In this document: piece by piece, positions 1 through 64,000 of the stretch
Layout: each line of letters begins with the position of its first letter
How positions within the stretch are numbered: position 1 is the first letter of the stretch
IMG/VR virus record: IMGVR_UViG_3300042863_001217
Source: a virus
Taxonomy: Duplodnaviria > Heunggongvirae > Uroviricota > Caudoviricetes
DNA length: 64,000 nt
Strand: one strand, 5' to 3'
Notes under the pieces: generated by a model
Databases searched by the model: none
What the model was told of the DNA's origin: nothing
What the model saw: only the letters and a program-made list of their open reading frames with translations
Program-made: the position numbers and the translations under genes

Positions 1-108
1 AGGGTCATGATTCATGCACTTAACCAACTGCATGCCCTTTCTTTGATTTTCTACCATTATTTAATATTTTATATTATGTTCGTTATATGATCTTTTTTAA
101 ATCAAGTT

Positions 109-912
109 TCAAATTAGATTAGAATTTACAAAATGCACTATATTATTTAAATCTGGATTGTGAAGTGTCCAATGATTAAATCCAAGTGATTCCATTCTAT
201 CGTAGATTTTTTGGGCTTTAGTTTCACCAATAGCATCAACGTGTAATTCCATAGATACACATCGAGTATTCTTTAGAAACTGATCACTCATACCATCAAA
301 TGCAAATATCTCTGCACCTTCAATATCCATCTTAATAAAGTCAGGTTGTTCAATTAATCTATTATTAATCATGGTGTCTACCGTCATTGACATTACGTTC
401 TGTAAAACGCCATCATCATATTTAACAATCGAGCTTCCACCTGGACAATCTGATTTGTAAGCTATTTTAACTAATTGATTATCAGTATTTGAAATGGCTA
501 CTTTGAACACTTCACATTGCTCTGGTTTATTTAGTAAGAGAAGCAAAAAGTTTTCATTTGTAGGTTCTACACTATAAATCTTCTTGGCACCTTTTGCCGC
601 AGCAAATCTACTAAAAACACCAATATTTGCACCTAAGTCCAAAACCACATCATTCGGTCTGATTTCGCATGCACCTCTTTGGTATAAGCAATCGTCAGTA
701 TAACCTCCAGAATGACAGTCAAATATTTCATAGTAGATCAAAACGGGTTCATCTATGATTCCCGCACTATAACTAGGGAAAACGTTATTTCGCACTACAT
801 ATTCCTCTTTAGCTAAATCTCTGTATTGAAGCCTAGATTCAGTTGAGGTCCAATAATTTGTATTTTGTTCTTTCATAATTCCTGTATTAATCATTATATG
901 TTTCCTTTGCAT
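109..912 (-). CDS. FkbM-family SAM-dependent methyltransferase
   Basis: 267-aa ORF. Motif VLDLGANIGVFSRF is typical of the FkbM/Methyltransf_21 family. Confidence 0.55.
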   Translation of the reverse strand: MQRKHIMINTGIMKEQNTNYWTSTESRLQYRDLAKEEYVVRNNVFPSYSAGIIDEPVLIYYEIFDCHSGGYTDDCLYQRGACEIRPNDVVLDLGANIGVFSRFAAAKGAKKIYSVEPTNENFLLLLLNKPEQCEVFKVAISNTDNQLVKIAYKSDCPGGSSIVKYDDGVLQNVMSMTVDTMINNRLIEQPDFIKMDIEGAEIFAFDGMSDQFLKNTRCVSMELHVDAIGETKAQKIYDRMESLGFNHWTLHNPDLNNIVHFVNSNLI

Positions 913-2511
913 TTAGTTTCATCTCTCATAGTTAGTTCAAGTCTCTGGGAAAATTAGATTTTGGGAAAATTTCAGCTAGGGAAAACCCCACCAAACGCTT
1001 CACACCATTAGGTACCCACATGGTCGTTCCGACCCAAATCTAGGCCCTGCTTAGTTTCTGGCACACTACTAATACACATGGATGTGGTATCCCAATTTCT
1101 ATTCTGTACCAGTGATTGCTCTGGCCAACTCGCAGTTACTCTGATCCTCTTTAAATACCATTGGCGTGGACGTGTGACCATAGTAAGTCTTGGATAGTCG
1201 CTGGGGTTTTTGGCATTCTGCAGGGTCAGTCTTGGTCTAGGTCACTGATTAGTTATATGGCTCAGATCAAGTGTGTAAGACACATCACTCTGTGTACTCT
1301 CTTTTTTTTCGCTGGTCCTTAAGGTATTCTGGTTCTTTAAGTACTAAGACATTTTAAGTGTCTAAGTGTCTAAGTTAATCCTCTATGGTTTATCTGAGTA
1401 CTCTGAATGCTCTGATACCTGGAAGTCATTTCTTGTCGCGCGCGCTTCATGTCGATCGGGCCCTTGGAGCTTAGTCCCCCGGGGACCCAATTTTTTGGGA
1501 ACCGGCGACATTGAACAAGTCGCGATTCTGTCGGGCCTGTCTGGCTCTTGAGTACTCTTTGTTTTGGGGGTATACAATCGAGGGTCTGATCCGAGTCCTC
1601 TAAGTGGTTTGAGTTGTTTGGCGCCATGAATAGGCCCTGAAGCGCTGGCCCCGGGGCGAGATAGTTAACGCCCATAGTTGACAGTCGAAAATGCGCTATA
1701 GCTAATATAGTAAGTGAAGGTCCATACCTTAAAATCGGCGTTTAATCGCGAGACATGCGCAATGCGCTTTTTAAAACCATGAATGGATCATGAGTGCTTA
1801 GTGTCTTATATGCTCCATGTGTTATATTAGGCCTTTATATACTCTGAGGCTTATAGAGCTCTCATGTGTATATGCTATATGTGTATATGTTTATACCCTA
1901 TATGGTTAATTAGCTTTATTAGCTTTATTGCTCTATATGGCTTAATTAGCTTATTTGTCTTAATTGCGTACAGGCTAAGGCAGGTAAGCTCTGGCGTACT
2001 GTTGGTGCTCTAGGCTCTATAGAGCTCTGTAGCTCTCTGTCTCTCTACTGTTATTGGCTAATCAGCTGATACTGTTGGTGTGCTGGTGCTCTTGGTGTGT
2101 CTGTGCTCTCTGTAGTACCTATTAGCCTATTAGTCTATTGCTAATATTAGCTCTCTGGTGAATTATTAGTCCTCTGTAGATATTAGCGCTATATTTGCTT
2201 CCGGCGAGCGCTCTGGGAGCTTATTTGGACTTATTTAGCTCCTGGGAAGCTCCTGGTGACTATATTTAGCTCCCGGAGAGCTCCTGGGAAGCTTCCTGGG
2301 GCTTACTCTGGGGAAGCTCCTGGGGACTTACTCCTGGAAGCTTCCTGGGAGCGCTGCTGGCGCTAATCTTACCTCTGGCGTGAAATCCTACTTTATATGC
2401 TCCGGCGGGGCTTTTGTTTCAAAGTGATCTGGGTAGTCTGGGGTCCTTGCACGAAATGTTCGTAACTTTACTAAAAATAAGTGCTTAAATATTTTTTTAT
2501 TTGGATTATTA

Positions 2512-2548
2512 TGTGTATATTTACTCTATAATTAAAACACTAAACAAT
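2512..2548 (+). promoter_or_regulatory. Conserved promoter/leader module (GTGTATATTTACTCTATAATTAAAAC...) directly upstream of the ATG
   Basis: One of at least 7 near-identical copies in the plus cassette. Contains a TATAAT -10-like hexamer. The copy runs into the start codon ATGTCAAA. Confidence 0.45.
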
Positions 2549-3046
2549 ATGTCAAACATGATTTTTAACCAAGAGAAGATTAACCAAGTAGATTTTATTA
2601 ATGGCCGTACTGGTCAGTATAGAGCAGTAGTAAAAGTTAAAGCCGGTTTTATGACCGTAGTAGATGACTTAGGTATACAATGTAACTGGGCTTCAGGTGC
2701 CAGATGGAAGTCTGCCTTATCTGTATTCCAATCATTTAAACGTGGTGCTTTACAGACCATTGAATTTAAGGCTGATGGGTCTGACTCTTGGCTTACTGTC
2801 TTTGCCCGTAAAGGTAATAAGATCATGTTAATGGACACTGATATGTTCTTAACTATGACTGTCGGTGATATTAACCAAGACTGGTCTACCACTAACCTTT
2901 ATAGTCAAGCTAACTATAAGATGGCTGGAGCTAAGACATGGGCTGATAAAGCCTTTGTTAGTAATACTGTTACTATAGAGGAGTTAAATCCTATTATAGC
3001 TGGTGTTGACTTCTCTGAGTCTTTGGCTGCCTTAGCTGCTCTTTAA
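2549..3046 (+). CDS. Hypothetical early/accessory protein (start trimmed to MSNMIFNQ...)
   Basis: In-frame ATG immediately after the conserved leader module. The annotated upstream M would lie inside the promoter element. Confidence 0.5.
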   Translation: MSNMIFNQEKINQVDFINGRTGQYRAVVKVKAGFMTVVDDLGIQCNWASGARWKSALSVFQSFKRGALQTIEFKADGSDSWLTVFARKGNKIMLMDTDMFLTMTVGDINQDWSTTNLYSQANYKMAGAKTWADKAFVSNTVTIEELNPIIAGVDFSESLAALAAL

Positions 3047-3093
3047 GATGTTCGTAACTTTTATCAGTTACCTATGTTCCATGTCATTTAAAT

Positions 3094-3129
3094 TGTGTAT
3101 ATTTACTCTATAATTAAAACTTAAACAAT
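3094..3129 (+). promoter_or_regulatory. Conserved promoter/leader module
   Basis: TGTGTATATTTACTCTATAATTAAAACTTAAACAAT followed by ATGTCAAAA. Confidence 0.45.
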
Positions 3130-3525
3130 ATGTCAAAAATTAATCAATTCGATCGTCAGTCATTACGCGCACTTCGTGCAGATTTGGACTCAGCAATGGC
3201 TGCCATTGCAACTAAGTATGGTATTCAGTTAAATGCTGGTAATATCTCATTCACATCAGATACTGCTACTATTAAAGTGGCTGCTGGTATTATCAAGAAC
3301 GGTACAGCTGTTACTGCTGAAGCCAAAGCCTTTGATCAGTATAAGCGTATGGTAGGTCTGGGTCACTTAAGTGTTGGTGATAGCATTACTCTTCAAGGTA
3401 AAGCATATACCATCACTGGTTATAAGCCTCGCTCTAGTAAAGCGCCTGTATGTGTTGAACATCGTGGTCGTGGCTTTAAGGTGTCAGTTGACATGGTTAA
3501 GATGTACAACTCAGTGCCTGCCTAA
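3130..3525 (+). CDS. Hypothetical protein
   Basis: 131-aa ORF preceded by the conserved module and followed by a hairpin plus T-run. Confidence 0.5.
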   Translation: MSKINQFDRQSLRALRADLDSAMAAIATKYGIQLNAGNISFTSDTATIKVAAGIIKNGTAVTAEAKAFDQYKRMVGLGHLSVGDSITLQGKAYTITGYKPRSSKAPVCVEHRGRGFKVSVDMVKMYNSVPA

Positions 3526-3549
3526 CTGTTAATAACTTTTGTGAAAATA

Positions 3550-3582
3550 GGTTGACAATTGCTTTGGGTTGTCAACCTTTTC
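3550..3582 (+). terminator. Rho-independent terminator-like hairpin
   Basis: GGTTGACAA-ttgctttggg-TTGTCAACC followed by TTTT. Confidence 0.45.
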
Positions 3583-4010
3583 ACGTATATTTACATATGA
3601 ATTTAAAAATAAGACACATGAAGTAGATGCTTAAAAATCAAAAAAGAGGTAGCACCTCAACAAGGGTTCGCTTTTTTCTCGGAGCGCAGAGGGTAGACTC
3701 CGACCTACGTGACACCCCCTCCCTCGATAGTGGTCCAAATGTTCGTAACTTTTATGAAAATAAATGCGCAATTGTTTTGGGTTGTCATTTAAATCACGTA
3801 TATTTACTATGTAATTAAAAATAAGCTATATGACGTAGATGACTAAAAATTCAAAAAGGGATAAAATCCCAACAGGGGCGGTCCTTTCAAAAGAAGGAGG
3901 AAGAGTAGACTCCGACCTGCTTTATATTTTTTTTATAAAGGCTGTTCATAACTATGTTAATAACTTTATTGAATTATTTTTAGGGGCCTATGTCCGGTTA
4001 AAGAAATTTG

Positions 4011-4046
4011 TTGTATATTTACTGTATAATTAAAACACTAAAAGAT
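4011..4046 (+). promoter_or_regulatory. Conserved promoter/leader module
   Basis: TTGTATATTTACTGTATAATTAAAACACTAAAAGAT followed by ATGTCAAAC. Confidence 0.45.
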
Positions 4047-4364
4047 ATGTCAAACATCAAAGATCAAATTCAGTCATGGGTAGCTACCGAAGCTCAAGCT
4101 ACTATTAATAACTACTATACTAAGGCATTGCCTAGTTTGCGTGTTCCAGAGCTTACCGTTAAATTTGGACAGAAATATGCCCAAGTCTGGAATGGTACTA
4201 CTATATGGGCTTTTATTGCTTTAACTGATGAGGTTGCCAAAGCACAACGTGTAGGTGACTTATTGAAGCCTGCTTCGTGGAGGGCTCCAGCTAAACATAG
4301 TCGTGGTAACATTATTGAAGGTACCGCTGCTTATGGTCCTTATGGTCCAGAGTACATAAAATAA
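4047..4364 (+). CDS. Hypothetical protein (start trimmed to MSNIKDQ...)
   Basis: ATG directly after the leader module. 105 aa. Confidence 0.5.
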   Translation: MSNIKDQIQSWVATEAQATINNYYTKALPSLRVPELTVKFGQKYAQVWNGTTIWAFIALTDEVAKAQRVGDLLKPASWRAPAKHSRGNIIEGTAAYGPYGPEYIK

Positions 4365-4406
4365 TTTGAAAATACTTGTCTAAATATTTTTTTATGTCGA
4401 GTATTA

Positions 4407-4443
4407 TGTGTATATTAGCTTTATAATTAAAAACAAACAGATC
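4407..4443 (+). promoter_or_regulatory. Conserved promoter/leader module (variant)
   Basis: TGTGTATATTAGCTTTATAATTAAAAACAAACAGATC followed by ATG. Confidence 0.4.
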
Positions 4444-4821
4444 ATGCCTTATATTTCAAAAGAACAAGTTAAAGTAAAACGAGAAGCCCTTAAGAAAGCC
4501 TTACCTCAGTTTAAGATGTCTATTACTACTGATAACTATAGTGGTATTAAAGTGGCTATCATGAAAGGTCCAGTTGATTTCGGTATTGAGTATGCTCAGT
4601 TAAATGAGTATGCTGATTATCGCGAACCACGTTGGGACAGAGACACTGAACAATATGTGTCCAATCCAGCTATAGCTGACCTAATGGAGACTGTGATGCC
4701 TATCTTAAATGATGGTATGCGTGAAGGTCATGATGATAGTGATTATGGTCATATACCTGATTACTATACTTGGGTTCATATTGGTCAATGGGATAAAGCC
4801 TACGAGGTGGTTAATGCGTAA
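4444..4821 (+). CDS. Hypothetical protein (MPYISKEQ...)
   Basis: ORF beginning after the leader module. 125 aa. Confidence 0.5.
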   Translation: MPYISKEQVKVKREALKKALPQFKMSITTDNYSGIKVAIMKGPVDFGIEYAQLNEYADYREPRWDRDTEQYVSNPAIADLMETVMPILNDGMREGHDDSDYGHIPDYYTWVHIGQWDKAYEVVNA

Positions 4822-5155
4822 ACTTAAAAAGTCTGATGTTAATGCTGATACACTGATGAGGTGGTCTAATCGTAAGTTAGGTCCCTCTAGGTGCAAACGT
4901 ATATTGATTGTAGATCGTAAAAGCCCTGATTACGGTTGGTATGATTGGCATGGTACAGTCTACATCAATATACGCAATATTAGTTCTATGACTTCAGTAT
5001 ACAGAACTATGGCGCACGAATGGACTCATGCTCAACAAACATATGGTCGGTATAATGCCTATCATAAGAAGCATGGCTATAAAAACAATCCATATGAGGT
5101 TGCTGCCCGCCGGAGAGAAAGAACTTGCTTTAGTGAATTGTTCGTAACTTTATAG
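4814..5155 (+). CDS. Small HExxH protein, putative zinc metallopeptidase-like
   Basis: Start ATG overlaps the stop of the upstream gene (aATGcgTAA). Begins MRKLKKSD. Contains MAHEWTHAQQ (an HExxH motif). The C-terminal codons overlap the TTGTTCGTAACTTTATAG box. Confidence 0.35.
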   Translation: MRKLKKSDVNADTLMRWSNRKLGPSRCKRILIVDRKSPDYGWYDWHGTVYINIRNISSMTSVYRTMAHEWTHAQQTYGRYNAYHKKHGYKNNPYEVAARRRERTCFSELFVTL

Positions 5156-5194
5156 AAAATAATTCACAAAAAGCTTTGGGTTGTCGTTTATATC

Positions 5195-5230
5195 GTGTAT
5201 ATTTACTCTATAATTAAAACACTAACAGAT
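5195..5230 (+). promoter_or_regulatory. Conserved promoter/leader module
   Basis: CGTGTATATTTACTCTATAATTAAAACACTAACAGAT followed by ATGTCAAAA. Confidence 0.45.
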
Positions 5231-5533
5231 ATGTCAAAAGAAACAATTTTAGTCCACACTCAATTTTACGAAAACTACAACGTCGGTCCTGATGGATTCG
5301 GTGAAACTCCATCTTGGAAAGCCAAAGGTGGTCATACCTTCTCAATTGAGATGGATGCTGATCTTTTAATGTACTCTGACTCTAAGGCTATTTTTAGCAA
5401 AATGTTAGAGATGCATAACACTATTGCAGAGCGTTTTGAATATATAGAGTATGAAATTCAATGGTCTAAACCAAGTCTTCTTGGGTATCAGGCTGATTAT
5501 ATAGCAGCTAACGAGGCTTTACAAACAGCCTAA
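5231..5533 (+). CDS. Hypothetical protein (MSKETIL...)
   Basis: 100-aa ORF after the leader module. Confidence 0.5.
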   Translation: MSKETILVHTQFYENYNVGPDGFGETPSWKAKGGHTFSIEMDADLLMYSDSKAIFSKMLEMHNTIAERFEYIEYEIQWSKPSLLGYQADYIAANEALQTA

Positions 5534-5586
5534 TCTTTTTTTGAAACAATTCATAATTTAACCATATAAAAATAAAAACAAATCTT

Positions 5587-6738
5587 ATGTCAGCAATCGC
5601 AACATTATCATCAGCAGTTCTTGAAAATCGTAGAGCTGAAACACGTAACTCTCAGTCAATTCGTAAAACTGTATCAGTACGTGATATTAACCTTGTTAAC
5701 GATACAACTATCGAGTATCAAGGTAAACGTCTAGAGATTACATCAGACGCATTCAAGTCTCTTATGAAATTGATCGGTATGTCAGCAACCTTTGCTGCTA
5801 AGTTCGAATCTCTATTTAACCCTGAGACCAAAGCAAAATTCGTTAACCAAATGAAAAACGCTATGGCAGCTCAGTTGAATGAGATCACCATTATATTGTC
5901 TCCACAGACTAAGAAGGTAGTTGGTTTCTCTAAGAATGCAACAGACCTTATTTCTCACGAACGTTTCATTTCATTGGCTGATCAAATTATCGATCAACAT
6001 GGCTTTGAAGTTACCAATTGGGGTGTAGATGCTACTAAAGGTTCAGTTATTATCAATGCTTTTAATCCTAAGGCACAATTTGACCTTGCAGGTCTTGGTT
6101 TAGCCAATGAGGTTTTCACCGCTGGTGTTACTCTTAAGAATTCACCTTTCGGAGGTATACAAGTTATGCCTTATGTTAACAGAATGTTCTGTACGAATGG
6201 CTTAACTACAGGATTGGCTAGCGAATCTTATTCACTATCTAATTTAAATCCTGAATCGATGGAGAACTTTCACCAACATATGAGTCAATTGCGTAAGAAT
6301 GGATTTGTACCTACTAATTTTGCTGAAACTGTGAAATTGGCTACTCAAACTCCAGCTTCTCTATGGGAAATGGAACGTGCATATAGTTCAATCAAACCAA
6401 TGGTTGGCGCACAAGCTGACTCTTGGATCCCTTTGAATGATAACTACTCAGCGTATACTAAAGCAGGTATGATGCCAGAAGGTTTCTCAGCTGCTCAAAA
6501 GAAAAACGCACGTACTGATCAATCAATCTGGTCATTGGTAAATGGTATGACTCACGTCGCTACACATGCACCAGAACAATTAGCATTTAACATGACTGAT
6601 AGAGAATCTACAGACTTGATGGTTAAAGCTGGTGGTATCTTCGGTAAGCAATTTGATTTAGGTAACACAATTCGTTCACCTTTCAAAGCAGATGCTCACT
6701 TAGAGGCTGAAATGCAAGTAGGAGCTTTATTAAACTAA
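5587..6738 (+). CDS. Hypothetical protein, 383 aa
   Basis: Long ORF with no recognisable motif. Lacks the conserved leader module. Followed by a long structured 3' region and a terminator. Confidence 0.55.
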   Translation: MSAIATLSSAVLENRRAETRNSQSIRKTVSVRDINLVNDTTIEYQGKRLEITSDAFKSLMKLIGMSATFAAKFESLFNPETKAKFVNQMKNAMAAQLNEITIILSPQTKKVVGFSKNATDLISHERFISLADQIIDQHGFEVTNWGVDATKGSVIINAFNPKAQFDLAGLGLANEVFTAGVTLKNSPFGGIQVMPYVNRMFCTNGLTTGLASESYSLSNLNPESMENFHQHMSQLRKNGFVPTNFAETVKLATQTPASLWEMERAYSSIKPMVGAQADSWIPLNDNYSAYTKAGMMPEGFSAAQKKNARTDQSIWSLVNGMTHVATHAPEQLAFNMTDRESTDLMVKAGGIFGKQFDLGNTIRSPFKADAHLEAEMQVGALLN

Positions 6739-6883
6739 AAACTCGTAACCTCATCCAGATCACAGACAATCGAAACTGTAAAATGGAGCTGTTGAAGATG
6801 AGGTTACTATGAAAACTGGGAGTATGGTTAGAGCAGCGTAAATTCTAGATAGCATTAAGACTCACGACCTAAGTCCCTTCCAA

Positions 6884-6913
6884 GCCGGTACTACATGTAC
6901 CGGCTTTCTTTTT
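6884..6913 (+). terminator. Rho-independent terminator
   Basis: GCCGGTAC-tacat-GTACCGGC followed by TTTCTTTTT. Confidence 0.6.
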
Positions 6914-6994
6914 GCTCCAAAGGCTGCCATTGGTGAATTATTTTCGCTTTTTTATGAAAATAAACGCAAATAAGCTTTGGGTTGTCATTTATTA

Positions 6995-7031
6995 TGTGTA
7001 TATTTACCTTATAATTAAAACACTAACAGAT
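6995..7031 (+). promoter_or_regulatory. Conserved promoter/leader module
   Basis: TGTGTATATTTACCTTATAATTAAAACACTAACAGAT followed by ATG. Confidence 0.45.
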
Positions 7032-7226
7032 ATGAAAGTCACAGTCAACATTTTACCATTTTTAGGAGCCTTAGTTATGGGTTTCATTAGTTACTCTATT
7101 ATGCAAGGTACTGCTCAAGAAGTGGTTCATTTTGCGGGTGTATTAAACGAGATCTTCACATTGGTTATGGCCATGATGATGACCTTAGGTCTTTTGATAA
7201 TGTCAATCTCAAAGGCTGCCAAATAA
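7032..7226 (+). CDS. Small membrane protein (MKVTVNILPFLGALVMGF...)
   Basis: 64 aa with two hydrophobic segments. ATG sits directly after the leader module. Confidence 0.4.
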   Translation: MKVTVNILPFLGALVMGFISYSIMQGTAQEVVHFAGVLNEIFTLVMAMMMTLGLLIMSISKAAK

Positions 7227-7273
7227 ATTGTTCGTAACTTTTACCTAATTTATTTTGGGTTGTCAAATAAAAG

Positions 7274-7310
7274 TTGTATATTAGCTCTATAATTAAAAGT
7301 CAAACACTAT
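7274..7310 (+). promoter_or_regulatory. Conserved promoter/leader module (variant)
   Basis: TTGTATATTAGCTCTATAATTAAAAGTCAAACACTAT followed by ATGTCAAAA. Confidence 0.4.
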
Positions 7311-8453
7311 ATGTCAAAATCATCTTACACAATTCACAAATTAGAGGCTGTTCCTAATAAGAAGCCTAATTTCAATCTTAAAAATATTGCTGATTCCGAG
7401 GACCAAGTCCTGATCACAGCAGAAAATCCTAAGTATGCCTATGTAGCAGAAAATCAGGGTCGTATTATTAACATCAACGGAGTTATGGCTTCAGGTGTTT
7501 TAAAGATGACCTCATCAGCTGACTACTATGATGCTTATGGTCTTAAACAAAAAACCAAGGTTGAGGTAGCCGCACCTAAAGCAGCTCCACTTAAAATCTC
7601 ATTAACCAAGTTAGATGACCTTAATTTCTCTGACGAGTTATTTAACCCTCTAACTACTGGTTTGGCAATAGACCAATTCTTATCTAATGACGGTGGCTTT
7701 ATGCCAGGTTCAAACATCATGGCTGCAGGTGCACCGGGTGTAGGTAAGACTACAGTTCTTTTAGAAACCTTATACGCAGTACAAAAGCAAGATCCTACCA
7801 AGCGTGTGCTGTTCATCTCAGCTGAAATGAACCAATTGGACATGGCTAGATACCTAAAAAGATTCCCACATTGGGGTCAGTTACCAATCTTATTCTTAAG
7901 TGACTATGTTGACCAAGATCCTCAAGCCGTAATAGAGCAAACATTGCAACAAGGTTGGGACATAGTCTTAACAGATAGTTACACCGAGGTGAATGACACA
8001 GTTAAAGAAGCTTGTAACATGACCAGAGGTAAAACTGAAAAGTGGTTCTTGGACATGATGATTGCCAATAACCAAGGTAAGAACCAAACCAAGAAGTATA
8101 CTACCTTCATCACCATTTTACAGTTATCTAAGGGTGGTACATTCGTCGGGTCCAACAAACTAAAACACATGACCACAGCCATGCTAGAATTAAACTGGAA
8201 AGGCAATGAGAATTCAGCTGAGCGTTATATGGAATTCAGTAAGAACCGTTTAGGCCAAGTAGGTCATAAGTTATTCTTTGACTTTACAGACGGAGTTAGT
8301 TTTGACACCAAGAGATACAAGCGAGATCTACTTAACTTGGAATTAATTGAGGATGAGAGAGCTAAGCTGACATCAGAAGAGGATAGCTTTGACCGTCTTT
8401 TCGGTGCTATACCTAATGAAAGTGACTCCACCCCGGCGGTAGAAGTAAACTAA
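7311..8453 (+). CDS. RecA-fold P-loop ATPase, DnaB-like helicase domain
   Basis: Walker A motif GAPGVGKTT. Downstream VLFISAEM resembles DnaB motif H1a (SLEM). ILQLSKGG resembles DnaB motif H3. Confidence 0.5.
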   Translation: MSKSSYTIHKLEAVPNKKPNFNLKNIADSEDQVLITAENPKYAYVAENQGRIININGVMASGVLKMTSSADYYDAYGLKQKTKVEVAAPKAAPLKISLTKLDDLNFSDELFNPLTTGLAIDQFLSNDGGFMPGSNIMAAGAPGVGKTTVLLETLYAVQKQDPTKRVLFISAEMNQLDMARYLKRFPHWGQLPILFLSDYVDQDPQAVIEQTLQQGWDIVLTDSYTEVNDTVKEACNMTRGKTEKWFLDMMIANNQGKNQTKKYTTFITILQLSKGGTFVGSNKLKHMTTAMLELNWKGNENSAERYMEFSKNRLGQVGHKLFFDFTDGVSFDTKRYKRDLLNLELIEDERAKLTSEEDSFDRLFGAIPNESDSTPAVEVN

Positions 8454-9117
8454 TTGCTCATTGGGCTCAGTGGAGCTCTTCAAATAATATCCGACCCGGC
8501 GGAGACATAGCACCGGGGCTTTTAATTATATCATGGGAGGCTTTGACACCTCCGTGCCCACACCAGACCTGACTAGTTTGGTGTTGTGGGATCCAGGGAG
8601 CTGACAGGGCTGTGGGAGCCTCTGGAGTGTGTATGTGTTAGCGTTCGCGTTTGACTCATCTCCTGGCGCACCGCAACACCAATGAACGATACTAATAAGC
8701 GCTATATATCTGATCCCCTGGGGACCTTACTGGATACGAGTTCGTTTTAAATTGTGGGGTTTGGTATTCTTACCACTTTTTACCACTTTATACCACTAAA
8801 TACCATAACGGGGCTTAAAACCTTAAAAGGGCTTAAAAGAGACGCTAAGGCGCTCCATTGGTGGTGGGACCATTACCATTTTTGTCTATTGGTATATCTG
8901 GTCTTTATTGCCCATACTATATAAGGGATTGCTAGAAGGATTACTATGTATATCATATTGGTTTATCTGGTATCTGGGTTAGGGTTTGAGTTTATCCTTA
9001 TCCCTTTGGAATTATCTTATATCTATCTAGTCTATTAGGATATGGTGTTTATTGTGTTGGTAGCGCGCGTTTTGGTTATGCTGGTTTTGATGGAAATAAT
9101 TGGGTTGGGTTGCGTGC

Positions 9118-9147
9118 AAAAAAAAGACCTCTTAATTAGAGGCCTTC
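9118..9147 (-). terminator. Rho-independent terminator (minus strand)
   Basis: Minus strand reads AGGCCTCTAATTAAGAGGTCT followed by TTTTTTTT, just downstream of the stop at 9172. Confidence 0.55.
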
Positions 9148-9171
9148 TGTGTGTGTATTGTGTGTGTTTGA

Positions 9172-9861
9172 TTATACGCTATAACCTTCACCTTTTAAAT
9201 AGTCTGTAACATCGTTAAGTGCATCTTCAAATCCTTTAGAAGATTCAACACCAGCATTAGGTCCCCATTCTTGATCCATCCAATCTTCTAATGAAGACCA
9301 CATACTATCTTTCCAGTCTTTGTTTTTTGGAAATTCATCCATAAATTCATCTCCAATATTATAAGAGTCAATATCAGACCATTTTTTCTTTTCGTTTAAT
9401 GTTTTAGAAAATTGTTCGAATAGTTTAATGTGTTTCATTCCGTGTTTGGTACTCGATGTGTTTGATTCATTAATATCGTATCCATCCCAGTCCCATTTGT
9501 AACCTTTACCATCAGCAGCTGTACCTTGATAACCATACATTCCTTTTGTAAATCCATCAAAGAATATAGCAACTCCATTGTCTTCAAGCTCTTGAGCTTT
9601 TTCTCTTGCAGCATCTTCATCGATGGCTTCAACTGTAACATCACCATTGTATACTATGTATAAGATTCCTTTATCAAATGTTAATTCAGCTCCATGGAAC
9701 CATTCTTCACCATCATTTTCTTCGTCATTCATTGGTTCTTCACCCATTTCGAAGTTAGGTATTTGTGAGAGTCCAAATTTTAGAGCCTCTTTTTCTGTTT
9801 TATAGAAATTTACTTGAGAATAATCAGGTGCATTTTCTGCTACGTAATATACTTTTGCCAT
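9172..9861 (-). CDS. Hypothetical protein with an internal in-frame copy of the conserved MKHIKLFEQF leader
   Basis: 229-aa ORF. Residues ...STKHG-MKHIKLFEQFSKTLNE... lie mid-protein. This could be two genes fused in frame, or an alternative start. Confidence 0.45.
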   Translation of the reverse strand: MAKVYYVAENAPDYSQVNFYKTEKEALKFGLSQIPNFEMGEEPMNDEENDGEEWFHGAELTFDKGILYIVYNGDVTVEAIDEDAAREKAQELEDNGVAIFFDGFTKGMYGYQGTAADGKGYKWDWDGYDINESNTSSTKHGMKHIKLFEQFSKTLNEKKKWSDIDSYNIGDEFMDEFPKNKDWKDSMWSSLEDWMDQEWGPNAGVESSKGFEDALNDVTDYLKGEGYSV

Positions 9862-9878
9862 TTTATTTTTATTTTATT

Positions 9879-10565
9879 TTATTTATCTAACATTGCATTC
9901 TGCAATTCTTTAAGTTTTGCTTCAGCTTCTTTTTGTCCTTTTTCTGTTTTTTTATAGACCTCTTTTTTTTCTTTAACATTATCACAACCAATCTTATAAT
10001 CACTACAAGAATATTGTGCTCCTGTTAAAGAATGTGCTGCTTCACTAAATGCTGCCCCAGCATTTTTGTACTCAGTAATGTAATATGAAAGCCAAGCTTT
10101 AGTTTCTGCAGAAAAATCTTTGCTTATTTTTTGCATTTTATCTTCAAGTTTTTTTGCATTAACTTCATTTTCATCTTCGATAGCTTTGTCTCTTTTAGCA
10201 AGACCGTCCATCATTCTTTCTTCTTCAGCTGGACAATTGTTTTTCATATAAGACCATCTAAAAGATTGTCTACTATTTATGAGCGTGTTATATTTGTTTA
10301 TAAATTTAGCAAGTTGACCATATTCCTCTTTGGCATCAGCTCCACCTTGTAGTTCTGCTAATTCACCTTCCATTTCAACTTTCTGTGCATCCAAGTCTGA
10401 TAATTGAAGCTCAGCTTCATCTTCATCCATGTCTCCTTTTTCTACAGCAGACTGAATTTCTTCCATTCTATCATCAAGTTCAGTTAGATCATTTTGAAGA
10501 TCTTTGATTTTTTTGTCATTACTAGCCTCACCAATAAATTGTTCAAATAGTTTAATATGTTTCAT
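9879..10565 (-). CDS. Leader-family protein (MKHIKLFEQFIGE...), coiled-coil rich
   Basis: Conserved N-terminal decapeptide. Acidic coiled-coil body. Confidence 0.6.
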   Translation of the reverse strand: MKHIKLFEQFIGEASNDKKIKDLQNDLTELDDRMEEIQSAVEKGDMDEDEAELQLSDLDAQKVEMEGELAELQGGADAKEEYGQLAKFINKYNTLINSRQSFRWSYMKNNCPAEEERMMDGLAKRDKAIEDENEVNAKKLEDKMQKISKDFSAETKAWLSYYITEYKNAGAAFSEAAHSLTGAQYSCSDYKIGCDNVKEKKEVYKKTEKGQKEAEAKLKELQNAMLDK

Positions 10566-10600
10566 GTTTGTATTTTGTTTTTATTTTTGTTTTTATTTAA

Positions 10601-11344
10601 TTAGTCCCAAACTTCAGTGTATGTACCACCTACTAACATTACTCCTTGTTGCCAATCAAAATCTAAACGATCCTTTTTGAACATGTAATGTAATTTAATA
10701 ATAGATTCAGTTTCTTCTTCTGATAAACCTAATGCAATATTAAGATCTTTTATTTTGTATGCTTTATCGTAAGATTTTGTGATGTGTACTGATGCTTGAC
10801 TTCCGTAACCTTGATCTCTTGATCCAATTTGTTTATACTCTGCTTTATCTGCTTTCCAAAATGCAAGTATACGTTGGATCATATCGCTGGTTAGAGCTTC
10901 TTTTTGTGTAGATTTAATCCAATTTTTAATATCTTTAGCGAAATTAACTTTCTTTGGATTTGATACATCAATTGCTGTGTAATAATTTATGTAATCTTGT
11001 CCAGATACACCTATACTAGCTCTACCTGGTTTTGGTTGTGCTTTACTAATAACTTCAAAATACGTATAAGAAGCTTTAATATACATTGGACTTATATTAC
11101 AGTCTTGTAATATCTTTGCTCGTTTTTTGTCAATCCATGACCAATCAGGAGCCTCATATGAATTAGTTATTTGCACATATCCATTACTGTAGTCATATGT
11201 TTTAGAATCTTTACCACCTCTTTGGTAACCTACATCTGAAAGGTTTGATAATAAAGCTTTTTCGAAATCTTGTACTAATGCAACTTCTTCAGGATTTACT
11301 TCACCTTCATTAATGAATTGTTCAAATAATTTAATCTTCTTCAT
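10601..11344 (-). CDS. Leader-family protein (MKKIKLFEQFINEG...)
   Basis: Conserved N-terminus. 247 aa. Confidence 0.6.
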   Translation of the reverse strand: MKKIKLFEQFINEGEVNPEEVALVQDFEKALLSNLSDVGYQRGGKDSKTYDYSNGYVQITNSYEAPDWSWIDKKRAKILQDCNISPMYIKASYTYFEVISKAQPKPGRASIGVSGQDYINYYTAIDVSNPKKVNFAKDIKNWIKSTQKEALTSDMIQRILAFWKADKAEYKQIGSRDQGYGSQASVHITKSYDKAYKIKDLNIALGLSEEETESIIKLHYMFKKDRLDFDWQQGVMLVGGTYTEVWD

Positions 11345-11354
11345 ATCTGTTTTA

Positions 11355-11903
11355 TTATTTTGCGTCTATTGATAAGAATAGGCTTTGTCTAATCTCTATG
11401 TTGTTTTGACCAACACTCGACATATATTCTCCTGCTATGATAGTTTCAATTCCAGATACTAATGCGTCGTTTTGCATTCCACTTAGTTTTCTTACATATT
11501 TACCAGCATCTACATCATCTGCAAATCCAACGTTAATTACAAAATCACTAGGAATTCTAACGAATAACTCTGTACCATCTGGTCTATTAAGACCATTAAT
11601 TTGATCATCTACCCATTCTTGTTTGCTTAATGCAGCCATAATATAAACAATAGCTTCTTTATCTTTGACTTGTTTCATAACTTCGTCAGCAATAATCTCA
11701 GCTCCTTCTTTATCAGCCCATTTTGACCAAACTTGATTAATTTCTTTAAGAGTATCTTGAACGTCTCCTTCAAATTTTATTTTTTCAACCTCTTTTTTAA
11801 ATGCAAATAACACTTTTCCAGCGATACCTTTAGCACCATACATACCTGTCATTTGATATGCTTTTTCATTTACGAATTGTTCGAATAATTTAATGTGTTT
11901 CAT
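11355..11903 (-). CDS. Leader-family protein (MKHIKLFEQFVNEK...)
   Basis: Conserved N-terminus. 182 aa. Confidence 0.6.
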   Translation of the reverse strand: MKHIKLFEQFVNEKAYQMTGMYGAKGIAGKVLFAFKKEVEKIKFEGDVQDTLKEINQVWSKWADKEGAEIIADEVMKQVKDKEAIVYIMAALSKQEWVDDQINGLNRPDGTELFVRIPSDFVINVGFADDVDAGKYVRKLSGMQNDALVSGIETIIAGEYMSSVGQNNIEIRQSLFLSIDAK

Positions 11904-11906
11904 GTT

Positions 11907-12224
11907 CTATTTAGATATTTTATTCTTGCTTTCAAATTCAGTTACTTTAGCATATGCCGAAGACTTCATATCGCCTTTTGCTTTTTTAACAAGTTCTGCG
12001 AACTCTTTAGCTGTTTTCATGTCTGGAAATGGAAGTGAAGTTGTATAATCTGGTCCACTATATACATCAAATGGTGCATATTGATCATATTCTTGTTCTG
12101 TATAAACTCCAAATTGATCACTTTCTATATCAATGATGTTTTCTTTTTTAATAGGAAGGAATACTATCCATTCTTGAGATTTTCCTTCTTTTACGAATTC
12201 TTCATATAATTTTGCGTACTTCAT
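11907..12224 (-). CDS. Leader-family protein (MKYAKLYEEFVKEG...)
   Basis: Conserved N-terminus. 105 aa. Confidence 0.55.
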   Translation of the reverse strand: MKYAKLYEEFVKEGKSQEWIVFLPIKKENIIDIESDQFGVYTEQEYDQYAPFDVYSGPDYTTSLPFPDMKTAKEFAELVKKAKGDMKSSAYAKVTEFESKNKISK

Positions 12225-12817
12225 TATGTCATTTTTGGGTATTTTTTCTTAATTTCTTTATAGAATTTCTTGTAGTTTGTACCAGACATGTGATCTTCAG
12301 CTGCTCTAAGCAAATCTTCTAAAGAAGTCCACATTGTATTTGCTAATTGGTCTTGTGTTGTTGAAACTTGAGCCATTCTGTCTAGAATAGAATCAATTAT
12401 TTCAGGATTTAAAACAGTTTCAGTGCTAGGTTTTTCTGGACCCGCTGCTCTTTTAAGTGTCCACCAATCAACTTTCTTAGGAATAGTGTATGAAACAATT
12501 CCTTTTTGTTGGTCATTTGGACTAATTTGTCCAGGTTTTCCAATATTACTAGTGATTTTATCTAAATCTAAATTATCATCAAAACCTTTTAATGCTTTCT
12601 GAATATCTTTAGTTAGATCCACATCTGCCATATTTGGCTCGGTTCTAAGATATATCATTGAAGTCGATGACATGTTAAATTCAACGCCTTTTACTTTAGA
12701 AAGCTCTTTCTTAAATTGTTTTTGATACTCATCAACATCTAACCCATTATTATATCCTGGGAAAATATCCATCTTAGCTTCATTAATAAATTCTTCGTAT
12801 AGTTTTATGTACTTCAT
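12224..12817 (-). CDS. Leader-family protein (MKYIKLYEEFINEA...)
   Basis: Conserved N-terminus. 197 aa. Start overlaps the neighbouring stop (ATGA). Confidence 0.6.
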   Translation of the reverse strand: MKYIKLYEEFINEAKMDIFPGYNNGLDVDEYQKQFKKELSKVKGVEFNMSSTSMIYLRTEPNMADVDLTKDIQKALKGFDDNLDLDKITSNIGKPGQISPNDQQKGIVSYTIPKKVDWWTLKRAAGPEKPSTETVLNPEIIDSILDRMAQVSTTQDQLANTMWTSLEDLLRAAEDHMSGTNYKKFYKEIKKKYPKMT

Positions 12818-13101
12818 TATTTCTTTTTTATGTTTTTACCATTTGGTGTTAATTCTCCGTTATCATCCATCACCGTAAAATGTTCTCTCGAATTTCCTTG
12901 TGTTAATTCTATAGATAAACCTTTGTTCATACCACCTGATTCAGTTGAAGACCACAATCTAACTACAGTCCAAATACCTTTTTCACCTTCAACTTTAACC
13001 TTATCCCATGTCTTAACTTCAGTTTGATCAGTAAATGATTTTATTAATTTATCTTCATTAGACTCGTTAATAAAATCTTCGTATAGTTTTGCATATTTCA
13101 T
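12817..13101 (-). CDS. Leader-family protein (MKYAKLYEDFINES...)
   Basis: Conserved N-terminus. 94 aa. Confidence 0.55.
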   Translation of the reverse strand: MKYAKLYEDFINESNEDKLIKSFTDQTEVKTWDKVKVEGEKGIWTVVRLWSSTESGGMNKGLSIELTQGNSREHFTVMDDNGELTPNGKNIKKK

Positions 13102-13122
13102 TTGATTGTCTGTATTATTTTA

Positions 13123-14004
13123 TTATATATCATAATCTTCTATTGTTTCAGGACGAGTCCATCTTCTAAGATCACCTATCCAATCTTCTAATCTATAAGG
13201 GTGTTCCCAATATGGTGGTTTAGGTATGGTTAGTTTAGGTACTTTTAATCTATCACCATCTCTGGCTTCTAACCATTTGGTTTTCTTTTTAAGCTTTTTT
13301 ACTATTTGTAGTAGAGTTACTTTGTCTTCAGAGTGCAGCGCCCATTCACCATTAATAGGTAAAAGATCATGACGAGTACATGCTAATGCAATTGATTCTA
13401 CTCTTGTAAAGATTCTTATTTGAGTTCCAGGTTCAACGATAGTTATTGCTTGTTGATTCTTGATTTGATTTTCCCATATACCTAAGACAGTTGCGTATGC
13501 ACCTTCTGTAATTTGTCCAGGTCCATATGCATTAAAGAAATAAAATATGTGTGATTTAAGATTGCTCCATTTTTGGTGCTTTTTAATAAGATCTACATTT
13601 TGTTTTTTGTACCAACTATATGGTGAAAGATCTTGATCTTTTTGTCCAAAATGTGATGAAGATGCTGAATAAATTAGGATTGCATTTTGATTTATAGCTA
13701 ATCTTATAATTTGACTAGTTCCTTCAACACATGAAGATTGCACCTTTTCTATTTCTTGATATGATTGATGTATACGAGAATATTCTCCAAAGTGGTAGAT
13801 TTTATCAATCTCAAATCTTTCTAGTAATCGAAGAGCATCTTGAGTTCTACCTTCTATATACTGTACACCTTGAATATGATTAGATTTTAGGCCAGTAGAA
13901 TAATCATCTAGTGAAACTATTTTTGTATGCGGTTTCTCAGTAAGCAATGACTTAATAAGATGTGTTCCGATGAATCCTGCTCCTCCTGTTACTAATGTAT
14001 ACAT
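13123..14004 (-). CDS. NAD-dependent sugar epimerase/dehydratase
   Basis: N-terminal Rossmann motif VTGGAGFIGTHL. Confidence 0.7.
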   Translation of the reverse strand: MYTLVTGGAGFIGTHLIKSLLTEKPHTKIVSLDDYSTGLKSNHIQGVQYIEGRTQDALRLLERFEIDKIYHFGEYSRIHQSYQEIEKVQSSCVEGTSQIIRLAINQNAILIYSASSSHFGQKDQDLSPYSWYKKQNVDLIKKHQKWSNLKSHIFYFFNAYGPGQITEGAYATVLGIWENQIKNQQAITIVEPGTQIRIFTRVESIALACTRHDLLPINGEWALHSEDKVTLLQIVKKLKKKTKWLEARDGDRLKVPKLTIPKPPYWEHPYRLEDWIGDLRRWTRPETIEDYDI

Positions 14005-14011
14005 ATTTTAA

Positions 14012-14788
14012 TTATTTAGTTCCTAGCCAACTGTAATATTCTCTCCATCCATGCTTGACTAATGTAAATTGTTTAGGATCTCTTAAATATGTTAGATCAA
14101 AAATCTTTTCATCGCTTCCAATAAAATTCCTATCTAAGCAAAAACCTATTGTCTTATTTATCTCATTCATGTACCAATCTATTTTCCATGCTGGACAAAC
14201 GAATGCTCCACCTTGTATATGTCTTTGTTGTGAAAGAGTGTGCCATTCTGGATCTGGTATTGCAAAATCTAAATTGTGTGTAAAATGCATTATAGTATCC
14301 ATTGATAGTTTTTCTATATTAGGCCAAGTTTCTGGATAATCCATATCTTCTCTAATACCACCTGCATCTACCCATATTAAATGAGTTGCGTCTTTATGTA
14401 ATTTAAGTGCTTCATTTAAAAAGAAGATCTTATTGAACATTACTATATTATATAAAGGATAATTCATTTCAGGTACATGATCCCAATGTCTTTTCTTTAA
14501 AAATTCATCATCATGCATAACTTGATCTATTTTAGTGAACCAAGTCTTGTATGCTTCTAAATCTTCTATTGAGTTTATTACGTATGTGGTCATTTCTCCA
14601 GTTGGATCTACTTCAGATCTCATCTGTCTAATTCTTTCTTCGAACTTAGATTCTGTAAAAACCACCATATTAGCCCTAAGACTAAGTGCTCTTTGCATCC
14701 AATGTAAATATGTGTGATATGATTGTGCGAAATCTTTCCATTCAGATCTACCAATATCATAAAGTGCCGTAATAACTAATGGTTTCAT
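14012..14788 (-). CDS. Hypothetical protein in the glycan island, possible sugar transferase
   Basis: 258-aa ORF sitting between the epimerase and the putative glycosyltransferases. No firm motif. Confidence 0.3.
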   Translation of the reverse strand: MKPLVITALYDIGRSEWKDFAQSYHTYLHWMQRALSLRANMVVFTESKFEERIRQMRSEVDPTGEMTTYVINSIEDLEAYKTWFTKIDQVMHDDEFLKKRHWDHVPEMNYPLYNIVMFNKIFFLNEALKLHKDATHLIWVDAGGIREDMDYPETWPNIEKLSMDTIMHFTHNLDFAIPDPEWHTLSQQRHIQGGAFVCPAWKIDWYMNEINKTIGFCLDRNFIGSDEKIFDLTYLRDPKQFTLVKHGWREYYSWLGTK

Positions 14789-14801
14789 TGCTAAATTTTA
14801 T

Positions 14802-15536
14802 TTATATCCAAGACCACTCTACTCTAATGCCCTTATGTTTAATATGTATCTTATCTACATCAAAATGATTTGATCTACTTTGATTATTAAAAATAGTGTC
14901 AAGTGTAAATCCGTCTTTATTTAATATAGTTGGCACAAATCCTTCAGAATATCCATGTACACCATTTAGTAATAAATCTGTTATGTGACGTAGACTTTTA
15001 TTTGAGAATCTAACAATTGGAAAGAATGATCCAAATAATTCACCATTTTTATTGATTTGGTCACCATCACCTGGAAATCTATCAAACCATAATGTATTAC
15101 TGTATGTGTTAGCATCAATTTCGGGAATGTTAGGTTGACTAGTCACTCCTTTGTTCTTAAATATGTAATAAGAAATAAAATCAGTATTGTTATTTTCAAA
15201 TGCTTTAAAGAATTCTGACCAATTATCACATACTAAGTCATCATCCATAAACCAATACCAATCTTCATTGGGATTAAGCATATAATAATATGCCATTCTA
15301 AGATGTGCATAGAACCAAATAATATTTCTATTACCTTGTTGATTCCACCAATGTAATTTACTAACATCACTTCTAAAATTAAAAAGATCTCTTACTTTTT
15401 GTTCATCATATTCTATTCCAATAGGTGCTCTATCAGATAAAAATTCAAAGTCAAAATCTACAGTTTTCCAATACGATTCATATGATTTAAATGTATTAGC
15501 ACATGTACATACTATTGTTTTAGACATATTGTTCAA
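14802..15536 (-). CDS. Putative glycosyltransferase (DxD-like motif WFMDDDLV)
   Basis: Acidic DDD motif typical of GT-A fold enzymes. Context only. Confidence 0.3.
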   Translation of the reverse strand: MNNMSKTIVCTCANTFKSYESYWKTVDFDFEFLSDRAPIGIEYDEQKVRDLFNFRSDVSKLHWWNQQGNRNIIWFYAHLRMAYYYMLNPNEDWYWFMDDDLVCDNWSEFFKAFENNNTDFISYYIFKNKGVTSQPNIPEIDANTYSNTLWFDRFPGDGDQINKNGELFGSFFPIVRFSNKSLRHITDLLLNGVHGYSEGFVPTILNKDGFTLDTIFNNQSRSNHFDVDKIHIKHKGIRVEWSWI

Positions 15537-16341
15537 TTATTTTTTCATTCCATTCAGGAATTCTATTATATTGATGTGCAATTTTGTACACTATGTTGTT
15601 TGAGTCAATCAAAACATTTTCTTGTAATTTAGGTAAACCATATTTTTTATCAATAGCTTTTCCTAAACCCCATTCTATATGTTGAAACGTAGGACCTGAT
15701 AATGAACAGTGAACTACCCAACCTTCATTAGGTTTAAAGATTTTACAATTATCAATTAAGTTCTTATAAATTAAAATATTAAATGCAGCTTGATCCCTTA
15801 TATCATGGCCTTTTAATGAACCATCTACTAAGTGTTGTTGCATTCTTAATGTTTTTACTAATGAATCTTTTTTACCACACATTACTCCACTACAAACCAC
15901 CTCATATTGTCTAATAAAATCTACATATTCTGGAAATGCTTTATTCATAACATCCATATTCCAAGGCTCTTCATTATGTAATACACCTTCTGATCCAGCA
16001 AAGAAATCATATTTGTCTAGTTCTAACATTTCAAATGGATCTGCTTGAAAGCAAACGTCAAATACATCGGTTACCATAAATAAATCATAAGGACTATTCT
16101 CTATCCAATTTGCAGTATGAATTAATCTACTATCATTAATTGTTAATCCTGGATCTGATTCAATAGCATGGAATTTAATTCCATTTAGATTTAAAACATT
16201 TCTATCTTGAGCATTCATATCAGCTCCAATAAGTACTACTTCACCGTCTTTTACATGTTTTTTAAAACTATTAGCCCAAACCCTAATTTTATCGATATTA
16301 TTGGTTACATTGTTGCTAACTCCTGTTAATACTTTTTTCAT
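15520..16341 (-). CDS. Hypothetical protein, possible nucleotide-sugar transferase
   Basis: 273-aa ORF in the glycan island. Confidence 0.3.
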   Translation of the reverse strand: MKKVLTGVSNNVTNNIDKIRVWANSFKKHVKDGEVVLIGADMNAQDRNVLNLNGIKFHAIESDPGLTINDSRLIHTANWIENSPYDLFMVTDVFDVCFQADPFEMLELDKYDFFAGSEGVLHNEEPWNMDVMNKAFPEYVDFIRQYEVVCSGVMCGKKDSLVKTLRMQQHLVDGSLKGHDIRDQAAFNILIYKNLIDNCKIFKPNEGWVVHCSLSGPTFQHIEWGLGKAIDKKYGLPKLQENVLIDSNNIVYKIAHQYNRIPEWNEKIIEQYV

Positions 16342-16342
16342 T

Positions 16343-16975
16343 TTAACAATTATGTAATTTATGTGTCAACATTTCATTTACACCAAATATTGTAGGCCAA
16401 CTATACTCTAGTGCCCATATTTGTGGATCGTTTCCATGTGCTCCTCCAGAAAATGAAGAAGTTGATATATTTTTTGCTATACTTTCCATTAGTTTTACGT
16501 AAAAATCTAATGATCTTTTCTTAATTTGATCTTTCTTTACAATACATTGCATACCACCTATAAACATAAATGGCAATTTATATTCAATTTCCATTTTTTC
16601 ACAGTAATCAATAGCTTGCTTAATACAACCATCATTATCTCTGATATAAGTTGGTCCAATTGGATAAAATGGTTTTGTAAAATCACAATCATTGATAAAT
16701 TCTACACAAGTTTCACAATCATGTTCGAATGGATTTCCTTGTAAGAATATTGTGTAATCAGCTAAATTGTACCAATTTGTTACAATATGATGTAGGTGTG
16801 TATGCGCATCTTTACCATAATTTAACAGATTTCTTTCAAATAAATGATTATCTGCTGCATTTTTATTGTAAATAGTTACTTTATACTTAAGTTTTTTTGT
16901 CCAAGATACATCTTCATTGTATTTAGCAACAACTGCTTCTATTGTCATAAAACTCTTTCTATTTTTGTACACCAA
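16343..16975 (-). CDS. Hypothetical protein
   Basis: 210-aa ORF in the glycan island. Confidence 0.35.
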   Translation of the reverse strand: MVYKNRKSFMTIEAVVAKYNEDVSWTKKLKYKVTIYNKNAADNHLFERNLLNYGKDAHTHLHHIVTNWYNLADYTIFLQGNPFEHDCETCVEFINDCDFTKPFYPIGPTYIRDNDGCIKQAIDYCEKMEIEYKLPFMFIGGMQCIVKKDQIKKRSLDFYVKLMESIAKNISTSSFSGGAHGNDPQIWALEYSWPTIFGVNEMLTHKLHNC

Positions 16976-18192
16976 CCTTTTGATGCGCTATGTGGCCAAA
17001 CAATCCACTTATATGGTTTTGGTCCTTGCAAGTCTACATGAATGTGTATCCAATCACCAGGTTGTTGTAATTTCTGAGAAATCTCATGGTCGTTTAAATC
17101 CTTTCTATAAACTGAAGTACCATCTTCTGATTCCATAATCACTGCACAAAAAGTGTAGTCTGTTTCAGTAAGCACAGATCTATGCACATCTATAATGTGT
17201 TTGAATATATGATGAAAACTATTATCATAATCTTCTACATGAGGATTAGGTGCAAGTTTATTAGATGTGGTCCATTGTTGTACTGCACGATCTCTAAGTC
17301 TAATACCTGCGTATCTTTCCCAATCTGCAATAGTTCTAACTCTACCTAATCCATATTTACCATAAATATCTTCTTCTGAATCAAATGACTCTCCATCAAT
17401 TCCTAATAGTTTACGAGTTTTTTCATGAGTTCTTGTGTTTCTCTTACCCCATTCTGAATCATCATCCCATTGTTTAGTTCTACCTTTACGAGTATATTCA
17501 TGCCACGCAATAATTTTATGTGGATGGAATAAATCATATCCGTGTGTAAATGCTCTAACTGCAATAGTAATCTCTTCACCATGAAAATAGAATTCTGGAT
17601 CATGTTGTACCTCTATTGCAAATTGACCTACTGTAAATGCGAAGTGTGCTGAATAAAATCTTGAAGGAATTGGTTCTGTCATATTTTCCCATCCTGGAAT
17701 TGTAGCAGGTAAAAAGAATATTACACCTTCTGGAGTAAATCTATCAAAATTCATTAACCATGGTGCTTGAGTTCTGCCCTTTGGATCGATTTCTGGATTA
17801 TATGATGAAATATAGCTTGTAAGTAATGGTTTAGCATGACCTTTAGCTTGTAAACCCCTTAGCATATTAATCAATTCAGTGTCCCAGTTTCTAATAAACC
17901 TATGATGACTATCTAATTGAAATGTATAAGTTTCACCTTGATAAAGTTGTTGAATGCTATTTCGTGCCCAACATGCTCCAGTTGAATCTTTATAATTTAC
18001 ATCTAAAATTCTAAATCGCGAATCGTTTTTATATTGATCTAATGTATCCCATGTATCTTCTTCGGAATGTTGCCAACATATACCAAATCTAAGACGATCT
18101 GGAAATTCAGCGTTTAGTAAACAATCCTTAAGAGTATTCAATAACTCTGGATCTCTGTAACTTGCAATTTGAATAAATATGGTTTCTTCCAT
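16945..18192 (-). CDS. Putative GT-A glycosyltransferase (GlcNAc-transferase-like)
   Basis: The N-terminus IFIQIASYRDPEL resembles the Pfam 'GlcNAc' transferase family. This is from memory only. Confidence 0.35.
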   Translation of the reverse strand: MEETIFIQIASYRDPELLNTLKDCLLNAEFPDRLRFGICWQHSEEDTWDTLDQYKNDSRFRILDVNYKDSTGACWARNSIQQLYQGETYTFQLDSHHRFIRNWDTELINMLRGLQAKGHAKPLLTSYISSYNPEIDPKGRTQAPWLMNFDRFTPEGVIFFLPATIPGWENMTEPIPSRFYSAHFAFTVGQFAIEVQHDPEFYFHGEEITIAVRAFTHGYDLFHPHKIIAWHEYTRKGRTKQWDDDSEWGKRNTRTHEKTRKLLGIDGESFDSEEDIYGKYGLGRVRTIADWERYAGIRLRDRAVQQWTTSNKLAPNPHVEDYDNSFHHIFKHIIDVHRSVLTETDYTFCAVIMESEDGTSVYRKDLNDHEISQKLQQPGDWIHIHVDLQGPKPYKWIVWPHSASKGWCTKIERVL

Positions 18193-18244
18193 ATGATATA
18201 ATAGTTTTAATTGTTATATTATATATCGGGTTTTTGTTTATAGC

Positions 18245-18271
18245 AAAAAAAAAGGGTCGCTTTGCGTCCCT
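18245..18271 (-). terminator. Rho-independent terminator (minus strand)
   Basis: GGGACGC-aaa-GCGACCC followed by TTTTTTTTT on the minus strand, after the stop at 18296. Confidence 0.55.
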
Positions 18272-18295
18272 TTAATATTTTATGTTAAACTATAA

Positions 18296-21016
18296 TTATG
18301 GTGCTATAGGATCTTCTTTTCTATTGTGTGTAATTATACCATTTGCTACGTATACATCATTAGACTCTACGTCTAATTTATAAACTTTAAATGATCCACT
18401 ATTTTTTACAATAGAAGTAATTAGATGTTCATATCCATCTTGATTAATAAATGAATCGCCAACTAAAATATCATTAGCTTTCATTACAGACCATACTGAA
18501 TTTCTTTTTATAATATGCACGTGATCTTCACTTGAAGTTAATAAACCATCATTAAAACTTAACACGCTATTTACAATGTGTTCAGTATTTTGAGTAACTG
18601 TAGCCGATGTATTAGATAAAGTTGGATTTGTTTGAGACCATTGTATTAAATTCTGATAATTATCTCCATCTGGCATATTACCTATTATCATTGAAGATAA
18701 TTCCATACCAATTGTTAACGATTCTATTGTAGCGTGAGTACCGTTTGATAATTTAACTAAAGTTCCTTCTAGTAAACATCCTCCTGGAGTTCCGGCACAT
18801 AATTCAAATATAGTATACTCAGGTGGTGTTGTATCAGGCTGAACTAATCTCCAACACGTTCCAGATGCATCGTCTACATATACTAATTGATCAAGATTAT
18901 ATAAATCACTATATGGTCCCACATACGAATATACACCTCCATCATTTCTTTCTGCTAACCATGATCTATATACAGTTGGAGTAGGTTTATCTGGTGTTGC
19001 TGTAGGATTTGGAATATATTCGCTGTAACTACATCCAAATTCACTTGTACATCCAATAGTTTGGTCAATTACGAAAATATCATCTGAAATTATAAATACC
19101 ATTTCTGATGAGTCCCATGTACTTGGCACTGAACTACTACATACTGAATATACTGCTCCAGATCTTCCATTATAATAATAAGGTGAAGCTAGCATTTCAT
19201 TAAATGTTCTTTGTATATAACTTCCAAAATTATAACCTAATCCATATCTAAATATGTCCACTGTATCAGCTACCCATACATGATAACATGTACCCGAAGG
19301 TGCATCAGTTGGTCTCGGAGTTGATGTCGGAGGAACTAAGGTCGGTTCTGGTATATATGTAGTTGGTGTTGGTGGAATCGGTGTTGCTGTTGGATAACCT
19401 GCACCTGCACCCGAAGATGAATAACATTGAGATCCAATTTGTGTTATAATAATATTTTGATAATATGCAATTGCTTTTACACATAAAACAACAGGTTGAG
19501 AATATGGTGTTAAATACACTGTATCACTTCTACCATCACACATTGTATATTGTATGTAACCACTATTCCAACTATCTGTTAATTGAAAATTATAAGTATA
19601 ACAAGGTACAGCTGTTGCTGTTGGTGGAATTGGCGTTGCCGTTGGTAGGTTTAACGAACTGTCAAGTATTCTTACATTAACTGTATCTAATACAATACTA
19701 CTAGCATTAGTAAGTTTTACAATCAACCATTCATCACCTTCTGTTAAATTATCAGATTTTGTGGTTAATTCAAATACACCTTGACCATTTACACCCGAAG
19801 TAGTAGTAATTACTACATAACCATTGTTGATAGCTTCAACCAAATCACTTGCATTTGCATTATATGGTCCTAATTCCCACCAAAGTGTTGTTGGTGATGC
19901 ATTTAAATATTGTGTGTCAACTACAAATGTAATTTTTACATTTTCTTCATTGACTTGTGTTTTATTAGCAGAAATACTATAAGTAGGTGGAAACCAATAC
20001 TCATCAGTTACATAACCAAGTACACTATCGTAGTATACAGCATATGCTGATCCTGCTTCATAATACCATCCACTGGGCGCTGTTTCACACGTAGCTATAT
20101 AACTATTGTCACATAAAGTTTGTATGCCAGAGATTAAGCCTGTGTTGATCCAGTTACCGTTACTATCAAATGTAACTTGATCGTATCTTCCAACTGGAGT
20201 AGTTGCAGTAGATAAGCCATAATAATAATTACCAGGATATGTTGATGCTAATGAACTTTGTACCATTAATTGTGCATCGTATGAATTACAAATACCTAAT
20301 AAATTATATTCAAAATAAGTTTGATCTGTTGAATTATTAACATCGTCATTTCCACCTGGAACATCATCAGTTATTAAAATAATAAGTTTAATTGCATCAG
20401 ATCTAAATGATCCTGCAATATTATTAGACAATATTTCATTGATCCCTAAACCACCGGGTTCTGGCGCACCTTGACCATATCCTAAAGGAAAACTAGGTGT
20501 AGCTAATAAATTAAGTTTTGTTTGAAAATCAGTAATTGAACCAACATTACCTAATGGTTGCATACATGTAATAAATTGAGTTCTATTATTAAATGTGTTT
20601 ATCACAGCTTTTTGTGATGCTGGTAAATTTAAGTATATAGATGTCTGTCCATAGTTGTTTGACGGTGGAGATGTTAGATTACCGGCATATTCATCAAATA
20701 TGCAAAGTCCTACTCTATAATTACCTAATGATTCACTATCGATAGTACTTAAAATATTAGCAATACCAGCTTTAACACCATTGATTGCACCGTCCATAGA
20801 TCCAGTATAGTCAACTAAAAATACTATATCTAACCCTGTAGTACATTGAGTTGGAATAGTTAATTTATTTTGGTTTATAGCTAGACCATTTGTAGAATAA
20901 GTCTTAAAAACATTTGAATTGTTAATATTATTAGGACTTAATGGATCATAAGCTAAACTTACAAAACTAGTCGGTGGTACACAAGATTGCCCATATGAGC
21001 TTACAGATAATGCCAT
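18296..21016 (-). CDS. vWA-domain protein with C-terminal Hint (Hedgehog/intein-like) domain and PT-rich linkers: 'Vint'-like structural/adhesin protein
   Basis: vWA MIDAS motifs DIVFLVDYTGSM and LIILITDDVPGG. C-terminal ~150-aa module starts GG|CLLEGTLV and ends ...ANGIITHN, then 8 more residues. Confidence 0.6.
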   Translation of the reverse strand: MALSVSSYGQSCVPPTSFVSLAYDPLSPNNINNSNVFKTYSTNGLAINQNKLTIPTQCTTGLDIVFLVDYTGSMDGAINGVKAGIANILSTIDSESLGNYRVGLCIFDEYAGNLTSPPSNNYGQTSIYLNLPASQKAVINTFNNRTQFITCMQPLGNVGSITDFQTKLNLLATPSFPLGYGQGAPEPGGLGINEILSNNIAGSFRSDAIKLIILITDDVPGGNDDVNNSTDQTYFEYNLLGICNSYDAQLMVQSSLASTYPGNYYYGLSTATTPVGRYDQVTFDSNGNWINTGLISGIQTLCDNSYIATCETAPSGWYYEAGSAYAVYYDSVLGYVTDEYWFPPTYSISANKTQVNEENVKITFVVDTQYLNASPTTLWWELGPYNANASDLVEAINNGYVVITTTSGVNGQGVFELTTKSDNLTEGDEWLIVKLTNASSIVLDTVNVRILDSSLNLPTATPIPPTATAVPCYTYNFQLTDSWNSGYIQYTMCDGRSDTVYLTPYSQPVVLCVKAIAYYQNIIITQIGSQCYSSSGAGAGYPTATPIPPTPTTYIPEPTLVPPTSTPRPTDAPSGTCYHVWVADTVDIFRYGLGYNFGSYIQRTFNEMLASPYYYNGRSGAVYSVCSSSVPSTWDSSEMVFIISDDIFVIDQTIGCTSEFGCSYSEYIPNPTATPDKPTPTVYRSWLAERNDGGVYSYVGPYSDLYNLDQLVYVDDASGTCWRLVQPDTTPPEYTIFELCAGTPGGCLLEGTLVKLSNGTHATIESLTIGMELSSMIIGNMPDGDNYQNLIQWSQTNPTLSNTSATVTQNTEHIVNSVLSFNDGLLTSSEDHVHIIKRNSVWSVMKANDILVGDSFINQDGYEHLITSIVKNSGSFKVYKLDVESNDVYVANGIITHNRKEDPIAP

Positions 21017-21029
21017 TATTTATTTTATT

Positions 21030-24000
21030 TTATTTCGGTGTACAATTTGAGTTAGTAAATATTGCAGTTACTGTAAATCCAACTCCATCGTAGTCTGATT
21101 GATTACCAGTAACATATACATATTTATTATCCCATAATTGAGCAGCGACATTATTGTATATGCTTTCTGCAAATTTAGTATTACTTGCATGATCCCAAAC
21201 TAATAATACTGATGCGGTTCCAGTTGCATCTACACCCCATAGAGTGTATCTAACTTCTTGTGTATTATCACTTACACCGTATGAAGACTCAATTCCAGTT
21301 AAAATCATACCTTCTAAAGCAAATGTATATGGTATTAATACAAATGATTTTTGAAGTGATTGATTTGTAATTTTTTCATCTCTTGGAGTTGCACAAATTG
21401 ATACATGTTCATAACATGATCCTATGCCCGCTTCTCCAGGTTGTCCAGGTTGTCCATTGATACCTGATGTACCATTTGTTCCTGAAGAACCATTTGTACC
21501 ATTTGTTCCTGAAGAACCATTAGTTCCAGATGTACCATTTGTACCATGTGTTCCTGAAGTTCCATTAGTACCACTTGTACCATCTCTACCAGAAGAACCG
21601 CTTGTACCATCTTTACCTGAAGTTCCATTAGTACCACTCGTACCATTTAAACCAGAAGTACCATTAGTTCCTGATGTTCCATTAGTTCCATTAATTCCTG
21701 AAGAACCATTAGTTCCAGATGTACCATTAGTACCACTTGTACCATTAGTTCCAGATGTACCATTAATACCGCTTGAACCGCTTGTACCATCTCTACCTGA
21801 AGAACCATTTGTACCAGAAGTACCATTAGTTCCTGAAGAACCATTAGTTCCTGATGTTCCATTAGTTCCAGATGTACCATTAGTACCATGTGTTCCTGAA
21901 GTTCCATTAGTTCCAGAAGTTCCATTAGTACCGCTTGTACCATTAGAACCATTTATTCCTGAAGATCCATTAGTTCCTGAAGTTCCACGCTCACCGTTTG
22001 TACCACTAGTTCCATTTGTACCTGAAGAACCATTAGTTCCTGAAGTACCATTTGCGCCAGATGTACCATTAGTTCCTGAAGAACCATTAGTACCACTTGT
22101 ACCGTTAGTTCCATGTGTTCCTGAAGAACCATTAGTTCCTGATGTTCCATTAGTTCCTGATGTTCCATTAGTACCACTTGTTCCATTAGTTCCATTAGTT
22201 CCTGAAGTTCCACGCTCTCCGTTTGTACCACTAGTACCATTTAAACCAGATGTTCCATTAGTTCCTGAAGAACCATTAGTACCACTAGTACCATTAATTC
22301 CAGAAGAACCACTAGTACCATTAATTCCAGAAGAACCATTTGCACCTGAAGTTCCATTTATACCATCTCTACCTGAAGAACCATCTGTACCTGAAGTTCC
22401 ACGCTCTCCGTTTATACCATCAGTTCCACTTGTTCCATTTATACCACTAGTACCATTAGTTCCAGAAGTTCCGTTAGTTCCTGAAGTTCCGTTAGTTCCA
22501 TGTGTACCTGAAGTACCATTAGTTCCAGAAGTTCCGTTAGTTCCACTTGTTCCATTTGCACCTGAAGTTCCGTTAGTACCATCTCTACCTGAAGAACCAT
22601 TTGTACCACTAGTACCATTAGTTCCTGAAGTTCCGTTAGTTCCACTTGTTCCATTTGCACCTGAAGTTCCGTTAGTTCCATGTGTACCTGAAGTTCCGTT
22701 AGTTCCAGAAGAACCATTAGTTCCTGAAGATCCATTTGTTCCAGAAGAACCATTAGTACCTGATGTACCACGTTCTCCATTTATACCACTTGAACCATCA
22801 GTTCCAGAAGTTCCATCTAATCCATTACGACCATCAATACCACTAGTTCCATTAGTTCCAGAAGTTCCATTTATACCGCTTGTGCCATTTGAACCATTAG
22901 TACCACTAGTTCCATTTGTTCCAGAAGAACCATTAGTTCCATTTGTTCCAGAAGAACCATTAGTACCAGATGTACCATTAGTTCCACTAGTTCCATTTGT
23001 TCCAGAAGAACCATTAGTTCCTGAAGTTCCATTTGAACCATTAGTACCACTCGTACCGTTTGTTCCAGAAGAACCATTAGTTCCTGATGTACCATTAGCA
23101 CCGCTTGTGCCATTTGAACCATTTAAACCCGATGTACCATTAGTTCCAGAAGAACCATTAGTTCCAGAAGTTCCAGTATCACCTTTAGCGCCTGAAGTTC
23201 CATTAGTACCAGATGTACCATTAGTTCCAGAAGAACCATTAGTTCCTGAAGAACCATCAGCACCATCAAATCCAGATGTACCATTATTACCATTAGTTCC
23301 TGAAGTTCCGTTAGTTCCTGAAGTTCCGTGTGATCCATCCATTCCACTAGTACCATTAATACCAGAAGATCCATCATTACCTCTTGAACCTGAAGTTCCA
23401 TCAGTTCCATTTGAACCTGAAGTTCCATTAGTTCCTGAAGTTCCATTAGTTCCTGAAGAACCATTAGTTCCTGAAGTTCCATCAGATCCATTTGTACCAT
23501 TTGTTCCATTTGTTCCAGAAGATCCATCAGAACCATTAGTTCCATTAGTTCCATTTGTTCCAGAAGAACCATTAGTTCCATTTGTTCCAGAAGAACCGCT
23601 TGTTCCAGGATTTCCAGTTACACCGCTTGTTCCATTTGTTCCATTTGTTCCAGAAGAACCATTTGTTCCAGAAGAACCATTAGTTCCTGAAGAACCATTT
23701 GTTCCTGAAGAACCATTAGATCCATTTGTTCCAGATGTACCATTAGAACCCGCAGGTCCTTCAGTTGCACCTAAAGATGAAACTATATGTGAATAATTTG
23801 AAACGCCTTCTGTATAAAATTTAATAGTTCTATTTTGATTATCATCGTTAATAGCATAAATTTGAACTAATACTTTATCAGTAGGACTTATATAATGTTG
23901 TTCTAAAAATAAGTCTTGATATACATCCACTGGAATTGCAGTAGAAGTGTCCCATCCTATTAATGTAGGTGTAGTTGTTCCCCACACAGCAATTGGTATT

Positions 24001-24914
24001 CCACCTGCATCTGTACGAGTAACCTTAACATATACTTGAATAGCATGTGAATCTACTTCTTTAGTGAAGTGCATTAAAAATGATTGAATACCAGCAGATA
24101 CTACTGCAACACCTAATCCAACTGGAGTTATAAATTGAGTAACTAATACATCTGATTGCAACGGAGTTAAATCAGTAGTTACTATTTGTTGTACACTAGA
24201 TACTGGGATTGGTGAAATTTCATTAAGATCATTTGCACCGCCACCATTATTAACTACAGTAACTGATTCATTCATATAGAATATTTGACCAGTGCTATAA
24301 CCTGCTTCTCCTTGTAAACCATTAACTCCACTTGAACCTGAAGTTCCATCAATTCCTGATGTACCATTAGTACCACTTGTTCCATCAATTCCAGAAGTAC
24401 CATTAGTACCATCTAAACCGTTTAAACTAACTTCTACCCATGGATCATTACCATTAGTTGAAGATGGTGTATATAATTGTGGTAAAAATGTTGGAGGTCC
24501 ACCTATAACATTTGTGTATATTTGTGTACTATTAGGTTTTAAAAGACCTGCGCGAACCCATTGTGGTAACGCTTGCCATTCAGTATCACCTAAAACACCA
24601 TTATTGCCCCAATATCCTTTAGGTATTAAGACATAAAATTTATTTTCTTCAATGACATAAACTAGCATACCAACTGATCGAATACCCGTTGTATATCCAC
24701 CATCGTTTGAAACTGTAAAACCAATATGTGTAACTGGTGCAGGTGCTTCACCCCAAATAGGTAAGGCATTTCTTTCTTCAATTGTAAATACCTTTTGATA
24801 CCCACCCTTTACATGTTGTGCATGTACAATTCCTTCATAAGGACTTAATGATGAACTTGGCGAAATAAAATTACCAAAGGCGTATTGTGTTGAAACTGGT
24901 CTAGTAAATCCCAT
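21030..24914 (-). CDS. Collagen-like repeat protein (virion fibre candidate), 1294 aa
   Basis: Several hundred residues of uninterrupted G-X-Y triplets (GTNGTSGTNGSSG...), flanked by non-collagenous N- and C-terminal domains. Confidence 0.7.
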   Translation of the reverse strand: MGFTRPVSTQYAFGNFISPSSSLSPYEGIVHAQHVKGGYQKVFTIEERNALPIWGEAPAPVTHIGFTVSNDGGYTTGIRSVGMLVYVIEENKFYVLIPKGYWGNNGVLGDTEWQALPQWVRAGLLKPNSTQIYTNVIGGPPTFLPQLYTPSSTNGNDPWVEVSLNGLDGTNGTSGIDGTSGTNGTSGIDGTSGSSGVNGLQGEAGYSTGQIFYMNESVTVVNNGGGANDLNEISPIPVSSVQQIVTTDLTPLQSDVLVTQFITPVGLGVAVVSAGIQSFLMHFTKEVDSHAIQVYVKVTRTDAGGIPIAVWGTTTPTLIGWDTSTAIPVDVYQDLFLEQHYISPTDKVLVQIYAINDDNQNRTIKFYTEGVSNYSHIVSSLGATEGPAGSNGTSGTNGSNGSSGTNGSSGTNGSSGTNGSSGTNGTNGTSGVTGNPGTSGSSGTNGTNGSSGTNGTNGTNGSDGSSGTNGTNGTNGSDGTSGTNGSSGTNGTSGTNGTSGSNGTDGTSGSRGNDGSSGINGTSGMDGSHGTSGTNGTSGTNGNNGTSGFDGADGSSGTNGSSGTNGTSGTNGTSGAKGDTGTSGTNGSSGTNGTSGLNGSNGTSGANGTSGTNGSSGTNGTSGTNGSNGTSGTNGSSGTNGTSGTNGTSGTNGSSGTNGTNGSSGTNGTSGTNGSNGTSGINGTSGTNGTSGIDGRNGLDGTSGTDGSSGINGERGTSGTNGSSGTNGSSGTNGSSGTNGTSGTHGTNGTSGANGTSGTNGTSGTNGTSGTNGSSGRDGTNGTSGANGTSGTNGTSGTNGTSGTHGTNGTSGTNGTSGTNGTSGINGTSGTDGINGERGTSGTDGSSGRDGINGTSGANGSSGINGTSGSSGINGTSGTNGSSGTNGTSGLNGTSGTNGERGTSGTNGTNGTSGTNGTSGTNGTSGTNGSSGTHGTNGTSGTNGSSGTNGTSGANGTSGTNGSSGTNGTSGTNGERGTSGTNGSSGINGSNGTSGTNGTSGTNGTSGTHGTNGTSGTNGTSGTNGSSGTNGTSGTNGSSGRDGTSGSSGINGTSGTNGTSGTNGTSGTNGSSGINGTNGTSGTNGTSGLNGTSGTNGTSGKDGTSGSSGRDGTSGTNGTSGTHGTNGTSGTNGSSGTNGTNGSSGTNGTSGINGQPGQPGEAGIGSCYEHVSICATPRDEKITNQSLQKSFVLIPYTFALEGMILTGIESSYGVSDNTQEVRYTLWGVDATGTASVLLVWDHASNTKFAESIYNNVAAQLWDNKYVYVTGNQSDYDGVGFTVTAIFTNSNCTPK
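21434..23760 (-). repeat. Tandem 9-bp-unit DNA repeats encoding collagen G-X-Y triplets
   Basis: Low-complexity periodic DNA. Produces artefactual ORFs on the opposite strand. Confidence 0.7.
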
Positions 24915-24934
24915 TTTATTTTATATTATTTTTA

Positions 24935-26239
24935 TTATACTACGTTTAGTGTTAATGCACCAGATAGAGGTTGGTCAAATACTTCATATAAAGTGTATGC
25001 ATTTCCTAAATGTGTGAAATCTAATTTAGATACAAATGTAAATGGAATTCCATTCGCAGCATCTGCGAATTTAGCTGTCGTTACATAGTCAGTTGTACTA
25101 ACTGATTTTGGAATTGCAATGTAATATCTTTGTGAAGAAGCCACATTAGCCGCAAAATACAATGTACCGTTAGGTATTTCAGTATTATTTATAGCACTAA
25201 ATGTATCAAAATAAATTTGTTCTACATTATTAGCAGTTCCTTCATTCGCTAACATATCGACAAATACTAAATCAAAATTAGTTGTAGTTGTATTATCGTT
25301 TAAGTAATAATCAGAAGAAGGTGTAGTTAATGAATTAACTCCTGGATAACCTCCATTTCCGTTCCAGTGGAACCAGAATGTAGATGATCCTTCAGGAACT
25401 GGCGTTGCAGTCGGTTCTGGAATTGAAGTTGCAGTCGGTGCAGGAACTGGCGTTGCAGTCGGTTCTGGAATTGAAGTTGCAGTCGGTGCAGGAACTGGCG
25501 TTGCAGTCGGTGCAGGAATAGCTGTCGCTGTAGGTGCAGGAACTGGCGTTGCAGTCGGATCTGGAATTGCTGTCGCTGTAGGCGCAGGAACTTCAGTCGC
25601 TGTAGGATCTGGAACTGGCGTTGCAGTTGGGATCACTTCAGTCGCTGTAGGATCTGGAACTGGCGTTGCAGTCGGGATCACTTCAGTTGCTGTAGGTACA
25701 GGAACTTCAGTCGCTGTAGGATCTGGAACTGGCGTTGCAGTCGGGATCACTTCAGTTGCTGTAGGATCTGGAACTGGCGTTGCAGTTGGATCTGGTATAG
25801 CTGTTGCTGTAGGTGCAGGAACTGGCGTTGCAGTCGGGATCACTTCAGTTGCTGTAGGATCTGGAACTGGTGTTGCAGTCGGAATAATCGCAGTCGCAGT
25901 TGGCAAAATTGTTGCCGTAGGAACAGGAACTGGTGTTGCAGTAGGTGGTATAGGTGTAATATCAGTAACAAATAAAGTATTTGAAACGGTTTCACATAAA
26001 TTAGAGTCAATTATTTTAACTTTATATTGACCCGGTGCTAAACCACTATTACCCGTATTATCGGTTGCATTACCAAATGTAAACGTATTGGATACAATGT
26101 TATTGACAGGATTTTGAAATGTCGGATATGCATTGTTAGGTATCGGTTGATTTGTACCTGCGTTCAGTAAAGTATATTGGTAAGGTCCGACTCCTCCAAC
26201 TACTTGTACTGTAACTGTTCCATTATTAATGTTTGCCAT
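24935..26239 (-). CDS. Pro/Thr-repeat protein (PTATPVPDPTATEVI...) with globular N- and C-terminal domains
   Basis: About 170 aa of PT-rich tandem repeats. Confidence 0.55.
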   Translation of the reverse strand: MANINNGTVTVQVVGGVGPYQYTLLNAGTNQPIPNNAYPTFQNPVNNIVSNTFTFGNATDNTGNSGLAPGQYKVKIIDSNLCETVSNTLFVTDITPIPPTATPVPVPTATILPTATAIIPTATPVPDPTATEVIPTATPVPAPTATAIPDPTATPVPDPTATEVIPTATPVPDPTATEVPVPTATEVIPTATPVPDPTATEVIPTATPVPDPTATEVPAPTATAIPDPTATPVPAPTATAIPAPTATPVPAPTATSIPEPTATPVPAPTATSIPEPTATPVPEGSSTFWFHWNGNGGYPGVNSLTTPSSDYYLNDNTTTTNFDLVFVDMLANEGTANNVEQIYFDTFSAINNTEIPNGTLYFAANVASSQRYYIAIPKSVSTTDYVTTAKFADAANGIPFTFVSKLDFTHLGNAYTLYEVFDQPLSGALTLNVV

Positions 26240-26264
26240 TTGTTTATATTTTTATTTTAATTTT

Positions 26265-27944
26265 TTATCTAAAAGGTTCGCCTTCATATCGACATTCAAA
26301 GTTTGATGCACATTCTCCGCCCATCGGTAATGCATATACGCCTTCTGGATATGCCATTATAAAGTTATTTATGCTATCCCAATAATTAGGTTGCAATGTG
26401 CTACATATATTATATACAATACCTCGTGTTCCATTTATTTCAGCTGGTGCAGACATAAGTTCACTGAATAGTGTATTTTGTATTCCATTAAGATTATAAT
26501 TTAAACCGAAACCTTCTGTTTGTTCAGTTTCTGGTACGAATATGAAATGACAAAAACCTGTTTTACCTAAATCTTCAGGTGTTGGAGTAGGTCTTATAGC
26601 TTCTCCTCCACTACCACTATCTGGTGTAGATGTTGGTTCTATTGGTATCTCAGTTGCAATTGGTGCAGGAATTAGCGTTGCAGTTGGTGCAGGAACTGGT
26701 GTTGCAGTTGGAATAACTGGTGTTGCAGTCGGTGCAGGAATAGCTGTTGCAGTCGGTGCAGGAACTGGCGTTGCAGTCGGTGCAGGAACTGGTGTTGCAG
26801 TTGGTCTTCCCTCAATTGGATCTGGATCTGGTGTTCTAACACCTTCGCATCCAAATATATTATGTGTTAATATTCTCTCAAGACTTAAATCAGTACTCGG
26901 TGTTACACTTCTAAAAATGTAAACAGCACCTGTATTTAATTCACCTTCTATTGTAATTGTATCGTCAAGAGTTGGTGGTATAATAGTAAATCCAGCTTCA
27001 GTTAATGTTTCAGCTGTACATATATAATTAGGTTGTGCTTTTCCTTCAGGATTAAAGCAAACTATAAATTCATAATTTAATCGACCATCTATAATTGGTG
27101 TTGCGGTAGGTCTTATTGCTTCTGTTGCAGTAGGATCTGGAACTGGCGTTGCAGTTGGGATCACTTCAGTTGCAGTTGGATCTGGTAAAACTTCAACATC
27201 TGTTGGTGTTGGTGTAGGTCTAATAGATTCATCTAATGTTGCAGTCGGTGTAGGTCTAATAGATTCATCTAATGTTGCAGTAGGATCTGGTAAACCACTT
27301 CCTCCACTTCCTCCTCCACTACCACTATCTGGTGTAGATGTTGGTGTTATACCAGCACCTCCATCACCTGAACCTCCACCTGAACTAATTGCAGTTGCAG
27401 TTGGTGGAATTGGTGTTGCAGTTGGTGGAATTGGTGTTGCAGTCGGTGTTATACCTGAACCTCCACCACTTCCACTTCCACTGCTATATACAGTAGTTGG
27501 TATTGGTGTTGGATCTGGAATTTGCGTTGCATTTGTAGTTGATGCTAACGTAATAATAAATCCTCCACAATTATCGATTGCATCTGTTTTAGATGCAAAA
27601 TTAACATAAAAATCATTACAATCATATTGAGGCGTAATCCAAATATATTGACCTGAAGTATAACCAGCGGCTACATATCTGTCGTAATCAGTATCTAATG
27701 CACTAATTTTCCAAAATATTAATGATTTTTCTAATTCATTATCAGAAAGAGTTAAATTAGTATTCTGACCAAATATTCTCCAACCTGCCATAGTTTGTTG
27801 AGAATACAACAAATTATAGTCCATTTCAGAATGGGTTAGTGGTCTTCCTAAAGTATGCGGATGTAATGGAAACCATTTTCCATTAACCATGTTTCTATGA
27901 AGTCCGTGTATAAAACTATAATTTTCGATGTTACCGATATCCAT
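26265..27944 (-). CDS. Pro/Thr- and Gly/Ser-repeat protein, paralogous linker style
   Basis: PTATPIPPTATPIP, SGSGGGSG and PTATPVPAPTATAIP repeats. Confidence 0.55.
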   Translation of the reverse strand: MDIGNIENYSFIHGLHRNMVNGKWFPLHPHTLGRPLTHSEMDYNLLYSQQTMAGWRIFGQNTNLTLSDNELEKSLIFWKISALDTDYDRYVAAGYTSGQYIWITPQYDCNDFYVNFASKTDAIDNCGGFIITLASTTNATQIPDPTPIPTTVYSSGSGSGGGSGITPTATPIPPTATPIPPTATAISSGGGSGDGGAGITPTSTPDSGSGGGSGGSGLPDPTATLDESIRPTPTATLDESIRPTPTPTDVEVLPDPTATEVIPTATPVPDPTATEAIRPTATPIIDGRLNYEFIVCFNPEGKAQPNYICTAETLTEAGFTIIPPTLDDTITIEGELNTGAVYIFRSVTPSTDLSLERILTHNIFGCEGVRTPDPDPIEGRPTATPVPAPTATPVPAPTATAIPAPTATPVIPTATPVPAPTATLIPAPIATEIPIEPTSTPDSGSGGEAIRPTPTPEDLGKTGFCHFIFVPETEQTEGFGLNYNLNGIQNTLFSELMSAPAEINGTRGIVYNICSTLQPNYWDSINNFIMAYPEGVYALPMGGECASNFECRYEGEPFR

Positions 27945-27990
27945 TTGATACTTTTCTTTTTTTTATATATTCAATTTTTATTACTTAGTA

Positions 27991-28545
27991 TCAAATATCA
28001 TAGTTTTGTGTTAGATAATAATGATTAGCTATTAGTTCTTTATAAAAATCATTGGAAACTATCTCTATATAGTCACATGGATTTACATAGTTACCTTGTC
28101 GTTGAATATAACTTTCACAGATATAATTCTCTTTAAGAAAATCTAATCTTAAGTTACCTTCAAAAACCTCTTGTACCTTTTTAACACTTAAATTATTTAA
28201 TTGTAATTCTTTAATTGATTCAAAATCTCTTCTTAGATTATTAACAAAAATTGCATGTTTGGATTCTTTTTGAGTTTTTAAATCTTTTAAATACACATTA
28301 AATGATAGTAAACGTTGTATACTTTCTACTCCAGTACCGCAATCACAATCAGGATCGAAATATTGATAAGGAAATTCATTTGTGATATATGCTTTTAACT
28401 CAGCTATGTCTTTAAATCTTAAACTGGTTTTTGTACCATAGAAAGCTTGTCTATTAAATAAAATTTCAGTGACTCTACCGTCATTGTCATTTACATATTT
28501 AAGAGCTTTGTAAGCAGATACTAAAGAGATTCTATCAAATATCAT
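27991..28545 (-). CDS. Hypothetical protein
   Basis: 184-aa ORF. Confidence 0.4.
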   Translation of the reverse strand: MIFDRISLVSAYKALKYVNDNDGRVTEILFNRQAFYGTKTSLRFKDIAELKAYITNEFPYQYFDPDCDCGTGVESIQRLLSFNVYLKDLKTQKESKHAIFVNNLRRDFESIKELQLNNLSVKKVQEVFEGNLRLDFLKENYICESYIQRQGNYVNPCDYIEIVSNDFYKELIANHYYLTQNYDI

Positions 28546-28928
28546 TTTTTAAATGTATTAGTTATCATATAAGCTATTACACCTACAGTTGTTGTAAATA
28601 TTGTCCAAAAGATTTTAACAAAGCCAGTTTTCCACTTCAAAAGATCTCTATGCTCTTCTTGAAGTTTTTCTAGTTCTTTTTGTTTTCTTTCCCATTCATG
28701 TCTAAACTCAGTATTCTTTCTGATCTCAACAATAACACCATCATAAGGATTTAGTAATCTTTGTTTAAGATCACCAATATCATCTTTCATGCTATTTTGA
28801 TTATCGATAAGTTGTTTAATGGATCCTTCTAATTGAACATAATTTGGATCTTCCATTTTATGTTTAAGTGCAGAGAATGCTTCGAGTAATTCTCTAACTA
28901 ATTCGCTATTTGATCTGTTGTCTGACAT
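28542..28928 (-). CDS. Coiled-coil protein with C-terminal transmembrane helix
   Basis: C-terminus IFWTIFTTTVGVIAYMITNTF. Confidence 0.4.
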   Translation of the reverse strand: MSDNRSNSELVRELLEAFSALKHKMEDPNYVQLEGSIKQLIDNQNSMKDDIGDLKQRLLNPYDGVIVEIRKNTEFRHEWERKQKELEKLQEEHRDLLKWKTGFVKIFWTIFTTTVGVIAYMITNTFKK

Positions 28929-28935
28929 TGCTATA

Positions 28936-29664
28936 TTATTGTTTTTTTGCTGCTAGTTGTTCTTGAATCCAACGTTTACCTAATGGATTTTGAACTGGTG
29001 TACCCAAGTTTCTGTTAATTTGCTTTTCGGCTTGATCTAATAGATCTTCACCATATGCTGAATTATCAACAATTAACATTTTATCAGATCCAAATAGTTT
29101 TTGAAAGTGACCTAAGTTATTTTGAACTTCTTTCCACATTTTTTCAACCATTTTATCTTCTAACTTTCTTTCTCTCATTTGATTTCGCTCTAATGCAACT
29201 TCTAATGATGTATTAACGAAAACCATATATGTATCATAACCTAAGTTTTGATAAATATCTCTAGTTTTACTAATCTTATCAAAATCTTTACCAGTTCCAT
29301 CAATTACTTGACCTAATCTAGAATTTAAATAGTTATTTTGAAGTCCTCTGGTCAAGTTTTTAGCTTTATCTCTAATAACCATAACTTCAGCCCATTTTTC
29401 AGGATCTTTTGCTAAATCTGCAAGATCTCCTGCATTATATCCAGCATCTTTTAAGCCTTTTTCGAATGCATTATCGTTATTAACTAATTTAAGTCCAGTT
29501 GCATAAGACACTGAACCTACTTTTCCTTTTGGAAAATCAAAAAGTTCTGTTGCAACATAAGATTTACCACTTCCTGGTCCACCTGCCATAAAGAATGCCT
29601 TAAGGATTCCTGGATCATATACGCCCTCGCTTACAAATTCTTCAAATAATTTGATATATTTCAT
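28936..29664 (-). CDS. Leader-family P-loop kinase-like protein (MKYIKLFEEFVSEG...)
   Basis: Conserved N-terminus followed by a GGPGSGKSYVA Walker A motif, as in nucleotide/nucleoside kinases. Confidence 0.55.
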   Translation of the reverse strand: MKYIKLFEEFVSEGVYDPGILKAFFMAGGPGSGKSYVATELFDFPKGKVGSVSYATGLKLVNNDNAFEKGLKDAGYNAGDLADLAKDPEKWAEVMVIRDKAKNLTRGLQNNYLNSRLGQVIDGTGKDFDKISKTRDIYQNLGYDTYMVFVNTSLEVALERNQMRERKLEDKMVEKMWKEVQNNLGHFQKLFGSDKMLIVDNSAYGEDLLDQAEKQINRNLGTPVQNPLGKRWIQEQLAAKKQ

Positions 29665-29696
29665 GATTATAAATTTATTTATATACTATATATCAA

Positions 29697-29733
29697 AATA
29701 AAAAAGGAGGTAACTTTAAAAGTACCTCCTTTG
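29697..29733 (-). terminator. Rho-independent terminator (minus strand)
   Basis: AGGAGGTAC-ttttaaagt-TACCTCCT followed by TTTTTTATTTT on the minus strand. Confidence 0.55.
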
Positions 29734-29755
29734 AAATATTATTTAATATATCTAA

Positions 29756-30133
29756 CTATTTTGCTATAAAAGCCGAAGTTGTTTTTTCACCATTTCTTAA
29801 AAGATTAGCAACTCTAGAATATCCATCTAATAAAACACCATCAACGACAACTATTTCTAATGAAAGATCTCTTGGACTTACATCGTCATCAGTGTAACGT
29901 TCTTCTCCTGAATCATAATATTCTTTAAAATCAGGATCGGTTTTTAATAAAGACTTCATATCAAAATCATCTACGTTTGCAAATGTTCTACCAACAATAT
30001 CTTTTTTAAATCCATTTGGAATATTTTCTTTTTCAGGTGTAATATCTTTAATATGTCTCCATACTTCTGATCCCTTTAAATCATTATATTCATTTAAATT
30101 GTTGTAGTCTTCATATGTTTTAACGTGTCTCAT
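29756..30133 (-). CDS. Degenerate leader-family protein (MRHVKTYEDY...)
   Basis: Weak match to the N-terminal pattern. Confidence 0.4.
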   Translation of the reverse strand: MRHVKTYEDYNNLNEYNDLKGSEVWRHIKDITPEKENIPNGFKKDIVGRTFANVDDFDMKSLLKTDPDFKEYYDSGEERYTDDDVSPRDLSLEIVVVDGVLLDGYSRVANLLRNGEKTTSAFIAK

Positions 30134-30153
30134 AATCTAATGTACTTTTGTTA

Positions 30154-32589
30154 TTATCTTGGCCAAAGCATTACTGTTCCTGGATCTGCAAATTGACCAT
30201 ACCATCCACACTTATCTAAAAATTTAGCAAGATCTTTGTGAATACCTTGTGGAAATTTAGATCCTCCATGGTAATAGTTAAACATTTCATCTTTCGCATT
30301 TGGCATTAATAAACCGTCGTTACCACCTAACCAAATACCACCTTCTTCACCGTCAAACTCTTCCGAATTTTTTACGAAACTAAGACCATATTTAGTAACC
30401 ATTACGTTTTTCATTTCTACTCTTGATAAAATCTTAGCTTCATTCAAGTACTTAGATTCCTGTAAAGAATGCTCGTTAACAATAGACTCATCAACCTTAA
30501 TTCCTCTTTTCTTAAGAAGTTTTTCAATTTCTTGATATGCTTTCTTATAATCTGCTTTTGGATATTCAAATCCTTTTAACCAATTAGCATATCCACTTAA
30601 TGCGTCATCATACATTTTCTTTAGATCTTCATCAGATGTTGAATTACTAAAGAAAAATGGTCCTACAAATGCCTCGTCAATAGAACCTGACATTAATTTA
30701 TATTTCCATGATTTTAGTTTCTTTTCTAATTCAGCTTTATCTTCTGCTTCAAAATCAAACTCATCATTGTAACCATAGTATCCTTTACCACGTTTTTCAA
30801 TGTAAGTTAATCCATCTTCACCGTCGTAGATTGCAATTTCTCTATCGTTATTATAAGTACCTTCTAAGATCTTTACACGTACGATGTCTTTTTTGGCAAT
30901 ACTATCTCCGTTAAAAACTAAATCATTATACATTTTACCAACAGAACCTTTAATTCCTTTTTTGGACTTTGTATCGATTGATAATACTTTATTAGTTCTG
31001 CTAAAATAATCTAACATATCGTAATCAAGATCTTTAGCATCTACTGTTTCGCCAGGACCTGGAAAGTTTTCATCTAAAGATTCAGTTTGAAAATGATTTC
31101 TATTAATCTTATTCAAATAATTTAATTCTTCGTCATTTAATTTAGTTGCAACTAATGATCTAAATTTACCACGTTGTTGAGAAGGCGTAAGCTTCATAAA
31201 TTCAACAATATCTTTGTCATCTTTAATTTTATCAATGATTGATTTTACAGCTTTATCAGATTTTCTTTTTTGCCACCAATTTTTTAAATCTTCAATTGGA
31301 GTAGTACCACCACCTGCACTTATTTTATTACCTAATAATGCTAATTGTCCCATAACCATGGCAGATTGCATTAGTATTAAAAATGTGGTTGCAGCATCTT
31401 CATTAATTGTAGATTCTAACATTTCTTCTTGCTCTGGAAAGTTTAAACTTTTACCAGCTGCAACTTGAATACCCGTAGCACCTCTTAATGAAACTCTTAA
31501 ATTGAATTTATCTCCATTTTCATTTTCAGCTTCAAAATCTCTAGTTGCTCCAGTTTTTGAACCAAATCCAGTTATTGTGTAAGTTCCTTTTTGAGTTTTA
31601 ATTTTGTTTCCAATTTTAAAACCATTTGCCATTTTAGGACTAATCATTCCTTCAACTAATTTCACCAATTTCGAATCGATCCATTCTTCACTAGAACCAT
31701 CCCATCTAATTAGAGATTTATTAGCTCTAGTTTTTACTAACTCACCAGTTCCTTGTAATTCACCTTTAGTATCATAAACATGTACTAACTCAACTGCTTC
31801 ATCGATTGATTCATCACCGAATCTATAACCACTAAACATGTTTTTAGCTTTTACAAGATCATCTTGTGTACCCGTTCCTTGATATAATATTTTACAACTA
31901 TCAGAATAGTTTTTTGCGTCACTTAGAACTTCTCTTACATCTGCTGCTCCAATTGCAATATAACCCGCACTGGTTGAATTTCCAGGATTTGTATATAAAA
32001 CAAATTTTTGTTTTTTAGCTTCATTAAGGGTTGATTCTAACAATATTAATCCAGCTGCCTTTGCTTCATCTCGTAATTCATCAAATTCTTCTATATCACT
32101 TCCTTTGATATAATCTGTTAAACCTCTAAAATTTTTAAAGTTTAACTTCTGTATTATATTAGTATTGCTATTATAAATAGCTCTTAAAAAATCTTTAACA
32201 CCAGCAGAACTTAAATGTAATTCATTTAAAGTTTCTTCAAGGCTAATTGATTCCAATACTTTAGAATTATCTTCAATAGCTTCTAATGTATCTGGCATTG
32301 TTCTAATTCCCACTCCGAATTTTTCATCCCATCTTTCAGATTTATATCCTGTACAATATTTGTCTTTAAGATCTTTATGATTTGCAAAAACACCACCTGG
32401 TAAATTAGTGATAATAGTACCCTTTGGTAAAACTACATTAATATAATTACCAATCTTAGCATCTTTGACATCCTTCTTTAATTCGTATTTACGATTATCT
32501 AAAGTGGTGATAGTTCTACCGCTTGTTCCAGAAATCATTTGCTTTGAAACTTCGCTTATGAATTCTTCAAATAATTTAACTTTCTTCAT
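30154..32589 (-). CDS. Leader-family large protein, 811 aa (MKKVKLFEEFISE...)
   Basis: Conserved N-terminus. Internal ...DESIVNEHS...YLNEAK... motifs. Confidence 0.6.
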   Translation of the reverse strand: MKKVKLFEEFISEVSKQMISGTSGRTITTLDNRKYELKKDVKDAKIGNYINVVLPKGTIITNLPGGVFANHKDLKDKYCTGYKSERWDEKFGVGIRTMPDTLEAIEDNSKVLESISLEETLNELHLSSAGVKDFLRAIYNSNTNIIQKLNFKNFRGLTDYIKGSDIEEFDELRDEAKAAGLILLESTLNEAKKQKFVLYTNPGNSTSAGYIAIGAADVREVLSDAKNYSDSCKILYQGTGTQDDLVKAKNMFSGYRFGDESIDEAVELVHVYDTKGELQGTGELVKTRANKSLIRWDGSSEEWIDSKLVKLVEGMISPKMANGFKIGNKIKTQKGTYTITGFGSKTGATRDFEAENENGDKFNLRVSLRGATGIQVAAGKSLNFPEQEEMLESTINEDAATTFLILMQSAMVMGQLALLGNKISAGGGTTPIEDLKNWWQKRKSDKAVKSIIDKIKDDKDIVEFMKLTPSQQRGKFRSLVATKLNDEELNYLNKINRNHFQTESLDENFPGPGETVDAKDLDYDMLDYFSRTNKVLSIDTKSKKGIKGSVGKMYNDLVFNGDSIAKKDIVRVKILEGTYNNDREIAIYDGEDGLTYIEKRGKGYYGYNDEFDFEAEDKAELEKKLKSWKYKLMSGSIDEAFVGPFFFSNSTSDEDLKKMYDDALSGYANWLKGFEYPKADYKKAYQEIEKLLKKRGIKVDESIVNEHSLQESKYLNEAKILSRVEMKNVMVTKYGLSFVKNSEEFDGEEGGIWLGGNDGLLMPNAKDEMFNYYHGGSKFPQGIHKDLAKFLDKCGWYGQFADPGTVMLWPR

Positions 32590-33379
32590 TTGTTTTAAAT
32601 GTTTTTATATGATTCTTTATTTCTTCTTCTTTTAATTCTTGATCCCATTTTATAAAGAATATGGTTTCATATACATTATCTCCCATCATGTCATACATTG
32701 ATTTGAGTTGTATTAATTCAAATTCTTCTTGATCTTTATCAGAATCTTTTAAATGGGATATTAATCCTCTGAAGTTATATATCTCGTTGTATTTAAGATC
32801 AGTCTCTTTGTAATTCATTATCTTGGAACCATAGTACTCCAAATGAAATCCCAGCTCTTCTAAAGGCTTAATTAAATTTAACTTATGATTCTTAATGATA
32901 CGCTTACTAGGCAGACCAGCGTTTCCATAAAAACAAATGGCTATCTGTTTAGACCATTTAGAAACCCAATCAGAACACACACCCACAACCTTATCGATGT
33001 TCGTGTCATTACATGAAATAGTATTAGAAGTGTATTGATTTGTGATATTAGACCAAGGAATACCCTTAGAAGTTATTGTAATATTATCACTTTTGTTATA
33101 GAAGAAATTAAGAGATGGAGCATTCTCTAATAAAAAAGAAAACGTTTGAGTATCCATGCAATTAATCCATAGATATTCTAAACGTTTTATATTTGTAAGC
33201 CAATCCCAATCTATTTGGGTTTTTGGTCCATTTGCACCTAAAAAGAATTTATTGTCTTGATACCAAAAATCTATTTTGACATTGTATCCTTGTTGAATTG
33301 CGAAATCTATATAATCTGGTGTATTTTCTAATAATACGTTAGGTCCTGTAATATTACCTTTGTTCGATATTAATAACAT
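32576..33379 (-). CDS. Hypothetical protein
   Basis: 267-aa ORF. Confidence 0.45.
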   Translation of the reverse strand: MLLISNKGNITGPNVLLENTPDYIDFAIQQGYNVKIDFWYQDNKFFLGANGPKTQIDWDWLTNIKRLEYLWINCMDTQTFSFLLENAPSLNFFYNKSDNITITSKGIPWSNITNQYTSNTISCNDTNIDKVVGVCSDWVSKWSKQIAICFYGNAGLPSKRIIKNHKLNLIKPLEELGFHLEYYGSKIMNYKETDLKYNEIYNFRGLISHLKDSDKDQEEFELIQLKSMYDMMGDNVYETIFFIKWDQELKEEEIKNHIKTFKTNEES

Positions 33380-33392
33380 AAACGTTTATTAG

Positions 33393-33632
33393 TTATACAT
33401 CTAAACTATCATGTGTTTCATTCTCTTTACGCTTTAATTGCCAGCGAAATAATATGGATAGCCCAAAGAACGACGCCGCAATAAAATACATAACGAAATT
33501 GGCGCGCCAAAGACTTCCAGTCGTCTGGATCAACCAGTACTGAATTACGTCGAACCCAAGCGGATTGAAAAATAGGGCTACCATCATGCTCCATGTTGAT
33601 AGACGGCTTTTTAGTTTTTTCGTTATACTCAC
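33393..33632 (-). CDS. Small two-TM membrane protein
   Basis: 79 aa with two hydrophobic helices. Preferred over the overlapping 33427..33648 ORF. Confidence 0.35.
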   Translation of the reverse strand: MSITKKLKSRLSTWSMMVALFFNPLGFDVIQYWLIQTTGSLWRANFVMYFIAASFFGLSILFRWQLKRKENETHDSLDV

Positions 33633-33649
33633 GACTGTCTGCTTCCATA

Positions 33650-34615
33650 TTAGTTAATATACATATTCAATTCAAATTTATCGTTTCCTCTATTATAAAT
33701 TTGAACATGTAAAGATTTCTTTTGTTCCTTATCGTTTTTAAAAAGTGTTAAGGTATCTTTTTTGGTTTTACCATCATTTGGTTTAAAGAATGCATCTATA
33801 TAAGCATCACCGTATTCTTTAGGATCTAATGTATATCCTTGAGAATTAGCATATATTTCAACTGCATTAATAGCTGAGGAATAGAGATTGTGATAAACTG
33901 GATAGTCATCTTTCTTCTCATTAACTACGCTTTCTTTTAAACCTAATTCTTTGTGTAATACTGACATGAATGGTCCAAAATTATGTGTACCGTATTCATC
34001 GATCAATACCTTAGCAACTGCTAATGCAAAATCAGTGTATGACAAAGAGTCATCAATTTTAATAATTGCTGAATCAATTCCTTTTGCTAATGCATCAGAA
34101 TTTTTAGATTCACTAATATAAACGAATTTATCGCCTTTGAATGCTTTATTTAAATCTTTAAGTAAATCTTCTGGTCCAGTGTGTTCTGCTGTTGAAAACC
34201 ATTTACCTCTGTATTGAAAATCTCCATCATAATCAACTTTAACCATACCATCATCTGAGAATATAAATGCATTTTCATCATCTTCCCAATCAACTGTGAT
34301 TTTCTTTTCTTTAATACCATCAACACCATCCATTGCATCATGAACTGCGTTTAGATTGTCCACCGCTCCAGTGATTTGAGAAAACATCCAAGATTCTAAT
34401 TTTTGACCGCCTTTCATGCGATCTCCGATCATTTCAGCATAATCTTCAATTCTTTCTAATTGACCTAAAGTCATATTATTTAATTCAGTAAGAGTATCAC
34501 CTTCTTCAGTAATTGATTTTTCTGACATATAAAATGCAGCATACTGTTCTCTTGACATATTCTGCTGAGAAGCAGCAATATTTAGATAATCGTCGAATAA
34601 TTTAACTATTTTCAT
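33650..34615 (-). CDS. Degenerate leader-family protein (MKIVKLFDDYLN...)
   Basis: Internal KESVVNEKK motif. Confidence 0.5.
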   Translation of the reverse strand: MKIVKLFDDYLNIAASQQNMSREQYAAFYMSEKSITEEGDTLTELNNMTLGQLERIEDYAEMIGDRMKGGQKLESWMFSQITGAVDNLNAVHDAMDGVDGIKEKKITVDWEDDENAFIFSDDGMVKVDYDGDFQYRGKWFSTAEHTGPEDLLKDLNKAFKGDKFVYISESKNSDALAKGIDSAIIKIDDSLSYTDFALAVAKVLIDEYGTHNFGPFMSVLHKELGLKESVVNEKKDDYPVYHNLYSSAINAVEIYANSQGYTLDPKEYGDAYIDAFFKPNDGKTKKDTLTLFKNDKEQKKSLHVQIYNRGNDKFELNMYIN

Positions 34616-34629
34616 GATTTGTATTTTAT

Positions 34630-34968
34630 TTAATATTCAAATGGTGGTGTACCATAATCAGCACGTTTAACAGCATACCAAACTCGACCTACTCTGAAAT
34701 ACCAGAATGTTGGTGTGTCAATGATATAGTGTTGTCCTTTAATAGTTACGTCTTTGTAACCACCTCTTGTAAAGTTCTTTGTTACAGGAACTCCGTCGTC
34801 CCATGTTTTATCAGTAGATTGTGCTTTGAAAGTTTTACCACTAAAGGTTGCTAAATAAATTTCTGCAGGTTTACCTTCTGATTTTTCGTCTTTAGTAAAA
34901 GCTTCTAAACCGATTGGCATTTCATTACCTTCGTTTACGAATTCTTCAAATAATTTAGTGTGTTTCAT
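34630..34968 (-). CDS. Leader-family protein (MKHTKLFEEFVNEG...)
   Basis: Conserved N-terminus. 112 aa. Confidence 0.55.
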   Translation of the reverse strand: MKHTKLFEEFVNEGNEMPIGLEAFTKDEKSEGKPAEIYLATFSGKTFKAQSTDKTWDDGVPVTKNFTRGGYKDVTIKGQHYIIDTPTFWYFRVGRVWYAVKRADYGTPPFEY

Positions 34969-35169
34969 TTGTAATCTTGTTTTTCACGAGGTTGTCTCTT
35001 TCTTAAATTAATTTCGTCTCTTAATTCTTTGATCCTATCTTTGATAATCATAATTCTATAATTATGCCATTTTCTAACTATAAAACATTTAGATTTATTT
35101 GCTTCTAAGTTTTCTAGTTCGGATTCAAAAAATTTAACCAATTTAAAGAGTGCCACCGTGTGTATTGTT

Positions 35170-35508
35170 TTATTGTTTTTCGTTAGCTCTGCACCAAACT
35201 ACTGCATCTTTTGGAGTTTTTAACTCTTCATCATATCCACTTAAGTCATAAATACCTAAGATAGTTTGACCATCGTCATTTAAATAGAATGAAAATTCTT
35301 CCATGTCACCTTCGTGTCTTGGAGCTTCAGATTCTAATCCATTTGCAAAGTGTACAATATGTGGAAATTCTTCTTGATCGTCATGTCCCCAAATAAGTTT
35401 TTCTACATTTTTGGCTTTAGCAAGTTCTTTAAATAATTTTACTAAAATCTCTGGTTTAGGTGATTTAGCTTCATTTAAGAATTCTTCGAATAATTTAGTG
35501 TGTTTCAT
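35170..35508 (-). CDS. Leader-family protein (MKHTKLFEEFLNEA...)
   Basis: Conserved N-terminus. Confidence 0.55.
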   Translation of the reverse strand: MKHTKLFEEFLNEAKSPKPEILVKLFKELAKAKNVEKLIWGHDDQEEFPHIVHFANGLESEAPRHEGDMEEFSFYLNDDGQTILGIYDLSGYDEELKTPKDAVVWCRANEKQ

Positions 35509-35514
35509 AATATC

Positions 35515-35844
35515 TTATTTATATTCTTTTTCGTATTTAGCTTTTAATTCTTCCCAAGCTGCTTTGTATTTAGCAGGAATTTTAGAAGGTTCATAAATTC
35601 TTGAATTTGATCTTTTGCTTGATCCTACTTTATAGTTTGAACCAGTGTATTGTTCCATGAATTCATCTCCAACTTTTTTATCACCATCAGCTTTAACATA
35701 AATACCATATGTGATAAATGTATCACCGTCTAAGTGACCTTCTAAAATATCACAACAAGGATTATGATCCTTGTTAGAATTAAATTTAAAGTCAATGAAT
35801 TTACCTTCGTTGATAAATTGTTCAAATAGTTTAATGTGTTTCAT
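35515..35844 (-). CDS. Leader-family protein (MKHIKLFEQFINEG...)
   Basis: Conserved N-terminus. Confidence 0.55.
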   Translation of the reverse strand: MKHIKLFEQFINEGKFIDFKFNSNKDHNPCCDILEGHLDGDTFITYGIYVKADGDKKVGDEFMEQYTGSNYKVGSSKRSNSRIYEPSKIPAKYKAAWEELKAKYEKEYK

Positions 35845-35849
35845 AATTA

Positions 35850-36119
35850 TTAAATTAATTTTGCTTTTGCTAATTTTGCTTTTAAAAGTTTACCAACTCT
35901 AGATTCAATTCCAGGAGATCTAAAAGAACCACCTATTTCGTTAGCTTCTTTTTTAATTAAAGTGATTAAGTCATCGATAGCAACTTCAACGTTAGCCATT
36001 AAATCTTCTTCTCTTGCTTCTTCGTCATCTGAAATAGTACCATCAGATTTCTTTTCAGTAATCGTCTTAGGTAATTCAATTTTATTTGCGAAAGCTTCGA
36101 AAGGTTTTGCGTATTTCAT
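35850..36119 (-). CDS. Degenerate leader-family protein (MKYAKPFEAFANK...)
   Basis: Weak match. Confidence 0.4.
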   Translation of the reverse strand: MKYAKPFEAFANKIELPKTITEKKSDGTISDDEEAREEDLMANVEVAIDDLITLIKKEANEIGGSFRSPGIESRVGKLLKAKLAKAKLI

Positions 36120-36152
36120 ACTATAAATATTTTTTTAATTATATTATATATC

Positions 36153-36740
36153 TTAATTAAAAAGCTCTTTTAGTTTTTCGTTTTTTATCATATTTGTTAC
36201 AGCTAATTCATAATTACTAGCCTCTGCATAATTTGCACCCAAATAACTTAAATATTGTTCTTCTGTATTAAGGTCTCTAAGATAAGCTGATTGAAATATT
36301 GCATAATCTAAGATTGATTCTTTCCAATTATCGTAATAAGCATGACCTAAATTAGTTCCACGTGCAGTAGTAGTTCTTTGTTTAGCTTCTTTCATACCAA
36401 ACAAATTATTATTAGATCTAAAGATATTACTTTGAAAATGGCCGCTTTCTATAAGAGCTTGAGCTAATACAATATGTGGGTATTTTACATTAAGTCGCTT
36501 AAGTTCTTCTACCACAGCTTCTTTTGAAAACTCATTCTTGGATATTTCATTAACTATTAAGACTTTTTGTTCATATGACATGTTAGTCATGGATTTAGCG
36601 GAAGCTTTCTGTGTGGCCACATTGTATGTGGTATAATAAGTAATGCCTAAGAAGAGCAAAGATGCTCCTATGGCTTTAAGCATTTTTCGGGGATTAATTC
36701 GTTTAAAAGTTAACGAGTCTTTACAATAAGTGTATAACAT
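36153..36740 (-). CDS. Glucosaminidase-domain peptidoglycan hydrolase (FlgJ-like) with N-terminal membrane anchor
   Basis: LAQALIESGHFQSNIFRSNNNLFGMK matches the mannosyl-glycoprotein endo-beta-N-acetylglucosaminidase family. Transmembrane segment at residues ~22-40. Confidence 0.65.
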   Translation of the reverse strand: MLYTYCKDSLTFKRINPRKMLKAIGASLLFLGITYYTTYNVATQKASAKSMTNMSYEQKVLIVNEISKNEFSKEAVVEELKRLNVKYPHIVLAQALIESGHFQSNIFRSNNNLFGMKEAKQRTTTARGTNLGHAYYDNWKESILDYAIFQSAYLRDLNTEEQYLSYLGANYAEASNYELAVTNMIKNEKLKELFN

Positions 36741-36879
36741 AGTTTTAAATTTAATTGGTTAATATTGTTAATGTACACGAAAAAAACGACATAAAAAACT
36801 ATTTATCGTTTATTTTCAATTTATTCATACTATTTATATGAAAGCTTCTAATTTTGTTTTAATTATAGAGCTAATATAC

Positions 36880-36920
36880 AAAAAAAAGCCCAAACTAAAA
36901 AATTTGGGCTTAATTATTTT
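36880..36920 (-). terminator. Terminator hairpin (GCCCAAA...TTTGGGC) plus T-run. Copy 1 of a repeated ~60-bp element
   Basis: A near-identical element recurs at 58786-58850, each time followed by the AAAAGTT(A/G)CGAACAATT box. Confidence 0.55.
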
Positions 36921-36939
36921 CATAAAAGTTGCGAACAAT

Positions 36940-39900
36940 TTAGAATACGAACTGGAATGTCTTTAATAAGTCTTTTCCTTTTGTTGAATTTGCTTCAACA
37001 TTGAACTCATTGTATAGTTTTGTATACATTAAGTCCCATTCGTCTTTATCAGCTAAAGTGTTTAATTCATTTGCATTGTCTTTGATAAATTTCTTAACAT
37101 CAGATCTTAAATCTTCGTTAACCTTTACCTCAAACATTTCTACTAAAGCATCTAACGTTAATTTAGATTCTTCTACGAATTCCTTAGCATTTTTTTTATC
37201 GTCTGGTCCAGCGTCTTCTACTTTATAAGTTTCGCCTTCAAATTCAAATTCTTTTGCACCATCTGCAATAGCTTTTGCTCTTGCTGCACCGAATGCATTT
37301 CCTTCTTCAATAACTGGAAAGGTTTTACCATTAAATTCAAATTCTTCAGCATCTTCTTCGATTGCTTTAGCTCTTGCAGCCAAGAATGCATTTCCTTCTT
37401 CTACGAATTCTTTTGCATTTTCTTTATCGTCTGCTCCAACATCTTCAACTTTATAAGTTTCACCTTCAAATTCAAATTCTTTAGCACCATCTGCAATTGC
37501 TTTAGCTCTTGCGGCACCGAATGCATTTCCTTCAGATACTACTAATTCAAGATCTTTATCTTTACCAGCAACAGCTGCGTCTAATTCTGCTTCTAATTCT
37601 CTTTTCTTAGCTGTCAATGCTTTCATTTCATCCAACAATTCAGATTTTCTATCGCCTTCAGCTACTTTCCACTCACCTGCTTTTTGTTGCATTTTAGTAG
37701 TAGTTTCACTCCATTCTTTTTGGATTTTATTGATTGATCTACCTTCATTAACAACAGATTCATCAATAGCATTTGGATATTTAGTATCTTTAGCTAAATC
37801 TAAAAGAGCTTTAATATCTTCTGCCTTATTTCTATTGTATTTGTCAGCATTCTTTTTATCTTTGAATATCGCAGATACTTGTTTACCATTATCATCAATC
37901 ATAATGATAATACCTTTTTTACCATAAACTCTCTCGTCTGTAACAGATATACCTTCAATAACTACTGATTCTTTAGTCAATTCATTAGGTGCGTGCTTGT
38001 GCATTTCTCCGTTTGGTAATTCTACATTATAGTATTTTTCATCCTCTGCGCCATCTTCTTTATCTAAAGAAACAATTACACCAGTTCCACCATGTGACAT
38101 TTTTACTTTGTCGCCAACTTTAAAATGTGATTCAGTAACTTTAGATTCATATTTATCAGCTTGATTATTTTTAATATCATCTGCTGACATTTGATCAACT
38201 AATCTTTTAAATAAAGTTATTGTAGCTGGACCATAAAAACCATCTTCTTCATATCCTCTAGTAGGTCTGCCCATTTCATAGTCTCCAATGTGTGAAGCAA
38301 GTTCCATTGCATTATCTAATAGATTTTGACCATTACCACCACCTTTGAAAGTTTTTTCAGATGCGGTTTCAACATATTTTATTAGATCAGCCGCAGATTC
38401 ATTAACTTTAGATTCTGACATATTTGCATCTAATACTTTTTGGAATGATTTAGCATCAGTAACTTCTTCGCCAAATAATTCAATTGTTTCGTCATTTAGA
38501 TTAATATAAATTTCAGAACCTTGATGTTTCATGTCTAAAATTATAGTCATATAATCTTTACCAATTGCAGTACCACCGCTAATATACTTACCAGCTTTTT
38601 CAGCCCATGTAGCAGCTTTCTTAACCAATGAAGTTGCATAACTTCCTTTTCTTTTAGCAAAATCTAAAACATTAGAAGGTACTCTTGCTGCTTCAGTAAC
38701 TTTAGATTCATCATACTCTTCATAATCATCATCGTACTCTTCTTCTTGGTACCATGATTGATTTGGATCATGTTCTGCTTCTTGTGTAAAATCGTGCTTT
38801 TTGAAGTTGAAACGTTTTGGATCTTCAACTAAAGCTGGGAAAAGAACTTTTCCACTAACTTTCTTTTTATCAAATGCAATATCAATACCATCTTGTCTAT
38901 TAGGATTTTCAATTCCATTCATTTGAGCTAATAATTCGTAGTAATCTTTACCACCGAATTCACCGTAACCGTCATATTTCTTTTCTTCCCATTTATTACC
39001 TTTGTCATCAAACATTGTAATAGTAATGGTATTTTGTTTTTCAGAACCAATTTGATTTCCAGTATCTTGAGCCATCCATGAGAATTGACCTTCGTTAACT
39101 ACTGACTCGTCCATGTTTTCTTTAGCAGTATCGTAAATTGTTTGTAACCATGCTTCAAATTGACCTGGTTCACCAGCACTAGATAAGTCATGATGTTCTT
39201 TTTTAAACTCTTTTACAAATGATTTAAAATCTTTTGCTTCTTGAGCCATAATATCAATATCTGACATTGCACTCTCGTGTAATTTTGGATTTTTTATGTT
39301 TTTTACAATAGTATCAAGCTTATCATCAAAATAACCATATACCGGTGATCCTGGAACTGCATGATTAACTACTTCTCCGTTATGATAAATATTGTAAGAT
39401 CCACCTGCATATTCTTCGCCATCTACATCTAAATCAAATGAATCTTCTTCTAGTGATTTTTTATTAACAGTAGCTTTAACACCATCTGCTTTAGAAAGAG
39501 CGCTAGCATATAATTCTGCAACCTTTTTTGTATCGTCTAATGTAAGACCTGCTGGTTTTTTAGAAGATTCTAAAAGTTCAGGATAGTATTCTTCAATAGT
39601 TTCTTGATCCATTTCATAGAAATCACTTTTAAGATATGCAAGAATGTCTTTTTTCTTACCAGTTACTTCGAAAGTTCCTTCTTGACGAATGTCCTGACTA
39701 CCGCGACCCAGACTCATTGGTTCAACTTTGATCTTATATTTCTTGAAAGCTGCTTTAGCTGCTTTGTCTTCTTCTTTGTCTAAATCATCCCATGCCATAT
39801 CAACCTCAACAGTGATGACTTCACTTTCACCTACAAAAGATTCAAATTTAAAATCTTGATTCTTTTGTGATTCAGCACTTACTACAGCTAATAAACCAAC

Positions 39901-40518
39901 TTTAGATTTAGGTACCTTTAATTCGATGATTGCTTTTTGTTTAGCATCCCAAAGATCTTTACCTTCTACTTCGATTTTCTTGTTATTAAAGAATGCAAAG
40001 AATAAAGTTTCGTTAACCTTATTTGCTTCTAAAGACTCTTTAATACTTAAGTCTTTTAAACTTCTAACAGGTACACCTTTTGTTTCACCATCTTCTGGAT
40101 TTGAAAATGCTAATAAACCTGCAGCAATTAATCTCTTATAAAGCTCGGTTTTAACTAATTCAAAATCAATAGAGTCTGATGAATTTTCCCAAGTATCTGC
40201 TACATATTCTGGATCAATCCAACCAATACCTCTCTTGATACTGGTTTCCATATCCTTGTAATCCGTTTCGAATTGCTTGATCTTTCCTTCATTGATCTCT
40301 GCATTTGCAAGAGATAATGATTTCATGGCTGATAATTTATCAGTAAAAAATACTAAAGCCTCATTTAAAGACAAAGGTTCTTTGATATTTTTTGTAAGCG
40401 TTTCAGCTTTTATAGAGCTTTTAGTCTCTGACTTTAATAAAGCTATTTTAACCGCTTCAGCAGTATAGCTTGCTCCAGTCGTAACTTCTTTATTATTGAA
40501 ATTAATAAATGATGACAT
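36940..40518 (-). CDS. Giant 1192-aa acidic protein with recurrent E-S-x-V-(N/T)-E motifs and C-terminal 3x tandem ~40-aa repeats. Candidate processed internal virion/ejection protein
   Basis: Five internal sites: DESVVNEG (twice), DESKVTEAA, YESKVTESH, SESKVNESA. C-terminal repeats EGNAFGAARAKAIADGAKEFEFEGETYKVED. Confidence 0.55.
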   Translation of the reverse strand: MSSFINFNNKEVTTGASYTAEAVKIALLKSETKSSIKAETLTKNIKEPLSLNEALVFFTDKLSAMKSLSLANAEINEGKIKQFETDYKDMETSIKRGIGWIDPEYVADTWENSSDSIDFELVKTELYKRLIAAGLLAFSNPEDGETKGVPVRSLKDLSIKESLEANKVNETLFFAFFNNKKIEVEGKDLWDAKQKAIIELKVPKSKVGLLAVVSAESQKNQDFKFESFVGESEVITVEVDMAWDDLDKEEDKAAKAAFKKYKIKVEPMSLGRGSQDIRQEGTFEVTGKKKDILAYLKSDFYEMDQETIEEYYPELLESSKKPAGLTLDDTKKVAELYASALSKADGVKATVNKKSLEEDSFDLDVDGEEYAGGSYNIYHNGEVVNHAVPGSPVYGYFDDKLDTIVKNIKNPKLHESAMSDIDIMAQEAKDFKSFVKEFKKEHHDLSSAGEPGQFEAWLQTIYDTAKENMDESVVNEGQFSWMAQDTGNQIGSEKQNTITITMFDDKGNKWEEKKYDGYGEFGGKDYYELLAQMNGIENPNRQDGIDIAFDKKKVSGKVLFPALVEDPKRFNFKKHDFTQEAEHDPNQSWYQEEEYDDDYEEYDESKVTEAARVPSNVLDFAKRKGSYATSLVKKAATWAEKAGKYISGGTAIGKDYMTIILDMKHQGSEIYINLNDETIELFGEEVTDAKSFQKVLDANMSESKVNESAADLIKYVETASEKTFKGGGNGQNLLDNAMELASHIGDYEMGRPTRGYEEDGFYGPATITLFKRLVDQMSADDIKNNQADKYESKVTESHFKVGDKVKMSHGGTGVIVSLDKEDGAEDEKYYNVELPNGEMHKHAPNELTKESVVIEGISVTDERVYGKKGIIIMIDDNGKQVSAIFKDKKNADKYNRNKAEDIKALLDLAKDTKYPNAIDESVVNEGRSINKIQKEWSETTTKMQQKAGEWKVAEGDRKSELLDEMKALTAKKRELEAELDAAVAGKDKDLELVVSEGNAFGAARAKAIADGAKEFEFEGETYKVEDVGADDKENAKEFVEEGNAFLAARAKAIEEDAEEFEFNGKTFPVIEEGNAFGAARAKAIADGAKEFEFEGETYKVEDAGPDDKKNAKEFVEESKLTLDALVEMFEVKVNEDLRSDVKKFIKDNANELNTLADKDEWDLMYTKLYNEFNVEANSTKGKDLLKTFQFVF
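37170..37560 (-). repeat. Three tandem ~120-bp coding repeats in the giant protein
   Basis: Repeated peptide EGNAF(G/L)AARAKAI...EFEF(E/N)G(E/K)T(Y/F). Confidence 0.6.
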
Positions 40519-41045
40519 ATGTTTGTTTGTATATTTTACTTTATATATTCTTATTTTTTACCAGCACCGGAACCTTTACCGCTTCCGCTTCCAGAACCTG
40601 AACCACTTCCACTTCCAGAACCTGAACCTTTACCACTTGAACGGCCAGAACCTGTACCATAAGCATATCCTGTTCCACCTACATTTGATCCACTTCCAGA
40701 GCCTGATCCTGATCCAGAGCCTGAACCACTGGTAGCATTTTTACCTGTTTTTGGTTTTTTAGGTGTAAGTTTTTTAGCTTTTGCTTCTTTAGCAATTGGT
40801 GCTACTTCTTTTGCTGGTTTAGCAGCTTTAATTTTAGTAGGTTTTTTTACTGTAGGTTCTACAATAGGATCAAGTACTGAACCTCTTTTAGAATCTTCTT
40901 TCTCTTTTTTTGCAATTGCTTTAAAAATAGTTATAATAACTACTAAAGAGACTAATGCTACTGCGATGATTGTTGTACTCATAATTTTGTTTTTTATTAT
41001 TTTAGATTATATATTTATATTATTTATCTTCATTTTGTTTCATAA

Positions 41046-41073
41046 AAGAAAAAAGCAGCTAAAAAAGCTGCTC
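41046..41073 (-). terminator. Rho-independent terminator (minus strand)
   Basis: AGCAGC-TTTTTT-AGCTGCT followed by TTTTTTCTTTT on the minus strand. Confidence 0.5.
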
Positions 41074-41083
41074 TTTGTTCTGT

Positions 41084-41287
41084 TTAAGCTGGACCACCGA
41101 CTCCGAAATAGACCCAATTAGCGTAATCATCTGCTATGTCATAAAGATCGTCCAATGTGATTTGGAACATGTAATCGTTTTTAACACTTGTAACTTCTAC
41201 GGTCTTTGAATCATGCTCAGAAGCAGGAACAACTTCTGGGATAAATTCTGCCATTGTAAAACTAGATATTTTTAAAGGGTAAGGCAT
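41084..41287 (-). CDS. Hypothetical small protein
   Basis: 67-aa ORF. Confidence 0.35.
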   Translation of the reverse strand: MPYPLKISSFTMAEFIPEVVPASEHDSKTVEVTSVKNDYMFQITLDDLYDIADDYANWVYFGVGGPA

Positions 41288-41357
41288 ATTGCGCTCTGAT
41301 TATATATCTGGGCAATTCATTTAGTTTTTTAAAAAAACACCTTTTTTAAAAAATAGT

Positions 41358-42104
41358 TTAAATGTTTTTTAGATTTTCTACCATCCAATCCAATTCTACT
41401 TGACTAGCTGCATCTGAGATGGCATTATCAGGATCTGGATGTGTTTCAATAAATACTCCATCATACTCAAAAATACGTGCAGCTAAAGAATATTGCTTTG
41501 CAAGTTTTCTACTTCCACCTGTAATACCATCACCTGACATTTGAGTTGAGTGCGTACAATCAAAGATAACTTTATCTGCAAATTGTTTCATTACATCAAC
41601 TCCTCTGAAATCTACAATTAACCTATCAAAACCAAATTGAGTACCACGTTCAGTAATCCATACTTGACATGTTGGATTTACTTCTTTAATCTTGGTAACA
41701 GCATGTTTCATTGCATCAGCAGATAACCACTGACCCTTCTTAACGTTGATAATATTAAAGTGTTTTGCACATTCTATAAGAAGATCTGTTTGTCTACATA
41801 AGAATGCTGGAATTTGAATCACATCTACTACATCTGATAATGGTAATGCTTGATCTGCTGTGTGAATATCTGTAACGATTTTAAGACCTGGAAATTTAGC
41901 TTTGACATTTCGCATAATCTCGATACCTTCGTCTAAACCCGGACCTCGATTAGAATGAATTGAAGTTCGATTGGCTTTATCAAAGCTACCTTTAAGATAC
42001 CAATCTTTTCCTTGCATTATAGGATATAGTGCATTTGCTACTTCTGTGAAGTTGTCCTCGCTTTCAATGCTACAAGGACCTAAAATATATGTGTAATTTT
42101 CCAT
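41358..42104 (-). CDS. kdsA: 3-deoxy-8-phosphooctulonate (KDO-8-phosphate) synthase
   Basis: Motifs GPCSIES, KGSFDKANRTSIHSNRGPGL, DVVDVIQIPAFLCRQTDLL and IFDCTHS align closely with bacterial KdsA/DAHP-synthase family proteins. Confidence 0.85.
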   Translation of the reverse strand: MENYTYILGPCSIESEDNFTEVANALYPIMQGKDWYLKGSFDKANRTSIHSNRGPGLDEGIEIMRNVKAKFPGLKIVTDIHTADQALPLSDVVDVIQIPAFLCRQTDLLIECAKHFNIINVKKGQWLSADAMKHAVTKIKEVNPTCQVWITERGTQFGFDRLIVDFRGVDVMKQFADKVIFDCTHSTQMSGDGITGGSRKLAKQYSLAARIFEYDGVFIETHPDPDNAISDAASQVELDWMVENLKNI

Positions 42105-42306
42105 TTATAATTTATATGAAAATGGTAGAAATAGTTTATTTTTTGCGTAACATCATTTCAATGATTGGTCCATGAGATTGGTAAACCGCTAAATGTTGAC
42201 CATTTAGCCTTTCACCTTTCTTAAGAGATTCTACCATTGATTTGAAAAAATGCATTGGAACCTCACCTTTGTCTACATAATGTTGCCACTCTTGAGGATT
42301 CATCAA

Positions 42307-43848
42307 TTACTTAATTACTTTTATTCCCATATTAGCATTAAATGGGTTAGGCATACTTCCTTTTTGTTCAAATTGAAAGTTAGCTGATTTAAATGGTATT
42401 GTTTTAAATATAAGAGTTCCTTTGTTTACAGAAACATCTAAATATAATTGTTTTACATCTGTTACCATTCTTCCAAATTTAGATAATTCATTAGAATACG
42501 TATTAGTTAATAATGTAGCTATTTCAACCATTAAAGCATAAAATACTATTCCAATTTTGTTTTTACCCATTGTAGGATATGACTTTATCATCTCATTTAA
42601 TTTAGCTTTATTCCATTGCATTTTACTCAAATCCCATAATTTAGATATGAAATTGCTAAATTCATCTACATTAGAATCGTATAATATATCTAGAAAACTA
42701 ACAACAGCATCTTGAGTTAGCATCGAGGGATCTAATTTAGATTCTGAACAAAGAAGCCAATATCCTGAATTTGAATGATCTTTTATATTAACATTACACA
42801 AATTCATTATATTGTCATAAGTACCACTTCTAGCTAATTTAGGAGGATTAACCCACTGCTCTACAACATTAGTAAGGAAATCTGATTCTAGTGCAGTTTC
42901 TGCTTGTATTAAAGAATCTTGTTTGGCTTGGTATATTTTTTGAATTATAGTATCTCCACTCGGTGTTCCTCCTTTTCCGCCTTTTGAAGAAATAGAATAT
43001 CCGCTAAAATAAAAATCTACTAATTTTTCATTAGATGATTTTGGATAAGATAATCCCACACCATATGATTGAAGTATATTAAAAAACATAAAGCCTCCTA
43101 ATATTTCTCCGTAATCATTTTGGAAATGTTGGATTGAAATAGGATCAATACCCTCAAATATATTATTGTCAACACTATAAGATATGTCATGTACTCCAGC
43201 TGCTAAATAAGCATCAAAATCTTTAAATTTATTTTTATTTGATGAATTATTCATAATAGATTCAGTTACTGTAATAAAACATTTTTTATAGTTTTCTGGT
43301 AAACTGCTATTAGATATAGCCGGAGAGACAACTGCAAATAAACTTTCAGCTGATTGATATATGTTTTTTGTTATACCTAGATTATCAGGTGTAAGATCTT
43401 TTCTACCAACAACACCCTGCTCTCCTTTTTTATTAACTTTAAATCTATTGGTAATTGTTATAAAGTCTCCTTTTTTATAATCTTTACCTAAAGCATCTGA
43501 TACTTTAGTATTGAAAATTATTGTATATCCTGCGAAATCACTAGAAACAATTCCTTGTTGTTTAAATTCTATACTATAAGACGATGGATCAATACCACCT
43601 ACTTCTTTAAGAAATTCTATAATTTTAGTTTCTGCCGTTCCGTCATTTGCGCCGAAATTTGCTCTTAACACTTCACCTGTTCCACTTATTCTACTGGAAA
43701 CACCAGCAAAATCTTTAGAATTCATAAACTTTTTAAAACCTTCTAGCCAAAACTCTTCAATTGCTTTTTTAGTTGGTTGTTTTGATTCATGAATAGCTTT
43801 ATCCATTGCTATTTGAAAATTATTTCTAATGTCTTTAAATGTACTCAT
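42307..43848 (-). CDS. Hypothetical protein, 513 aa
   Basis: Long ORF with no recognisable motif. Confidence 0.5.
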   Translation of the reverse strand: MSTFKDIRNNFQIAMDKAIHESKQPTKKAIEEFWLEGFKKFMNSKDFAGVSSRISGTGEVLRANFGANDGTAETKIIEFLKEVGGIDPSSYSIEFKQQGIVSSDFAGYTIIFNTKVSDALGKDYKKGDFITITNRFKVNKKGEQGVVGRKDLTPDNLGITKNIYQSAESLFAVVSPAISNSSLPENYKKCFITVTESIMNNSSNKNKFKDFDAYLAAGVHDISYSVDNNIFEGIDPISIQHFQNDYGEILGGFMFFNILQSYGVGLSYPKSSNEKLVDFYFSGYSISSKGGKGGTPSGDTIIQKIYQAKQDSLIQAETALESDFLTNVVEQWVNPPKLARSGTYDNIMNLCNVNIKDHSNSGYWLLCSESKLDPSMLTQDAVVSFLDILYDSNVDEFSNFISKLWDLSKMQWNKAKLNEMIKSYPTMGKNKIGIVFYALMVEIATLLTNTYSNELSKFGRMVTDVKQLYLDVSVNKGTLIFKTIPFKSANFQFEQKGSMPNPFNANMGIKVIK

Positions 43849-43850
43849 AT

Positions 43851-44450
43851 TTATTTGTATGCTCTAATTGTTGATATTTGTATTCCTTCATGTTCTTGTT
43901 CTAATGATTTTACTAATACTAAATTAGCCTCATCATCATCGTAAAATTGTAGGTCACTGTAACCCATATCGATCAATTCTCTAAACGCTTGTTTTTTACG
44001 ATCCGATATACTACCTTTGAATTTATGTACTGAATCATTCACTGCAAAAATAAGATCTTTGTCGATTCTAAATCCAACATGTTCTCTTAACCATCTATAA
44101 ATCATTTCTCTATCATCTCTTGCTGTAACAATTCCAACTGCGATGCGTGATTTATAAGCTTCTTTAAATATGTCTAAGTAATGTTCAATCATTTGACCAG
44201 CTTTCATAATCTCTAATGATTTAAATTCATCAAAGTTTAATTCATGATCTGCATGTTTTTCATAACTATTAAATTCTTCTGGAGTCAGTGAATAACATTC
44301 TCCTGTTTTCTTATTGCAAACCTTTATTTTTGCTGATGAAATTACTAAAGTATCGTCAAGATCAAACACAAGAATCTTGGAACCATGATATGGTTTTCCA
44401 GCTCTGTTTACCTCATTTAGGTATTCTGTGTAATTTTTAACGTGTTTCAT
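43851..44450 (-). CDS. HAD-superfamily phosphatase-like protein with degenerate leader (MKHVKNYTEYLNE...)
   Basis: HAD motif I, ILVFDLDDTLV. Confidence 0.5.
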   Translation of the reverse strand: MKHVKNYTEYLNEVNRAGKPYHGSKILVFDLDDTLVISSAKIKVCNKKTGECYSLTPEEFNSYEKHADHELNFDEFKSLEIMKAGQMIEHYLDIFKEAYKSRIAVGIVTARDDREMIYRWLREHVGFRIDKDLIFAVNDSVHKFKGSISDRKKQAFRELIDMGYSDLQFYDDDEANLVLVKSLEQEHEGIQISTIRAYK

Positions 44451-44480
44451 CTTAGCTTATACTTAAAAATCTAATAATGT

Positions 44481-44744
44481 TTATTTATTAGATTCTATTT
44501 TTATTTTCAATGCAGTAAGTTTTATATCAATTTTTGATATTTCTGCTTGCATGGAAAGTTTCTGTGCAGTTAATGCTAACATTTCAGATTTTAATGGATC
44601 CTCTTCGTTTCTCATTGCTTTTGCAGTTTCAGCAGCTTTAGTTTTAATCTCGTTTCTTTTAGAATCTAATTCTCTAACTTTAAGATTTAGGTCAGCTACT
44701 TTTTGAGCATCCTCAAATAATTGGAAAGTTTTCAGGTGTTTCAT
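44481..44744 (-). CDS. Small leader-family protein (MKHLKTFQLFED...)
   Basis: 87 aa, coiled-coil. Confidence 0.4.
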   Translation of the reverse strand: MKHLKTFQLFEDAQKVADLNLKVRELDSKRNEIKTKAAETAKAMRNEEDPLKSEMLALTAQKLSMQAEISKIDIKLTALKIKIESNK

Positions 44745-45036
44745 CTTTTGGTATTTCTTTTTCTATTTCTAGAGTCCATAGTCTATTATTAGGTACTACG
44801 AATTTTCTTTCATGTCCAAAAACATAAAAAGTTGTTTTGTATATATTTTGTCTAACTATTCTAGCTTTCTTTGCGCCTTTAATATAAACTATATCATCTA
44901 CATTAAAATCATTGCCCCATAAAAACTGCATACCAATAACAAGATTAGCAATCATGTCTTTGAATGTAAATGAAATTATAGCTACTGCTGTCACCCAACC
45001 CCATTCTGATATGTATTGTCCTATTAACTCTTTCAT
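44713..45036 (-). CDS. Small membrane protein
   Basis: Hydrophobic N-terminus. Confidence 0.35.
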   Translation of the reverse strand: MKELIGQYISEWGWVTAVAIISFTFKDMIANLVIGMQFLWGNDFNVDDIVYIKGAKKARIVRQNIYKTTFYVFGHERKFVVPNNRLWTLEIEKEIPKDETPENFPII

Positions 45037-45521
45037 ATTAGTCCCATTGCACTTAAATTTTGTAGAACCACTTGTTGACTTAACATTATAACTTGTGAAG
45101 CTTCTATTTTGTCCATAAATTTGGCATTATCAATTTCTTCACGCTGTAATTGCCCTTTAGGTACCACTAGATCTTTAAGTCCTATTTTAGACAGGTCATC
45201 TATTTCAACTATAAAATAATAAATAACTTTATTATACTTATACTTTCTAGAAGTTAAAACAAATGTACGTTCAATTTTACTTATTAAAGATTTAGGAACT
45301 TTAATACCGAACTCTTCATAAGTTTCTCTGATAGCAGCATCTAAATGTGATTCACCTTCTTCGATGCCACCTTTAGATATACCATAACCAGTTCCTTCTT
45401 TTCTACCTCTAGATTGACCTAACAAAATTTTACCATCAAACACAATCGCAAGACCAGCTGAATATCTAGTGTCTAGATATTTCTCGTTGATAAATTGATC
45501 ATATTTTTTTAGGTGTTTCAT
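45033..45521 (-). CDS. Leader-family Nudix hydrolase (MKHLKKYDQFINEK...)
   Basis: Nudix box GGIEEGESHLDAAIRETYEEFGI. Confidence 0.65.
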   Translation of the reverse strand: MKHLKKYDQFINEKYLDTRYSAGLAIVFDGKILLGQSRGRKEGTGYGISKGGIEEGESHLDAAIRETYEEFGIKVPKSLISKIERTFVLTSRKYKYNKVIYYFIVEIDDLSKIGLKDLVVPKGQLQREEIDNAKFMDKIEASQVIMLSQQVVLQNLSAMGLI

Positions 45522-45811
45522 TATGCCGCAGTTTCGTCATCTAATCTTTTAATCTCTTCTTGTATTTCAAATAATCTCCATTCGAAATCAAATAATTCTT
45601 GACGACTTAATTTATTTTGTTTAAATGACTTTTTAGCTCTGCTGTATTCTTCAGTCAATCGCTTAAGTACTTTCTTTAGTTCACTCTTTGTTTGATTAGC
45701 GCCAATCGAATGTTGAGTATTACTCTTGTCTATTTTTACCTCATTCGTTTTTTCAACAACGATCATCTCGAAGTCTGAAAATAGCATTAGAAATTTTTCT
45801 GTAGTGCTCAT
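45521..45811 (-). CDS. Hypothetical coiled-coil protein
   Basis: 96-aa ORF. Confidence 0.4.
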   Translation of the reverse strand: MSTTEKFLMLFSDFEMIVVEKTNEVKIDKSNTQHSIGANQTKSELKKVLKRLTEEYSRAKKSFKQNKLSRQELFDFEWRLFEIQEEIKRLDDETAA

Positions 45812-45884
45812 GATGTTTTTTATGTTTTTAATTTAAACACTTATAACTTATATATCGAGTTTATATTTTTCTTTAACTCTATCA

Positions 45885-46490
45885 CTAATTGATTTTATAT
45901 TCAATCCAGTCATGTCCAGTTGAGTTAATGTTTGGAAAATAAAATTCAAATTTATTATTATTAACTCTAATTATTTTTGTAAATCCTATTGGTACTAATG
46001 CTCCAGTACTTAACCAATTTTGAGGTTTATCTAGAAAATGTACTCTAATTTCTATAGTTACATTTGAAAATACTTTTGATAAATCCTTTTCAAAATGTTC
46101 TAGTTCTTTCCATGGTCCTCTATTTAATGATTCATGTTGTAATGCACAATTTAAATAAGAGAATGTATTTCGTAAATTAGTTATATTACATGTAAATGCA
46201 CCAGCAGGTGCCATATGACCTTTGTCCCATATATTATCAACATAGTCATCATCGTCACTTGTTACAACACCTGTCCATTTCTTAAATGACATACCATCTC
46301 TTTCTTCATCACCAGTTGGGCATTGAACTTTATATTTAATAACCAAAGGTTGTTGAAATCTTTGAGAATATTCAATTTCAAATATACTCGTTTTGATTTT
46401 AACATTTGCAAGACCTGTTTGTGCATTTGCACTTGTAATTAACAATAATGTTAGGAACGTTATTGCAATTATGTTTTTTATTTGTTTCAT
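45885..46490 (-). CDS. Secreted DNA/RNA non-specific endonuclease-like protein
   Basis: N-terminal signal peptide. Active-site-like motif WDKGHMAPAG (D-R/K-G-H-x-x-P). Confidence 0.5.
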   Translation of the reverse strand: MKQIKNIIAITFLTLLLITSANAQTGLANVKIKTSIFEIEYSQRFQQPLVIKYKVQCPTGDEERDGMSFKKWTGVVTSDDDDYVDNIWDKGHMAPAGAFTCNITNLRNTFSYLNCALQHESLNRGPWKELEHFEKDLSKVFSNVTIEIRVHFLDKPQNWLSTGALVPIGFTKIIRVNNNKFEFYFPNINSTGHDWIEYKIN

Positions 46491-47374
46491 TTAATTGATT
46501 TTATCCAGGATAATAGGTTTGTTTCTGGTTTCCAACCTAATTGCCTAGTGATTTTTGTAATATCTGCAGCGGAACGCATAGGTTCCTCTCTTTTTTCTAC
46601 ATGTTTGATTTCACCACCAAATGCCTCAGCCACTTCAATAACTTGAGTTTCTGTACCAGATCCAACATTATAAATTGGCATAGTGGTCTTAAATTCGGCC
46701 TGACTACTCATTATAATAGCATTTACCACATCTTTAACATAAATCCAATCTCTAGTTTGTGTGCCATCACCAGTTACGGTAATAGGTTGATAAGATTCAT
46801 ATTGTTGTAAGAATATGGGCACTGCACTTCGGTATCCACCAGTAGCCCTTTGACCTTCACCAAAGACATTAAAAAATCTTAGAGCTGTACACTTAAACTG
46901 AGGTTTATTATAACTCATCATCATGTGTTCCATTTCCAATTTAAATTCGGCATAAGGACTCATCGGATTAGGTGTATCACTCTCTTTTAATGGCACTTGT
47001 TCTGAATCACCATAGACCGCAGCAGTGGATGCAGCTACCATTGAAGTAGCTCCCATTTCATAAGCCCAACTCATAACTCTTCTACTTGCAACACATATGC
47101 CATTCCAATATTTCATTGGTTGTTCTATGCTTTCAGGTACACTAATCGGTGCAGCTAAATGAAATAGAGTATCAAATTTATAAGTTGGCAATTTACTACT
47201 AATAATATCAGTAGCTTCAATAATTAAATTTGGATGTGGTTCTAAATTGTCCATGTCACCAGTACTAAAATTATCAAGTACAATTACTGACCATCCATTG
47301 TTTAGTAATTCTTTAACCAGATATGAACCAATAAAACCAGCTCCACCTGTAACTACAGCTTTTCTATTCTCCAT
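46487..47374 (-). CDS. NAD-dependent epimerase/dehydratase (UDP-sugar 4-epimerase-like)
   Basis: VVTGGAGFIGSYLV Rossmann motif. Confidence 0.7.
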   Translation of the reverse strand: MENRKAVVTGGAGFIGSYLVKELLNNGWSVIVLDNFSTGDMDNLEPHPNLIIEATDIISSKLPTYKFDTLFHLAAPISVPESIEQPMKYWNGICVASRRVMSWAYEMGATSMVAASTAAVYGDSEQVPLKESDTPNPMSPYAEFKLEMEHMMMSYNKPQFKCTALRFFNVFGEGQRATGGYRSAVPIFLQQYESYQPITVTGDGTQTRDWIYVKDVVNAIIMSSQAEFKTTMPIYNVGSGTETQVIEVAEAFGGEIKHVEKREEPMRSAADITKITRQLGWKPETNLLSWIKSIK

Positions 47375-50300
47375 ATAATTCTTTATTTATGACAGCAATA
47401 ACTCTGTCTGATCCAATGGTTTTAGTACACTCAAATTGACGATGTGTTCCTTTCCATAAAGGGCACCAATTCCAGTCACCTTTGTCAAATGTATCCCAAC
47501 CCCAACAACCATGACATACTTTATGATTGTTAATATAGATAGCTGATTCAAATTCCACATAAGGATCTGTAAAGCCACTAATAACAATTACTTTGGCTCC
47601 AAGTGCCCATGCGAACCAAGATAAGCCAGAGGAAATTCCAATAAACAGTTCGGCTTCATTAATAGCTCCTGCTACTAATGCCAACTCTTCTGGCAATTGT
47701 TTAACTCCTTTTAATTGACTACCTTCTTTACTAGCATGGTACACACTAATCTCTTTACTATTACACCAGTCAATTGTTTCTTGCCATCCAGTAGGATTAT
47801 TCCAGTACTTAGCTTGCGCTGTACTTTGGGTAGCGATTACAATAGAGCGTTTTTTTGCAGTAGACTTGATCAAGAATTCGCGCGCTAGTTGAGGTCTTTG
47901 TTCTACGTACTCAGTACCTAAGCGATCTGAGGCGATTTTCCCCAGAGGTATAGTCCTCCAGTCGTATTTATGTTCTGAACGTTTCCATGGTTCTTCCATG
48001 GTGTAAAAGACTCCGATAGTGATTAGCGCACCCTTGTTAGGCACTGACCAGTCAATGATGTCTATGCCCTTTGAGCTATACCATGCTTTGTCAAACAGCC
48101 AGGGTTTGTGTGTCTTCACATATAATCGTGATAGCTTATGTGTGTCTATCACTGTGTGCAGCTGTCCCATGAAGCTCAATGTGTCTCCAAGTGATGAACT
48201 TGCCATTTCCACTGTAAGTTCCTGGCCTTCAAGGCTCAGACGTTCTGAATGAACTAGTTGGTCATTACTGTAAACCTTAACAGTCCACTGAGTCCACCAA
48301 TTTCTTGCGGGCTTGTACCAGTTTCCTGCCTGTAAGTCTGTTGCGTTCCATACTAGATCTTCATGATCGTAGAACTCGGCCCGTAATTGAGTGCCTCCAG
48401 TTTCCTTGATCGTTAATTTCGGACCATCTTGATATTCTAATGTCCATTCAGGTTGTTTGTATATCGGAGCTTTTTGAGGGCCTCGTGGGGTAGTTAAACA
48501 TTGTTGGTACCATTGGATATGCTGATCAGTGAAACGTTTTAGATCATCAGCTGGGATATTTTTTCCTTGTGCCTCGGATGATTTGAGTGTTTTGATTAAT
48601 TGGTCAACATTTTCATGGAGATCGTTTGTGAATGGGACAATGTAAGGTGTAAACATGTCTTTATATTGCTCTAAGTCCCTAGAGAATGTGATTAGACCAT
48701 GACCGATTGCTTCACGTAGTGCGAGTGGACTACACTCCCATGTTGAGTTAAACATAAATGCGTCACATGCACTCATAAAGACGTCAACATCGTTTCTCTC
48801 ACCCCATACAGTAACATTACTTGGCAACTTCTTCATAATTGGTCCCCAATATTGTTCGAAGTTTTCTGCTTGATTACCTACGAAATGAAATTGATACTTT
48901 CCAGGAAATCTAGCTTCAACTATTCTGGCAATATCAACACCTTCTGCTTGATTCTTACCTTGTGTCCAAAGACCTACATTTAATATATGTGTCTTATCAA
49001 TGGCTAAACCTAATTTAGCTCTTGATTTTGCTTTATCAAACGCTGAAGGTTTTTGATTTAATATAGGATATTCTACAACTGGTTTTAAACCATCTCTATT
49101 TCCGAAAGTTTCTAAATGATATGGAGTACACATCATGTACATATCTGGATCATTAATCTTATCGTTTGGATCAAACCAAATATTGTGAGATGTTTCTACA
49201 ATTTTCCATTGCTTATTGTAAAGCCATTCCATTGCACTTTGATCAATTTTATTAAATCCATCAAATGATTCTGGACATTCATCAATATGAATAATATCTG
49301 GGTTTATTTCTAAAATCTTTGCCTTTAATCTTTCACCTCGTTCGGTAATGTCTATTGAATTTAAGAATCCTAATGAATGAAATCTAGCACCTAATTTTTC
49401 TATAAGTTGATCTCGTTGCACATTGTAAATATCACTATATTGTGTATACTCTACTAAGTGAATTTCATATTCTTTTACATCTAACATAGCTTCGACTCTC
49501 TTTAAGACAAATTGAGGCATGCCTCCTGTACTTAAATGTGGTGCTAAGAATAGTAATTTAGTTTTGTTTGTCATTTCTTTGGTATTAGGTTTCATATAGA
49601 CATTGTCTACTAATAAGTCATTATACAAATCTATAACTGCATCGAATGTTTTATCTACTGTAGGATGACACTCGAATGTTGGTTTATATTCTAAACAATA
49701 TAATTGTGGCGGAACAGCTTGAATAGTTCCATGTTCAATAATATTGTATTTCATATTACTGGAACAGAAAATATCGCAACTTCCACCAATATATTTGTAT
49801 TTATAATCTTGTGAACCCTTTCTATAAGGTGCTCTTAATTTTGGATCTATTGAACTACCTAATTGAATAATATTTACGTCAGTAGTTCCTGCAATGTGCA
49901 ATAAACCAGAATCCATAGTTACTATAGCTCTAGCTTTATGATTCATCATCCATCTTAATTCAGCTGGATCATTTGTTGCATCATTAAGTAAGTTAACTCC
50001 AAGCTTTATATTCAAATCCATTACGGGTTTGTCTATTGAGAATGTACCGAATTCATGAGAATCTCGGCCAACCGCAACCACTGGAATACCTCTATCATTT
50101 AATTTATCAACAAGTTCTTGCCATTTATCTTGATCCCATGTTCTAGTTGCCCAGGTATAAGTTGGGTGTATTATAACATAGTTTTCAAATCCAAGATTTC
50201 TTTCACGTTCAATATACAAATCCATTTCCATTTCATCTTGAGTTAAACTAAACCCTAATGAAACTGCATGAAATTGTCTAATATCCATATTAGAAGATCT

Positions 50301-50570
50301 GAATTCTACTTGTTCACCTCTTAGATCATATGCTTTGCCAACGATTGGCATAAATGTACGATAAACCTTTATGTCGGAGTCATATCTAAGAGGGTCATCC
50401 AACTTTAATGCTTTTGACACAAGTGGATGACCCTCAAATAAGAAAGGTTTACTAGAAAATACTATAAGTTGTGACTCACACGCTTTAGCTAACTTCCTAA
50501 GTGTAGGAATTGCTGCTATCGTGTCACCTAATGCAGGTGTATCTATACATATCGCAACTTGTTTTGACAT
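47364..50570 (-). CDS. Multidomain glycosyltransferase with N- and C-terminal GT9 (heptosyltransferase-like) domains
   Basis: N-terminus ICIDTPALGDTIAAIP. Two ...MDSGLLHIAG... / ...GISSGLSWFAWALGAKVIVISGFTDP... motifs resemble the RfaC/RfaF family. Confidence 0.55.
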   Translation of the reverse strand: MSKQVAICIDTPALGDTIAAIPTLRKLAKACESQLIVFSSKPFLFEGHPLVSKALKLDDPLRYDSDIKVYRTFMPIVGKAYDLRGEQVEFRSSNMDIRQFHAVSLGFSLTQDEMEMDLYIERERNLGFENYVIIHPTYTWATRTWDQDKWQELVDKLNDRGIPVVAVGRDSHEFGTFSIDKPVMDLNIKLGVNLLNDATNDPAELRWMMNHKARAIVTMDSGLLHIAGTTDVNIIQLGSSIDPKLRAPYRKGSQDYKYKYIGGSCDIFCSSNMKYNIIEHGTIQAVPPQLYCLEYKPTFECHPTVDKTFDAVIDLYNDLLVDNVYMKPNTKEMTNKTKLLFLAPHLSTGGMPQFVLKRVEAMLDVKEYEIHLVEYTQYSDIYNVQRDQLIEKLGARFHSLGFLNSIDITERGERLKAKILEINPDIIHIDECPESFDGFNKIDQSAMEWLYNKQWKIVETSHNIWFDPNDKINDPDMYMMCTPYHLETFGNRDGLKPVVEYPILNQKPSAFDKAKSRAKLGLAIDKTHILNVGLWTQGKNQAEGVDIARIVEARFPGKYQFHFVGNQAENFEQYWGPIMKKLPSNVTVWGERNDVDVFMSACDAFMFNSTWECSPLALREAIGHGLITFSRDLEQYKDMFTPYIVPFTNDLHENVDQLIKTLKSSEAQGKNIPADDLKRFTDQHIQWYQQCLTTPRGPQKAPIYKQPEWTLEYQDGPKLTIKETGGTQLRAEFYDHEDLVWNATDLQAGNWYKPARNWWTQWTVKVYSNDQLVHSERLSLEGQELTVEMASSSLGDTLSFMGQLHTVIDTHKLSRLYVKTHKPWLFDKAWYSSKGIDIIDWSVPNKGALITIGVFYTMEEPWKRSEHKYDWRTIPLGKIASDRLGTEYVEQRPQLAREFLIKSTAKKRSIVIATQSTAQAKYWNNPTGWQETIDWCNSKEISVYHASKEGSQLKGVKQLPEELALVAGAINEAELFIGISSGLSWFAWALGAKVIVISGFTDPYVEFESAIYINNHKVCHGCWGWDTFDKGDWNWCPLWKGTHRQFECTKTIGSDRVIAVINKELYGE

Positions 50571-50573
50571 GTA

Positions 50574-50963
50574 TTAGTATGATTCATAGGATTTCTCTTC
50601 TACAAATAAAGATCCCGTTAACAAATTGATTTTTTTCTTGACATCAGATCTGTCATCATTTGTGTAATACACTGATCTTGCCAATTCAACGAAGTCTTCA
50701 CCAAATGATTCTCGACGTTCGCATTCACGAATCATATCTTCAATATTCCAAAGGGTTTTATTTACATTAAATAAATCTTTATGTAATACATCTAATTCGC
50801 GATAGTCATCAGCTTCATTGTAGATGTGATCTACGACAGATTTAAGTGAATCATACTCTTTTTGAATGTTTGCTAATTTTTCAGGATCAGAAATCTCTTT
50901 AAGTTTGATTTCTAAAATAGTAAATTTATCAATAATCTCTCCGTTTGATACCTCGATTTTCAT
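50574..50963 (-). CDS. Hypothetical protein
   Basis: 129-aa ORF. Confidence 0.4.
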   Translation of the reverse strand: MKIEVSNGEIIDKFTILEIKLKEISDPEKLANIQKEYDSLKSVVDHIYNEADDYRELDVLHKDLFNVNKTLWNIEDMIRECERRESFGEDFVELARSVYYTNDDRSDVKKKINLLTGSLFVEEKSYESY

Positions 50964-51169
50964 TATTTAGCTTTTTTATCTGTGAAAGGTTTTGTTAACA
51001 ATTCTGCTGCAGCTGCAACAAATACTGAATCTCGTACACTTAATACTCCTGCTCCTTGAGCTGCATTAGCTGCTTGAATTAAAATATTAAGAGCTTGTAC
51101 ATCGGTCATAGTTTTCACTTCTTCGAAAGGTGAAACCTGTGGTTTTTCTTGTGTTGTTTGTTCTGACAT
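50963..51169 (-). CDS. Hypothetical small protein
   Basis: 68-aa ORF. Confidence 0.35.
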   Translation of the reverse strand: MSEQTTQEKPQVSPFEEVKTMTDVQALNILIQAANAAQGAGVLSVRDSVFVAAAAELLTKPFTDKKAK

Positions 51170-51227
51170 TTTTAAATAGTTTAATACTTATACCAAATTT
51201 ATACTAATAGTTTATATTGGGGATTAA

Positions 51228-52193
51228 TTATAAACCCAATAGCATTGTAATTAATTCTTGTTGTGGAAATACATCTGATTTATCTTTTCTAACTTGACCA
51301 TGTGTTAATACACCTTTGATCTTTCCTAGATTTGCATCTTCGCTATAGTCAAAAGCATTAGCATTACCAGGAATTGGATAATATTGAGAAATACCTGGTT
51401 TTGTTGAACTAGTTAATTTTTCAACTATACCTGATTTTAAATTAATACCATGTTTATCTGCTATTAATAACAATAATGCTTTAGTAGCTTTAATTTGTTC
51501 TGGTGAATATTTATGATAATATTTAAAACCTCTATATTCAGAATCTAATCTTGCGACTTGTGATTCATGAACTTGAGCACCATACCATGTGTAATATTTA
51601 CCATCTTTTTCTGTTAAACATCCTGCAGAACAGATTTCTATACTAATAGAACCCTTATGCATTTTTGAAGATTTGACAGCACCTAAATGATAACCCCAAT
51701 ATTCATCTTTAATGGCTTGTAAAATTTTACCATCCCATTCAGATTCTTTTTCTGTTAGTTTATTCATATCTACAGTTGATGGAATTCCACCAATAACATA
51801 ATGTGTTCCTATTCTACCACGTTGATCCTTAGCCCATTGGTCAATTGTATCTTTTGGATTATGTCTACCTGCGGTATGATGTAAAAATATCCATTCTTTG
51901 TGAGTTGTCTCTTTAAGGTATTCACCTTCTGGTAAAAGATGTTGTTGAATCCATGTTGCACCAGTGGCAACATCAGTATCAGCATCTAATTCAAGTGGAT
52001 TATATTTAAGAGTTTTCCAAGTTAATGGTCCTACTGTACCATCTGCTTTTAAACCATTAGCTTTTTGAAATTTAATTACAGCAGCATGCGTATCGTTACC
52101 AAATTCTCCATCTACTTTAAGATCTAATAGTTCTTGAAGAACTCTTACTAGATCACCAGTTTGGCCTAATTTTAAAATGTATTTGCTTTGCAT
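51228..52193 (-). CDS. Endolysin: peptidoglycan-binding domain plus N-acetylmuramoyl-L-alanine amidase (amidase_2/PGRP-like)
   Basis: N-terminal PG_binding_1-like LVRVLQELLDLKVDGEFGNDTHAAVIKFQKANGL. Amidase motifs HHTAGR and HGQVRKDKSDVFP. Confidence 0.7.
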   Translation of the reverse strand: MQSKYILKLGQTGDLVRVLQELLDLKVDGEFGNDTHAAVIKFQKANGLKADGTVGPLTWKTLKYNPLELDADTDVATGATWIQQHLLPEGEYLKETTHKEWIFLHHTAGRHNPKDTIDQWAKDQRGRIGTHYVIGGIPSTVDMNKLTEKESEWDGKILQAIKDEYWGYHLGAVKSSKMHKGSISIEICSAGCLTEKDGKYYTWYGAQVHESQVARLDSEYRGFKYYHKYSPEQIKATKALLLLIADKHGINLKSGIVEKLTSSTKPGISQYYPIPGNANAFDYSEDANLGKIKGVLTHGQVRKDKSDVFPQQELITMLLGL

Positions 52194-52606
52194 AATTGTT
52201 CTGTTTTTTTGTGAAATTTATCTATTAACATATATATTTCCTTTTTACTTGAACACACATGTCTAAAAGAAAAGACTTCCCTGACATTCTCTTTTAATAT
52301 TATCTTATAAGAAATTGAAAATAGTGGTCTTTGTTTGTACTTATCGATCATTGATTTAACAACACCTATTTGTTGTTTTGCTTTACCGCAATATCCATGT
52401 TGGACACTAATATATGCACTTACGTCATATAGCGGATGATCTTCTAATGAAATGAAATAGTGCATAGCCTTCAATTCATTCGTTATTAAATATAACGAAT
52501 GAATTGTGTTAGGATGCTCATTAATAACTTTGAGGAAAGTTTCTTTTTCTAATGGCTTTGAAATATAAAGATCTTCAATATTGATCTTAAGTCTATTTGT
52601 TAGCAT
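52172..52606 (-). CDS. Hypothetical protein
   Basis: 144-aa ORF. Confidence 0.4.
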   Translation of the reverse strand: MLTNRLKINIEDLYISKPLEKETFLKVINEHPNTIHSLYLITNELKAMHYFISLEDHPLYDVSAYISVQHGYCGKAKQQIGVVKSMIDKYKQRPLFSISYKIILKENVREVFSFRHVCSSKKEIYMLIDKFHKKTEQLCKANTF

Positions 52607-53642
52607 TTTTATTGTTTATAAAAGCTTCCATTTCTTCTTTGGCTTTTTTAGCCATGGCTTCATTCCAAAGTTGGTCTTCGCTTTTAGGTTGATCTTCATT
52701 TGTTGGTAAATGCGGTGTAGATATTTTTTGTACTATTGAACCCACTGATGTTGGATTTACATTTGTATTCTCATCATCAATTTCCAATTCAAGTATGTCT
52801 AACATATCGTTTTCACGTACTTCAACTTCTTCTAATGTTGAATCATCTGGGCCTTCTGTACCTTTAATACCTATTGGTCCTTCCCACCATGGTTTTTCTT
52901 GTAATTCTTCTGGAGTTGCAAATGGTTCTGGTACAGTTTCATTAATAAGATCTTCAATTAATTTTTCATCGTAATCTTCATCTTCTAATCCATCCATTAA
53001 AGTCTGATCCCATATTTCATCATATAATCCAAGCTCTTGATCATTTTTCATCATCTCAGCAAGAATTTCTGCTCTTTCTTCTTTAGTAGGTTCTTTTACA
53101 AATTGCTCAATATCTTCAAAATATTCTTCTGATGGTGCTTTATCAAATCCATGGGGCATTTCCATATTTTCACCTAATATACCATCTGTTAATGCTTCTT
53201 GTTCATCTTCTTCTGGTTTAATATAATCGACTAGTGATTTAATAAATCCTAATGCAATTAATGGTAAAATAGCTCCAGAAACAAATGCTAAAATTCTTTT
53301 TTGGTAAAGTGGATCTTCTTCTATTAAATTAAATAATTGTGACCAATTTGTGTAATCTTTTAAATTAACAAACGCATAATACATGTTACCTTGCATCTGC
53401 ATTAAAGTAATTGTAATGAATAATGCCCACACTAGAGTTTTATTCATTTTCTTTAATATAACTAATGATGCTAATGATGCTGCTGCACCCACCTCAAATC
53501 CGACTGCTAAAGTCACTGCTAACCAATATGGATTTGACAATTCAAAGAAGTCAATAACGTGAATTGTTGAAATCACAGAAACCAATAAGTATAAAGATAC
53601 AAAGGTTCCTACTACAAAATTTCTTACTAATTTATCTTTCAT
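52593..53642 (-). CDS. Membrane protein (4 N-terminal TM helices, acidic C-terminal tail)
   Basis: Hydrophobicity pattern. Located next to the endolysin, so a lysis-associated role is possible. Confidence 0.4.
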   Translation of the reverse strand: MKDKLVRNFVVGTFVSLYLLVSVISTIHVIDFFELSNPYWLAVTLAVGFEVGAAASLASLVILKKMNKTLVWALFITITLMQMQGNMYYAFVNLKDYTNWSQLFNLIEEDPLYQKRILAFVSGAILPLIALGFIKSLVDYIKPEEDEQEALTDGILGENMEMPHGFDKAPSEEYFEDIEQFVKEPTKEERAEILAEMMKNDQELGLYDEIWDQTLMDGLEDEDYDEKLIEDLINETVPEPFATPEELQEKPWWEGPIGIKGTEGPDDSTLEEVEVRENDMLDILELEIDDENTNVNPTSVGSIVQKISTPHLPTNEDQPKSEDQLWNEAMAKKAKEEMEAFINNKNANK

Positions 53643-53653
53643 AATTTTTGTTT

Positions 53654-54016
53654 TTATTTATCCCATTTACCTAATGGACATATAGAATGTGGTGACATAG
53701 ATTTTGCAGATATATTACATCCGCATCCTTTTACTATTTCGCCAGTTACATTATTTTTCATTTGCTTCCTTGGATCACATGAATTACCAGTTCTCATATA
53801 ACATGAATTACAGTGTATTAAACGCAAGCGACTAATCTCTTTAGTCTCTGCATCTAGTAAACCAAACACATCTTTAAACCTATTGCCCCATCCAGAAAGG
53901 ATTTGACTAATTTGAGATGTTTCCTCTTGTGGTGTCTCAATACTAGATGGTGGTGGAGTATTGTTTATCTTATTAAGATCTTCGTTAAAATTCTGTGTTT
54001 TATCTTCGGATGCCAT
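53654..54016 (-). CDS. Cys-rich small protein (zinc-ribbon-like)
   Basis: HCNSCYMRTGNSCD...GCGCN... Confidence 0.35.
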   Translation of the reverse strand: MASEDKTQNFNEDLNKINNTPPPSSIETPQEETSQISQILSGWGNRFKDVFGLLDAETKEISRLRLIHCNSCYMRTGNSCDPRKQMKNNVTGEIVKGCGCNISAKSMSPHSICPLGKWDK

Positions 54017-54021
54017 GATTA

Positions 54022-54306
54022 TTATTTGCTAAGTTTTTCTATTTCTTTTTCGATTACATTTTGACGTTGAACATCTAACATTTTACGATCAGTTGCTTGA
54101 ATCATTCTTTTTTCAACCTTTAAACCTTCGATTTGTAATTGCTTCGAGGTTGGTAAAGTATTGATAATTTCTTGATTTGCCTTAGCTTCTTTTTTTAATT
54201 TGCTGACTTCAGAATCAATGCTACATGATTTCATGTAAGTTAACAATAGTAATACTAATACAATCTTTGTACCGTGATTTTCCAGGAATTGATTAAATTT
54301 GTTCAT
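54022..54306 (-). CDS. Small membrane/coiled-coil protein
   Basis: 94-aa ORF. Confidence 0.35.
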   Translation of the reverse strand: MNKFNQFLENHGTKIVLVLLLLTYMKSCSIDSEVSKLKKEAKANQEIINTLPTSKQLQIEGLKVEKRMIQATDRKMLDVQRQNVIEKEIEKLSK

Positions 54307-54321
54307 GACTTTGTGTTTTAT

Positions 54322-55083
54322 TTATATATTAAATTTTTCTTTAAACATTTTTCTTCTTCTCATGAATTCTTTTGAATAGAATTCTAAATCTTGTTGTGTT
54401 AATGAGAAACATTGTGGTAAATTATCTTCTTCGTTTGCGATCCAAATTTCTGCTCCATCTGCCTTAATACCAGTTCTATCCCAATATGCTATAAAATAAG
54501 CACCTGTTTGAATGAAATAATCTTGAATCCAATGTTCTTGTTTTGGTTTACGTGAATTTTTGTAGTCAATGATCTTAATCAAATTATCTGTCATTTCAGA
54601 TATGTTATCTACTGTACCTGCCCAACCTCCAGCTTTTGTAGTCCATAAGAATGTTTCAGCTTCTAATACTTTTTTAATTCTGTCAAAATAATCTGAACTA
54701 TTAAAGTAGAATTTGTAAAAGAATTTCCAAGCTTCTGCTAAGTACAAAGCTCCGTTCTCATCATCACTGAATTGGTTGCACTCATCATCTTCTTTTGCCA
54801 AATCTTTAAGAATAATAAGCCTTTCGTTAGCTTCGCCAGAAGTGCCCTTATATAGTTCTATAAGTCTGTGCATAATAGTACCTCTATTCATAGATAGCGT
54901 TGAAATTCGATCAGCTTCTGCTTCACCGACTTTTTGACGCCATTTGTCCAATCCAGATTGATCTTTAGTTTGACCTAAAACTGTGGTAACAGATGGTAAT
55001 TTAGCTATTACTGTATCGCCTTCGGTAACTTGATAAAATCTAAGACCATCTTCATGAACTCGTACTATTTTATACTGATCCAA
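54322..55083 (-). CDS. PD-(D/E)XK family nuclease-like protein (YqaJ/lambda-exonuclease type)
   Basis: ...TVDNISE...IIDYKNSRK... D/E-x-K arrangement. Moderate confidence. Confidence 0.4.
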   Translation of the reverse strand: MDQYKIVRVHEDGLRFYQVTEGDTVIAKLPSVTTVLGQTKDQSGLDKWRQKVGEAEADRISTLSMNRGTIMHRLIELYKGTSGEANERLIILKDLAKEDDECNQFSDDENGALYLAEAWKFFYKFYFNSSDYFDRIKKVLEAETFLWTTKAGGWAGTVDNISEMTDNLIKIIDYKNSRKPKQEHWIQDYFIQTGAYFIAYWDRTGIKADGAEIWIANEEDNLPQCFSLTQQDLEFYSKEFMRRRKMFKEKFNI

Positions 55084-55572
55084 TTAGTTTAAGATTACGT
55101 GTGTAAATTTATCCCATAATGCAACCCAAAGATCTAGATTAACAAAGATAAATTTATAAATGAAGAATAATAAAGTTCCAACAATTGCTGATTTTAAAAT
55201 ATTACCAAGAATAGGCAATATTGCAAGTTCGTCAAAAACTGGCCATAATATAACCAAGTATGATGCTGATTGTGGTAGCTTTTGAATTTGTGGATATACC
55301 ATATCTGCTAAACCAATTTGTAACATATAGTTACCATAAGTTGAGATCTTATTAAGAACATACGCTTGTTGAATTTCACCTGAAGCTGTTTGTACTTCTT
55401 CTGGTAAATTAACTACACCATAAATTCTTCCTAACCAGTCAACTCTCAATTGAAAATCTTTATTCAATTGATCTTTATATTGATTTGCAGTTCTACGAAA
55501 GATCCACCATATTCTGACATCTTTGGAGAGTTCTCGCCAAAAACTAAATGTACTTAAAAATGATTTCCACAT
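55084..55572 (-). CDS. Membrane protein
   Basis: 162 aa, hydrophobic. Confidence 0.4.
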   Translation of the reverse strand: MWKSFLSTFSFWRELSKDVRIWWIFRRTANQYKDQLNKDFQLRVDWLGRIYGVVNLPEEVQTASGEIQQAYVLNKISTYGNYMLQIGLADMVYPQIQKLPQSASYLVILWPVFDELAILPILGNILKSAIVGTLLFFIYKFIFVNLDLWVALWDKFTHVILN

Positions 55573-55573
55573 A

Positions 55574-55858
55574 TTAATTAATTTTAGTAAATTCTTTTAA
55601 TTGGTCCATGCTTTTTGTACCTGTAGTTCTGTCAATTAATTGACCATCTTCCATGTACAATAATGCTGGTATTGATCTAACACCATATTCTGCTGATAAA
55701 TCTTGGTGTTCATCAACGTTTACTTTAACTACTTTTACATCAGTAATTTCAGTTTCATATTTCTCTAGAGTTTTACCTAAGACTCTGCATGGTCCACACC
55801 AATCTGCGTAAAAATCTACAAGTACTCTTCCTGTTTTAATTTGTTCTTTAATTTCCAT
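55574..55858 (-). CDS. Thioredoxin
   Basis: WCGPC active site in a 94-aa protein. Confidence 0.85.
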   Translation of the reverse strand: MEIKEQIKTGRVLVDFYADWCGPCRVLGKTLEKYETEITDVKVVKVNVDEHQDLSAEYGVRSIPALLYMEDGQLIDRTTGTKSMDQLKEFTKIN

Positions 55859-55861
55859 GTT

Positions 55862-56080
55862 CTAATATTGTAATGTCCATTCTGTTAATAATTCATTGTC
55901 TGTTAATCTAATAAACGTGTCCAATGACATATTAATAGCAACCTGACCTTCCATTGTTAATACCTTAGTATATTCTACTGAATCTTCAAAAGCTTGCTCA
56001 GCATCACCTTGATATTTTTCAGAGCTAATTTTAATAAGGTTCTCAATAGCTTCTTCTTGTATCCAAATTTGTATATTCAT
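55862..56080 (-). CDS. Hypothetical small protein
   Basis: 72-aa ORF. Confidence 0.35.
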   Translation of the reverse strand: MNIQIWIQEEAIENLIKISSEKYQGDAEQAFEDSVEYTKVLTMEGQVAINMSLDTFIRLTDNELLTEWTLQY

Positions 56081-56120
56081 AACTAATGTTTAGTTTTATA
56101 TGAGGTAATATTGAAATGTT

Positions 56121-56822
56121 TCAAAATATTCGTTTATTCTGTATTTTGTAAAAAGTGTCATCATCCATAGATAAAAATTCTTTATAGTGTAAATGATGAA
56201 TAAATTTACTTGATTCATCAAACTTCAATATCTTTTGTGCTATTTTATTATTATGAGGAGTGTCTTTGACATTAATTCTATAAAGATAATTTTCTGTAAG
56301 AGGTTGTTTTCTTTCATTATATGTTAAATCAGTTTCTTGTGATATTTCACCGACTTGTTTTTTAATGTAACCTATTTTTACAAATACTGAACTTTCTATT
56401 GGACCTCTTTGACATTCATATTCTGATTCATCTTTTCCTTTATTATATTCTCTTAGTTCACTTTTAGATGGAAATTGAAATGAATGATCAATTTTATCAA
56501 ACATAGTAAGATCTACTAATATGTGGTGTTTGTTTAAAGCAGCATCATGTAAAGTATTCAAATCTTGTTCAATTGTATTCCAATTTGTAAATTCATTCCA
56601 GTTATGAATTAAGATTAAATCAATATCCCATGTATTAAAATCCCATAAACATCCTCCAGTAAGGTGTACATTATATTTTTCAAGTAAATGAGAAATTGAT
56701 TCATCTTGAAAAAATCTTGCTATCTTTTCAAAAGATGGTCTACTCCATGGAATTGTTGTAGTAACAGAACCTACTTGATAAAAAAACTTTTGACCAGATT
56801 GTGAAGTTAGATCGAATGCCAT
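56121..56822 (-). CDS. Hypothetical protein
   Basis: 233-aa ORF. Confidence 0.45.
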   Translation of the reverse strand: MAFDLTSQSGQKFFYQVGSVTTTIPWSRPSFEKIARFFQDESISHLLEKYNVHLTGGCLWDFNTWDIDLILIHNWNEFTNWNTIEQDLNTLHDAALNKHHILVDLTMFDKIDHSFQFPSKSELREYNKGKDESEYECQRGPIESSVFVKIGYIKKQVGEISQETDLTYNERKQPLTENYLYRINVKDTPHNNKIAQKILKFDESSKFIHHLHYKEFLSMDDDTFYKIQNKRIF

Positions 56823-56854
56823 GTTTAAGATTATTTTAAATATTTATCTAACTA

Positions 56855-56880
56855 AAAAAGGGCACTAAATTAGTGCCCTT
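56855..56880 (-). terminator. Rho-independent terminator (minus strand)
   Basis: GGGCACT-AAATT-AGTGCCC followed by TTTTTT on the minus strand. Confidence 0.55.
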
Positions 56881-56900
56881 AAGTTTATTGTTTGTTTGGT

Positions 56901-57824
56901 TTATTTAATACCGATCATAGCATTGGTTTTGTCACCTAGCATAGTTTCTGGTAATTTACCATTCCATTTGTTAATCCATTCTAATTGAAGTAACATTGGT
57001 GTAATAGTTTGTTGTTTTAATCTATTTGCTTCAGCTTCAGCTTTTGCAGATGCTAACATTGCAGAGGCATTACCATTTGCAGTTGCAACTTTAATTTTAG
57101 CTTGTGCTTCTGCTGTTTTAACTTCATTTTCTGCTCTTAACGCTGATTGTACTGCATTATTCTTAGCTTCAATTGATCTCTTAAATGTTTCAGGATAGAT
57201 TAAGTTAGATGTGAATTGATTAATAATAAATCCTTCTTGTAATAATTGTCCTTCTAATAGTCTTCGTACTTCTACTTCAAAAACTGCACGATTTGAAATT
57301 AACTCGTCTGCTGTATATTTATTAGTTGCCAATCGGAATGCATCATAAACCGCGGTCTTTAAGAAACCTTCTTCGATTTCTGGTAATGATCTACGATACT
57401 TTGCAAAGATAGCTGGTACTTTTTCACGTTGAACTGAATAGTTCATGATTGGTGAAACTTGAAACTCTGAACCATCTTTAGAGTTTACAATAAACGAATT
57501 ATCAATATCTTCGGTTTTCTTGTACTCTTTGTGTTGGATATAAGTAGGGAATTCATAAATCTTTGTAGTAATAGGATTATAGAATACCATACCTGTACAT
57601 TCTGTTACATCATCTACACCTTTACCACTTCCATATAAATTAACTTTTACTCCTACGTGTCCTGCGTCAATACGCTCACATGATTGAAATACTACTACTA
57701 AAGCGATAAACGCTACTACTCCGATTAAAATTTTCTTTACCATTTTTTTAATTTTTAATTGTTTGTTTAATTTTTCTTGTTCTCTTTGTTCTTGCTGGAT
57801 TTCCCAGTAGCTTTTTTCTGACAT
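56901..57824 (-). CDS. SPFH/band-7 (prohibitin/HflK-like) membrane protein
   Basis: N-terminal TM helix. C-terminal ...ENEVKTAEAQAKIKVATANGNASAMLASAKAEAEA... resembles the prohibitin/HflC signature. Confidence 0.6.
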   Translation of the reverse strand: MSEKSYWEIQQEQREQEKLNKQLKIKKMVKKILIGVVAFIALVVVFQSCERIDAGHVGVKVNLYGSGKGVDDVTECTGMVFYNPITTKIYEFPTYIQHKEYKKTEDIDNSFIVNSKDGSEFQVSPIMNYSVQREKVPAIFAKYRRSLPEIEEGFLKTAVYDAFRLATNKYTADELISNRAVFEVEVRRLLEGQLLQEGFIINQFTSNLIYPETFKRSIEAKNNAVQSALRAENEVKTAEAQAKIKVATANGNASAMLASAKAEAEANRLKQQTITPMLLQLEWINKWNGKLPETMLGDKTNAMIGIK

Positions 57825-58039
57825 TCTTCAGATTGTTTATAATTGTGAATAATTGATTTGCATCTCTCATAGATTAATAATCCAGCAGCAAATCCTACGC
57901 TGAATAATAAGATTGGACCTAAATATGCAAAATCTGATTTTGCACTCATAAGATTAAAAATCTGATCTCCCACTGGCAATAACGCAATAGTGATTGTCAA
58001 GATAATTAAAATGTCCCTAAATAGATTTTTGTAGTTCAT
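57767..58039 (-). CDS. Small membrane protein
   Basis: 90 aa, two hydrophobic segments. Confidence 0.35.
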   Translation of the reverse strand: MNYKNLFRDILIILTITIALLPVGDQIFNLMSAKSDFAYLGPILLFSVGFAAGLLIYERCKSIIHNYKQSEECQKKATGKSSKNKENKKN

Positions 58040-58068
58040 GTGTATTGTACTTGTTAATTGTAAAAAGT

Positions 58069-58275
58069 TTATTTAACGTATTTTCTAATGATTTTGGTTT
58101 CCTTCTTGTTTATAACTAAAATGTACTTTTTGTCATATTTAGTTTTATACAATTGATACCTTTGACCATCTTTAAAATACCATTCTTTGGTATAACTATA
58201 CGCTTTGATTCTTTCCTCTGCGGGTTTACATGAAAACGAGAGGATCGTCATTAAAAGTATAAGTAAGTATCTCAT
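58069..58275 (-). CDS. Small putative lipoprotein
   Basis: Signal peptide ending ...LSFSC. Confidence 0.35.
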   Translation of the reverse strand: MRYLLILLMTILSFSCKPAEERIKAYSYTKEWYFKDGQRYQLYKTKYDKKYILVINKKETKIIRKYVK

Positions 58276-58535
58276 TATTTTTCGTTAATGATTACTTGTC
58301 CTTCCATTACTCCAAAACCAGATTTCTCAGTAAAGTAATAAGTAGATGCTTCAGTGGTATCTTTTTTAGTCAAGATCCAAAGACTTGCATCTTTACCTTT
58401 CCAGGTAACATTTACTACTCGTGTTCCAGCTTCTAGGTTAATAACCTCAGTTCCACCAAATGATCTAGCTCTTTGATTTTCTGTACAAGATGCTAGTGAA
58501 ATAGCTGCGATAGCTATAATGAATAATTTTTTCAT
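58275..58535 (-). CDS. Small lipoprotein (lipobox LASC)
   Basis: MKKLFIIAIAAISLASC... Preceded (minus strand, 58545-58575) by a copy of the GTATATTTACCCTATAA module. Confidence 0.45.
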   Translation of the reverse strand: MKKLFIIAIAAISLASCTENQRARSFGGTEVINLEAGTRVVNVTWKGKDASLWILTKKDTTEASTYYFTEKSGFGVMEGQVIINEK

Positions 58536-58785
58536 TTTTAATTGTTTTTAATTGTTATAGGGTAAATATACATATAATTTTCGACATAAAAAAATATATT
58601 TTAATAAAGTTACGAACAATCTTTCTTTTTATGTTTGTCTTTACGAAAATACTTCTTTTTATTACGATAAGGCGCAGGCACTTTAAGAGCATCAAACCAT
58701 TCCTGTAATGTTATGTTAATTTTTTCTAATTTGATTTTTTTAGTCTCTTTCATGATCTACTGTTTTAATTATAAGGCTAATATAC

Positions 58786-58817
58786 TAAAAAAAGCCCAAA
58801 CTAAAAAATCTGGGCTT
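58786..58817 (-). terminator. Terminator hairpin. Copy 2 of the repeated ~60-bp element
   Basis: AGCCCAGA-ttttttag-TTTGGGCT plus T-run on the minus strand, downstream of the tRNA. Confidence 0.5.
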
Positions 58818-58891
58818 AACTATTTTTAAAAAAGTTACGAACAATTGCATATTAAACCAAAAAGACCCATCGAATGATGAGTCTTCTTTAG

Positions 58892-58965
58892 TGGAGGTGA
58901 CAGGAATCGAACCTGCGACCCTCTGCGTGCAAGGCAGATGCTCTAGCCAACTGAGCTACACCCCC
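58892..58965 (-). tRNA. tRNA-Ala: tRNA-Ala (anticodon UGC)
   Basis: Manual fold: acceptor stem GGGGGTG/CACCTCC with the G3:U70 alanine identity pair, D-arm GCTCAGTTGGCTAGAGC, anticodon loop CTTGCAC, T-arm GCAGGTTCGATTCCTGT, discriminator A. CCA is not encoded. Confidence 0.85.
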
Positions 58966-59188
58966 GCGATACTTATATATCGTATTAATTTTAGCGATGT
59001 GAGAAACTAGCCTATTCCATTTAAAACTCATATCACTTCGGGATCTAACCGCTCTAATCTCAAGTTCAGTATCAGAACCATTCTGGTATGTGTTGATTAG
59101 TAACCTTTATCGTATATATGGTGTCCACCACTTTAGCATCAGAGTGAATAAGTCTTAATGCCTACTCGAACAGTTTTTTAAGGTTTAA

Positions 59189-59362
59189 TTAGGCGTTGTT
59201 TTTCTCAGATACTTCTGTTCTAACAACTTGCGCTAAGTTTTTGATCTCTTGCATAGCTTTACGAACTCTTGTTCCAGCTGCTTTGTTTCCGTTTTCAAAG
59301 AATTTTGTTGCGTCAGCTTGAACTGCGTTTAATACTTCTTGAATTTGTGCTAATGTTTCCAT
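59189..59362 (-). CDS. Histone H1-like (Hc1-family) small DNA-binding protein, 57 aa
   Basis: Not in the ORF track because it is under 60 aa. Translation METLAQIQEVLNAVQADATKFFENGNKAAGTRVRKAMQEIKNLAQVVRTEVSEKNNA. The GNKAAGTRVRKA core resembles the bacterial Hc1 family. Confidence 0.45.
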   Translation of the reverse strand: METLAQIQEVLNAVQADATKFFENGNKAAGTRVRKAMQEIKNLAQVVRTEVSEKNNA

Positions 59363-59717
59363 GTTTTATATTTGTTTTATTTATTATATATGTTATACTG
59401 GGCTGTTCTGGTTTGTTTCAATAGTGTATGAATTAATCTTCTTCTAATAGTCCTATCCACAATGCAACATATATCCAGAAGGTATATGGTATAAGTAGGA
59501 ATATTAATCGCCATGCTATAGCTGATGTTCCGGTCGCTTTAGCAATACCACCGCAGACACCTCCAAGGTAACTGTTTGTTTTACTTCTTCTCAATTTTAT
59601 CTTTTTTTATTATGTTACCGTTTTCGTCCACTTCTGGTGCCTTATACATATGATATGCAATAAAGCATCCTGTTATCAATAAGTAACCAATGATTACTTC
59701 TACTGTATTGTTTTGTA

Positions 59718-60353
59718 TTAATCCCACCATCTTTGAATATTTTCTTCCATTAACTTAAATAACAATTTGCTTGCTCTATTATGGTTGATGTGCCCAATAT
59801 TCATTGCAATAACTTGTTTGTCATCTTCACGACCATCACGACCAAATGGACCTTCACCTGCTAAAACTCTTTTATAGATCAATGGATATTTCTTAAAGAA
59901 ATCATCAAAATTCTCTTCTAATAAACGAGATTCCCATGAGCTATAACCTTCTTTTCCTGGCACGTCTTCAAACCAATGTTTTGTTTTATGATAATCAGAG
60001 TATTCTGAGCTGTAAAAATCATCATCAATTAGTTTCATTAATCGAACGCATGTCATCATAATTTCAGCATCTCTTTGAGCTCTTGTGTGAATATCGCGGG
60101 CTCCAATATATTTTGATTGAGCTTTGATTTTGTGCATCATGATTTCAAAGATATAGTGAGAATCCCAATTACGATCTTTCCAAATGATAGGAAACCAATA
60201 AATTATATTCTTAACTCCGGTTTTGAACATCTTAGGGTAATACTTACCTTCATGATCCCACCAAAGTGGTATAAACCTAAGCTTTCTCACTATCCATGGT
60301 TTTTTGGATCTCTCTTCTTCCCATTGGTCGAATACGTCTAATTCTGGTTCCAT
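59718..60353 (-). CDS. Hypothetical protein
   Basis: 211-aa ORF. Confidence 0.45.
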   Translation of the reverse strand: MEPELDVFDQWEEERSKKPWIVRKLRFIPLWWDHEGKYYPKMFKTGVKNIIYWFPIIWKDRNWDSHYIFEIMMHKIKAQSKYIGARDIHTRAQRDAEIMMTCVRLMKLIDDDFYSSEYSDYHKTKHWFEDVPGKEGYSSWESRLLEENFDDFFKKYPLIYKRVLAGEGPFGRDGREDDKQVIAMNIGHINHNRASKLLFKLMEENIQRWWD

Positions 60354-60371
60354 CTTATTTATATTTAAATT

Positions 60372-61103
60372 TTAATTAATGTTTATGATAAAATCAAAGT
60401 CTTTTGAATATTTCTTTTTAAGTTCATTCAAGATTATCTGAGTATATATTTTAGCACCTTCTGGTGTAGTATGTGACTTATCAGTTGGTGAATAAAAGTC
60501 TTTTGCTTTATCTTGTCCAATCTCTTCTAAAAACACTGACAGTATTTCATTTGTATCTAGAAAACCAACTTTAGTTTCATTTGCAATGTCTTCCATAATT
60601 CTAGCATATTCTATTGAATAAGTTCTTTTATGGTGACCATCTTCCCATGTATTTCTTGGTATTTGACTTAAAAAATATAGTTTTGCGCCTTTGTCTTTTA
60701 CCATTTGAGCTAGTCTTCTTAGATATTCGCCAAATGTATATACCGTATACTCAACTTTATAATGTTCATCATAGACTATTTCAAATCTATCATCTTTTCC
60801 GGGTAATGATCCTCTTGCACCAAATCCACCAAAATCTGTTCTTGATAATGGTGATCTTTCTAATGTACCAAAAGATGCTAACAATATATCGTTTTCTTTA
60901 AGATTAGATACTATCAAATCTAAGATCTTAGCCTTGCGATTAAAGAAATCACGAATACCCCAACCAATCATACATTTATTTTCACTAATACATTTAGTGG
61001 TATCTAGATATTCATTGACATATTCTGCCCAACCTATCGTATCATCACTGCAATCTTTTAGTCTGGCACCAGATGTTGAATCTCCTATAACTACCAGTTT
61101 CAT
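60372..61103 (-). CDS. SGNH/GDSL-family hydrolase-like protein
   Basis: N-terminal VVIGDSTS block. Confidence 0.45.
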   Translation of the reverse strand: MKLVVIGDSTSGARLKDCSDDTIGWAEYVNEYLDTTKCISENKCMIGWGIRDFFNRKAKILDLIVSNLKENDILLASFGTLERSPLSRTDFGGFGARGSLPGKDDRFEIVYDEHYKVEYTVYTFGEYLRRLAQMVKDKGAKLYFLSQIPRNTWEDGHHKRTYSIEYARIMEDIANETKVGFLDTNEILSVFLEEIGQDKAKDFYSPTDKSHTTPEGAKIYTQIILNELKKKYSKDFDFIININ

Positions 61104-61108
61104 ATTGA

Positions 61109-61483
61109 TTATTTTGTTTTATGATTTTCTTCTAAATATTCATATAATGATTCAAATGAATAACATATTGGATTACCTTCTTTGTCGTGTGCTCCGAATC
61201 TAACTTCACCGCTTTTGTGTTCAAGTTCCATGTTACCCTCTTCGTTTATTTTATATGAATCAGATGTTGACCAATCTTTTTGACCATATTCACTGTCATG
61301 ACAAAACCAACTAAACCAATCGTAACCCTCTTCGCCATATATTTCTTTGATCAATTCTGAAATAATCTCATGATATGGATCAACAAAATTAATTAGATCT
61401 ACACCATTCGTATATAATGCGTTAATGGTTCTGTCTTCTTTTTGAAGGCTTAGAATTACTTTTAAAAATCTTTCGTATGTCAT
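61109..61483 (-). CDS. Hypothetical protein
   Basis: 124-aa ORF. Confidence 0.4.
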   Translation of the reverse strand: MTYERFLKVILSLQKEDRTINALYTNGVDLINFVDPYHEIISELIKEIYGEEGYDWFSWFCHDSEYGQKDWSTSDSYKINEEGNMELEHKSGEVRFGAHDKEGNPICYSFESLYEYLEENHKTK

Positions 61484-61695
61484 TTGTTGTCAAATTTTTC
61501 ATGGTCAATTTTACCAGTTAATTGATATGCTTGCCATAAACTAGATACTGCATCATCTATATGTTTGCCAATCTCAGATTCTATTTTTGCGACTGGATGT
61601 TGCTGTAAATGATCGTCAGCCATACACATTATAACATGTAATCTGTCTAACATTTCGTGATAATGAAACTTATCTAATTTAGGTTTGGTACTCAT
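61480..61695 (-). CDS. Hypothetical small protein
   Basis: 71-aa ORF overlapping its neighbours by 4 nt. Confidence 0.35.
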   Translation of the reverse strand: MSTKPKLDKFHYHEMLDRLHVIMCMADDHLQQHPVAKIESEIGKHIDDAVSSLWQAYQLTGKIDHEKFDNK

Positions 61696-61698
61696 TAA

Positions 61699-61899
61699 TT
61701 ATATATTTCTAGACAAAATACTAACCTCTTCCTCTTTTACTAGTTCCTCAATATCACTCCAACATAATTGAATTTCATGTGATTCTGGACTGCCTTCTTC
61801 GATTTCATCAATACATAACTGAACTAATGATTTTACCTCTTCTTTAAGTTGAGGATATTTGGTCATAACCAAATTTGCGAATTCTATTAAATTTGTCAT
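61699..61899 (-). CDS. Hypothetical small protein
   Basis: 66-aa ORF. Confidence 0.35.
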   Translation of the reverse strand: MTNLIEFANLVMTKYPQLKEEVKSLVQLCIDEIEEGSPESHEIQLCWSDIEELVKEEEVSILSRNI

Positions 61900-62324
61900 T
61901 TTTTTGTTTTTAAATTAATGTTTGCAATAATATTATCTAGTGAATGTGTAACGTTTTCCATGATCTCATCTTCCATTTCTAACCTTATTCCATTTAATTT
62001 TAAATCGAAAAAGTTTTTTAATTTAATATTGTGTGAGCCATAAAATGATATATCGTAACTATAAACATGATTTACAATTTTAAGACTTGATTCGTCTATA
62101 ATTATAAAGTAATCACCGTTTTTAACATATCTTCTGTCTAAATATGGACCTGAATATAATAATTCTGAATCCGGATCATTTAAGAGTCTCATACAAATTG
62201 TTCTTGCCTTTTGTTGAGTAGGATCTAATTTTCTACTAGAATATGCAACAGGATCAAAAGTTTTCTTAACTTTGATTTTTGCTTTTACAAAAGCTCTTTT
62301 GAAATAATGGAGTATACGTTTCAT
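61896..62324 (-). CDS. Hypothetical protein
   Basis: 142-aa ORF. Confidence 0.4.
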   Translation of the reverse strand: MKRILHYFKRAFVKAKIKVKKTFDPVAYSSRKLDPTQQKARTICMRLLNDPDSELLYSGPYLDRRYVKNGDYFIIIDESSLKIVNHVYSYDISFYGSHNIKLKNFFDLKLNGIRLEMEDEIMENVTHSLDNIIANINLKTKK

Positions 62325-62330
62325 TTTTTC

Positions 62331-62591
62331 TTAGTTTAGTTCCTCAATAATAAGTTCACTTTCGTGAGCACTTTGTATACTTAAACCATATTCATTAAAG
62401 ATGGCTTCAAACTGACTAGGATTCATTGCTATTTGAATAGCAGCATCTGAATGATCAGTACCAAGTTCAATTGCATCTTGTGGATCTATATTAATAAATC
62501 CTAAATAATTTTCATGGTTCTTATCGAATTGATAATCCTTTGAAATCATCTCGATGTATGCCCTTGTTGTAATTTTTGCTTGTTTAGCCAT
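62331..62591 (-). CDS. Hypothetical small protein
   Basis: 86-aa ORF. Confidence 0.35.
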   Translation of the reverse strand: MAKQAKITTRAYIEMISKDYQFDKNHENYLGFINIDPQDAIELGTDHSDAAIQIAMNPSQFEAIFNEYGLSIQSAHESELIIEELN

Positions 62592-62620
62592 CTTATTTTT
62601 TAGTTATACTGTTAAATTAA

Positions 62621-63253
62621 TTATTGTTTATCTTGTAATTTCTCTAATTCTTTCTCTAATCTTGAAATGCTACCCCAAATTGGATTTGCAGTTGGATCTA
62701 TTGCTATGATTTGATCTCTCAATTCAGTTTGTCTACCTCGACTATAAAATCTTTCTTCGATTGCAGATGCCAATTCTTGTAAATGATCTGGTGCCCAAAT
62801 ACTAATTCTTAAATCATAATTAGACCATTTGGTTTTCCAATCAACAAACATAATACCACCTGTAAGTTTCTTTGATAGATTGTGTAGTCTGCGATTTCTA
62901 ACTCTAACAATTGAATTATCACTACCAAATAAGTGCAAGAATCTTAAGAACCATCTTGGACACCATTTTGGTTTGGCTTCATAATCTAATGCAAGTACTA
63001 ATGGAAATAATGCTTTATAATATACACTATCTTCTCGCCAAACACTAGTTCCTAAGTATCGATATTTCTCACCGAAATTCTTTGGAAAGAAAACAGCCCA
63101 AACATCTTTGAATCTAATGTTCATTGTGCCAATCATTCCTTTAGAACGACCTTTCCAAAATATCACGCAATACAATAACATTGTAGCAAAGTCTTTTGCT
63201 TTTTTGCTAAATGGTCTATTGTCTTTAAATTCAAATTTGCTTTTCTGTTTCAT
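62621..63253 (-). CDS. Hypothetical protein
   Basis: 210-aa ORF. Confidence 0.4.
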   Translation of the reverse strand: MKQKSKFEFKDNRPFSKKAKDFATMLLYCVIFWKGRSKGMIGTMNIRFKDVWAVFFPKNFGEKYRYLGTSVWREDSVYYKALFPLVLALDYEAKPKWCPRWFLRFLHLFGSDNSIVRVRNRRLHNLSKKLTGGIMFVDWKTKWSNYDLRISIWAPDHLQELASAIEERFYSRGRQTELRDQIIAIDPTANPIWGSISRLEKELEKLQDKQ

Positions 63254-63258
63254 GTTAA

Positions 63259-63966
63259 TTATATAAAAGTTATTTCATTAGTTTCAGGATCCCAATCAAA
63301 CGTTACTGGCTTGTTTACATATTCATATCTTTCGTTTAAGATTGATGCGTTAAAGAAGTGAGTACCATTATGGAATTTGTAACCATATCCACCATGAATG
63401 TGTCCAAATACATGAATCTTAGGTGGTTGCTCGTCTACTTTTTCTCTAAGCAATTCACATCCTAAATGAGGCTCATTATATGGAGGTCCACTCATATCTA
63501 AATGATCTTGTGGTGGTCCATGTGTGATAAGAATATCTGTGTCTTTTGGAATTGCTTCCCATTTTGACATCAAACCTGGACCGCATCTTGGTAAATTAAA
63601 TGCCCAACTATAAAATTCAGGTTGCCAAGGCGTACCATAAATAACAATTTGTTGGTCATTTTCATCCCATAGATCTAATCGATTATCTTGAAGATAATCA
63701 ATGTTCTTATAAGAAGTATAAATCTCACTTGCCATTTCTGGGTCAGTTTCAAAGATTCTATCGTGGTTTCCTGCAATAAAAACTTTATTGCTATATTGCT
63801 CTAATCCTTCAAACCATTTACAAAATTGGTTAATATCCACTGGATTTCTACCAGAATTCATAATGTCTCCTGCGTGGATTAATAAGTCTCCACCTGGGAG
63901 ATCTTTAGGATCGTAAGATAACTCATCATGCTTTGTGTGAGTATCTGAAATTAATGTTATTCTCAT
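63259..63966 (-). CDS. Calcineurin-like metallophosphoesterase (Ser/Thr phosphatase-like)
   Basis: Motifs GDIMNSG, GNHD and GHIHGG in the canonical order. Confidence 0.7.
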   Translation of the reverse strand: MRITLISDTHTKHDELSYDPKDLPGGDLLIHAGDIMNSGRNPVDINQFCKWFEGLEQYSNKVFIAGNHDRIFETDPEMASEIYTSYKNIDYLQDNRLDLWDENDQQIVIYGTPWQPEFYSWAFNLPRCGPGLMSKWEAIPKDTDILITHGPPQDHLDMSGPPYNEPHLGCELLREKVDEQPPKIHVFGHIHGGYGYKFHNGTHFFNASILNERYEYVNKPVTFDWDPETNEITFI

Positions 63967-64000
63967 ATGTTATTGTTCTAATCTTTCTTTGATTTGTTCT

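Follow-up and report, generated by a model that had tools for sequence, protein, structure and literature searches.

An N-terminal leader resembling the T4 capsid-targeting sequence probably marks capsid cargo in an uncultured jumbo phage

The first phage products that a host encounters are the proteins packaged in the head and injected along with the DNA; those of T4 include factors that counter restriction or take over the host. Such cargo is normally found only via virion proteomics of cultured phages. A 64,000-nucleotide stretch of DNA from an uncultured jumbo phage (IMG/VR record IMGVR_UViG_3300042863_001217; the whole stretch analysed is referred to here as the window) raises the question of what is served by a 13-residue leader, M-K-x-x-K-L-[FY]-E-[EQ]-F-[IVL]-x-E, that opens at least 15 otherwise unrelated proteins. 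Eight of the tagged genes lie at 28936-36119 (cluster B), seven at 9.4-13.1 kb (cluster A) and one at 45.5 kb. The leader very likely marks proteins carried in this phage's capsid, and we give a probability of about 0.75 to the reading that it is this lineage's version of the T4 capsid-targeting sequence (CTS), which would provide for core binding, cleavage, head retention and ejection of the cargo.

Cluster B had been described in a first-pass annotation as nine leader-tagged genes; the count is instead eight tagged genes with three untagged open reading frames, and every N-terminus quoted in that description was found on the minus strand, at the coordinates given below. The tag is carried, as proposed there, by a P-loop kinase of 242 aa (28936-29664; start MKYIKLFEEFVSEG, Walker A motif GGPGSGKS, Pfam match) and by a multi-module protein of 811 aa (30154-32589; canonical tag MKKVKLFEEFISE/, where the slash here and below marks the predicted cut). 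Canonical tags are also seen on a 112-aa protein (34630-34968; start MKHTKLFEEFVNEG, tag MKHTKLFEEFVNE/G) and a 109-aa protein (35515-35844; start MKHIKLFEQFINEG, tag MKHIKLFEQFINE/G), and between them lies a further tagged 112-aa protein (35170-35508; start MKHTKLFEEFLNEA, tag MKHTKLFEEFLNE/A, matrix score 31.0) that has no Pfam or PHROG family match. The three degenerate tags reported earlier are present as well: MRHVKTYEDY on a 125-aa protein (29756-30133; MRHVKTYEDYNNLNE/, matrix score 14.3, with L-N-E shifted by 2 residues), MKIVKLFDDY on a 321-aa mosaic protein (33650-34615; MKIVKLFDDYLNIAAS...) and MKYAKPFEAF, the weakest, on an 89-aa protein (35850-36119; MKYAKPFEAFANKIE, below the matrix threshold). 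Their interpretation as ongoing divergence agrees with orthologs in other phages, which bear canonical tags; the ortholog of the 125-aa protein on contig L101 begins MKSFTEFLNE/Q, a short T4-like form. The untagged frames are a 267-aa gene of phrog_34507, a family of unknown function (32576-33379, minus strand; no tag by ORF start or matrix, and nothing found linking it to the tagged set), and the frames at 33427-33648 and 34965-35156.

The recurrence of the tag in the window is far beyond chance. A six-frame scan found the motif 14 times in its strict and 16 times in its loose form, always on the minus strand and with the methionine at ORF position 1; the tag at 9438 is additionally internal to a longer, 229-aa ORF (9172-9861) of cluster A. 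A matrix built from independent sequences matched 15 gene starts in the window, nothing else in it and nothing in the 10-kb right flank. Cluster A itself (9172-13101, minus strand; ATGs at 9438, 10565, 11344, 11903, 12224, 12817 and 13101) encodes seven tagged proteins that have no Pfam or PHROG family match and have tagged orthologs on other contigs.

A shared start of this kind could be unrelated to the capsid, as a translation or mRNA element, another localisation signal or what is left of a duplicated gene family. In favour of this, the DNA that encodes the tag is rich in A and lies at the extreme 5' end of each gene, and the genes are grouped, like those of many paralog families. However, once the leader is removed the tagged bodies show no mutual similarity (best BLASTP E = 0.08), which rules out a paralog family, and synonymous codons inside the tag are free to vary (TTT/TTC 7:7, CTA/TTA 5:8), which rules out a nucleotide-level element. 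Since synonymous codons vary while the bodies are unrelated, selection on the tag acts at the peptide level. The motif moreover recurs as an internal linker, where no translation start is needed, the leader is charged, unlike Sec/Tat-type signals, and it is systematically linked to a T4-type head module. We therefore regard an origin unrelated to the capsid as scarcely credible. The helical amphipathicity of the tag was marginal (p about 0.05-0.08). T4-type late-promoter octamers (TATAAATA) were not enriched, the gene strand having 9 where about 13 would be expected, a count that is uninformative on late expression, and Rfam and tRNA scans returned one tRNA-Ala and nothing else.

The peptide-level signal closely resembles the CTS of the T4 internal proteins, reportedly treated by Mullaney & Black in 1996. 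In the CTS of IPI, IPII and IPIII, reviewed in PMC9026906 and PMC3012670, targeting depends on residues 4 and 7, and processing on residues 8 and 10 (PMC9026906). T4 ipII and ipIII begin MKTYQEFIAE/A and ipI begins MKTFKEF; T4 K2..E10 and the stretch K5-L-F-E-E-F-I-N-E13 of the window tag can be aligned without a gap, which places F/Y, F, I/V/L and E at the equivalents of residues 4, 7, 8 and 10. A matrix derived only from environmental proteins that had been picked via their protease was run over the six frames of T4, and its top four matches were gene 61.1, ipIII, ipII and ipI, each starting at residue 2 of the annotated gene; taken singly, the matrix scores of the T4 internal proteins were only borderline against shuffled maxima. 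The two systems share a short N-terminal leader on otherwise unrelated proteins (KTYQEFIAE/A in T4, KLFEEFINE/G here, with environmental variants such as KTYNEFLNE/A), an end at an [LI]-x-E/ prohead-protease site, variable and clustered cargo genes, and a T4-type portal, Peptidase_S77 and Gp23, encoded here in related genomes. They differ in that the tag here usually has three extra N-terminal residues (MKH-), that at least 15 tagged genes occur in 64 kb as against three in T4, that the cargo includes enzymes (kinase, Nudix), that the motif is reused as an internal linker of multi-module proteins, and that the clade is uncultured and known from sequence, with a capsid protein closest to those of Bacteroidota-type huge phages. 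The bodies of the tagged proteins, which are orphans or enzymes, gave no PHROG or Pfam match to T4 internal-protein families. In the literature searched we found no occurrence of the tag strings KLFEEF, KLFEQF and KTFEEF, and no description of capsid-targeting tags in environmental or jumbo T4-type phages; the single match for KTFEQF, a yeast N-terminal acetyltransferase, was set aside as unrelated.

The end of the tag has the form of a protease site, T4-type prohead proteases being known to cut after Glu in X-x-E (PMC5694885). Among 136 non-redundant tags from other contigs, gathered by a search that left positions 11-13 unconstrained, [ILVM]-x-E stood at these positions in 106, as against 0-5 in other registers, and conservation collapsed after position 13. 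In the kinase the tag MKYIKLFEEFVSE/ occupies the first 39 nt (29626-29664) and the mature body would begin GVYDPGILK; in all of the best 120 homologs, x-E/ directly precedes the core G[VL]YDP whatever the leader sequence, and the homologs in Melnitz and HTVC008M have different leaders that end L-x-E/G. The tags of the 321-aa and 89-aa proteins have no clean [IVL]-x-E at positions 11-13, and these two products may escape processing.

These data also bear on a reading in which the leader is a propeptide removed by the protease, keeping its product inactive, or a degradation or timing signal, with no role in directing proteins to the capsid. The conserved [IVL]-x-E end and the identical internal linker motif do show a processing function, and a toxic cargo such as the Zeta-toxin-like kinase could need masking. 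Positions 5-10 (K-L-F-E-E-F), however, are more strongly conserved than the cleavage triplet and match the targeting and not the processing residues of T4, whereas a bare cleavage site would need no exact N-terminal position; S77 proteases, furthermore, work inside the prohead, so that their substrates must reach it. A propeptide without capsid targeting is on these grounds very unlikely.

The association with a T4-type head is seen in related contigs. In loci that were selected by their protease and also bear a portal gene, a gene lies between portal and protease in 77 of 77 cases; its product is small and acidic, and its N-terminus is the tag or a variant of it, for example MILKTYNEFLNE/A. 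Pfam confirms Portal_T4, Peptidase_S77 and Gp23 in these relatives, where the motif also marks the head proteins: ...RVNE/[SA] closes the protease domain, at the protease-scaffold junction, in 73 of 81, and the capsid protein begins M-x-x-[LI]-[IL]-N-E/[AS]E in 69 of 77. The earlier proposal of a cleavable leader that places proteins in the virion thus draws support from the portal-protease slot and from the motif at the junction and the capsid N-terminus, as it does from the near-identity to the T4 CTS and the conserved protease-type end of the tag. The slot has a positional counterpart in T4, where gp67 and gp68, core proteins cut by gp21, are likewise encoded between portal (gene 20) and protease (gene 21). 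The T4 proteins differ in having no CTS at their start, and hhalign found no homology between the slot protein and gp67 or gp68 (probability 0.1 % and 0.5 %).

Several relatives tie this head module to the window. The protease is encoded on L235, a contig of 256 kb that shares synteny and about 70 % nucleotide identity with the window; both L235 and L153 have protease, portal and capsid Pfam matches above the cut-offs. Two contigs bear both the protease and a tagged kinase 68-70 % identical to that of the window, and the 109-aa protein of cluster B has homologs of 79-81 % identity on jumbo contigs of 234-236 kb (3300042318_001127 and 3300042511_000879) that encode a Peptidase_S77 protease too. 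PHROG and Pfam searches found no protease, portal or capsid gene in the window or its 10-kb right flank, where only genes of nucleotide and NAD metabolism occur, nor were head genes located on the window's own 240-261 kb contig (120 representatives, 2 x 10 clusters); the link between the protease and the window's tag thus rests on relatives. A candidate for the protease of the window phage, P0297, was rejected, as it sits on another contig, of 259 kb. Megablast found no close relatives among deposited phages, and tblastn against 50,697 deposited phage genomes gave nothing for the most conserved tagged module. These contigs have their head-gene order, but not the tag, in common with the huge phage LR756500 and with Tenacibaculum phage PTm1, which is cultured.

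The tag motif is also found inside proteins. In the 811-aa protein, linker sites with contexts of the form ES-x-[LIV]-[ND]-E fall at residues 188-190, 262-264, 395-397, 505-507, 637-639, 704-706 and 715-717; [LIV]NE occurs five times against 0.74 expected, and none of 300 shuffles had as many. Its modules occur singly as tagged proteins on other contigs. The last of them (residues 714-811, after ...SKYLNE/A; 30154-30450, minus strand) is 86 % identical to a standalone tagged protein of 107 aa (L074) and 38-40 % identical to the N-terminal domain of the tagged gene in the portal-protease slot of L076, L113, L127 and L085. The module at residues 262-317, directly after ...ESIDE/A (31639-31806, minus strand), is 66 % identical to residues 11-66 of the L085 slot protein, where it directly follows the tag ...FVNE/A. 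Three blocks of the 321-aa protein, which has three modules and an internal KESVVNE/ site, match three separate proteins (L124, of 81 aa and with a canonical tag; L074; L022), and compared with L124 the protein has 22 additional residues inserted behind the tag. The module at 34630-34968 recurs internally, after ...ILESLNE/G in a 379-aa protein of L115 and after ...ESKVNE/A in L012, and the 89-aa body is elsewhere the C-terminal module of proteins of 622-644 aa, following ...FESVTNE/S. The same modules thus stand behind the N-terminal tag in one phage and behind an internal linker in another, and 57 % of 68 internal homology blocks start within 3 residues of an [LIV]-x-E site, as against 16 % of random positions. 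The 811-aa protein is a chain of shuffled modules with tag-like ES-x-[VIL]-N-E/ linkers between them, and probably a polyprotein.

Next to cluster B, as previously described, lie a giant protein of 1192 aa (36940-40518, minus strand) and a membrane-anchored glucosaminidase (36153-36740, minus strand). The giant protein, which is untagged, contains three GNAFGAARAKAI... repeats and many internal linkers of the form ES-x-[VI]-[NT]-E/; [LIV]NE occurs seven times against 1.27 expected, with as many in none of 300 shuffles, and its modules are common to tagged proteins (L044, L053) and to many proteins of 500-900 aa that adjoin tagged genes elsewhere. It is probably a polyprotein from the same module pool, on weaker evidence than that for the tagged genes. 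The whole arrangement had been taken as an 'ejected proteins' module; of this the leader as a cleavable virion signal is backed by the sequence evidence above, whereas the glucosaminidase offers none, since it is untagged and resembles an ordinary membrane-tethered endolysin (N-terminal hydrophobic segment, PF01832 58.1 bits, PHROG endolysin families). It is probably an endolysin that neighbours the tagged set without belonging to it.

If the leader works as the T4 CTS does, it would, late in infection, bind the tagged proteins to the scaffolding core of the assembling prohead, with the aromatic pair F7/F10 corresponding to T4 residues 4 and 7, which are required for targeting in T4. The shell would close over the core-bound proteins, and the prohead serine protease (Peptidase_S77, fused to the scaffold) would cut after the Glu of [IVL]-x-E and so release the protein, now mature, within the head. 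Modules of 60-190 aa would result from further cuts by this protease at the internal ES-x-[VIL]-N-E/ linkers of the 811-aa protein and, probably, of the 321-aa and 1192-aa proteins; the protease would free itself from the scaffold at ...RVNE/S and trim the capsid protein at MANLINE/AE. The mature cargo, comprising the P-loop kinase, a Nudix hydrolase and many small orphan domains, would stay with the DNA and be expected to enter the host.

The two enzymes of this presumed cargo were characterised further. The kinase falls in phrog_12810 and matches Zeta_toxin at 38.9 bits (cut-off 22.3) and AAA_33 at 36.4 bits (cut-off 27); a fold search with a structure model of pLDDT 64 returned only generic P-loop kinases (polynucleotide kinase, PezT/zeta, adenylate kinase; TM 0.35-0.6), and a sequence search of solved structures gave no informative match, so that neither sequence nor fold points to a substrate, be it the UDP-GlcNAc of zeta toxins or the polynucleotide 5'-OH of polynucleotide kinase. 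Its best IMG/VR match is 74 % identical. The Nudix hydrolase is a lone tagged gene of 162 aa (45033-45521, minus strand; tag MKHLKKYDQFINE/K, Pfam NUDIX 48.6 bits), the L053 ortholog of which begins MKKLKTLDQFTNE/G.

Targeting and cleavage could also hold while most of the products are core or scaffold filler and not effectors delivered to the host, their fragments being expelled or staying behind in the head as small peptides, in the manner of T4 gp22, gp67 and gp68. An ancestral tagged gene in the prohead-core slot between portal and protease, with a small and acidic product, would suit such a role, as would the many tagged modules that are small acidic orphans without an enzymatic domain and the many internal sites in the large proteins, as in the T4 scaffold. 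At least two tagged products, however, are enzymes with conserved folds, the P-loop kinase and the Nudix hydrolase, and T4 uses the same signal for injected anti-restriction proteins (PMC3012670). The tagged kinase is very widespread, matching at least 8000 clusters, the best 120 of which are all at least 72 % identical; disposable filler is hard to reconcile with enzyme bodies that are so strongly conserved. We consider a predominantly filler role unlikely, although part of the tagged set may serve in the core or scaffold and be degraded instead of ejected. The fates of filler and injected effector are not mutually exclusive.

Other systems for head-packaged proteins offer partial parallels. 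The inner-body and ejection proteins of phiKZ, 201phi2-1 and SPN3US are processed by a T4-related prohead protease (PMC5694885, PMC10052503), and there too jumbo phages package many proteins from clustered genes, the protease cuts after Glu in X-x-E and trims its own C-terminus, and paralogs can have identical N-terminal propeptides. Their motifs, in contrast, are S/A/G-x-E or A-x-E (PMC5694885), where the leader here has [IVL] at P3, and their propeptides are mostly longer than 100 aa with no common short leader, as against 13 aa here. The tagged proteins had no PHROG match to phiKZ/SPN3US inner-body families, which sets them apart from phiKZ-type ejection proteins, and no chimallin or virion-RNA-polymerase genes were seen. 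Polyvalent proteins (cited in PMC7824862) are large, have several domains and are injected along with conjugative or phage DNA; the 811-aa and 1192-aa proteins resemble them in size, in their shuffled domains and in presumed entry with the DNA, but their modules are small orphans without recognised enzymatic domains, have the same protease-type linker between them throughout and are also found as separate tagged genes.

Should the leader work like the T4 CTS, it would offer a simple rule by which cargo can be recognised from sequence in thousands of genomes of uncultured aquatic phages, define the specificity of the prohead protease as [VIL]-N-E/, and mean that the T4 packaging signal is conserved far outside the T-even phages and that head cargo evolves by the shuffling of small modules between single genes and polyproteins. 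The conserved kinase and Nudix hydrolase would then be candidate injected effectors, and phages of this clade could be engineered with the tag as a transferable loading signal. A broader proposal, to which we give a little less than an even chance, is that of a 'cargo code' across a very large and wholly uncultured T4-type clade, in which one short peptide both loads the head and marks the protease cuts, and the small domains of a combinatorial library move freely between single tagged genes and polyproteins with linkers. Were it true, metagenomes would suffice, without proteomics, for reading off every protein that is injected along with the DNA, among them a near-universal kinase and a Nudix hydrolase, which may act on host defence or on signalling nucleotides, and the T4 CTS would be an ancient feature of the T4 superfamily instead of a T-even peculiarity. 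The genome fragments of this clade range from 5 kb to more than 400 kb.

The minus strand of 28936-36119 (cluster B) carries eleven ORFs, in a window of 30 % GC, and eight of these start with the 13-residue leader M-K-x-x-K-L-[FY]-E-[EQ]-F-[IVL]-x-E recognised in the first-pass annotation, which had counted nine tagged genes; the remaining three are untagged. Five of the tags are canonical (ATGs at 29664, 32589, 34968, 35508 and 35844) and three diverged (ATGs at 30133, 34615 and 36119). Scanned in six frames, the whole window gave 14 matches to the core K-[LPT]-[FY]-E-x-[FY] and 16 to a looser pattern, all real copies of the core lying on the minus strand with a Met exactly four residues upstream. 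The same scan placed seven more tag copies in a second group at 9.4-13.1 kb (cluster A), and a single tagged gene outside both clusters at 45033-45521. A matrix built from unrelated contigs recovered 15 of the tagged gene starts and matched nothing else, either in the window or across the 10 kb past its right end. Within the 229-aa ORF at 9172-9861 (minus strand) a complete tag, MKHIKLFEQFSKTLNE/K, lies internally, at residue 142 (a slash marks the presumed cut after Glu). The N-terminal part of this ORF resembles by eye (MAKVYYVAENAPDYSQVNFYKT... vs MAIIFYVSEKNSEYTQINFFKT...) the 265-aa product that locus L166 encodes in the slot between its portal and prohead protease genes; the ORF represents two genes or, alternatively, one two-module polyprotein containing an internal start.

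Without their first 14 residues the 16 proteins displayed no mutual similarity (best BLASTP E = 0.08), and the leader as a family trait was rejected because the bodies are dissimilar. Synonymous codons inside the leader were mixed (TTT/TTC 7:7, CTA/TTA 5:8, AAT/AAC 7:4, GAA/GAG 8:4), so it is the peptide that is under selection. A search of IMG/VR using a degenerate DNA pattern covering tag positions 1-10 returned at least 120 stretches, on contigs ranging from 5 to 480 kb and, among the matches listed, with as many as seven tagged genes in one locus. Positions 11-13, left free by the search pattern, read [ILVM]-x-E in 106 of the 136 non-redundant tags in those matches, as against 0-5 in other registers, and the information content, 3.2 bits at position 13, was down to 1.0 at position 14. 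This drop, together with the [ILVM]-x-E end, indicates that the leader is a discrete 13-residue unit ending in a protease-type site. No description of the motif was found in the literature searched.

The window consensus (MKH)IKLFEEFINE/G aligns without gaps to K2-E10 of the T4 capsid-targeting sequence, ipII and ipIII of T4 both starting MKTYQEFIAE/A and ipI MKTFKEF. The first ten residues of T4 IPIII are enough to bring about head incorporation, with targeting depending most on residues 4 and 7 and processing on 8 and 10 (PMC9026906); their equivalents in the window tag are F/Y, F, I/V/L and E. Prohead proteases of the T4 type cleave after the Glu of X-x-E and process their own C-terminus as well (PMC5694885). 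A matrix made from environmental proteins, chosen via the protease gene and not via the tag, was used to scan T4 in all six frames, minus ~1 kb at the record end. Its top four matches were gene 61.1 (MKTFKEFIKE/D), ipIII, ipII and ipI, each beginning at the second residue of an annotated gene and three of them defined targeting sequences. Single scores were borderline against shuffled maxima; the joint result, four matches at true gene starts with three known targeting sequences among them, cannot be chance. Gene 61.1 (NC_000866, 18966-19130, minus strand) encodes the 54-aa hypothetical gp61.1, which outscores ipII and ipIII and is possibly a capsid-targeted T4 protein that has gone unrecognised.

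Homologs of the gp21 protease were present in 14 tag-selected loci among the matches listed, 13 of which also encoded a gp20 portal and most the capsid protein gp23, in the order portal, tagged gene, protease, capsid protein. The clade was sampled a second time through the protease itself, giving 81 non-redundant proteases; a portal lay in the locus for 77, and in 77/77 of these the slot gene was present, its product starting with the tag or a close variant (MKIIKTFEEF..., MKTYIKTFEQFIFE/, MILKTYNEFLNE/A, MKLKTYTEFLNE/S). In these related loci Portal_T4, Peptidase_S77 and Gp23 exceeded the curated Pfam cut-offs. The protease carries a long, repetitive, scaffold-like C-terminal part fused to it, and an almost invariant ...RVNE/[SA]-Y-G-F stands exactly where the protease domain ends in 73 of 81, while the capsid protein starts M-x-x-[LI]-[IL]-N-E/[AS]E in 69 of 77. 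At the matching place T4 gp23 reads ...FLTEAEIGG and is cut after the Glu of ...FLTE. The tag-end motif thus also marks the two proteins known to be substrates of T4-type proteases.

The C-terminal region of the protease (400-500 aa; alignment A1; L057, L235, L153 and others) contains a variable number of AEK(L/T)DQSIQYSEH(V/I) repeats, a poly-acidic stretch and a conserved C-terminal domain, and is presumably a scaffold. The capsid protein apparently has only a 7-residue propeptide (MANLINE/), where T4 has a long delta domain instead. Slot proteins (alignment A3, e.g. L150:4624-4965) are small and acidic, with a poly-Glu tail followed by a conserved C-terminal DPLAG(I/L). In Tenacibaculum phage PTm1, a cultured relative, two small ORFs at 24580-25014 start MKKLYDHISENLVTE/ and MKKRTLAEAIVE/G; these leaders are like the window tag in length and likewise end in [IV]-x-E, and PTm1 may employ a variant signal of its own.

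The best explanation of these sequence patterns is that the leader would serve as the clade's capsid-targeting sequence and prohead-protease site. The two clusters would then encode head cargo, including a kinase and a Nudix hydrolase, as well as probable polyproteins, and we infer cleavage, head localisation and ejection of the tagged proteins. The main rival bears on fate and not on mechanism: some of the tagged products may serve as core filler, to be broken down instead of injected. Both the mechanism, from T4, and the variability of internal-protein genes among T-even phages are already known. What appears to be new is that the signal is conserved in a distant uncultured T4-type clade with jumbo phages among its members, that the tagged repertoire is so large, that the cargo contains enzymes, and that the signal is reused as a linker inside shuffled polyproteins.

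The first gene of cluster B encodes a P-loop kinase, with Zeta_toxin and AAA_33 both past the Pfam threshold. The T4-like marine phages Melnitz and HTVC008M encode homologs that share its G(V/L)YDP...GGPGSGK core behind other leaders (MKTFAELQE/G and MIPFILKE/G, respectively), and among the best 120 homologs, each at least 72 % identical, some leader variant ending x-E abuts the core in 120/120. The product of 45033-45521 is a Nudix hydrolase whose ortholog on another contig is likewise tagged. In T4 the order at 65416-67490 is ipII, ipIII, e (lysozyme) and nudE (Nudix), and at 35-45 kb of the window a glucosaminidase comes after tagged genes, with the tagged Nudix hydrolase 8 kb beyond it; the likeness may be coincidence. 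The glucosaminidase carries no tag and resembles an ordinary endolysin.

Only two of the window proteins were enriched in [LIV]-N-E, the 811-aa protein at 30154-32589, which is tagged (5 vs 0.74 expected), and the 1192-aa protein at 36940-40518, which is not (7 vs 1.27), the observed count being reached in 0/300 shuffles for either. Both are split by a recurring linker, ES-x-[VIL]-[NDT]-E/, and the resulting modules span 60-190 aa. A free-standing 107-aa tagged protein shares 86 % identity with the last module of the 811-aa protein, and in four loci the N-terminal domain of the slot protein matches that module at 38-40 % identity; residues 262-317 of the 811-aa protein follow ...ESIDE/A in the window and an N-terminal tag, ...FVNE/A, in L085. 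In a 379-aa protein of L115, an internal near-complete tag (...KKFKSFEEFIGE/A) precedes the first module of the 811-aa protein, after which ...ILESLNE/G leads into the module of the 112-aa tagged protein at 34630-34968. The 321-aa protein at 33650-34615 is a three-module mosaic. Sequence comparison thus shows the modules to be mobile. Internal homology blocks start within three residues of [LIV]-x-E in 57 % of 68 cases (random positions, 16 %), and this, with modules following either tag or linker, shows that N-terminal tags and internal linkers are interchangeable, as would be expected of a shared processing site. Since the 1192-aa protein has linkers and no N-terminal tag, its inclusion among the cargo is less secure.

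The suggestion that the degenerate tags reflect ongoing divergence is supported by their relatives. The ortholog of the 125-aa protein starts MKSFTEFLNE/Q, ten residues with exactly the layout of the T4 sequence; that of the 321-aa protein has a canonical tag, the window copy having lost the Glu and gained a 22-residue insertion past the tag; and the body of the 89-aa protein is found elsewhere as the C-terminal module of 622-644 aa proteins, after ...VTNE/S.

The phage is a jumbo phage, represented by contigs of 239,540 and 260,917 bp, and no head genes were found in the window or its right flank. The 256-kb IMGVR_UViG_3300012346_000380, syntenic with several window segments at ~70 % nucleotide identity, encodes a portal, a tagged slot gene (MNTYNMKKLIKTFEQFIFE/AEA), Peptidase_S77 and Gp23. 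The same head module occurs on three contigs of 234-236 kb, two of which (3300042318_001127 and 3300042511_000879) encode homologs of the 109-aa tagged window protein at 79-81 % identity, and a tagged kinase (68-70 % identical to that of the window) accompanies the protease on two contigs of 130 and 167 kb. The clade's capsid protein is nearest to those of the huge uncultured phage LR756500, Lak megaphages and Tenacibaculum jumbo phages, which, with a weak SprB domain beside the tail-fibre genes, suggests Bacteroidota as probable hosts. No cultured representative was found in the collections searched.

The tail fibre itself is a 1294-aa collagen-like protein (21030-27944, minus strand) matching many PHROG tail-fibre families, and its repeats account for a spurious 790-aa opposite-strand ORF at 21424-23796. 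Two proteins downstream are rich in Pro/Thr repeats, one with the weak SprB domain, and vary in length across strains (552 or 559 aa; 364, 434 or 450 aa). The 143-aa protein of 40551-40982 (minus strand) combines a hydrophobic N-terminal segment with long Gly-Ser repeats. Sugar-modifying genes at 13123-18192 and 41358-50570 (minus strand), including two nucleotide-sugar epimerases and at least two glycosyltransferases, suggest phage-encoded glycan or DNA-sugar chemistry; one glycosyltransferase is 42-47 % identical to those of the Xanthomonas/Stenotrophomonas jumbo phages XacN1, Xoo-sp13, CM1 and RAS14, and ORF 41358-42104 is read as putatively KDO-8-phosphate-synthase-like. The sole tRNA is a tRNA-Ala(TGC) at 58891-58965 (minus strand). 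At 2450-7330 (plus strand; 38 % GC vs 30 % elsewhere) lie at least six copies of a conserved 64-104 nt element, ...TTGTCAtttannnnGTGTATATTTACTCTATAATTAAAAC...ATATG, with sigma70-like -35 and -10 boxes and ending in the ATG of plus-strand genes; they look like repeated strong, perhaps early, promoters. The border of this block and cluster A, at about window position 9151, is where the JGI contig Ga0335037_0000003 ends.

Follow-up and report, generated by a model that had tools for sequence, protein, structure and literature searches.

A modular protein of an uncultured T4-like phage as a probable precursor for the head protease

Introduction

How does a tailed phage use a single 1192-residue protein in which one short peptide recurs between the modules? 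The protein is encoded in the window analyzed here, a stretch of 64,000 nucleotides of DNA (64 kb) from an uncultured, T4-like phage of about 260 kb. Based on sequence comparisons, we consider it probable (about 0.7) that this protein is a modular prohead precursor that the phage's T4-type head protease cuts at the linkers. Since the linker matches the site of T4-type head proteases, the protein is probably chopped into many proteins inside the capsid. Capsid targeting and gp21 processing are known from T4, and the extension to a modular polyprotein would be new.

Results

The 1192-residue protein

The features of the open reading frame (ORF) are given below as positions in the window, with a downward arrow marking each candidate cut.

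36940..40518 (-): candidate polyprotein, 1192 aa, acidic and modular (ORF list)
40288..40518 (-): conserved N-terminal region, aa 1-77, MSSFINFNNKE... (alignment of homologues)
40360-40374 (-): candidate site LSLNE↓A inside the aa 1-77 region
40288-40302 (-): candidate site AEINE↓G inside the aa 1-77 region
40009..40026 (-): degenerate candidate site ANKVNE↓T, aa 165-170 (BLAST endpoints, model)
39826..39843 (-): degenerate linker ESFVGE↓S, aa 226-231 (ESFVNE↓S in close homologues)
39091..39108 (-): linker 1, DESVVNE↓G, aa 470-476 (ESVVNE, aa 471-476; motif match)
38692..38709 (-): linker 2, DESKVTE↓A, aa 603-609 (ESKVTE, aa 604-609; motif match)
38398..38415 (-): linker 3, SESKVNE↓S, aa 701-707 (ESKVNE, aa 702-707; motif match)
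38131..38148 (-): linker 4, YESKVTE↓S, aa 790-796 (ESKVTE, aa 791-796; motif match)
37954..37971 (-): degenerate linker ESVVIE↓G, aa 850-855 (ESKVNE↓A in homologue P0016)
37744..37761 (-): linker 5, DESVVNE↓G, aa 919-925 (ESVVNE, aa 920-925), preceding the conserved C-terminal part GRS...
37168..37533 (-): three GNAF repeats, 46 + 29 + 46 aa (direct repeats, translations)
37114..37128 (-): conserved site VKVNE↓D, aa 1131-1135, preceding the C-terminal domain
36943..37113 (-): conserved C-terminal helical domain, 57 aa, DLRSDVKKFIK...TFQFVF (alignment, model)

Translation placed the five internal motifs exactly where an earlier note on this DNA had claimed them, and the acidic nature described there was borne out by a computed pI of 4.74 and a net charge of about -77. 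The same note counted three near-perfect C-terminal repeats of about 40 aa; the number three stands, but a diverged copy of 29 aa (87 nt, 76–82% identical) sits between two copies of 46 aa (138 nt, 91% identical to each other). Each unit is modeled as a helix and a hairpin, with V-x-E↓G or I-x-E↓G ahead of it (VVSE↓G, FVEE↓G, VIEE↓G).

The ORF lacks a short tag of the kind found on neighboring genes, and the aa 1-77 region stands in its place. Within this region, at least 90% of 52 aligned homologues share L51, N52, E53, A54 and L55, and the domain after INE↓G is homologous to the one behind the tag MKKLLNFSEFVNE↓SINE↓G in locus L165. BLAST segment endpoints cluster at aa 160-169, around ANKVNE↓T, where the structure model has a pLDDT below 50 (aa 161-169), while aa 918-923, at linker 5, form the most frequent segment start. 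Among the 52 homologues E925 of linker 5 is invariant, with E920 and S921 kept in at least 90%; E1135 of VKVNE↓D is likewise invariant, and (V/I/T)-(N/T)-E↓DLR was found in every MSSFINFNN-type homologue inspected. The 57-aa C-terminal domain is the most conserved and most confidently modeled part of the protein (pLDDT 84–91). Every motif site falls in coil or in a low-confidence stretch with better-modeled blocks on either side; because the model is poor overall (mean pLDDT 52.9), the argument that the linkers are exposed is a weak one. No match was obtained in Pfam, NCBIfam or PDB sequences, and no peptidase domain was detected. The single PHROG match was weak (phrog_19202, function unknown).

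Motif statistics

In the shuffle comparison that had been named beforehand, the pattern ES.V[NT]E occurred 5 times in the ORF against a mean expectation of 0.01, and none of 5000 composition-matched shuffles reached 5. The pattern was set after seeing the data, and two independent checks, a six-frame scan and a core-site count, hold. A relaxed motif, E[ST]x(1-2)[VIL][NTD]E, gave just 10 matches in six frames of the 64-kb window, all of them in frame within three genes (1192, 811 and 321 aa). The core site [VIL][NT]E[AGS] was counted 7 times in the 1192-aa ORF (0.6 expected); beyond their tags, 15 other tagged proteins had no copy (0.7 expected), and untagged proteins had 7 against 4.5 expected, which is background. 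Codons of the tags and motifs vary synonymously, and selection therefore acts on the peptide.

The post hoc definition of the pattern speaks for reading the motif as a chance or compositional artefact of a protein rich in E, S, V and N. The shuffles, the confinement of the relaxed motif to three genes, and the conservation of the motif in all 120 homologues listed refute this reading, which we regard as virtually certain to be wrong.

Homologues and module exchange

The 1192-aa ORF has 384 metagenomic homologues; a tblastn search of 50,697 phage records found none among cultured phages. All 120 homologues listed carry between 1 and 9 linkers, nearly all at least 2, and they keep the consensus ES-(V/K)-(V/I)-(T/N)-E↓(A/G/S) while the modules between differ in number and order. 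Among 225 distinct linker sites, P3 was V in 85% and I in 13% (98% V/I), and P1' was A in 45%, G in 36% and S in 9% (90% A/G/S). P2 was T in 62% and N in 36%, which is no evidence of conservation since P2 T/N, like the P1 E, was dictated by the search pattern. The flanks are unconserved, at background level, and the linker is a short conserved island. Of the BLAST segment endpoints, 63% lay no more than 8 aa from one of the 15 candidate sites, against 21% expected.

Sixteen module families stand in identical register behind an N-terminal tag in one protein and behind a linker in another. The module after linker 3 directly follows the tag MKHIQLFEQFINE↓ in L077, and that after linker 4 (SHFKVGDKV...) directly follows MKHIKLFEQFINE↓ in L051; the module after linker 1 (GQFSWMAQDTGNQ...) comes after NESLVTE↓ in the polyprotein P0062.

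This pattern of exchange bears on the possibility that the protein remains uncleaved, a polyvalent multidomain head or virion protein working as one chain, with the linker as a flexible spacer and recombination joint. Such a reading fits the gain and loss of modules exactly at linkers, where the BLAST endpoints cluster, and phages are known to package multidomain proteins whole (PMC5512222). A spacer, however, requires no fixed sequence, whereas P3 V/I and P1' A/G/S are conserved here as the codons vary. The linker also trades places, register unchanged, with an N-terminal tag whose end resembles that of the cleaved targeting sequence of T4, and a V-N-E↓S-type site lies behind the protease domain in 234 of 240 listed proteases of the related clade. 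We therefore think it unlikely that the chain stays whole.

Tagged genes in the window

The N-terminal tag MK(H/Y)xKLFE(E/Q)F(I/V)NE, which has no hydrophobic signal-peptide character, was found on 17 ORFs of the roughly 80 genes in the window, in agreement with the F-(I/V)-N-E endings reported earlier.

30154..32589 (-): 811-aa tagged multi-module protein, start MKKVKLFEEFISE↓
32020-32037 (-): linker ESTLNE↓A of the 811-aa protein
31399-31416 (-): linker ESTINE↓D of the 811-aa protein
30472-30489 (-): linker ESIVNE↓H of the 811-aa protein
30439-30459 (-): linker ESKYLNE↓A of the 811-aa protein
33650..34615 (-): 321-aa tagged two-module protein, linker ESVVNE↓K at 33917-33934
34630-34968, 35170-35508, 35515-35844, 35850-36119 (-): four small stand-alone tagged genes
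9879-10565, 10601-11344, 11355-11903, 11907-12224, 12224-12817, 12817-13101 (-): cluster of six more tagged genes
28936-29664 (-): tagged P-loop kinase-like gene (Pfam Zeta_toxin/AAA_33)
29756-30133 (-): tagged 125-aa gene
43851-44450 (-): tagged HAD-phosphatase-like gene (weak match, below the Pfam cut-off)
44481-44744 (-): tagged 87-aa gene
45033-45521 (-): tagged NUDIX gene (Pfam)

Both sites previously noted in the 811-aa protein (DESIVNE↓H and YLNE↓A) are present, together with ESTLNE↓A, ESTINE↓D and the weaker sites ESIDE↓A, ESLDE↓N and GSIDE↓A, and so is KESVVNE↓K in the 321-aa protein. The last module of the 811-aa protein has a tagged homologue whose gene lies between those for portal and protease in L043, L059, L066 and L097, and its ELVHVYDT module stands behind a tag in L049; the C-terminal module of the 321-aa protein stands behind an N-terminal tag in L099 and L130. 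Directly downstream of the 1192-aa ORF on the coding strand lie the four small tagged genes at 34630..36119. The tagged polyproteins P0062 and P0098 open with a module that matches the product of 35515-35844 over its full length at 65% identity, and the module encoded by 34630-34968 occupies an internal position in P0033, P0027 and P0058.

No Pfam family was found for the six tagged genes at 9879..13101. Several tagged proteins look like ordinary enzymes (NUDIX, kinase, weakly HAD-like) and are not obvious capsid cargo. Homologues of the kinase-like gene in the T4-like phages Melnitz (MKTFAELQE↓GVYDP) and HTVC008M (MIPFILKE↓GLYDP) have short N-terminal extensions ending in x-E↓G.

Head gene clusters in related contigs

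The genes adjoining the 1192-aa ORF are lysis-like and fibre-like rather than head genes, and no protease, portal or capsid gene was found within the 64-kb window. The tag DNA pattern occurs in at least 120 places in IMG/VR. Among the places listed, 8 have a T4 gp21 homologue, 6 of them also a gp20 portal, and in 5 of these gp21-containing loci a tagged gene lies between portal and protease. Contigs of 246–259 kb with similar tags contain Portal_T4, Peptidase_S77 and Gp23.

In related contigs, the stretch between the T4-type portal or protease (Pfam Peptidase_S77) and the major capsid gene encodes tagged proteins whose modules reach 91% identity to the 1192-aa ORF. The order in L135 is portal, a 609-aa protease, a tagged 561-aa protein, a tagged 208-aa protein and the capsid gene. 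The 561-aa protein, adjoining the protease gene, is 91% and 81% identical to two modules of the 1192-aa ORF, the former being the module after linker 2; the stand-alone 208-aa protein adjoining the capsid gene is a homologue (53% identity) of the module after ESFVGE↓S. In the L165 head cluster, a tagged 324-aa protein combines the N-domain of the 1192-aa ORF (43%) with module 2 (72%).

The protease of the related clade is fused to a scaffold region, and nearly all of the 240 listed protease proteins carry PF03420. Behind the protease domain, 234 of the 240 have V-N-E↓S/A, and 216 have an N-terminus ..LILE↓R, comparable to LLIE↓T of T4 gp21. Nearly all capsid proteins of the clade that were seen start with M..L(I/L)NE↓. 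The site type thus recurs in obligatory substrates of this protease.

A protease other than that of the head, from phage or host, or a localisation or secretion system could in principle read tag and linker, the tagged proteins then having no association with the capsid. The tagged NUDIX, kinase-like and weakly HAD-like enzymes could work in the cytoplasm, and the window contains no protease gene, both of which would suit such a recogniser. The positions of tagged genes between portal and protease in the five loci, and between protease and capsid gene in L135, make it very unlikely, as do a determinant equal to that of the T4 gp21 motif and the T4 targeting sequence and a tag devoid of hydrophobic signal-peptide character.

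The cuts could also be those of a sacrificial prohead core or scaffold, comparable to T4 gp22, gp67 and gp68, whose pieces are expelled or serve as filler and are not cargo. High acidity is shared with T4 gp22 and gp67, which hold DESTITE↓S-type sites, and small fragments do arise from T4 core proteins by cleavage (PMC9958956). We nevertheless find this quite improbable: the discrete modules keep their conservation over long distances and are swapped as units, they also stand alone as tagged genes similar to small independent phage proteins, and the clade already has a separate scaffold region in its protease fusion. In addition, the site is avoided inside the bodies of tagged proteins, in keeping with products that are to persist.

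Discussion

The earlier proposal of a single head protease that both trims the tags and dices large proteins at (V/I)-x-E is supported by inference, because several independent comparative lines agree with it: the likeness of the tags, the linker island, the shared register of tag and linker, the head clusters, and the sites in protease and capsid proteins. We propose that the 1192-aa precursor would be incorporated into the prohead of a T4-like jumbo phage, where a Peptidase_S77 (gp21-like) maturation protease would cut after the Glu of E-S-x-(V/I)-(N/T)-E↓(A/G/S). Five canonical and up to 10 degenerate linkers would yield about 10 small domains of 57–245 aa, with aa 1-77 and the 57 C-terminal residues, both conserved, as candidate anchors in the prohead core. 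The 13-aa tag on 17 neighboring genes may be the counterpart of the T4 capsid-targeting sequence, with the same cleavage determinant. Ending in this same determinant, tag and linker would leave the same mature N-terminus, which would explain both the free movement of modules between stand-alone tagged genes and polyproteins and their gain or loss by in-frame recombination between linkers. Cleavage, capsid location and delivery of the products into the host are steps that we infer, delivery being the least certain.

A broader idea, which we hold tentatively and at somewhat less than even odds, is that in an uncultured T4-like clade the 13-residue tag and the six-residue cut linker form a plug-and-play capsid delivery system, with the polyprotein as an arsenal of injected effectors. 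The clade would comprise phages of ~140 to more than 250 kb, probably infecting Bacteroidota, from environmental metagenomes (ENA, JGI). Any small gene product could enter the capsid, alone or fused into the polyprotein, and the head protease would free each piece; about one-fifth of the genes in the region would then encode capsid-delivered proteins. The polyprotein may evolve fast, and its injected effectors might include anti-defence factors.

If the linkers are cut, a tailed phage would here make a regular polyprotein, which is unusual for a DNA phage, and one gene would give about 10 capsid-internal proteins by means of the existing head-maturing protease. Phages would thereby have a route to enlarge and reshuffle the proteins injected with their DNA, by fusion and fission at a fixed peptide that doubles as a recombination site. 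A very large set of metagenomic 'hypothetical' proteins would become interpretable, and ORFs of the clade with a tag start or linker bounds would be candidate virion cargo. The T4 targeting sequence has already been used for engineering; tag and linker together might allow several cargoes per construct.

Comparison with known systems

The closest likeness is to T4, whose gp21 cuts at L/I-X-E (PMC9026906) and whose N-terminal sequence has a capsid-targeting function (PMC9958956). T4 IPI-III and Alt share with the proteins described here a short N-terminal address ending in hydrophobic-x-Glu plus a small residue; IPII and IPIII begin with MKTYQEFIAE↓A, compared with MKHIKLFEQFINE↓G/A here, and related sites are FLTE↓A in gp23 and DESTITE↓S and NFVTE↓A in gp22 (NC_000866). 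The 1192-aa ORF carries five canonical and about ten degenerate sites of the hydrophobic (L/I/V)-x-Glu type, usually with a small residue next, that is expected of gp21/Peptidase_S77 substrates. A tag in the place of the 10–20-aa targeting propeptide of such substrates is found on the 17 neighboring ORFs and on homologues such as P0062, while the 1192-aa ORF begins MSSFINFNNKE. T4 and the related contigs also have in common a head cluster of portal, core proteins, protease, scaffold and capsid gene, and a gp21 homologue that adjoins tagged genes in these contigs. In T4, however, each internal protein has its own gene and loses just an N-terminal tag; here several modules share one ORF in which the cleavage determinant recurs from module to module, the tag is far commoner, and the clade's protease is joined to the scaffold. 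The 1192-aa ORF has no sequence homology to T4 proteins.

In phiKZ, 201phi2-1 and SPN3US, a distant gp21 homologue processes many proteins of the head interior by cutting after Glu (PMC9026906, PMC10052503, PMC5694885). These jumbo-sized phages (proteases gp175, gp245) resemble the present one in having multiple sites per substrate, but their motif is S/A/G-x-E or A-x-E rather than V/I-(N/T)-E, and their cuts remove long N-terminal propeptides, whereas the candidate cuts here separate a chain of modules. Their inner-body proteins showed no homology to the 1192-aa ORF in tblastn against the 50,697 phage records, and they do not share the tag. The tblastn result and P3 V/I instead of S/A/G speak against a phiKZ-like inner body protein. 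Of the two comparisons drawn in the earlier note, that with T4 gp21 holds, since the motif is of T4 type, and that with phiKZ stands as an analogy. In SPN3US all identified protease cuts, save self-cleavage of the protease, remove N-terminal propeptides (PMC10052503); to dice a protein internally into many stable pieces would thus be unusual.

Polyvalent proteins have been proposed to be packaged and delivered with DNA, and proteolytic release of their domains has been suggested (Iyer et al. 2017, PMC5512222). Like them, the 1192-aa ORF has many unrelated small domains in one chain and an architecture that differs among relatives. That class is defined by known effector domains (ART, ParB, MPTase, nucleases), often with an embedded metallopeptidase; neither was recognised in the 1192-aa ORF, which in these features differs from the class in spite of its multidomain character. 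Unlike polyvalent proteins, it has regular candidate release sites matching the head protease.

T4 gp22, gp67 and gp68, which gp21 dices, are acidic as well, with several internal sites of the form (D)ES-x-I-T-E↓S or V-T-E↓A. Those proteins are short, low-complexity or coiled, and degraded to peptides, whereas the domains that make up the 1192-aa ORF are discrete and conserved and are also found as genes of their own.

Candidate cleavage sites in a putative polyprotein ORF

Internal sites of one kind were found in three genes:
36940..40518, minus strand: polyprotein ORF, 1192 aa, pI 4.74, net charge about -77
30154..32589, minus strand: 811-aa gene, tagged
33650..34615, minus strand: 321-aa gene, tagged

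Translation of the polyprotein ORF revealed the five sites that the earlier note had listed, i.e., DESVVNE|G (twice), DESKVTE|A, SESKVNE|S and YESKVTE|S, where the bar marks the predicted cut point between P1 (Glu) and P1'. We refer to these internal ES-x-V-(N/T)-E sequences as linkers. Their recurrence also held against a composition-matched shuffle, with 5 occurrences of ES.V[NT]E compared with a mean of 0.01 in 5000 shuffles. This pattern was picked after the data had been seen, and therefore a looser one was scanned in all six frames of the window; all 10 occurrences were in the true frame of the three genes, the claimed sites of the 811-aa and 321-aa proteins among them. The core site [VIL][NT]E[AGS] was detected 7 times in the polyprotein ORF (0.6 expected), 0 times in the bodies of 15 other tagged proteins (0.7 expected) and 7 times in untagged proteins (4.5 expected), counts that, at the level of sequence, would fit a cleavage model. 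One further linker of the polyprotein ORF is decayed, reading HES-AMSD at aa 413–419 where the metagenomic homologue P0022 has NESKVNE|GAM.

Seventeen ORFs of the window start with the tag, a peptide of the form MK(H/Y/K)xK(L/T)(F/Y)E(E/Q)F(I/V/L)NE, for example MKHIKLFEQFINE. The codons of tag and motif vary synonymously, which indicates that the peptide is conserved and not a DNA element. A DNA-level cause, such as a conserved nucleotide element, a promoter or an internal start, was rejected on this ground and because the linkers contain no start codon.

The C-terminal repeats described earlier do exist, although not as three near-perfect copies of ~ 40 aa: a direct-repeat search, in contrast to TRF, which missed them, detected two 46-aa copies (91% DNA identity) around a diverged 29-aa copy. 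The full-length structure model was poor (mean pLDDT 52.9), with only the last 57 aa modelled confidently. Every motif site is in a low-confidence stretch that separates better-modelled blocks, and four of the five canonical sites are in coil; this modelled interdomain placement may lend weak support to cleavage. A fold search with the model gave nothing stronger than weak similarity to small phage proteins, all uncharacterised.

Homologues and module shuffling

The polyprotein ORF had no match in Pfam, NCBIfam or PDB sequences, nor in cultured phages by DNA or protein search, and a single weak match of function not known in PHROGs (aa 168–215). In contrast, 384 metagenomic homologues were found. 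The 120 listed carry 1 to 9 linker copies each, nearly all at least two. The 225 distinct linker sites have V (85%) or I (13%) at P3 and A, G or S (90%) at P1'; the T (62%) or N (36%) at P2 was preset by the search pattern. Two residues away from the site, in both directions, information content has already reached background.

The stretches between linkers vary in number and order among homologues. Close relatives (P0002, P0006, P0014, P0016 and P0022), 83–95% identical to the polyprotein ORF, have gained or lost whole modules in frame relative to it, and hybrid linkers mark the joints, e.g., ...KYESVDVNE|GRS (P0006) and ...VSESVVNE|GRS (P0014). BLAST segment endpoints lie within 8 aa of 15 candidate sites in 63% of cases, compared with 21% expected. 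The repeated linker also appears to serve as a recombination site. A ~ 1330-aa protein on a 212 kb IMG/VR contig (L045, 557–4549) has many linker-bounded modules, several of which are found elsewhere as stand-alone tagged genes, making it an even larger example of this architecture.

Modules follow tags and linkers alike. The tagged polyproteins P0062 and P0098 have as their first module a tagged 109-aa protein that the window encodes as a stand-alone gene (35515–35844). They next read ...NESLVTE|GQFSWMAQDTGNQ, the module that follows DESVVNE| in the polyprotein ORF. When 339 post-tag heads were systematically compared with 646 post-linker heads, 16 families showed the same module in the same register after either, among them modules 3 and 4 of the polyprotein ORF and the final module of each of the two tagged proteins (811 and 321 aa). 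Such same-register exchange argues that the boundary after the glutamate is functional; tag and linker would yield the same N-terminus. The linkers could instead be uncut spacers or recombination joints, which would account for the shuffling of modules but leaves unexplained both the conserved P3 and P1' residues and the register-exact exchange with a cleavable tag.

Head gene clusters in related loci

Family and homology searches of the window revealed no protease, portal or capsid gene. The tag DNA pattern occurs in at least 120 places in IMG/VR, on contigs of 5 to 256 kb. Among the places listed, eight also hold a T4 gp21 homologue, six of them with a gp20 portal, and in five the order is portal, tagged protein, protease, capsid protein. 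These proteases have 644–694 aa with the protease domain at the N-terminus, the rest probably being a fused scaffold part. In one locus (L135), the portal and a 609-aa protease are followed by a tagged 561-aa multi-module protein, an 88-aa protein, a tagged 208-aa protein and the capsid protein. Its 561-aa protein is 91% identical to the polyprotein ORF over 100 aa (aa 609–708) and 81% identical to aa 792–853, and its 208-aa protein is 53% identical to aa 225–317. The head cluster of another locus (L165, G+C 0.32) includes a tagged 324-aa protein with the post-INE|G domain of the polyprotein ORF (43% identity) and its module 2 (72%). The tagged protein encoded between portal and protease is homologous to the last module of the 811-aa protein.

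Among 240 listed relatives of two such proteases, nearly all contain PF03420 (Peptidase_S77). In 234 the protease domain is immediately followed by V-N-E|S/A, and 216 have a ...LILE|R start. The adjoining capsid proteins nearly all start M..L(I/L)NE|(A/S/Q), and a published 462-kb huge phage (LR756500) has the same protease and capsid site pattern. Contigs of 246–259 kb with the same arrangement and tagged genes also exist. The site that bounds the modules is therefore the one expected for the protease of this clade, an identity that uncut spacers would leave unexplained.

In this T4-like clade (loci L066, L101, L165, L176, L241 and L300, and proteins P0121–P0360), a gp21-type protease domain lies N-terminally in 560–825-aa proteins, the remainder probably being scaffold; the capsid protein leader has just 6–8 residues (M..LINE|). 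A stretch inside the 321-aa gene (34406–34513) has weak similarity to the scaffold part of the fusions in L165 and L241 (E 0.003–0.006, 36 aa), which may be compositional.

For the lineage of the window itself, no record was found for the gene at the left edge, and the search from the right edge reached only NAD-salvage and small genes. Around the homologues P0006, P0042 and P0080, gene order matches that of the window and head genes are absent. Among the proteins listed by homology searches with the two proteases, none was on the 255–261-kb contigs of this lineage. Its 165-kb contig was not returned when IMG/VR was scanned with patterns for the protease, the capsid protein and the N-terminus. 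Jumbo contigs with head genes were rejected as members, since their G+C (0.38–0.46) points to other lineages. We infer a T4-type protease in this phage from its relatives.

Genome setting and neighbouring genes

The window is AT-rich (G+C ~ 30% from 10 kb onward), with nearly all genes on the minus strand. It encodes peptidoglycan hydrolases, a collagen-like protein, a SprB-repeat protein, glycosyltransferases, a KDO-8-P-synthase-like enzyme and one tRNA, and is therefore part of a large phage genome, probably with a Bacteroidota host. Public assemblies include near-identical contigs of 255,024 bp (ERZ28593223, KAVA23-1 scaffold_13) and 260,917 bp (ENA ERZ27272104, k141_203066), the window corresponding to positions 174,798–238,797 of the longer one; IMGVR_UViG_3300042472_000628 belongs to this lineage as well. 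Other features are:
1–9000: plus-strand genes without tags, G+C 0.36–0.39 (about 0.30 in 10000–64000, the remainder being minus-strand); may be a module boundary or acquired island
7311–8453: RecA/DnaB-like gene; a search for a T4 link gave nothing informative
18296–27944, minus strand: row of large fibre-like genes, encoding proteins of 906 aa (weak intein/Hint-like C-terminus), 1294 aa (collagen triple-helix repeats, Pfam E 9e-118), 434 aa (SprB repeat under the Pfam cut-off, proline-rich repeats) and 559 aa (no family assigned)
13123–18192, 41358–42104 and 46487–50963: sugar-metabolism genes, with several glycosyltransferase-like and epimerase genes, a 1068-aa heptosyltransferase (GT9) and GT1 domain fusion, and a KDO-8-phosphate-synthase-like gene whose relatives are Pfam DAHP_synth_1
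40551–40982, minus strand: 143-aa protein with an N-terminal membrane helix, a lysine/proline-rich stretch and long (Ser-Gly)n runs, whose coding sequence is made of imperfect 18–30-nt tandem repeats
56901–57824: SPFH/Band-7 protein, 43–46% identical to crAss-like and about 41% to Lak phage proteins
58891–58965: tRNA-Ala (TGC)
59189–59362: 57-aa gene, histone-like Hc1 by Pfam in the matching contig

Matches to the T4 late-promoter consensus TATAAATA show no overall enrichment in the window (12 matches, 13.6 expected). Of the nine minus-strand copies, seven (14799, 29676, 35516, 36831, 41012, 54319 and 60356) occupy short gaps, each at a distance of 3 to 91 nt before a gene start, two tagged genes included, a placement that hints at T4-like late transcription. 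The copy at 41012–41019 is 30 nt ahead of the 143-aa gene, and 32 nt separate that gene from the polyprotein gene downstream of it; given this promoter match and spacing, the two genes may form one late transcript.

Proposed role and comparison with known systems

We propose, with a probability of roughly 0.7, that the polyprotein ORF encodes a precursor that would be taken into the prohead and cut at its linkers by a T4-type protease, releasing about ten small proteins. By analogy with T4 IPI, it is plausible that the pieces would be delivered into the host as effectors. The main alternative for the pieces is a sacrificial core role like that of T4 gp22, which itself holds DESTITE|S and NFVTE|A (NC_000866).

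The proposed cleavage resembles that of T4, as the earlier note had suggested: gp21 cuts after L/I-X-E, and IPIII is targeted to the capsid by its first 10 residues, which are then removed (PMC9026906, PMC9958956), a rule that tag and linker here fit. In the T4 genome (NC_000866), the N-terminus reads MKTYQEFIAE|A in IPII and IPIII and ...QLLIE|T in gp21, and the gp23 cut is at ...FLTE|A; the T4 tag EFIAE|A and the tag QFINE|G/A are alike. Unlike the related loci, in which protease and probable scaffold are fused and the capsid leader is 6–8 residues long, T4 keeps the two in separate genes (21 and 22), and its gp23 leader has 65 residues.

No paper containing the tag strings turned up in a literature search. 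T4, phiKZ and SPN3US provide precedents for capsid targeting tags and Glu-specific head proteases (PMC9026906, PMC5694885, PMC10052503), and the polyvalent proteins are a precedent for packaging of multidomain proteins (PMC5512222). What is new is a putative cleavage determinant regularly repeated between the shuffled modules of one ORF, the exchange of these modules with stand-alone tagged genes, and the very high tag frequency in an uncultured clade.

Follow-up and report, generated by a model that had tools for sequence, protein, structure and literature searches.

A 64,000-nucleotide stretch of DNA from a marine jumbo phage (IMGVR_UViG_3300042863_001217; 'the window' below) encodes a 1068-residue protein that may function, with a probability of about one half, as a soluble cytoplasmic protein glycosyltransferase responsible for O-glycosylation of the phage's own collagen-like fibre. 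This assignment, drawn from sequence comparison and predicted structure, is made because the closest characterised relative of the enzyme modifies proteins, and because the corresponding genes of related phages adjoin giant genes for serine- and threonine-rich collagen-like proteins.

The open reading frames for this enzyme, for a nucleotide-sugar epimerase and for a KDO-8-phosphate synthase (kdsA) were all found to be real and to lie on the minus strand, where a first-pass annotation had placed them (Table 1). The epimerase gene, described there as directly upstream of the glycosyltransferase, is instead directly downstream in the direction of transcription, and overlaps the glycosyltransferase stop by 11 nucleotides; on the opposite side, a gene encoding a DUF6165 protein ends 3 nucleotides upstream of the glycosyltransferase start codon. 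A translationally coupled gene for a secreted-type nuclease is also found downstream of the glycosyltransferase. The triple glycosyltransferase lies 5.3 kb from kdsA, with nine unrelated genes between them, and 22 kb from the collagen-like gene. Pfam searches covered approximately 47 of the 68 window reading frames of at least 100 residues, together with the called genes in the 10 kb to the right of the window; the remaining window frames are mostly of 100-150 residues.

Table 1. Positions of the features discussed, counted from the first nucleotide of the window
Feature	Coordinates	Strand	Basis
Three-module glycosyltransferase, 1068 aa	47364..50570	-	ORF, domain searches, AF2 model
Module 1 (aa 1-335), GT9 with Cys4 finger, no beta-barrel	49566..50570	-	Pfam GT9
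Module 2 (aa 336-700), GT4	48471..49565	-	PF00534, PF13692
Module 3 (aa 701-1068), TibC/AAH-like (BAHT-like) unit	47364..48470	-	TIGR04414, PDB, Foldseek
DUF6165, 129 aa	50574..50963	-	Pfam, 58 bits
SDR nucleotide-sugar epimerase, 295 aa	46487..47374	-	Pfam Epimerase, 173 bits
kdsA, metal-type KDO-8-phosphate synthase, 248 aa	41358..42104	-	Pfam, NCBIfam, PDB match
NUDIX hydrolase	45033..45521	-	Pfam NUDIX
Collagen-like fibre protein, 1294 aa, proposed acceptor	21030..24914	-	Pfam Collagen, PHROG families
GT60-type glycosyltransferase (PF11397), 415 aa	16945..18192	-	Pfam, phrog_24687
SDR293, HtrL/YibB-like, p244, p273, DUF3431 (five array genes)	13123..16975	-	Pfam, NCBIfam
906-aa protein between fibre gene and GT60	18296..21016	-	Weak Pfam matches, sequence
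Two Thr/Pro mucin-like proteins, 434 and 559 aa	24935..27944	-	Sequences; SprB repeat match
FkbM-type methyltransferase	109..912	-	Pfam PF05050

Pfam GT9 matches the 1068-residue protein in two stretches, and the motifs noted at the outset were confirmed in both the N-terminal module (ALGDTIAAIP and MDSGLLHIAG) and the C-terminal one (SLGDTLSFMG and ISSGLSWFAWA). The 'central domain' of the first-pass annotation does lie between the two GT9 regions, but is itself a GT4 glycosyltransferase, and the protein therefore comprises three glycosyltransferase modules. An AF2 model (mean pLDDT 81.9) displays three GT-B modules connected by low-confidence linkers; no signal peptide or transmembrane segment was visible in the protein, which has more than 1000 metagenomic homologues. 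Module 2, the best-conserved part of the protein, scores 32.7 bits against PF00534 (cut-off 26.4), also matches PF13692, contains an EX7E-type motif (E612-x7-E620, with E612 invariant) and retrieves BshA, HepE, MshA and PglA in Foldseek searches (E values of 1e-13 to 1e-10); its membership of family GT4 indicates that it is a retaining-type enzyme. Module 1 scores about equally on the WaaC (31 bits) and TibC (30 bits) models. Its GDT-box residue D16 and its cysteines C265, C269, C292 and C301 are present without exception in the 29 homologues compared, a set that takes in stand-alone 310-residue genes of other phages. That cysteine quartet is located at a place equivalent to the finger of module 3; an invariant Cys4 finger, typical of the protein-modifying TibC/AAH family, is found in each of the two GT9 modules.

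Module 3 is related to TibC and AAH, which are protein O-heptosyltransferases of the BAHT family rather than LPS enzymes (PDB 4rap, 4rb4; PMC4358343). On the corresponding model (TIGR04414) module 3 scores 182 bits alone and 208 bits within the whole protein, the former falling below the equivalog cut-off of 200, and it scores no more than 26 bits on models of LPS heptosyltransferases. It matches TibC (4rap) with an E value of 3e-31 across TibC residues 15-385, and superimposes upon it with Foldseek TM scores of 0.78-0.80, normalised to TibC. The catalytic Asp, the Thr and Lys that contact the donor beta-phosphate, the Trp that contacts heptose O4 and the iron-finger cysteines, roles assigned in TibC (PMC4358343), correspond to D796, T917, K921, W985 and four cysteines that are kept in 45 of 45 family members. 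Judging from these alignments, the C-terminal 368 residues are a full-length TibC/AAH homologue, aligning over the whole TibC protomer and comprising an N-terminal beta-barrel, a GT9 (GT-B) catalytic domain and the Cys4 iron-finger motif; the second GT9 domain of the earlier annotation is indeed GT9, but belongs to a complete TibC/AAH-type unit and not to a generic heptosyltransferase. There are departures from TibC: Val stands in place of the adenine-contacting Arg286 and Ser in place of P300, and the beta-hairpin thumb, on which assembly of the TibC dodecamer depends, is shorter by approximately 11 residues. As in AAH, Ser occupies the stereoselectivity position. The phage enzyme further resembles both proteins in appearing cytoplasmic and soluble, and differs from them in being phage-encoded, in the fusion of its BAHT-like unit behind two additional modules, and in the absence of any autotransporter.

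The epimerase resembles UDP-hexose or UDP-HexNAc 4-epimerases rather than the ADP-heptose epimerase HldD: it scores 175 bits on the GalE model (cut-off 262) and 116 bits on that of HldD (cut-off 275), matches phrog_540 (nucleotide-sugar epimerase), and finds its best PDB matches in 6dnt, 6wj9/6wjb, 4zrm and UDP-GlcA decarboxylases. In the relatives designated lineage A an epimerase gene likewise adjoins the glycosyltransferase, and in one of them GlmS and UDP-glucose dehydrogenase genes are also found beside it. No ADP-heptose pathway gene was found among the scanned window reading frames or in the adjoining 10 kb on the right-hand side.

Fusions of a GT4 module to a TibC-like unit were found in at least 547 IMG/VR loci, as compared with 7 MAG contigs in a search of 185,579 bacterial species, and are almost confined to viruses; the earlier remark that two GT9 domains in one polypeptide are unusual holds for characterised proteins and bacterial genomes, but not for uncultured large phages, in which the arrangement is common. 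Gene neighbourhoods were counted in 83 related IMG/VR loci, and collagen-like genes in 54 dereplicated viral loci. Of these 54, 24 have a collagen-like reading frame no more than 2 kb from the GT4-BAHT gene, 31 have one within 5 kb and 34 have one anywhere in the locus, these being raw counts. The glycosyltransferases of the collagen-bearing loci share 42-93% identity (median 55%), and the arrangement of the two genes differs among loci. All of these collagen-like reading frames are of the same odd kind, with Thr or Ser at X, Ser or Asn at Y, proline near 0% and up to 881 triplets, and would therefore present hundreds of hydroxyl acceptors per chain. Direct adjacency is found only in a sister lineage, whose glycosyltransferase is approximately 40% identical to that of the window and whose synteny could in part reflect common descent. 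On the contig of a lineage-A relative that shares the window's own glycosyltransferase synteny, a collagen-like reading frame of at least 1752 residues is found at another place. The reversed search, anchored on GTS/GTN repeats, gave a weak result: only 6 of 80 loci, all with short flanks, contained a BAHT-like gene and 12 contained a glycosyltransferase of any module type, and fibres of this kind thus evidently often occur where no BAHT gene lies beside them.

The fibre protein of the window has an unbroken run of approximately 274 Gly-X-Y triplets (Thr in 63% and Ser in 18% at X; Asn in 42% and Ser in 42% at Y; proline is absent), and matches Pfam Collagen (E value of 9e-118) as well as tail-fibre and collagen-like PHROG families. 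Its gene belongs to a tight co-directional array that includes GT60, HtrL-like, SDR and other sugar genes. The five genes spanning 13123..16975 are themselves co-directional with small gaps between them, and four display sugar-related or weak domain matches (p273, for example, a weak match to Nucleotid_trans); related loci repeatedly contain HtrL-like and SDR genes, and in relatives the GT4-BAHT gene is found in clusters with GT60, stand-alone GT9N, HtrL-like and FkbM genes. The GT60 protein, encoded two genes from the fibre, matches PF11397 (E value of 1.6e-74) and phrog_24687 (1e-174), has homologues in the cultured jumbo phages XacN1, Xoo-sp13, CM1 and RAS14, and is encoded no more than 10 kb from the GT4-BAHT gene in 19 of the 83 related loci. 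PF11397 includes Dictyostelium Gnt1, which acts on hydroxyproline of Skp1, and the Trypanosoma cruzi alpha-GlcNAc-transferase that modifies mucin Thr. By analogy with these polypeptide GlcNAc-transferases, the window GT60, found near a Ser/Thr-rich fibre gene, is a second candidate polypeptide-initiating enzyme, although it differs from them in being phage-encoded, and its acceptor and donor are putative. A VWA-like region forms the N-terminus of the intervening 906-residue protein, and a Hint/intein-like domain its C-terminus; the protein also contains linkers rich in Thr and Pro. The 434- and 559-residue proteins encoded directly upstream of the fibre contain long P-T-A-T-P-V-P mucin-like repeats, and are candidates for further O-glycosylation acceptors.

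From these observations we infer an acceptor, donor sugars, an order of action and a biological benefit. After translation and before virion assembly, module 3 would place a first sugar (heptose, if the donor is that of TibC) on Ser, and perhaps Thr, hydroxyls along the proline-free (Gly-Thr/Ser-Ser/Asn)n fibre; module 1 and the GT4 module would then lengthen or diversify the glycan using UDP-sugars, some of which the translationally coupled 4-epimerase would provide, while GT60 and the other fibre-side sugar genes may act upon the same Ser/Thr-rich fibre proteins. The outcome would be a densely O-glycosylated fibre, whose glycan may stabilise a collagen helix devoid of proline, shield that helix or tune adsorption. 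It is noted that GT9 and GT4 enzymes also use lipid-linked or polysaccharide acceptors, which counts against the fibre as substrate. BAHT genes characteristically adjoin the gene of their protein substrate, and the TibC acceptor is Ser within Asn/Ser/Gly/Thr-rich repeats (PMC4358343); the phage genes of the relatives likewise adjoin genes for repetitive Ser-rich proteins, but the proposed acceptor is a collagen-like repeat, in contrast to the beta-helix passengers modified by TibC and AAH.

Comparable systems are known. BclA of Bacillus anthracis is an O-glycosylated collagen-like exosporium fibre. In Clostridioides difficile, SgtA, encoded beside bclA3, O-glycosylates Thr in the collagen-like repeats of BclA3 (PMC7157674). 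The predicted phage system would share with these the modification of Thr or Ser in collagen-like repeats (Gly-X-Thr in the bacterial fibres) by an adjacently encoded cytoplasmic enzyme and, as proposed, a glycan coat upon a surface filament; it differs from the SgtA-BclA3 pair in its enzyme families (GT9, GT4 and GT60, as opposed to the GT-A/TPR protein SgtA), in repeats that lack the proline of Gly-Pro-Thr, and in being viral rather than bacterial and spore-related. Among viruses, the collagen-like proteins and fibril glycans of Mimivirus and the capsid glycans of chloroviruses exemplify virion glycosylation. Mycobacteriophage capsids and tail tubes are also glycosylated (Freeman et al. 2023, as cited in PMC12619734). 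The window enzymes are predicted to act in the same manner, as viral glycosyltransferases and sugar-nucleotide enzymes that decorate structural proteins of the virus, although the enzyme families and acceptors of those systems are unrelated to those of the window, and a literature search returned no BAHT-like enzyme or (G-T/S-S/N)n fibre described for them.

The identification of kdsA as an intact, metal-type KDO-8-phosphate synthase stands: it scores 174 bits on Pfam DAHP_synth_1, 288 bits on the NCBIfam equivalog NF003543 (cut-off 242) and 272 bits on TIGR01362 (below the cut-off of 314), and its best PDB match is the Aquifex enzyme (1fwn, E value of 2e-64), whose alignment locates metal ligands at Cys11, His185, Glu220 and Asp231, as well as a KANRS motif. 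Its homologues are 79-99% identical, always of approximately 248 residues, and reside on contigs of up to 255 kb. Such genes have viral precedents, including the KDO genes of CroV. Synechococcus phage S-SCSM2R carries kdsA and kdsB (PMC12801897), and kdsA is present in a Tara environmental viral genome (PMC5332604). The window gene agrees with all three in specifying an intact synthase in a large marine virus, and is approximately 42% identical to the S-SCSM2R copy; it differs in having no accompanying kdsB among the frames scanned, in its metal-dependent (Cys11) type and in having a NUDIX gene as a distant partner. In another phage, a kdsA that is 81% identical resides in a quite different neighbourhood; in loci L088 and L089, kdsA has ribonucleotide reductase on one side and NUDIX plus a PglF/D/E-like cluster on the other. 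In L088 kdsA and the NUDIX gene overlap and form a conserved pair, this NUDIX gene being 59% identical to that of the window. Since only 1 of the 83 loci has kdsA near the glycosyltransferase, and 82 have the glycosyltransferase without it, kdsA is not genomically linked to that enzyme outside its closest relatives; it is a separate auxiliary gene of an already reported kind, and would raise KDO-8-phosphate synthesis in the infected Gram-negative host.

The initial interpretation of these genes as LPS inner-core-type sugar chemistry finds little in this evidence to sustain it, and it appears unlikely that the enzyme transfers heptose (GT9) and hexose (GT4) to a host LPS core or capsule precursor while kdsA boosts KDO supply, thereby changing or preserving the cell surface during infection, for instance for superinfection exclusion. 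The protein does share with WaaC, WaaF and WaaQ a GT-B fold, the Pfam GT9 signature and Asp and basic-residue motifs, and weakly matches their models; kdsA is intact and conserved, the HtrL/YibB-like gene belongs to a family represented in the waa region of E. coli, and phage 'LPS genes' are routinely read in this way (PMC5332604, PMC12801897). However, the LPS heptosyltransferase models yield at most 50 bits, far beneath every equivalog cut-off (135-569), against 182-208 for TibC; the Cys4 fingers and beta-barrel are BAHT features additional to the Waa enzymes, there is no waa-type gene context, and the epimerase is not HldD-like. No kdsB, kdsC, kdsD, waaA or other Kdo transferase, or export gene was found in the scanned window frames and the 10 kb to the right, and no integrase or lysogeny gene was seen, seroconversion being mainly a trait of temperate phages. 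The enzyme family is instead virus-specific, and its travelling neighbour is the giant Ser/Thr-rich collagen-like structural gene. A virion glycan, also raised at the outset, is where the evidence leads, but its KDO component fares worse: a single pathway in which kdsA, the epimerase and the triple glycosyltransferase place KDO in a fibre glycan is improbable, despite the presence of the three genes within 9.2 kb on one strand, the CroV precedent, and the case of another Bacteroidota-type phage, whose kdsA sits inside a nucleotide-sugar/GT2 cluster that also encodes a HAD phosphatase and a nucleotidyltransferase. None of GT9, GT4 and GT60 is known as a Kdo-transferase family in CAZy. Against that pathway also stand the missing linkage and intervening genes described above, and the scanned frames contain neither a CMP-KDO synthetase nor a KDO-8-phosphate phosphatase, the HAD-like gene being a phrog_415 (polynucleotide-kinase phosphatase) match that is kept in lineages without kdsA.

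The BAHT and GT60 homologies point to polypeptide acceptors, and those might be proteins other than the collagen-like fibre, such as the Thr/Pro mucin-like proteins, a (Gly-Ser)n membrane protein, capsid or tail proteins, or surface or T9SS-secreted proteins of the host. PTAT-rich proteins flank the fibre gene, a 143-residue (GS)n membrane protein with a weak Serglycin-type match (40551-40982) adjoins kdsA, the BAHT-like protein of Mel-JY01 adjoins a non-collagen 'structural protein', and the GT60 and GT9 genes of XacN1 adjoin a 3313-residue protein with TP-rich linkers. This too seems unlikely: the (GS)n protein and a 1192-residue protein are found only in a near-identical relative, whereas it is the (G-T/S-S/N)n gene that recurs as a neighbour in divergent loci. 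Most doubtful is glycosylation of hydroxymethylated phage DNA bases in evasion of restriction, a function often served by phage GT-B enzymes and discussed for the core glycosyltransferases of 'moraphages' (PMC12619734), with the coupled nuclease gene as a further point in its favour; no hydroxymethylase or base-modification gene was seen among the scanned window frames, for two modules the closest characterised relatives are enzymes with protein substrates, and the association with collagen-like genes would be left unexplained.

Additional genes accompany the fibre-directed enzyme proposed here. An FkbM domain is fused or adjacent to the GT4-BAHT gene in 34 of the 83 loci, and Mel-JY01 encodes a 1226-residue 'FkbM' protein with a BAHT-like C-terminus. 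DUF6165 genes lie beside or near the glycosyltransferase in 21 of the 83, in both lineages; a search with the AF2 model of the window protein, a four-helix bundle (pLDDT 88), gave no informative fold match, and many polar residues are invariant among its best 120 homologues, which are 69-98% identical.

The last 368 residues of the 1068-residue glycosyltransferase constitute a complete homologue of TibC (PDB 4rap, E 3e-31, TibC residues 15-385), the iron-containing enzyme that hyperglycosylates autotransporter adhesins by protein O-heptosylation and that belongs, with AAH, to the bacterial autotransporter heptosyltransferases (BAHT; PMC4358343). Structural comparison with Foldseek gave TibC-normalised TM scores of 0.78-0.80 across the whole TibC chain, and the beta-strands at residues 708-789 of the AF2 model fit the N-terminal flattened beta-barrel of that family. 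When residue roles were taken from the study of TibC (PMC4358343), the catalytic Asp110, Thr226 and Lys230 (which contact the beta-phosphate) and Trp305 (heptose O4) were found to correspond to D796, T917, K921 and W985, and the cysteines of the iron finger (Cys339, 342, 358 and 370) to C1019, C1022, C1036 and C1048; both sets are present in all 45 members of the alignment, and iron binding by this Cys4 motif is predicted. The position that governs stereoselectivity carries a serine, as in AAH. Unlike TibC, however, the phage enzymes replace Arg286, whose contact with adenine N1 is the proposed basis of ADP specificity (PMC4358343), by valine in 39 of 45 members and by threonine or isoleucine in the others, and the beta-hairpin thumb of the TibC dodecamer (Phe265/Val266) is approximately 11 residues shorter, with a gap at Val266 in every member. 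The conservation of four of the five contacts suggests that the donor may be a heptose; the contact to adenine, however, is missing, and no gene of the ADP-heptose pathway was found among the scanned open reading frames (ORFs) of the window or the genes called in the 10 kb to its right.

Against the NCBIfam model for TibC and AAH (TIGR04414, cut-off 200 bits) the whole protein scores 208 bits; because the C-terminal module alone, at 182.3 bits, falls just under that equivalog cut-off, it is best regarded as a relative of the BAHT enzymes rather than as a proven equivalent. The same module reaches at most 26 bits on models of lipopolysaccharide (LPS) heptosyltransferases, as against 182 on the TibC/AAH model. 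An identity as WaaC, WaaF or WaaQ was rejected, the best score being 49.8 bits against cut-offs of 134.6-569.

The first-pass annotation had described this enzyme as two GT9 domains separated by a central domain; both GT9 domains stand, and the region between them is not a spacer but a third glycosyltransferase module. Its score on Pfam Glycos_transf_1 (32.7 bits, cut-off 26.4), its EX7E-type motif (E612, invariant, with E620 seven residues on) and its predicted GT-B fold, which matches BshA, HepE and MshA in Foldseek, together identify it as a retaining glycosyltransferase of family GT4. The N-terminal GT9 module is scored equally by the WaaC and TibC models and alone obtains 30 bits on TIGR04414; since it too carries four invariant cysteines, in all 29 homologues and at the place equivalent to the TibC finger, both GT9 modules look BAHT-derived.

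The putative epimerase, which had been placed directly upstream of this gene, in fact lies downstream, since it overlaps the 3' end of the glycosyltransferase gene, by 11 nt. Its 295-residue product displays the GGAGFIGS (GxxGxxG NAD) and Y-AEF-K (Tyr-x3-Lys) motifs of a short-chain dehydrogenase/reductase (SDR) and, with 6dnt, 6wj9/6wjb, 4zrm and UXS as its top PDB matches and 175 bits on the GalE equivalog (cut-off 262), resembles UDP-Glc/GlcNAc 4-epimerases and UDP-GlcA decarboxylases. Neither this protein (115.7 bits, and PDB neighbours of another kind) nor the second SDR of the window (63.3 bits) could be accepted as HldD, for which the TIGR02197 cut-off is 274.6. On the other side, a DUF6165 gene stops 3 nt ahead of the glycosyltransferase start; its product is confidently predicted to form a four-helix bundle, a fold search returned no informative match, and a literature search on DUF6165 found nothing. 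In a relative whose glycosyltransferase is 44% identical, GlmS, UDP-glucose dehydrogenase and two methyltransferases are encoded beside it. The non-specific DNA/RNA endonuclease gene that follows the epimerase, its start overlapping the epimerase stop by 4 nt, encodes a signal-peptide-like N-terminus, and a homologue is retained in the glycosyltransferase neighbourhood of two distantly related loci (L005 and L013).

Coordinates of features in the window
Feature	Position	Strand	Remarks
Gene block	1-9000	plus	38-39% G+C
KaiC/DnaB-like ATPase	7311-8453		within the plus-strand block
Second SDR	13123-14004		
906-aa protein	18296-21016		VWA-like N-terminus, Thr/Pro linkers, C-terminal Hint/intein-like domain (CLLEGT...ITHN)
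Collagen-like fibre gene	21030-24914	minus	~274 triplets; X = Thr 63%/Ser 18%, Y = Asn 42%/Ser 42%
790-aa ORF	21424-23796	plus	Pro/Val/Glu-rich; opposite the collagen-like gene
Thr/Pro-repeat proteins	24935-27944		P-T-A-T-P-V-P-(D/A) repeats
Peptidoglycan hydrolases (glucosaminidase; amidase with PG-binding domain)	36153-36740; 51228-52193		two separate genes
1192-aa acidic protein	36940-40518		
143-aa (Gly-Ser)n protein	40551-40982		
kdsA	41358-42104	minus	PF00793 (DAHP_synth_1) 174.5 bits; NF003543
107-aa protein	44713-45036		MS_channel_2nd
DNA/RNA endonuclease	45885-46490		
Epimerase (295-aa SDR)	46487-47374		
Triple glycosyltransferase	47364-50570	minus	GT9, GT4 and TibC/AAH-like modules
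Hc1, histone H1-like	~59192-59362		57 aa

Metagenomic homologues of the triple enzyme number more than 1000, with at least 547 loci in IMG/VR. A subset retains the same 1064-1070-residue architecture at 75-96% identity, while others are longer through additional FkbM, GT8 or GT34 domains, and the GT4 module together with the TibC-like unit forms the conserved core. Among 185,579 bacterial and archaeal species only seven loci were found, all on contigs of metagenome-assembled genomes (MAGs) and four of them binned as Bacteroidota. A search with the TibC-like domain alone recovered 468 relatives at E <1e-30 among 1.84 billion representatives, the best of them mostly multidomain. Among cultured phages, Mel-JY01 encodes a BAHT-like enzyme, and XacN1, Xoo-sp13, CM1 and RAS14 encode a GT60-type enzyme.

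The genomic company of the enzyme was surveyed in 83 related loci, in which ORFs were called and then searched with the proteins of the window. A gene or domain resembling the N-terminal GT9 module is present in 57 of the 83, while FkbM is encoded in 34 of them, and 21 have DUF6165 and 19 the GT60 enzyme. Collagen-like ORFs were called in 45. Of the 54 loci that remained when redundancy was removed, 24 have such an ORF no more than 2 kb from the glycosyltransferase gene, 31 no more than 5 kb from it and 34 at any position in the locus, as against a chance adjacency within 2 kb of some 5-10%, which is our own estimate for genes that occur singly or in a few copies per 200-kb genome and not a measured background. 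Usually the collagen-like ORF is the immediate convergent neighbour of the glycosyltransferase, although other arrangements exist. BAHT enzymes have an adjacent autotransporter as their partner substrate; in the phage family no autotransporter is present, and the large adjoining gene in the relatives encodes a collagen-like protein. The glycosyltransferases of collagen-bearing loci are 42-93% identical to one another (median 55%), and their collagen-like ORFs are all of one type, with up to 881 Gly-X-Y triplets in which X is Thr or Ser, Y is Ser or Asn, and proline is practically absent. In the reverse test, with GTS/GTN repeat DNA as the anchor, a BAHT-like gene was present in 6 of 80 short stretches among the matches listed.

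The modules lie together in a sister lineage, from which the adjacency of glycosyltransferase and collagen-like genes derives, and are split in the lineage of the window, where the triple glycosyltransferase, epimerase and DUF6165 genes stand 22 kb from the fibre array; in a relative with the same split, a large collagen-like gene is found elsewhere on its contig. The array is co-directional and comprises, in order of transcription, two P-T-A-T-P-V-P-repeat proteins, a collagen-like tail-fibre protein of the type seen in the relatives, the 906-residue protein, a GT60-type enzyme (PF11397, E 1.6e-74), DUF3431, a weakly GT-A-like protein, p244, an HtrL/YibB-like protein and the second SDR. GT60 enzymes are polypeptide GlcNAc-transferases that act on threonine or hydroxyproline. 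The fibre gene and GT60 array are contiguous, so that the window displays the linkage by which virion-protein glycosylation systems are recognised, with glycosyltransferase genes beside a structural gene (the putative acceptor). In the vicinity of the collagen-like gene, three large proteins carry long, mucin-like Thr/Pro repeats. The ORF opposite that gene was rejected, being almost certainly a repeat artefact. In the cultured Xanthomonas jumbo phage XacN1 (L090, 203370-235596), a carbamoyltransferase, a GT9 protein and a homologue of the GT60 enzyme (46% identical) are encoded within 10 kb of a 3313-residue protein with Thr/Pro-rich linkers, and this phage is a possible model for experiments on the GT60 component; its giant ORF325 was not accepted as a collagen-like GT60 partner, the C-terminal 1054 residues not being Gly-X-Y, though Thr/Pro linkers are present.

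The identification of kdsA in the same annotation was borne out, and the gene is intact. Its product scores 288 bits on the curated KdsA equivalog NF003543 (cut-off 242), while remaining under the cut-off of TIGR01362 (272 against 314), and aligns end to end with the KDO8P synthase of Aquifex (1fwn, E 2e-64). That alignment places C11, H185, E220 and D231 in the phage protein, corresponding to Cys11, His185, Glu222 and Asp233 of Aquifex, the active-site and metal ligands of the metal-dependent KdsA class, and shows KANRT where that class has its KANRS motif. The product is thus assigned to that class, and is predicted to condense PEP with arabinose-5-phosphate. No KdsD, KdsC, KdsB, Kdo transferase or waaA was found among the approximately 47 of 68 window ORFs of at least 100 residues that were scanned, or among the genes called in the 10 kb to the right; a 199-residue HAD-like protein was rejected as KdsC, as its match is phrog_415 (polynucleotide-kinase phosphatase) and its gene is also kept by lineages that lack kdsA.

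Homologues of kdsA, 79-99% identical and always of about 248 residues, are encoded on many marine contigs of up to 255 kb; the gene is without a PHROG family and is rare among cultured phages. Its clearest occurrence there is in Synechococcus phage S-SCSM2R, together with kdsB (PMC12801897), and it has been noted in a Tara viral genome (PMC5332604); a viral kdsA is therefore of an already-reported kind and adds little here. In another Bacteroidota-type phage (L088/L089, 10001-19429), an 81%-identical copy lies in the order ribonucleotide reductase, kdsA, NUDIX, 4,6-dehydratase-like SDR, PglD-like acetyltransferase, DegT aminotransferase, GT2, Hc1, HAD phosphatase, APH/choline-kinase-like protein, nucleotidyltransferase, a 420-residue unknown protein and epimerase. 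With the PglF/D/E-like cluster that follows kdsA and NUDIX there, this is a different and more complete sugar-activation set around the same kdsA. The pairing with NUDIX recurs (at a distance) in the window. Overall, kdsA is a mobile auxiliary gene of such phages; what it makes could be channelled into host LPS or into some glycan.

By analogy with TibC and with a clostridial system, these observations led us to propose that the triple enzyme O-glycosylates the collagen-like fibres of its own phage, a mechanism to which, as a whole, we assign a probability of roughly 0.5. BAHT genes typically adjoin the gene of their substrate, and TibC modifies serine, not threonine, within Asn/Ser/Gly/Thr-rich repeats in the cytoplasm (PMC4358343); SgtA of C. 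difficile, encoded next to bclA3, O-glycosylates threonine in collagen-like repeats (PMC7157674). In the proposed scheme, the (G-T/S-S/N)n fibre would be glycosylated by the soluble triple enzyme ahead of assembly: the TibC-like module would initiate on serine, the second GT9 and the GT4 module would extend the glycan, the coupled epimerase would supply a 4-epimerised UDP-sugar, and the threonines of the same fibre set would be the target of the GT60 enzyme and its neighbours. Glycosylated threonine is a feature of other collagens, such as Riftia cuticle collagen and BclA, and dense glycosylation may, by analogy, compensate for the missing proline. More tentatively, and with distinctly less confidence, the family can be read as a large, virus-specific, BAHT-derived, multi-module one that hyper-O-glycosylates the proline-free (Gly-Thr/Ser-Ser/Asn)n collagen-like fibres of jumbo phages, the glycan replacing proline and hydroxyproline as a stabiliser of the triple helix and providing a variable coat of sugar by which adsorption would be controlled or the fibres shielded. 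On that reading, protein O-heptosylation of this type would be seen for the first time outside autotransporters, and for the first time in a virus.

The gene identifications had originally been taken as evidence of LPS inner-core-type sugar chemistry. The genes themselves were confirmed; the LPS-core interpretation is only partly supported, and remodelling of host LPS or capsule now seems unlikely: the model scores and BAHT hallmarks weigh against it, partners of the KDO and heptose pathways were not found in the ORFs scanned, and the distribution of the enzyme is virus-specific and fibre-linked. Transfer to some protein other than the collagen-like fibre would have candidate acceptors in the PTAT-rich neighbours and the (Gly-Ser)n membrane protein, and is nevertheless judged improbable. 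A single pathway towards a KDO-containing glycan is harder still to credit; kdsA lies 5.3 kb and nine other genes from the triple glycosyltransferase and was found in one of the 83 loci related through it, namely a near-identical one, so that gene order and content reveal no tie between the two. Glycosylation of DNA by these enzymes is the least credible of the explanations considered. The genes are best described as a putative virus-encoded system of structural-protein glycosylation with a TibC-like enzyme at its centre.

Phage 'LPS genes' are usually taken to be tools directed at the host surface, whereas the closest relatives and genomic company of the present enzyme point to decoration of the phage's own fibres, by a family that is abundant in large aquatic phages and essentially unstudied; literature searches for TibC-like enzymes in phages and for phage fibres of a glycosylated, collagen-like kind yielded nothing of relevance. 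If fibre glycosylation is correct, it would extend TibC-type protein glycosylation beyond bacterial adhesins. The folding of proline-free collagen-like repeats would become understandable, and the phages of Bacteroidota would possess a hypervariable glyco-fibre module that probably shapes host range.

Coordinate arithmetic places the window at about 174.8-238.8 kb of a 260,917-bp metagenomic contig (ENA ERZ27272104 k141_203066). All genes between 9 and 64 kb are tightly packed on the minus strand, overall G+C is approximately 31%, and a single tRNA gene is present; a scan for promoters and terminators gave counts equal to shuffled expectation. Bacteroidota-type domains (SprB repeat, CHU_C, Por_Secre_tail) occur in the window and its relatives, and four of the seven MAG copies of the triple enzyme are binned accordingly. 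These features are consistent with a jumbo phage that infects marine Bacteroidota. The phage is absent from INPHARED, since a nucleotide search of 50,697 phage records matched nothing. The phage may be related to the 'moraphages', an assignment made plausible by a predicted Flavobacteriia host, a histone-like gene and several core glycosyltransferases; histone-like proteins are mentioned for that group (PMC12619734). The Hc1 gene of the window also occurs in L001 and L099, and L088 has the same family.

The block of plus-strand genes at the left end, richer in G+C than the remainder of the window with its about 31%, may be a different module or of different origin. Immediately to the right of the window (L099 1-9500, within contig 238.8-248.8 kb) lie NAD-salvage-type genes (NAMPT/NAPRTase, a phosphoribosyltransferase and a nucleoside deoxyribosyltransferase-like protein) and a small glycosyltransferase of the DXD type (Gly_transf_sug). 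The amidase gene stands two genes upstream of DUF6165, a position kept in relatives that share the window's synteny. The 143-residue protein, which begins with a hydrophobic helix and also has a stretch rich in Lys, Ala and Pro and extended runs of (Gly-Ser)n, matches Serglycin weakly, was found in the near-identical relative only, and could be another acceptor of O-glycosylation. The 1192-residue acidic protein, without a family match, carries a repeat of about 38 residues three times (EGNAFGAARAKAI..EFEFEGETYKVED) close to its C-terminus. The sole match of the 107-residue protein is to the beta-domain of mechanosensitive channels, and its gene keeps the same neighbours in distant relatives.
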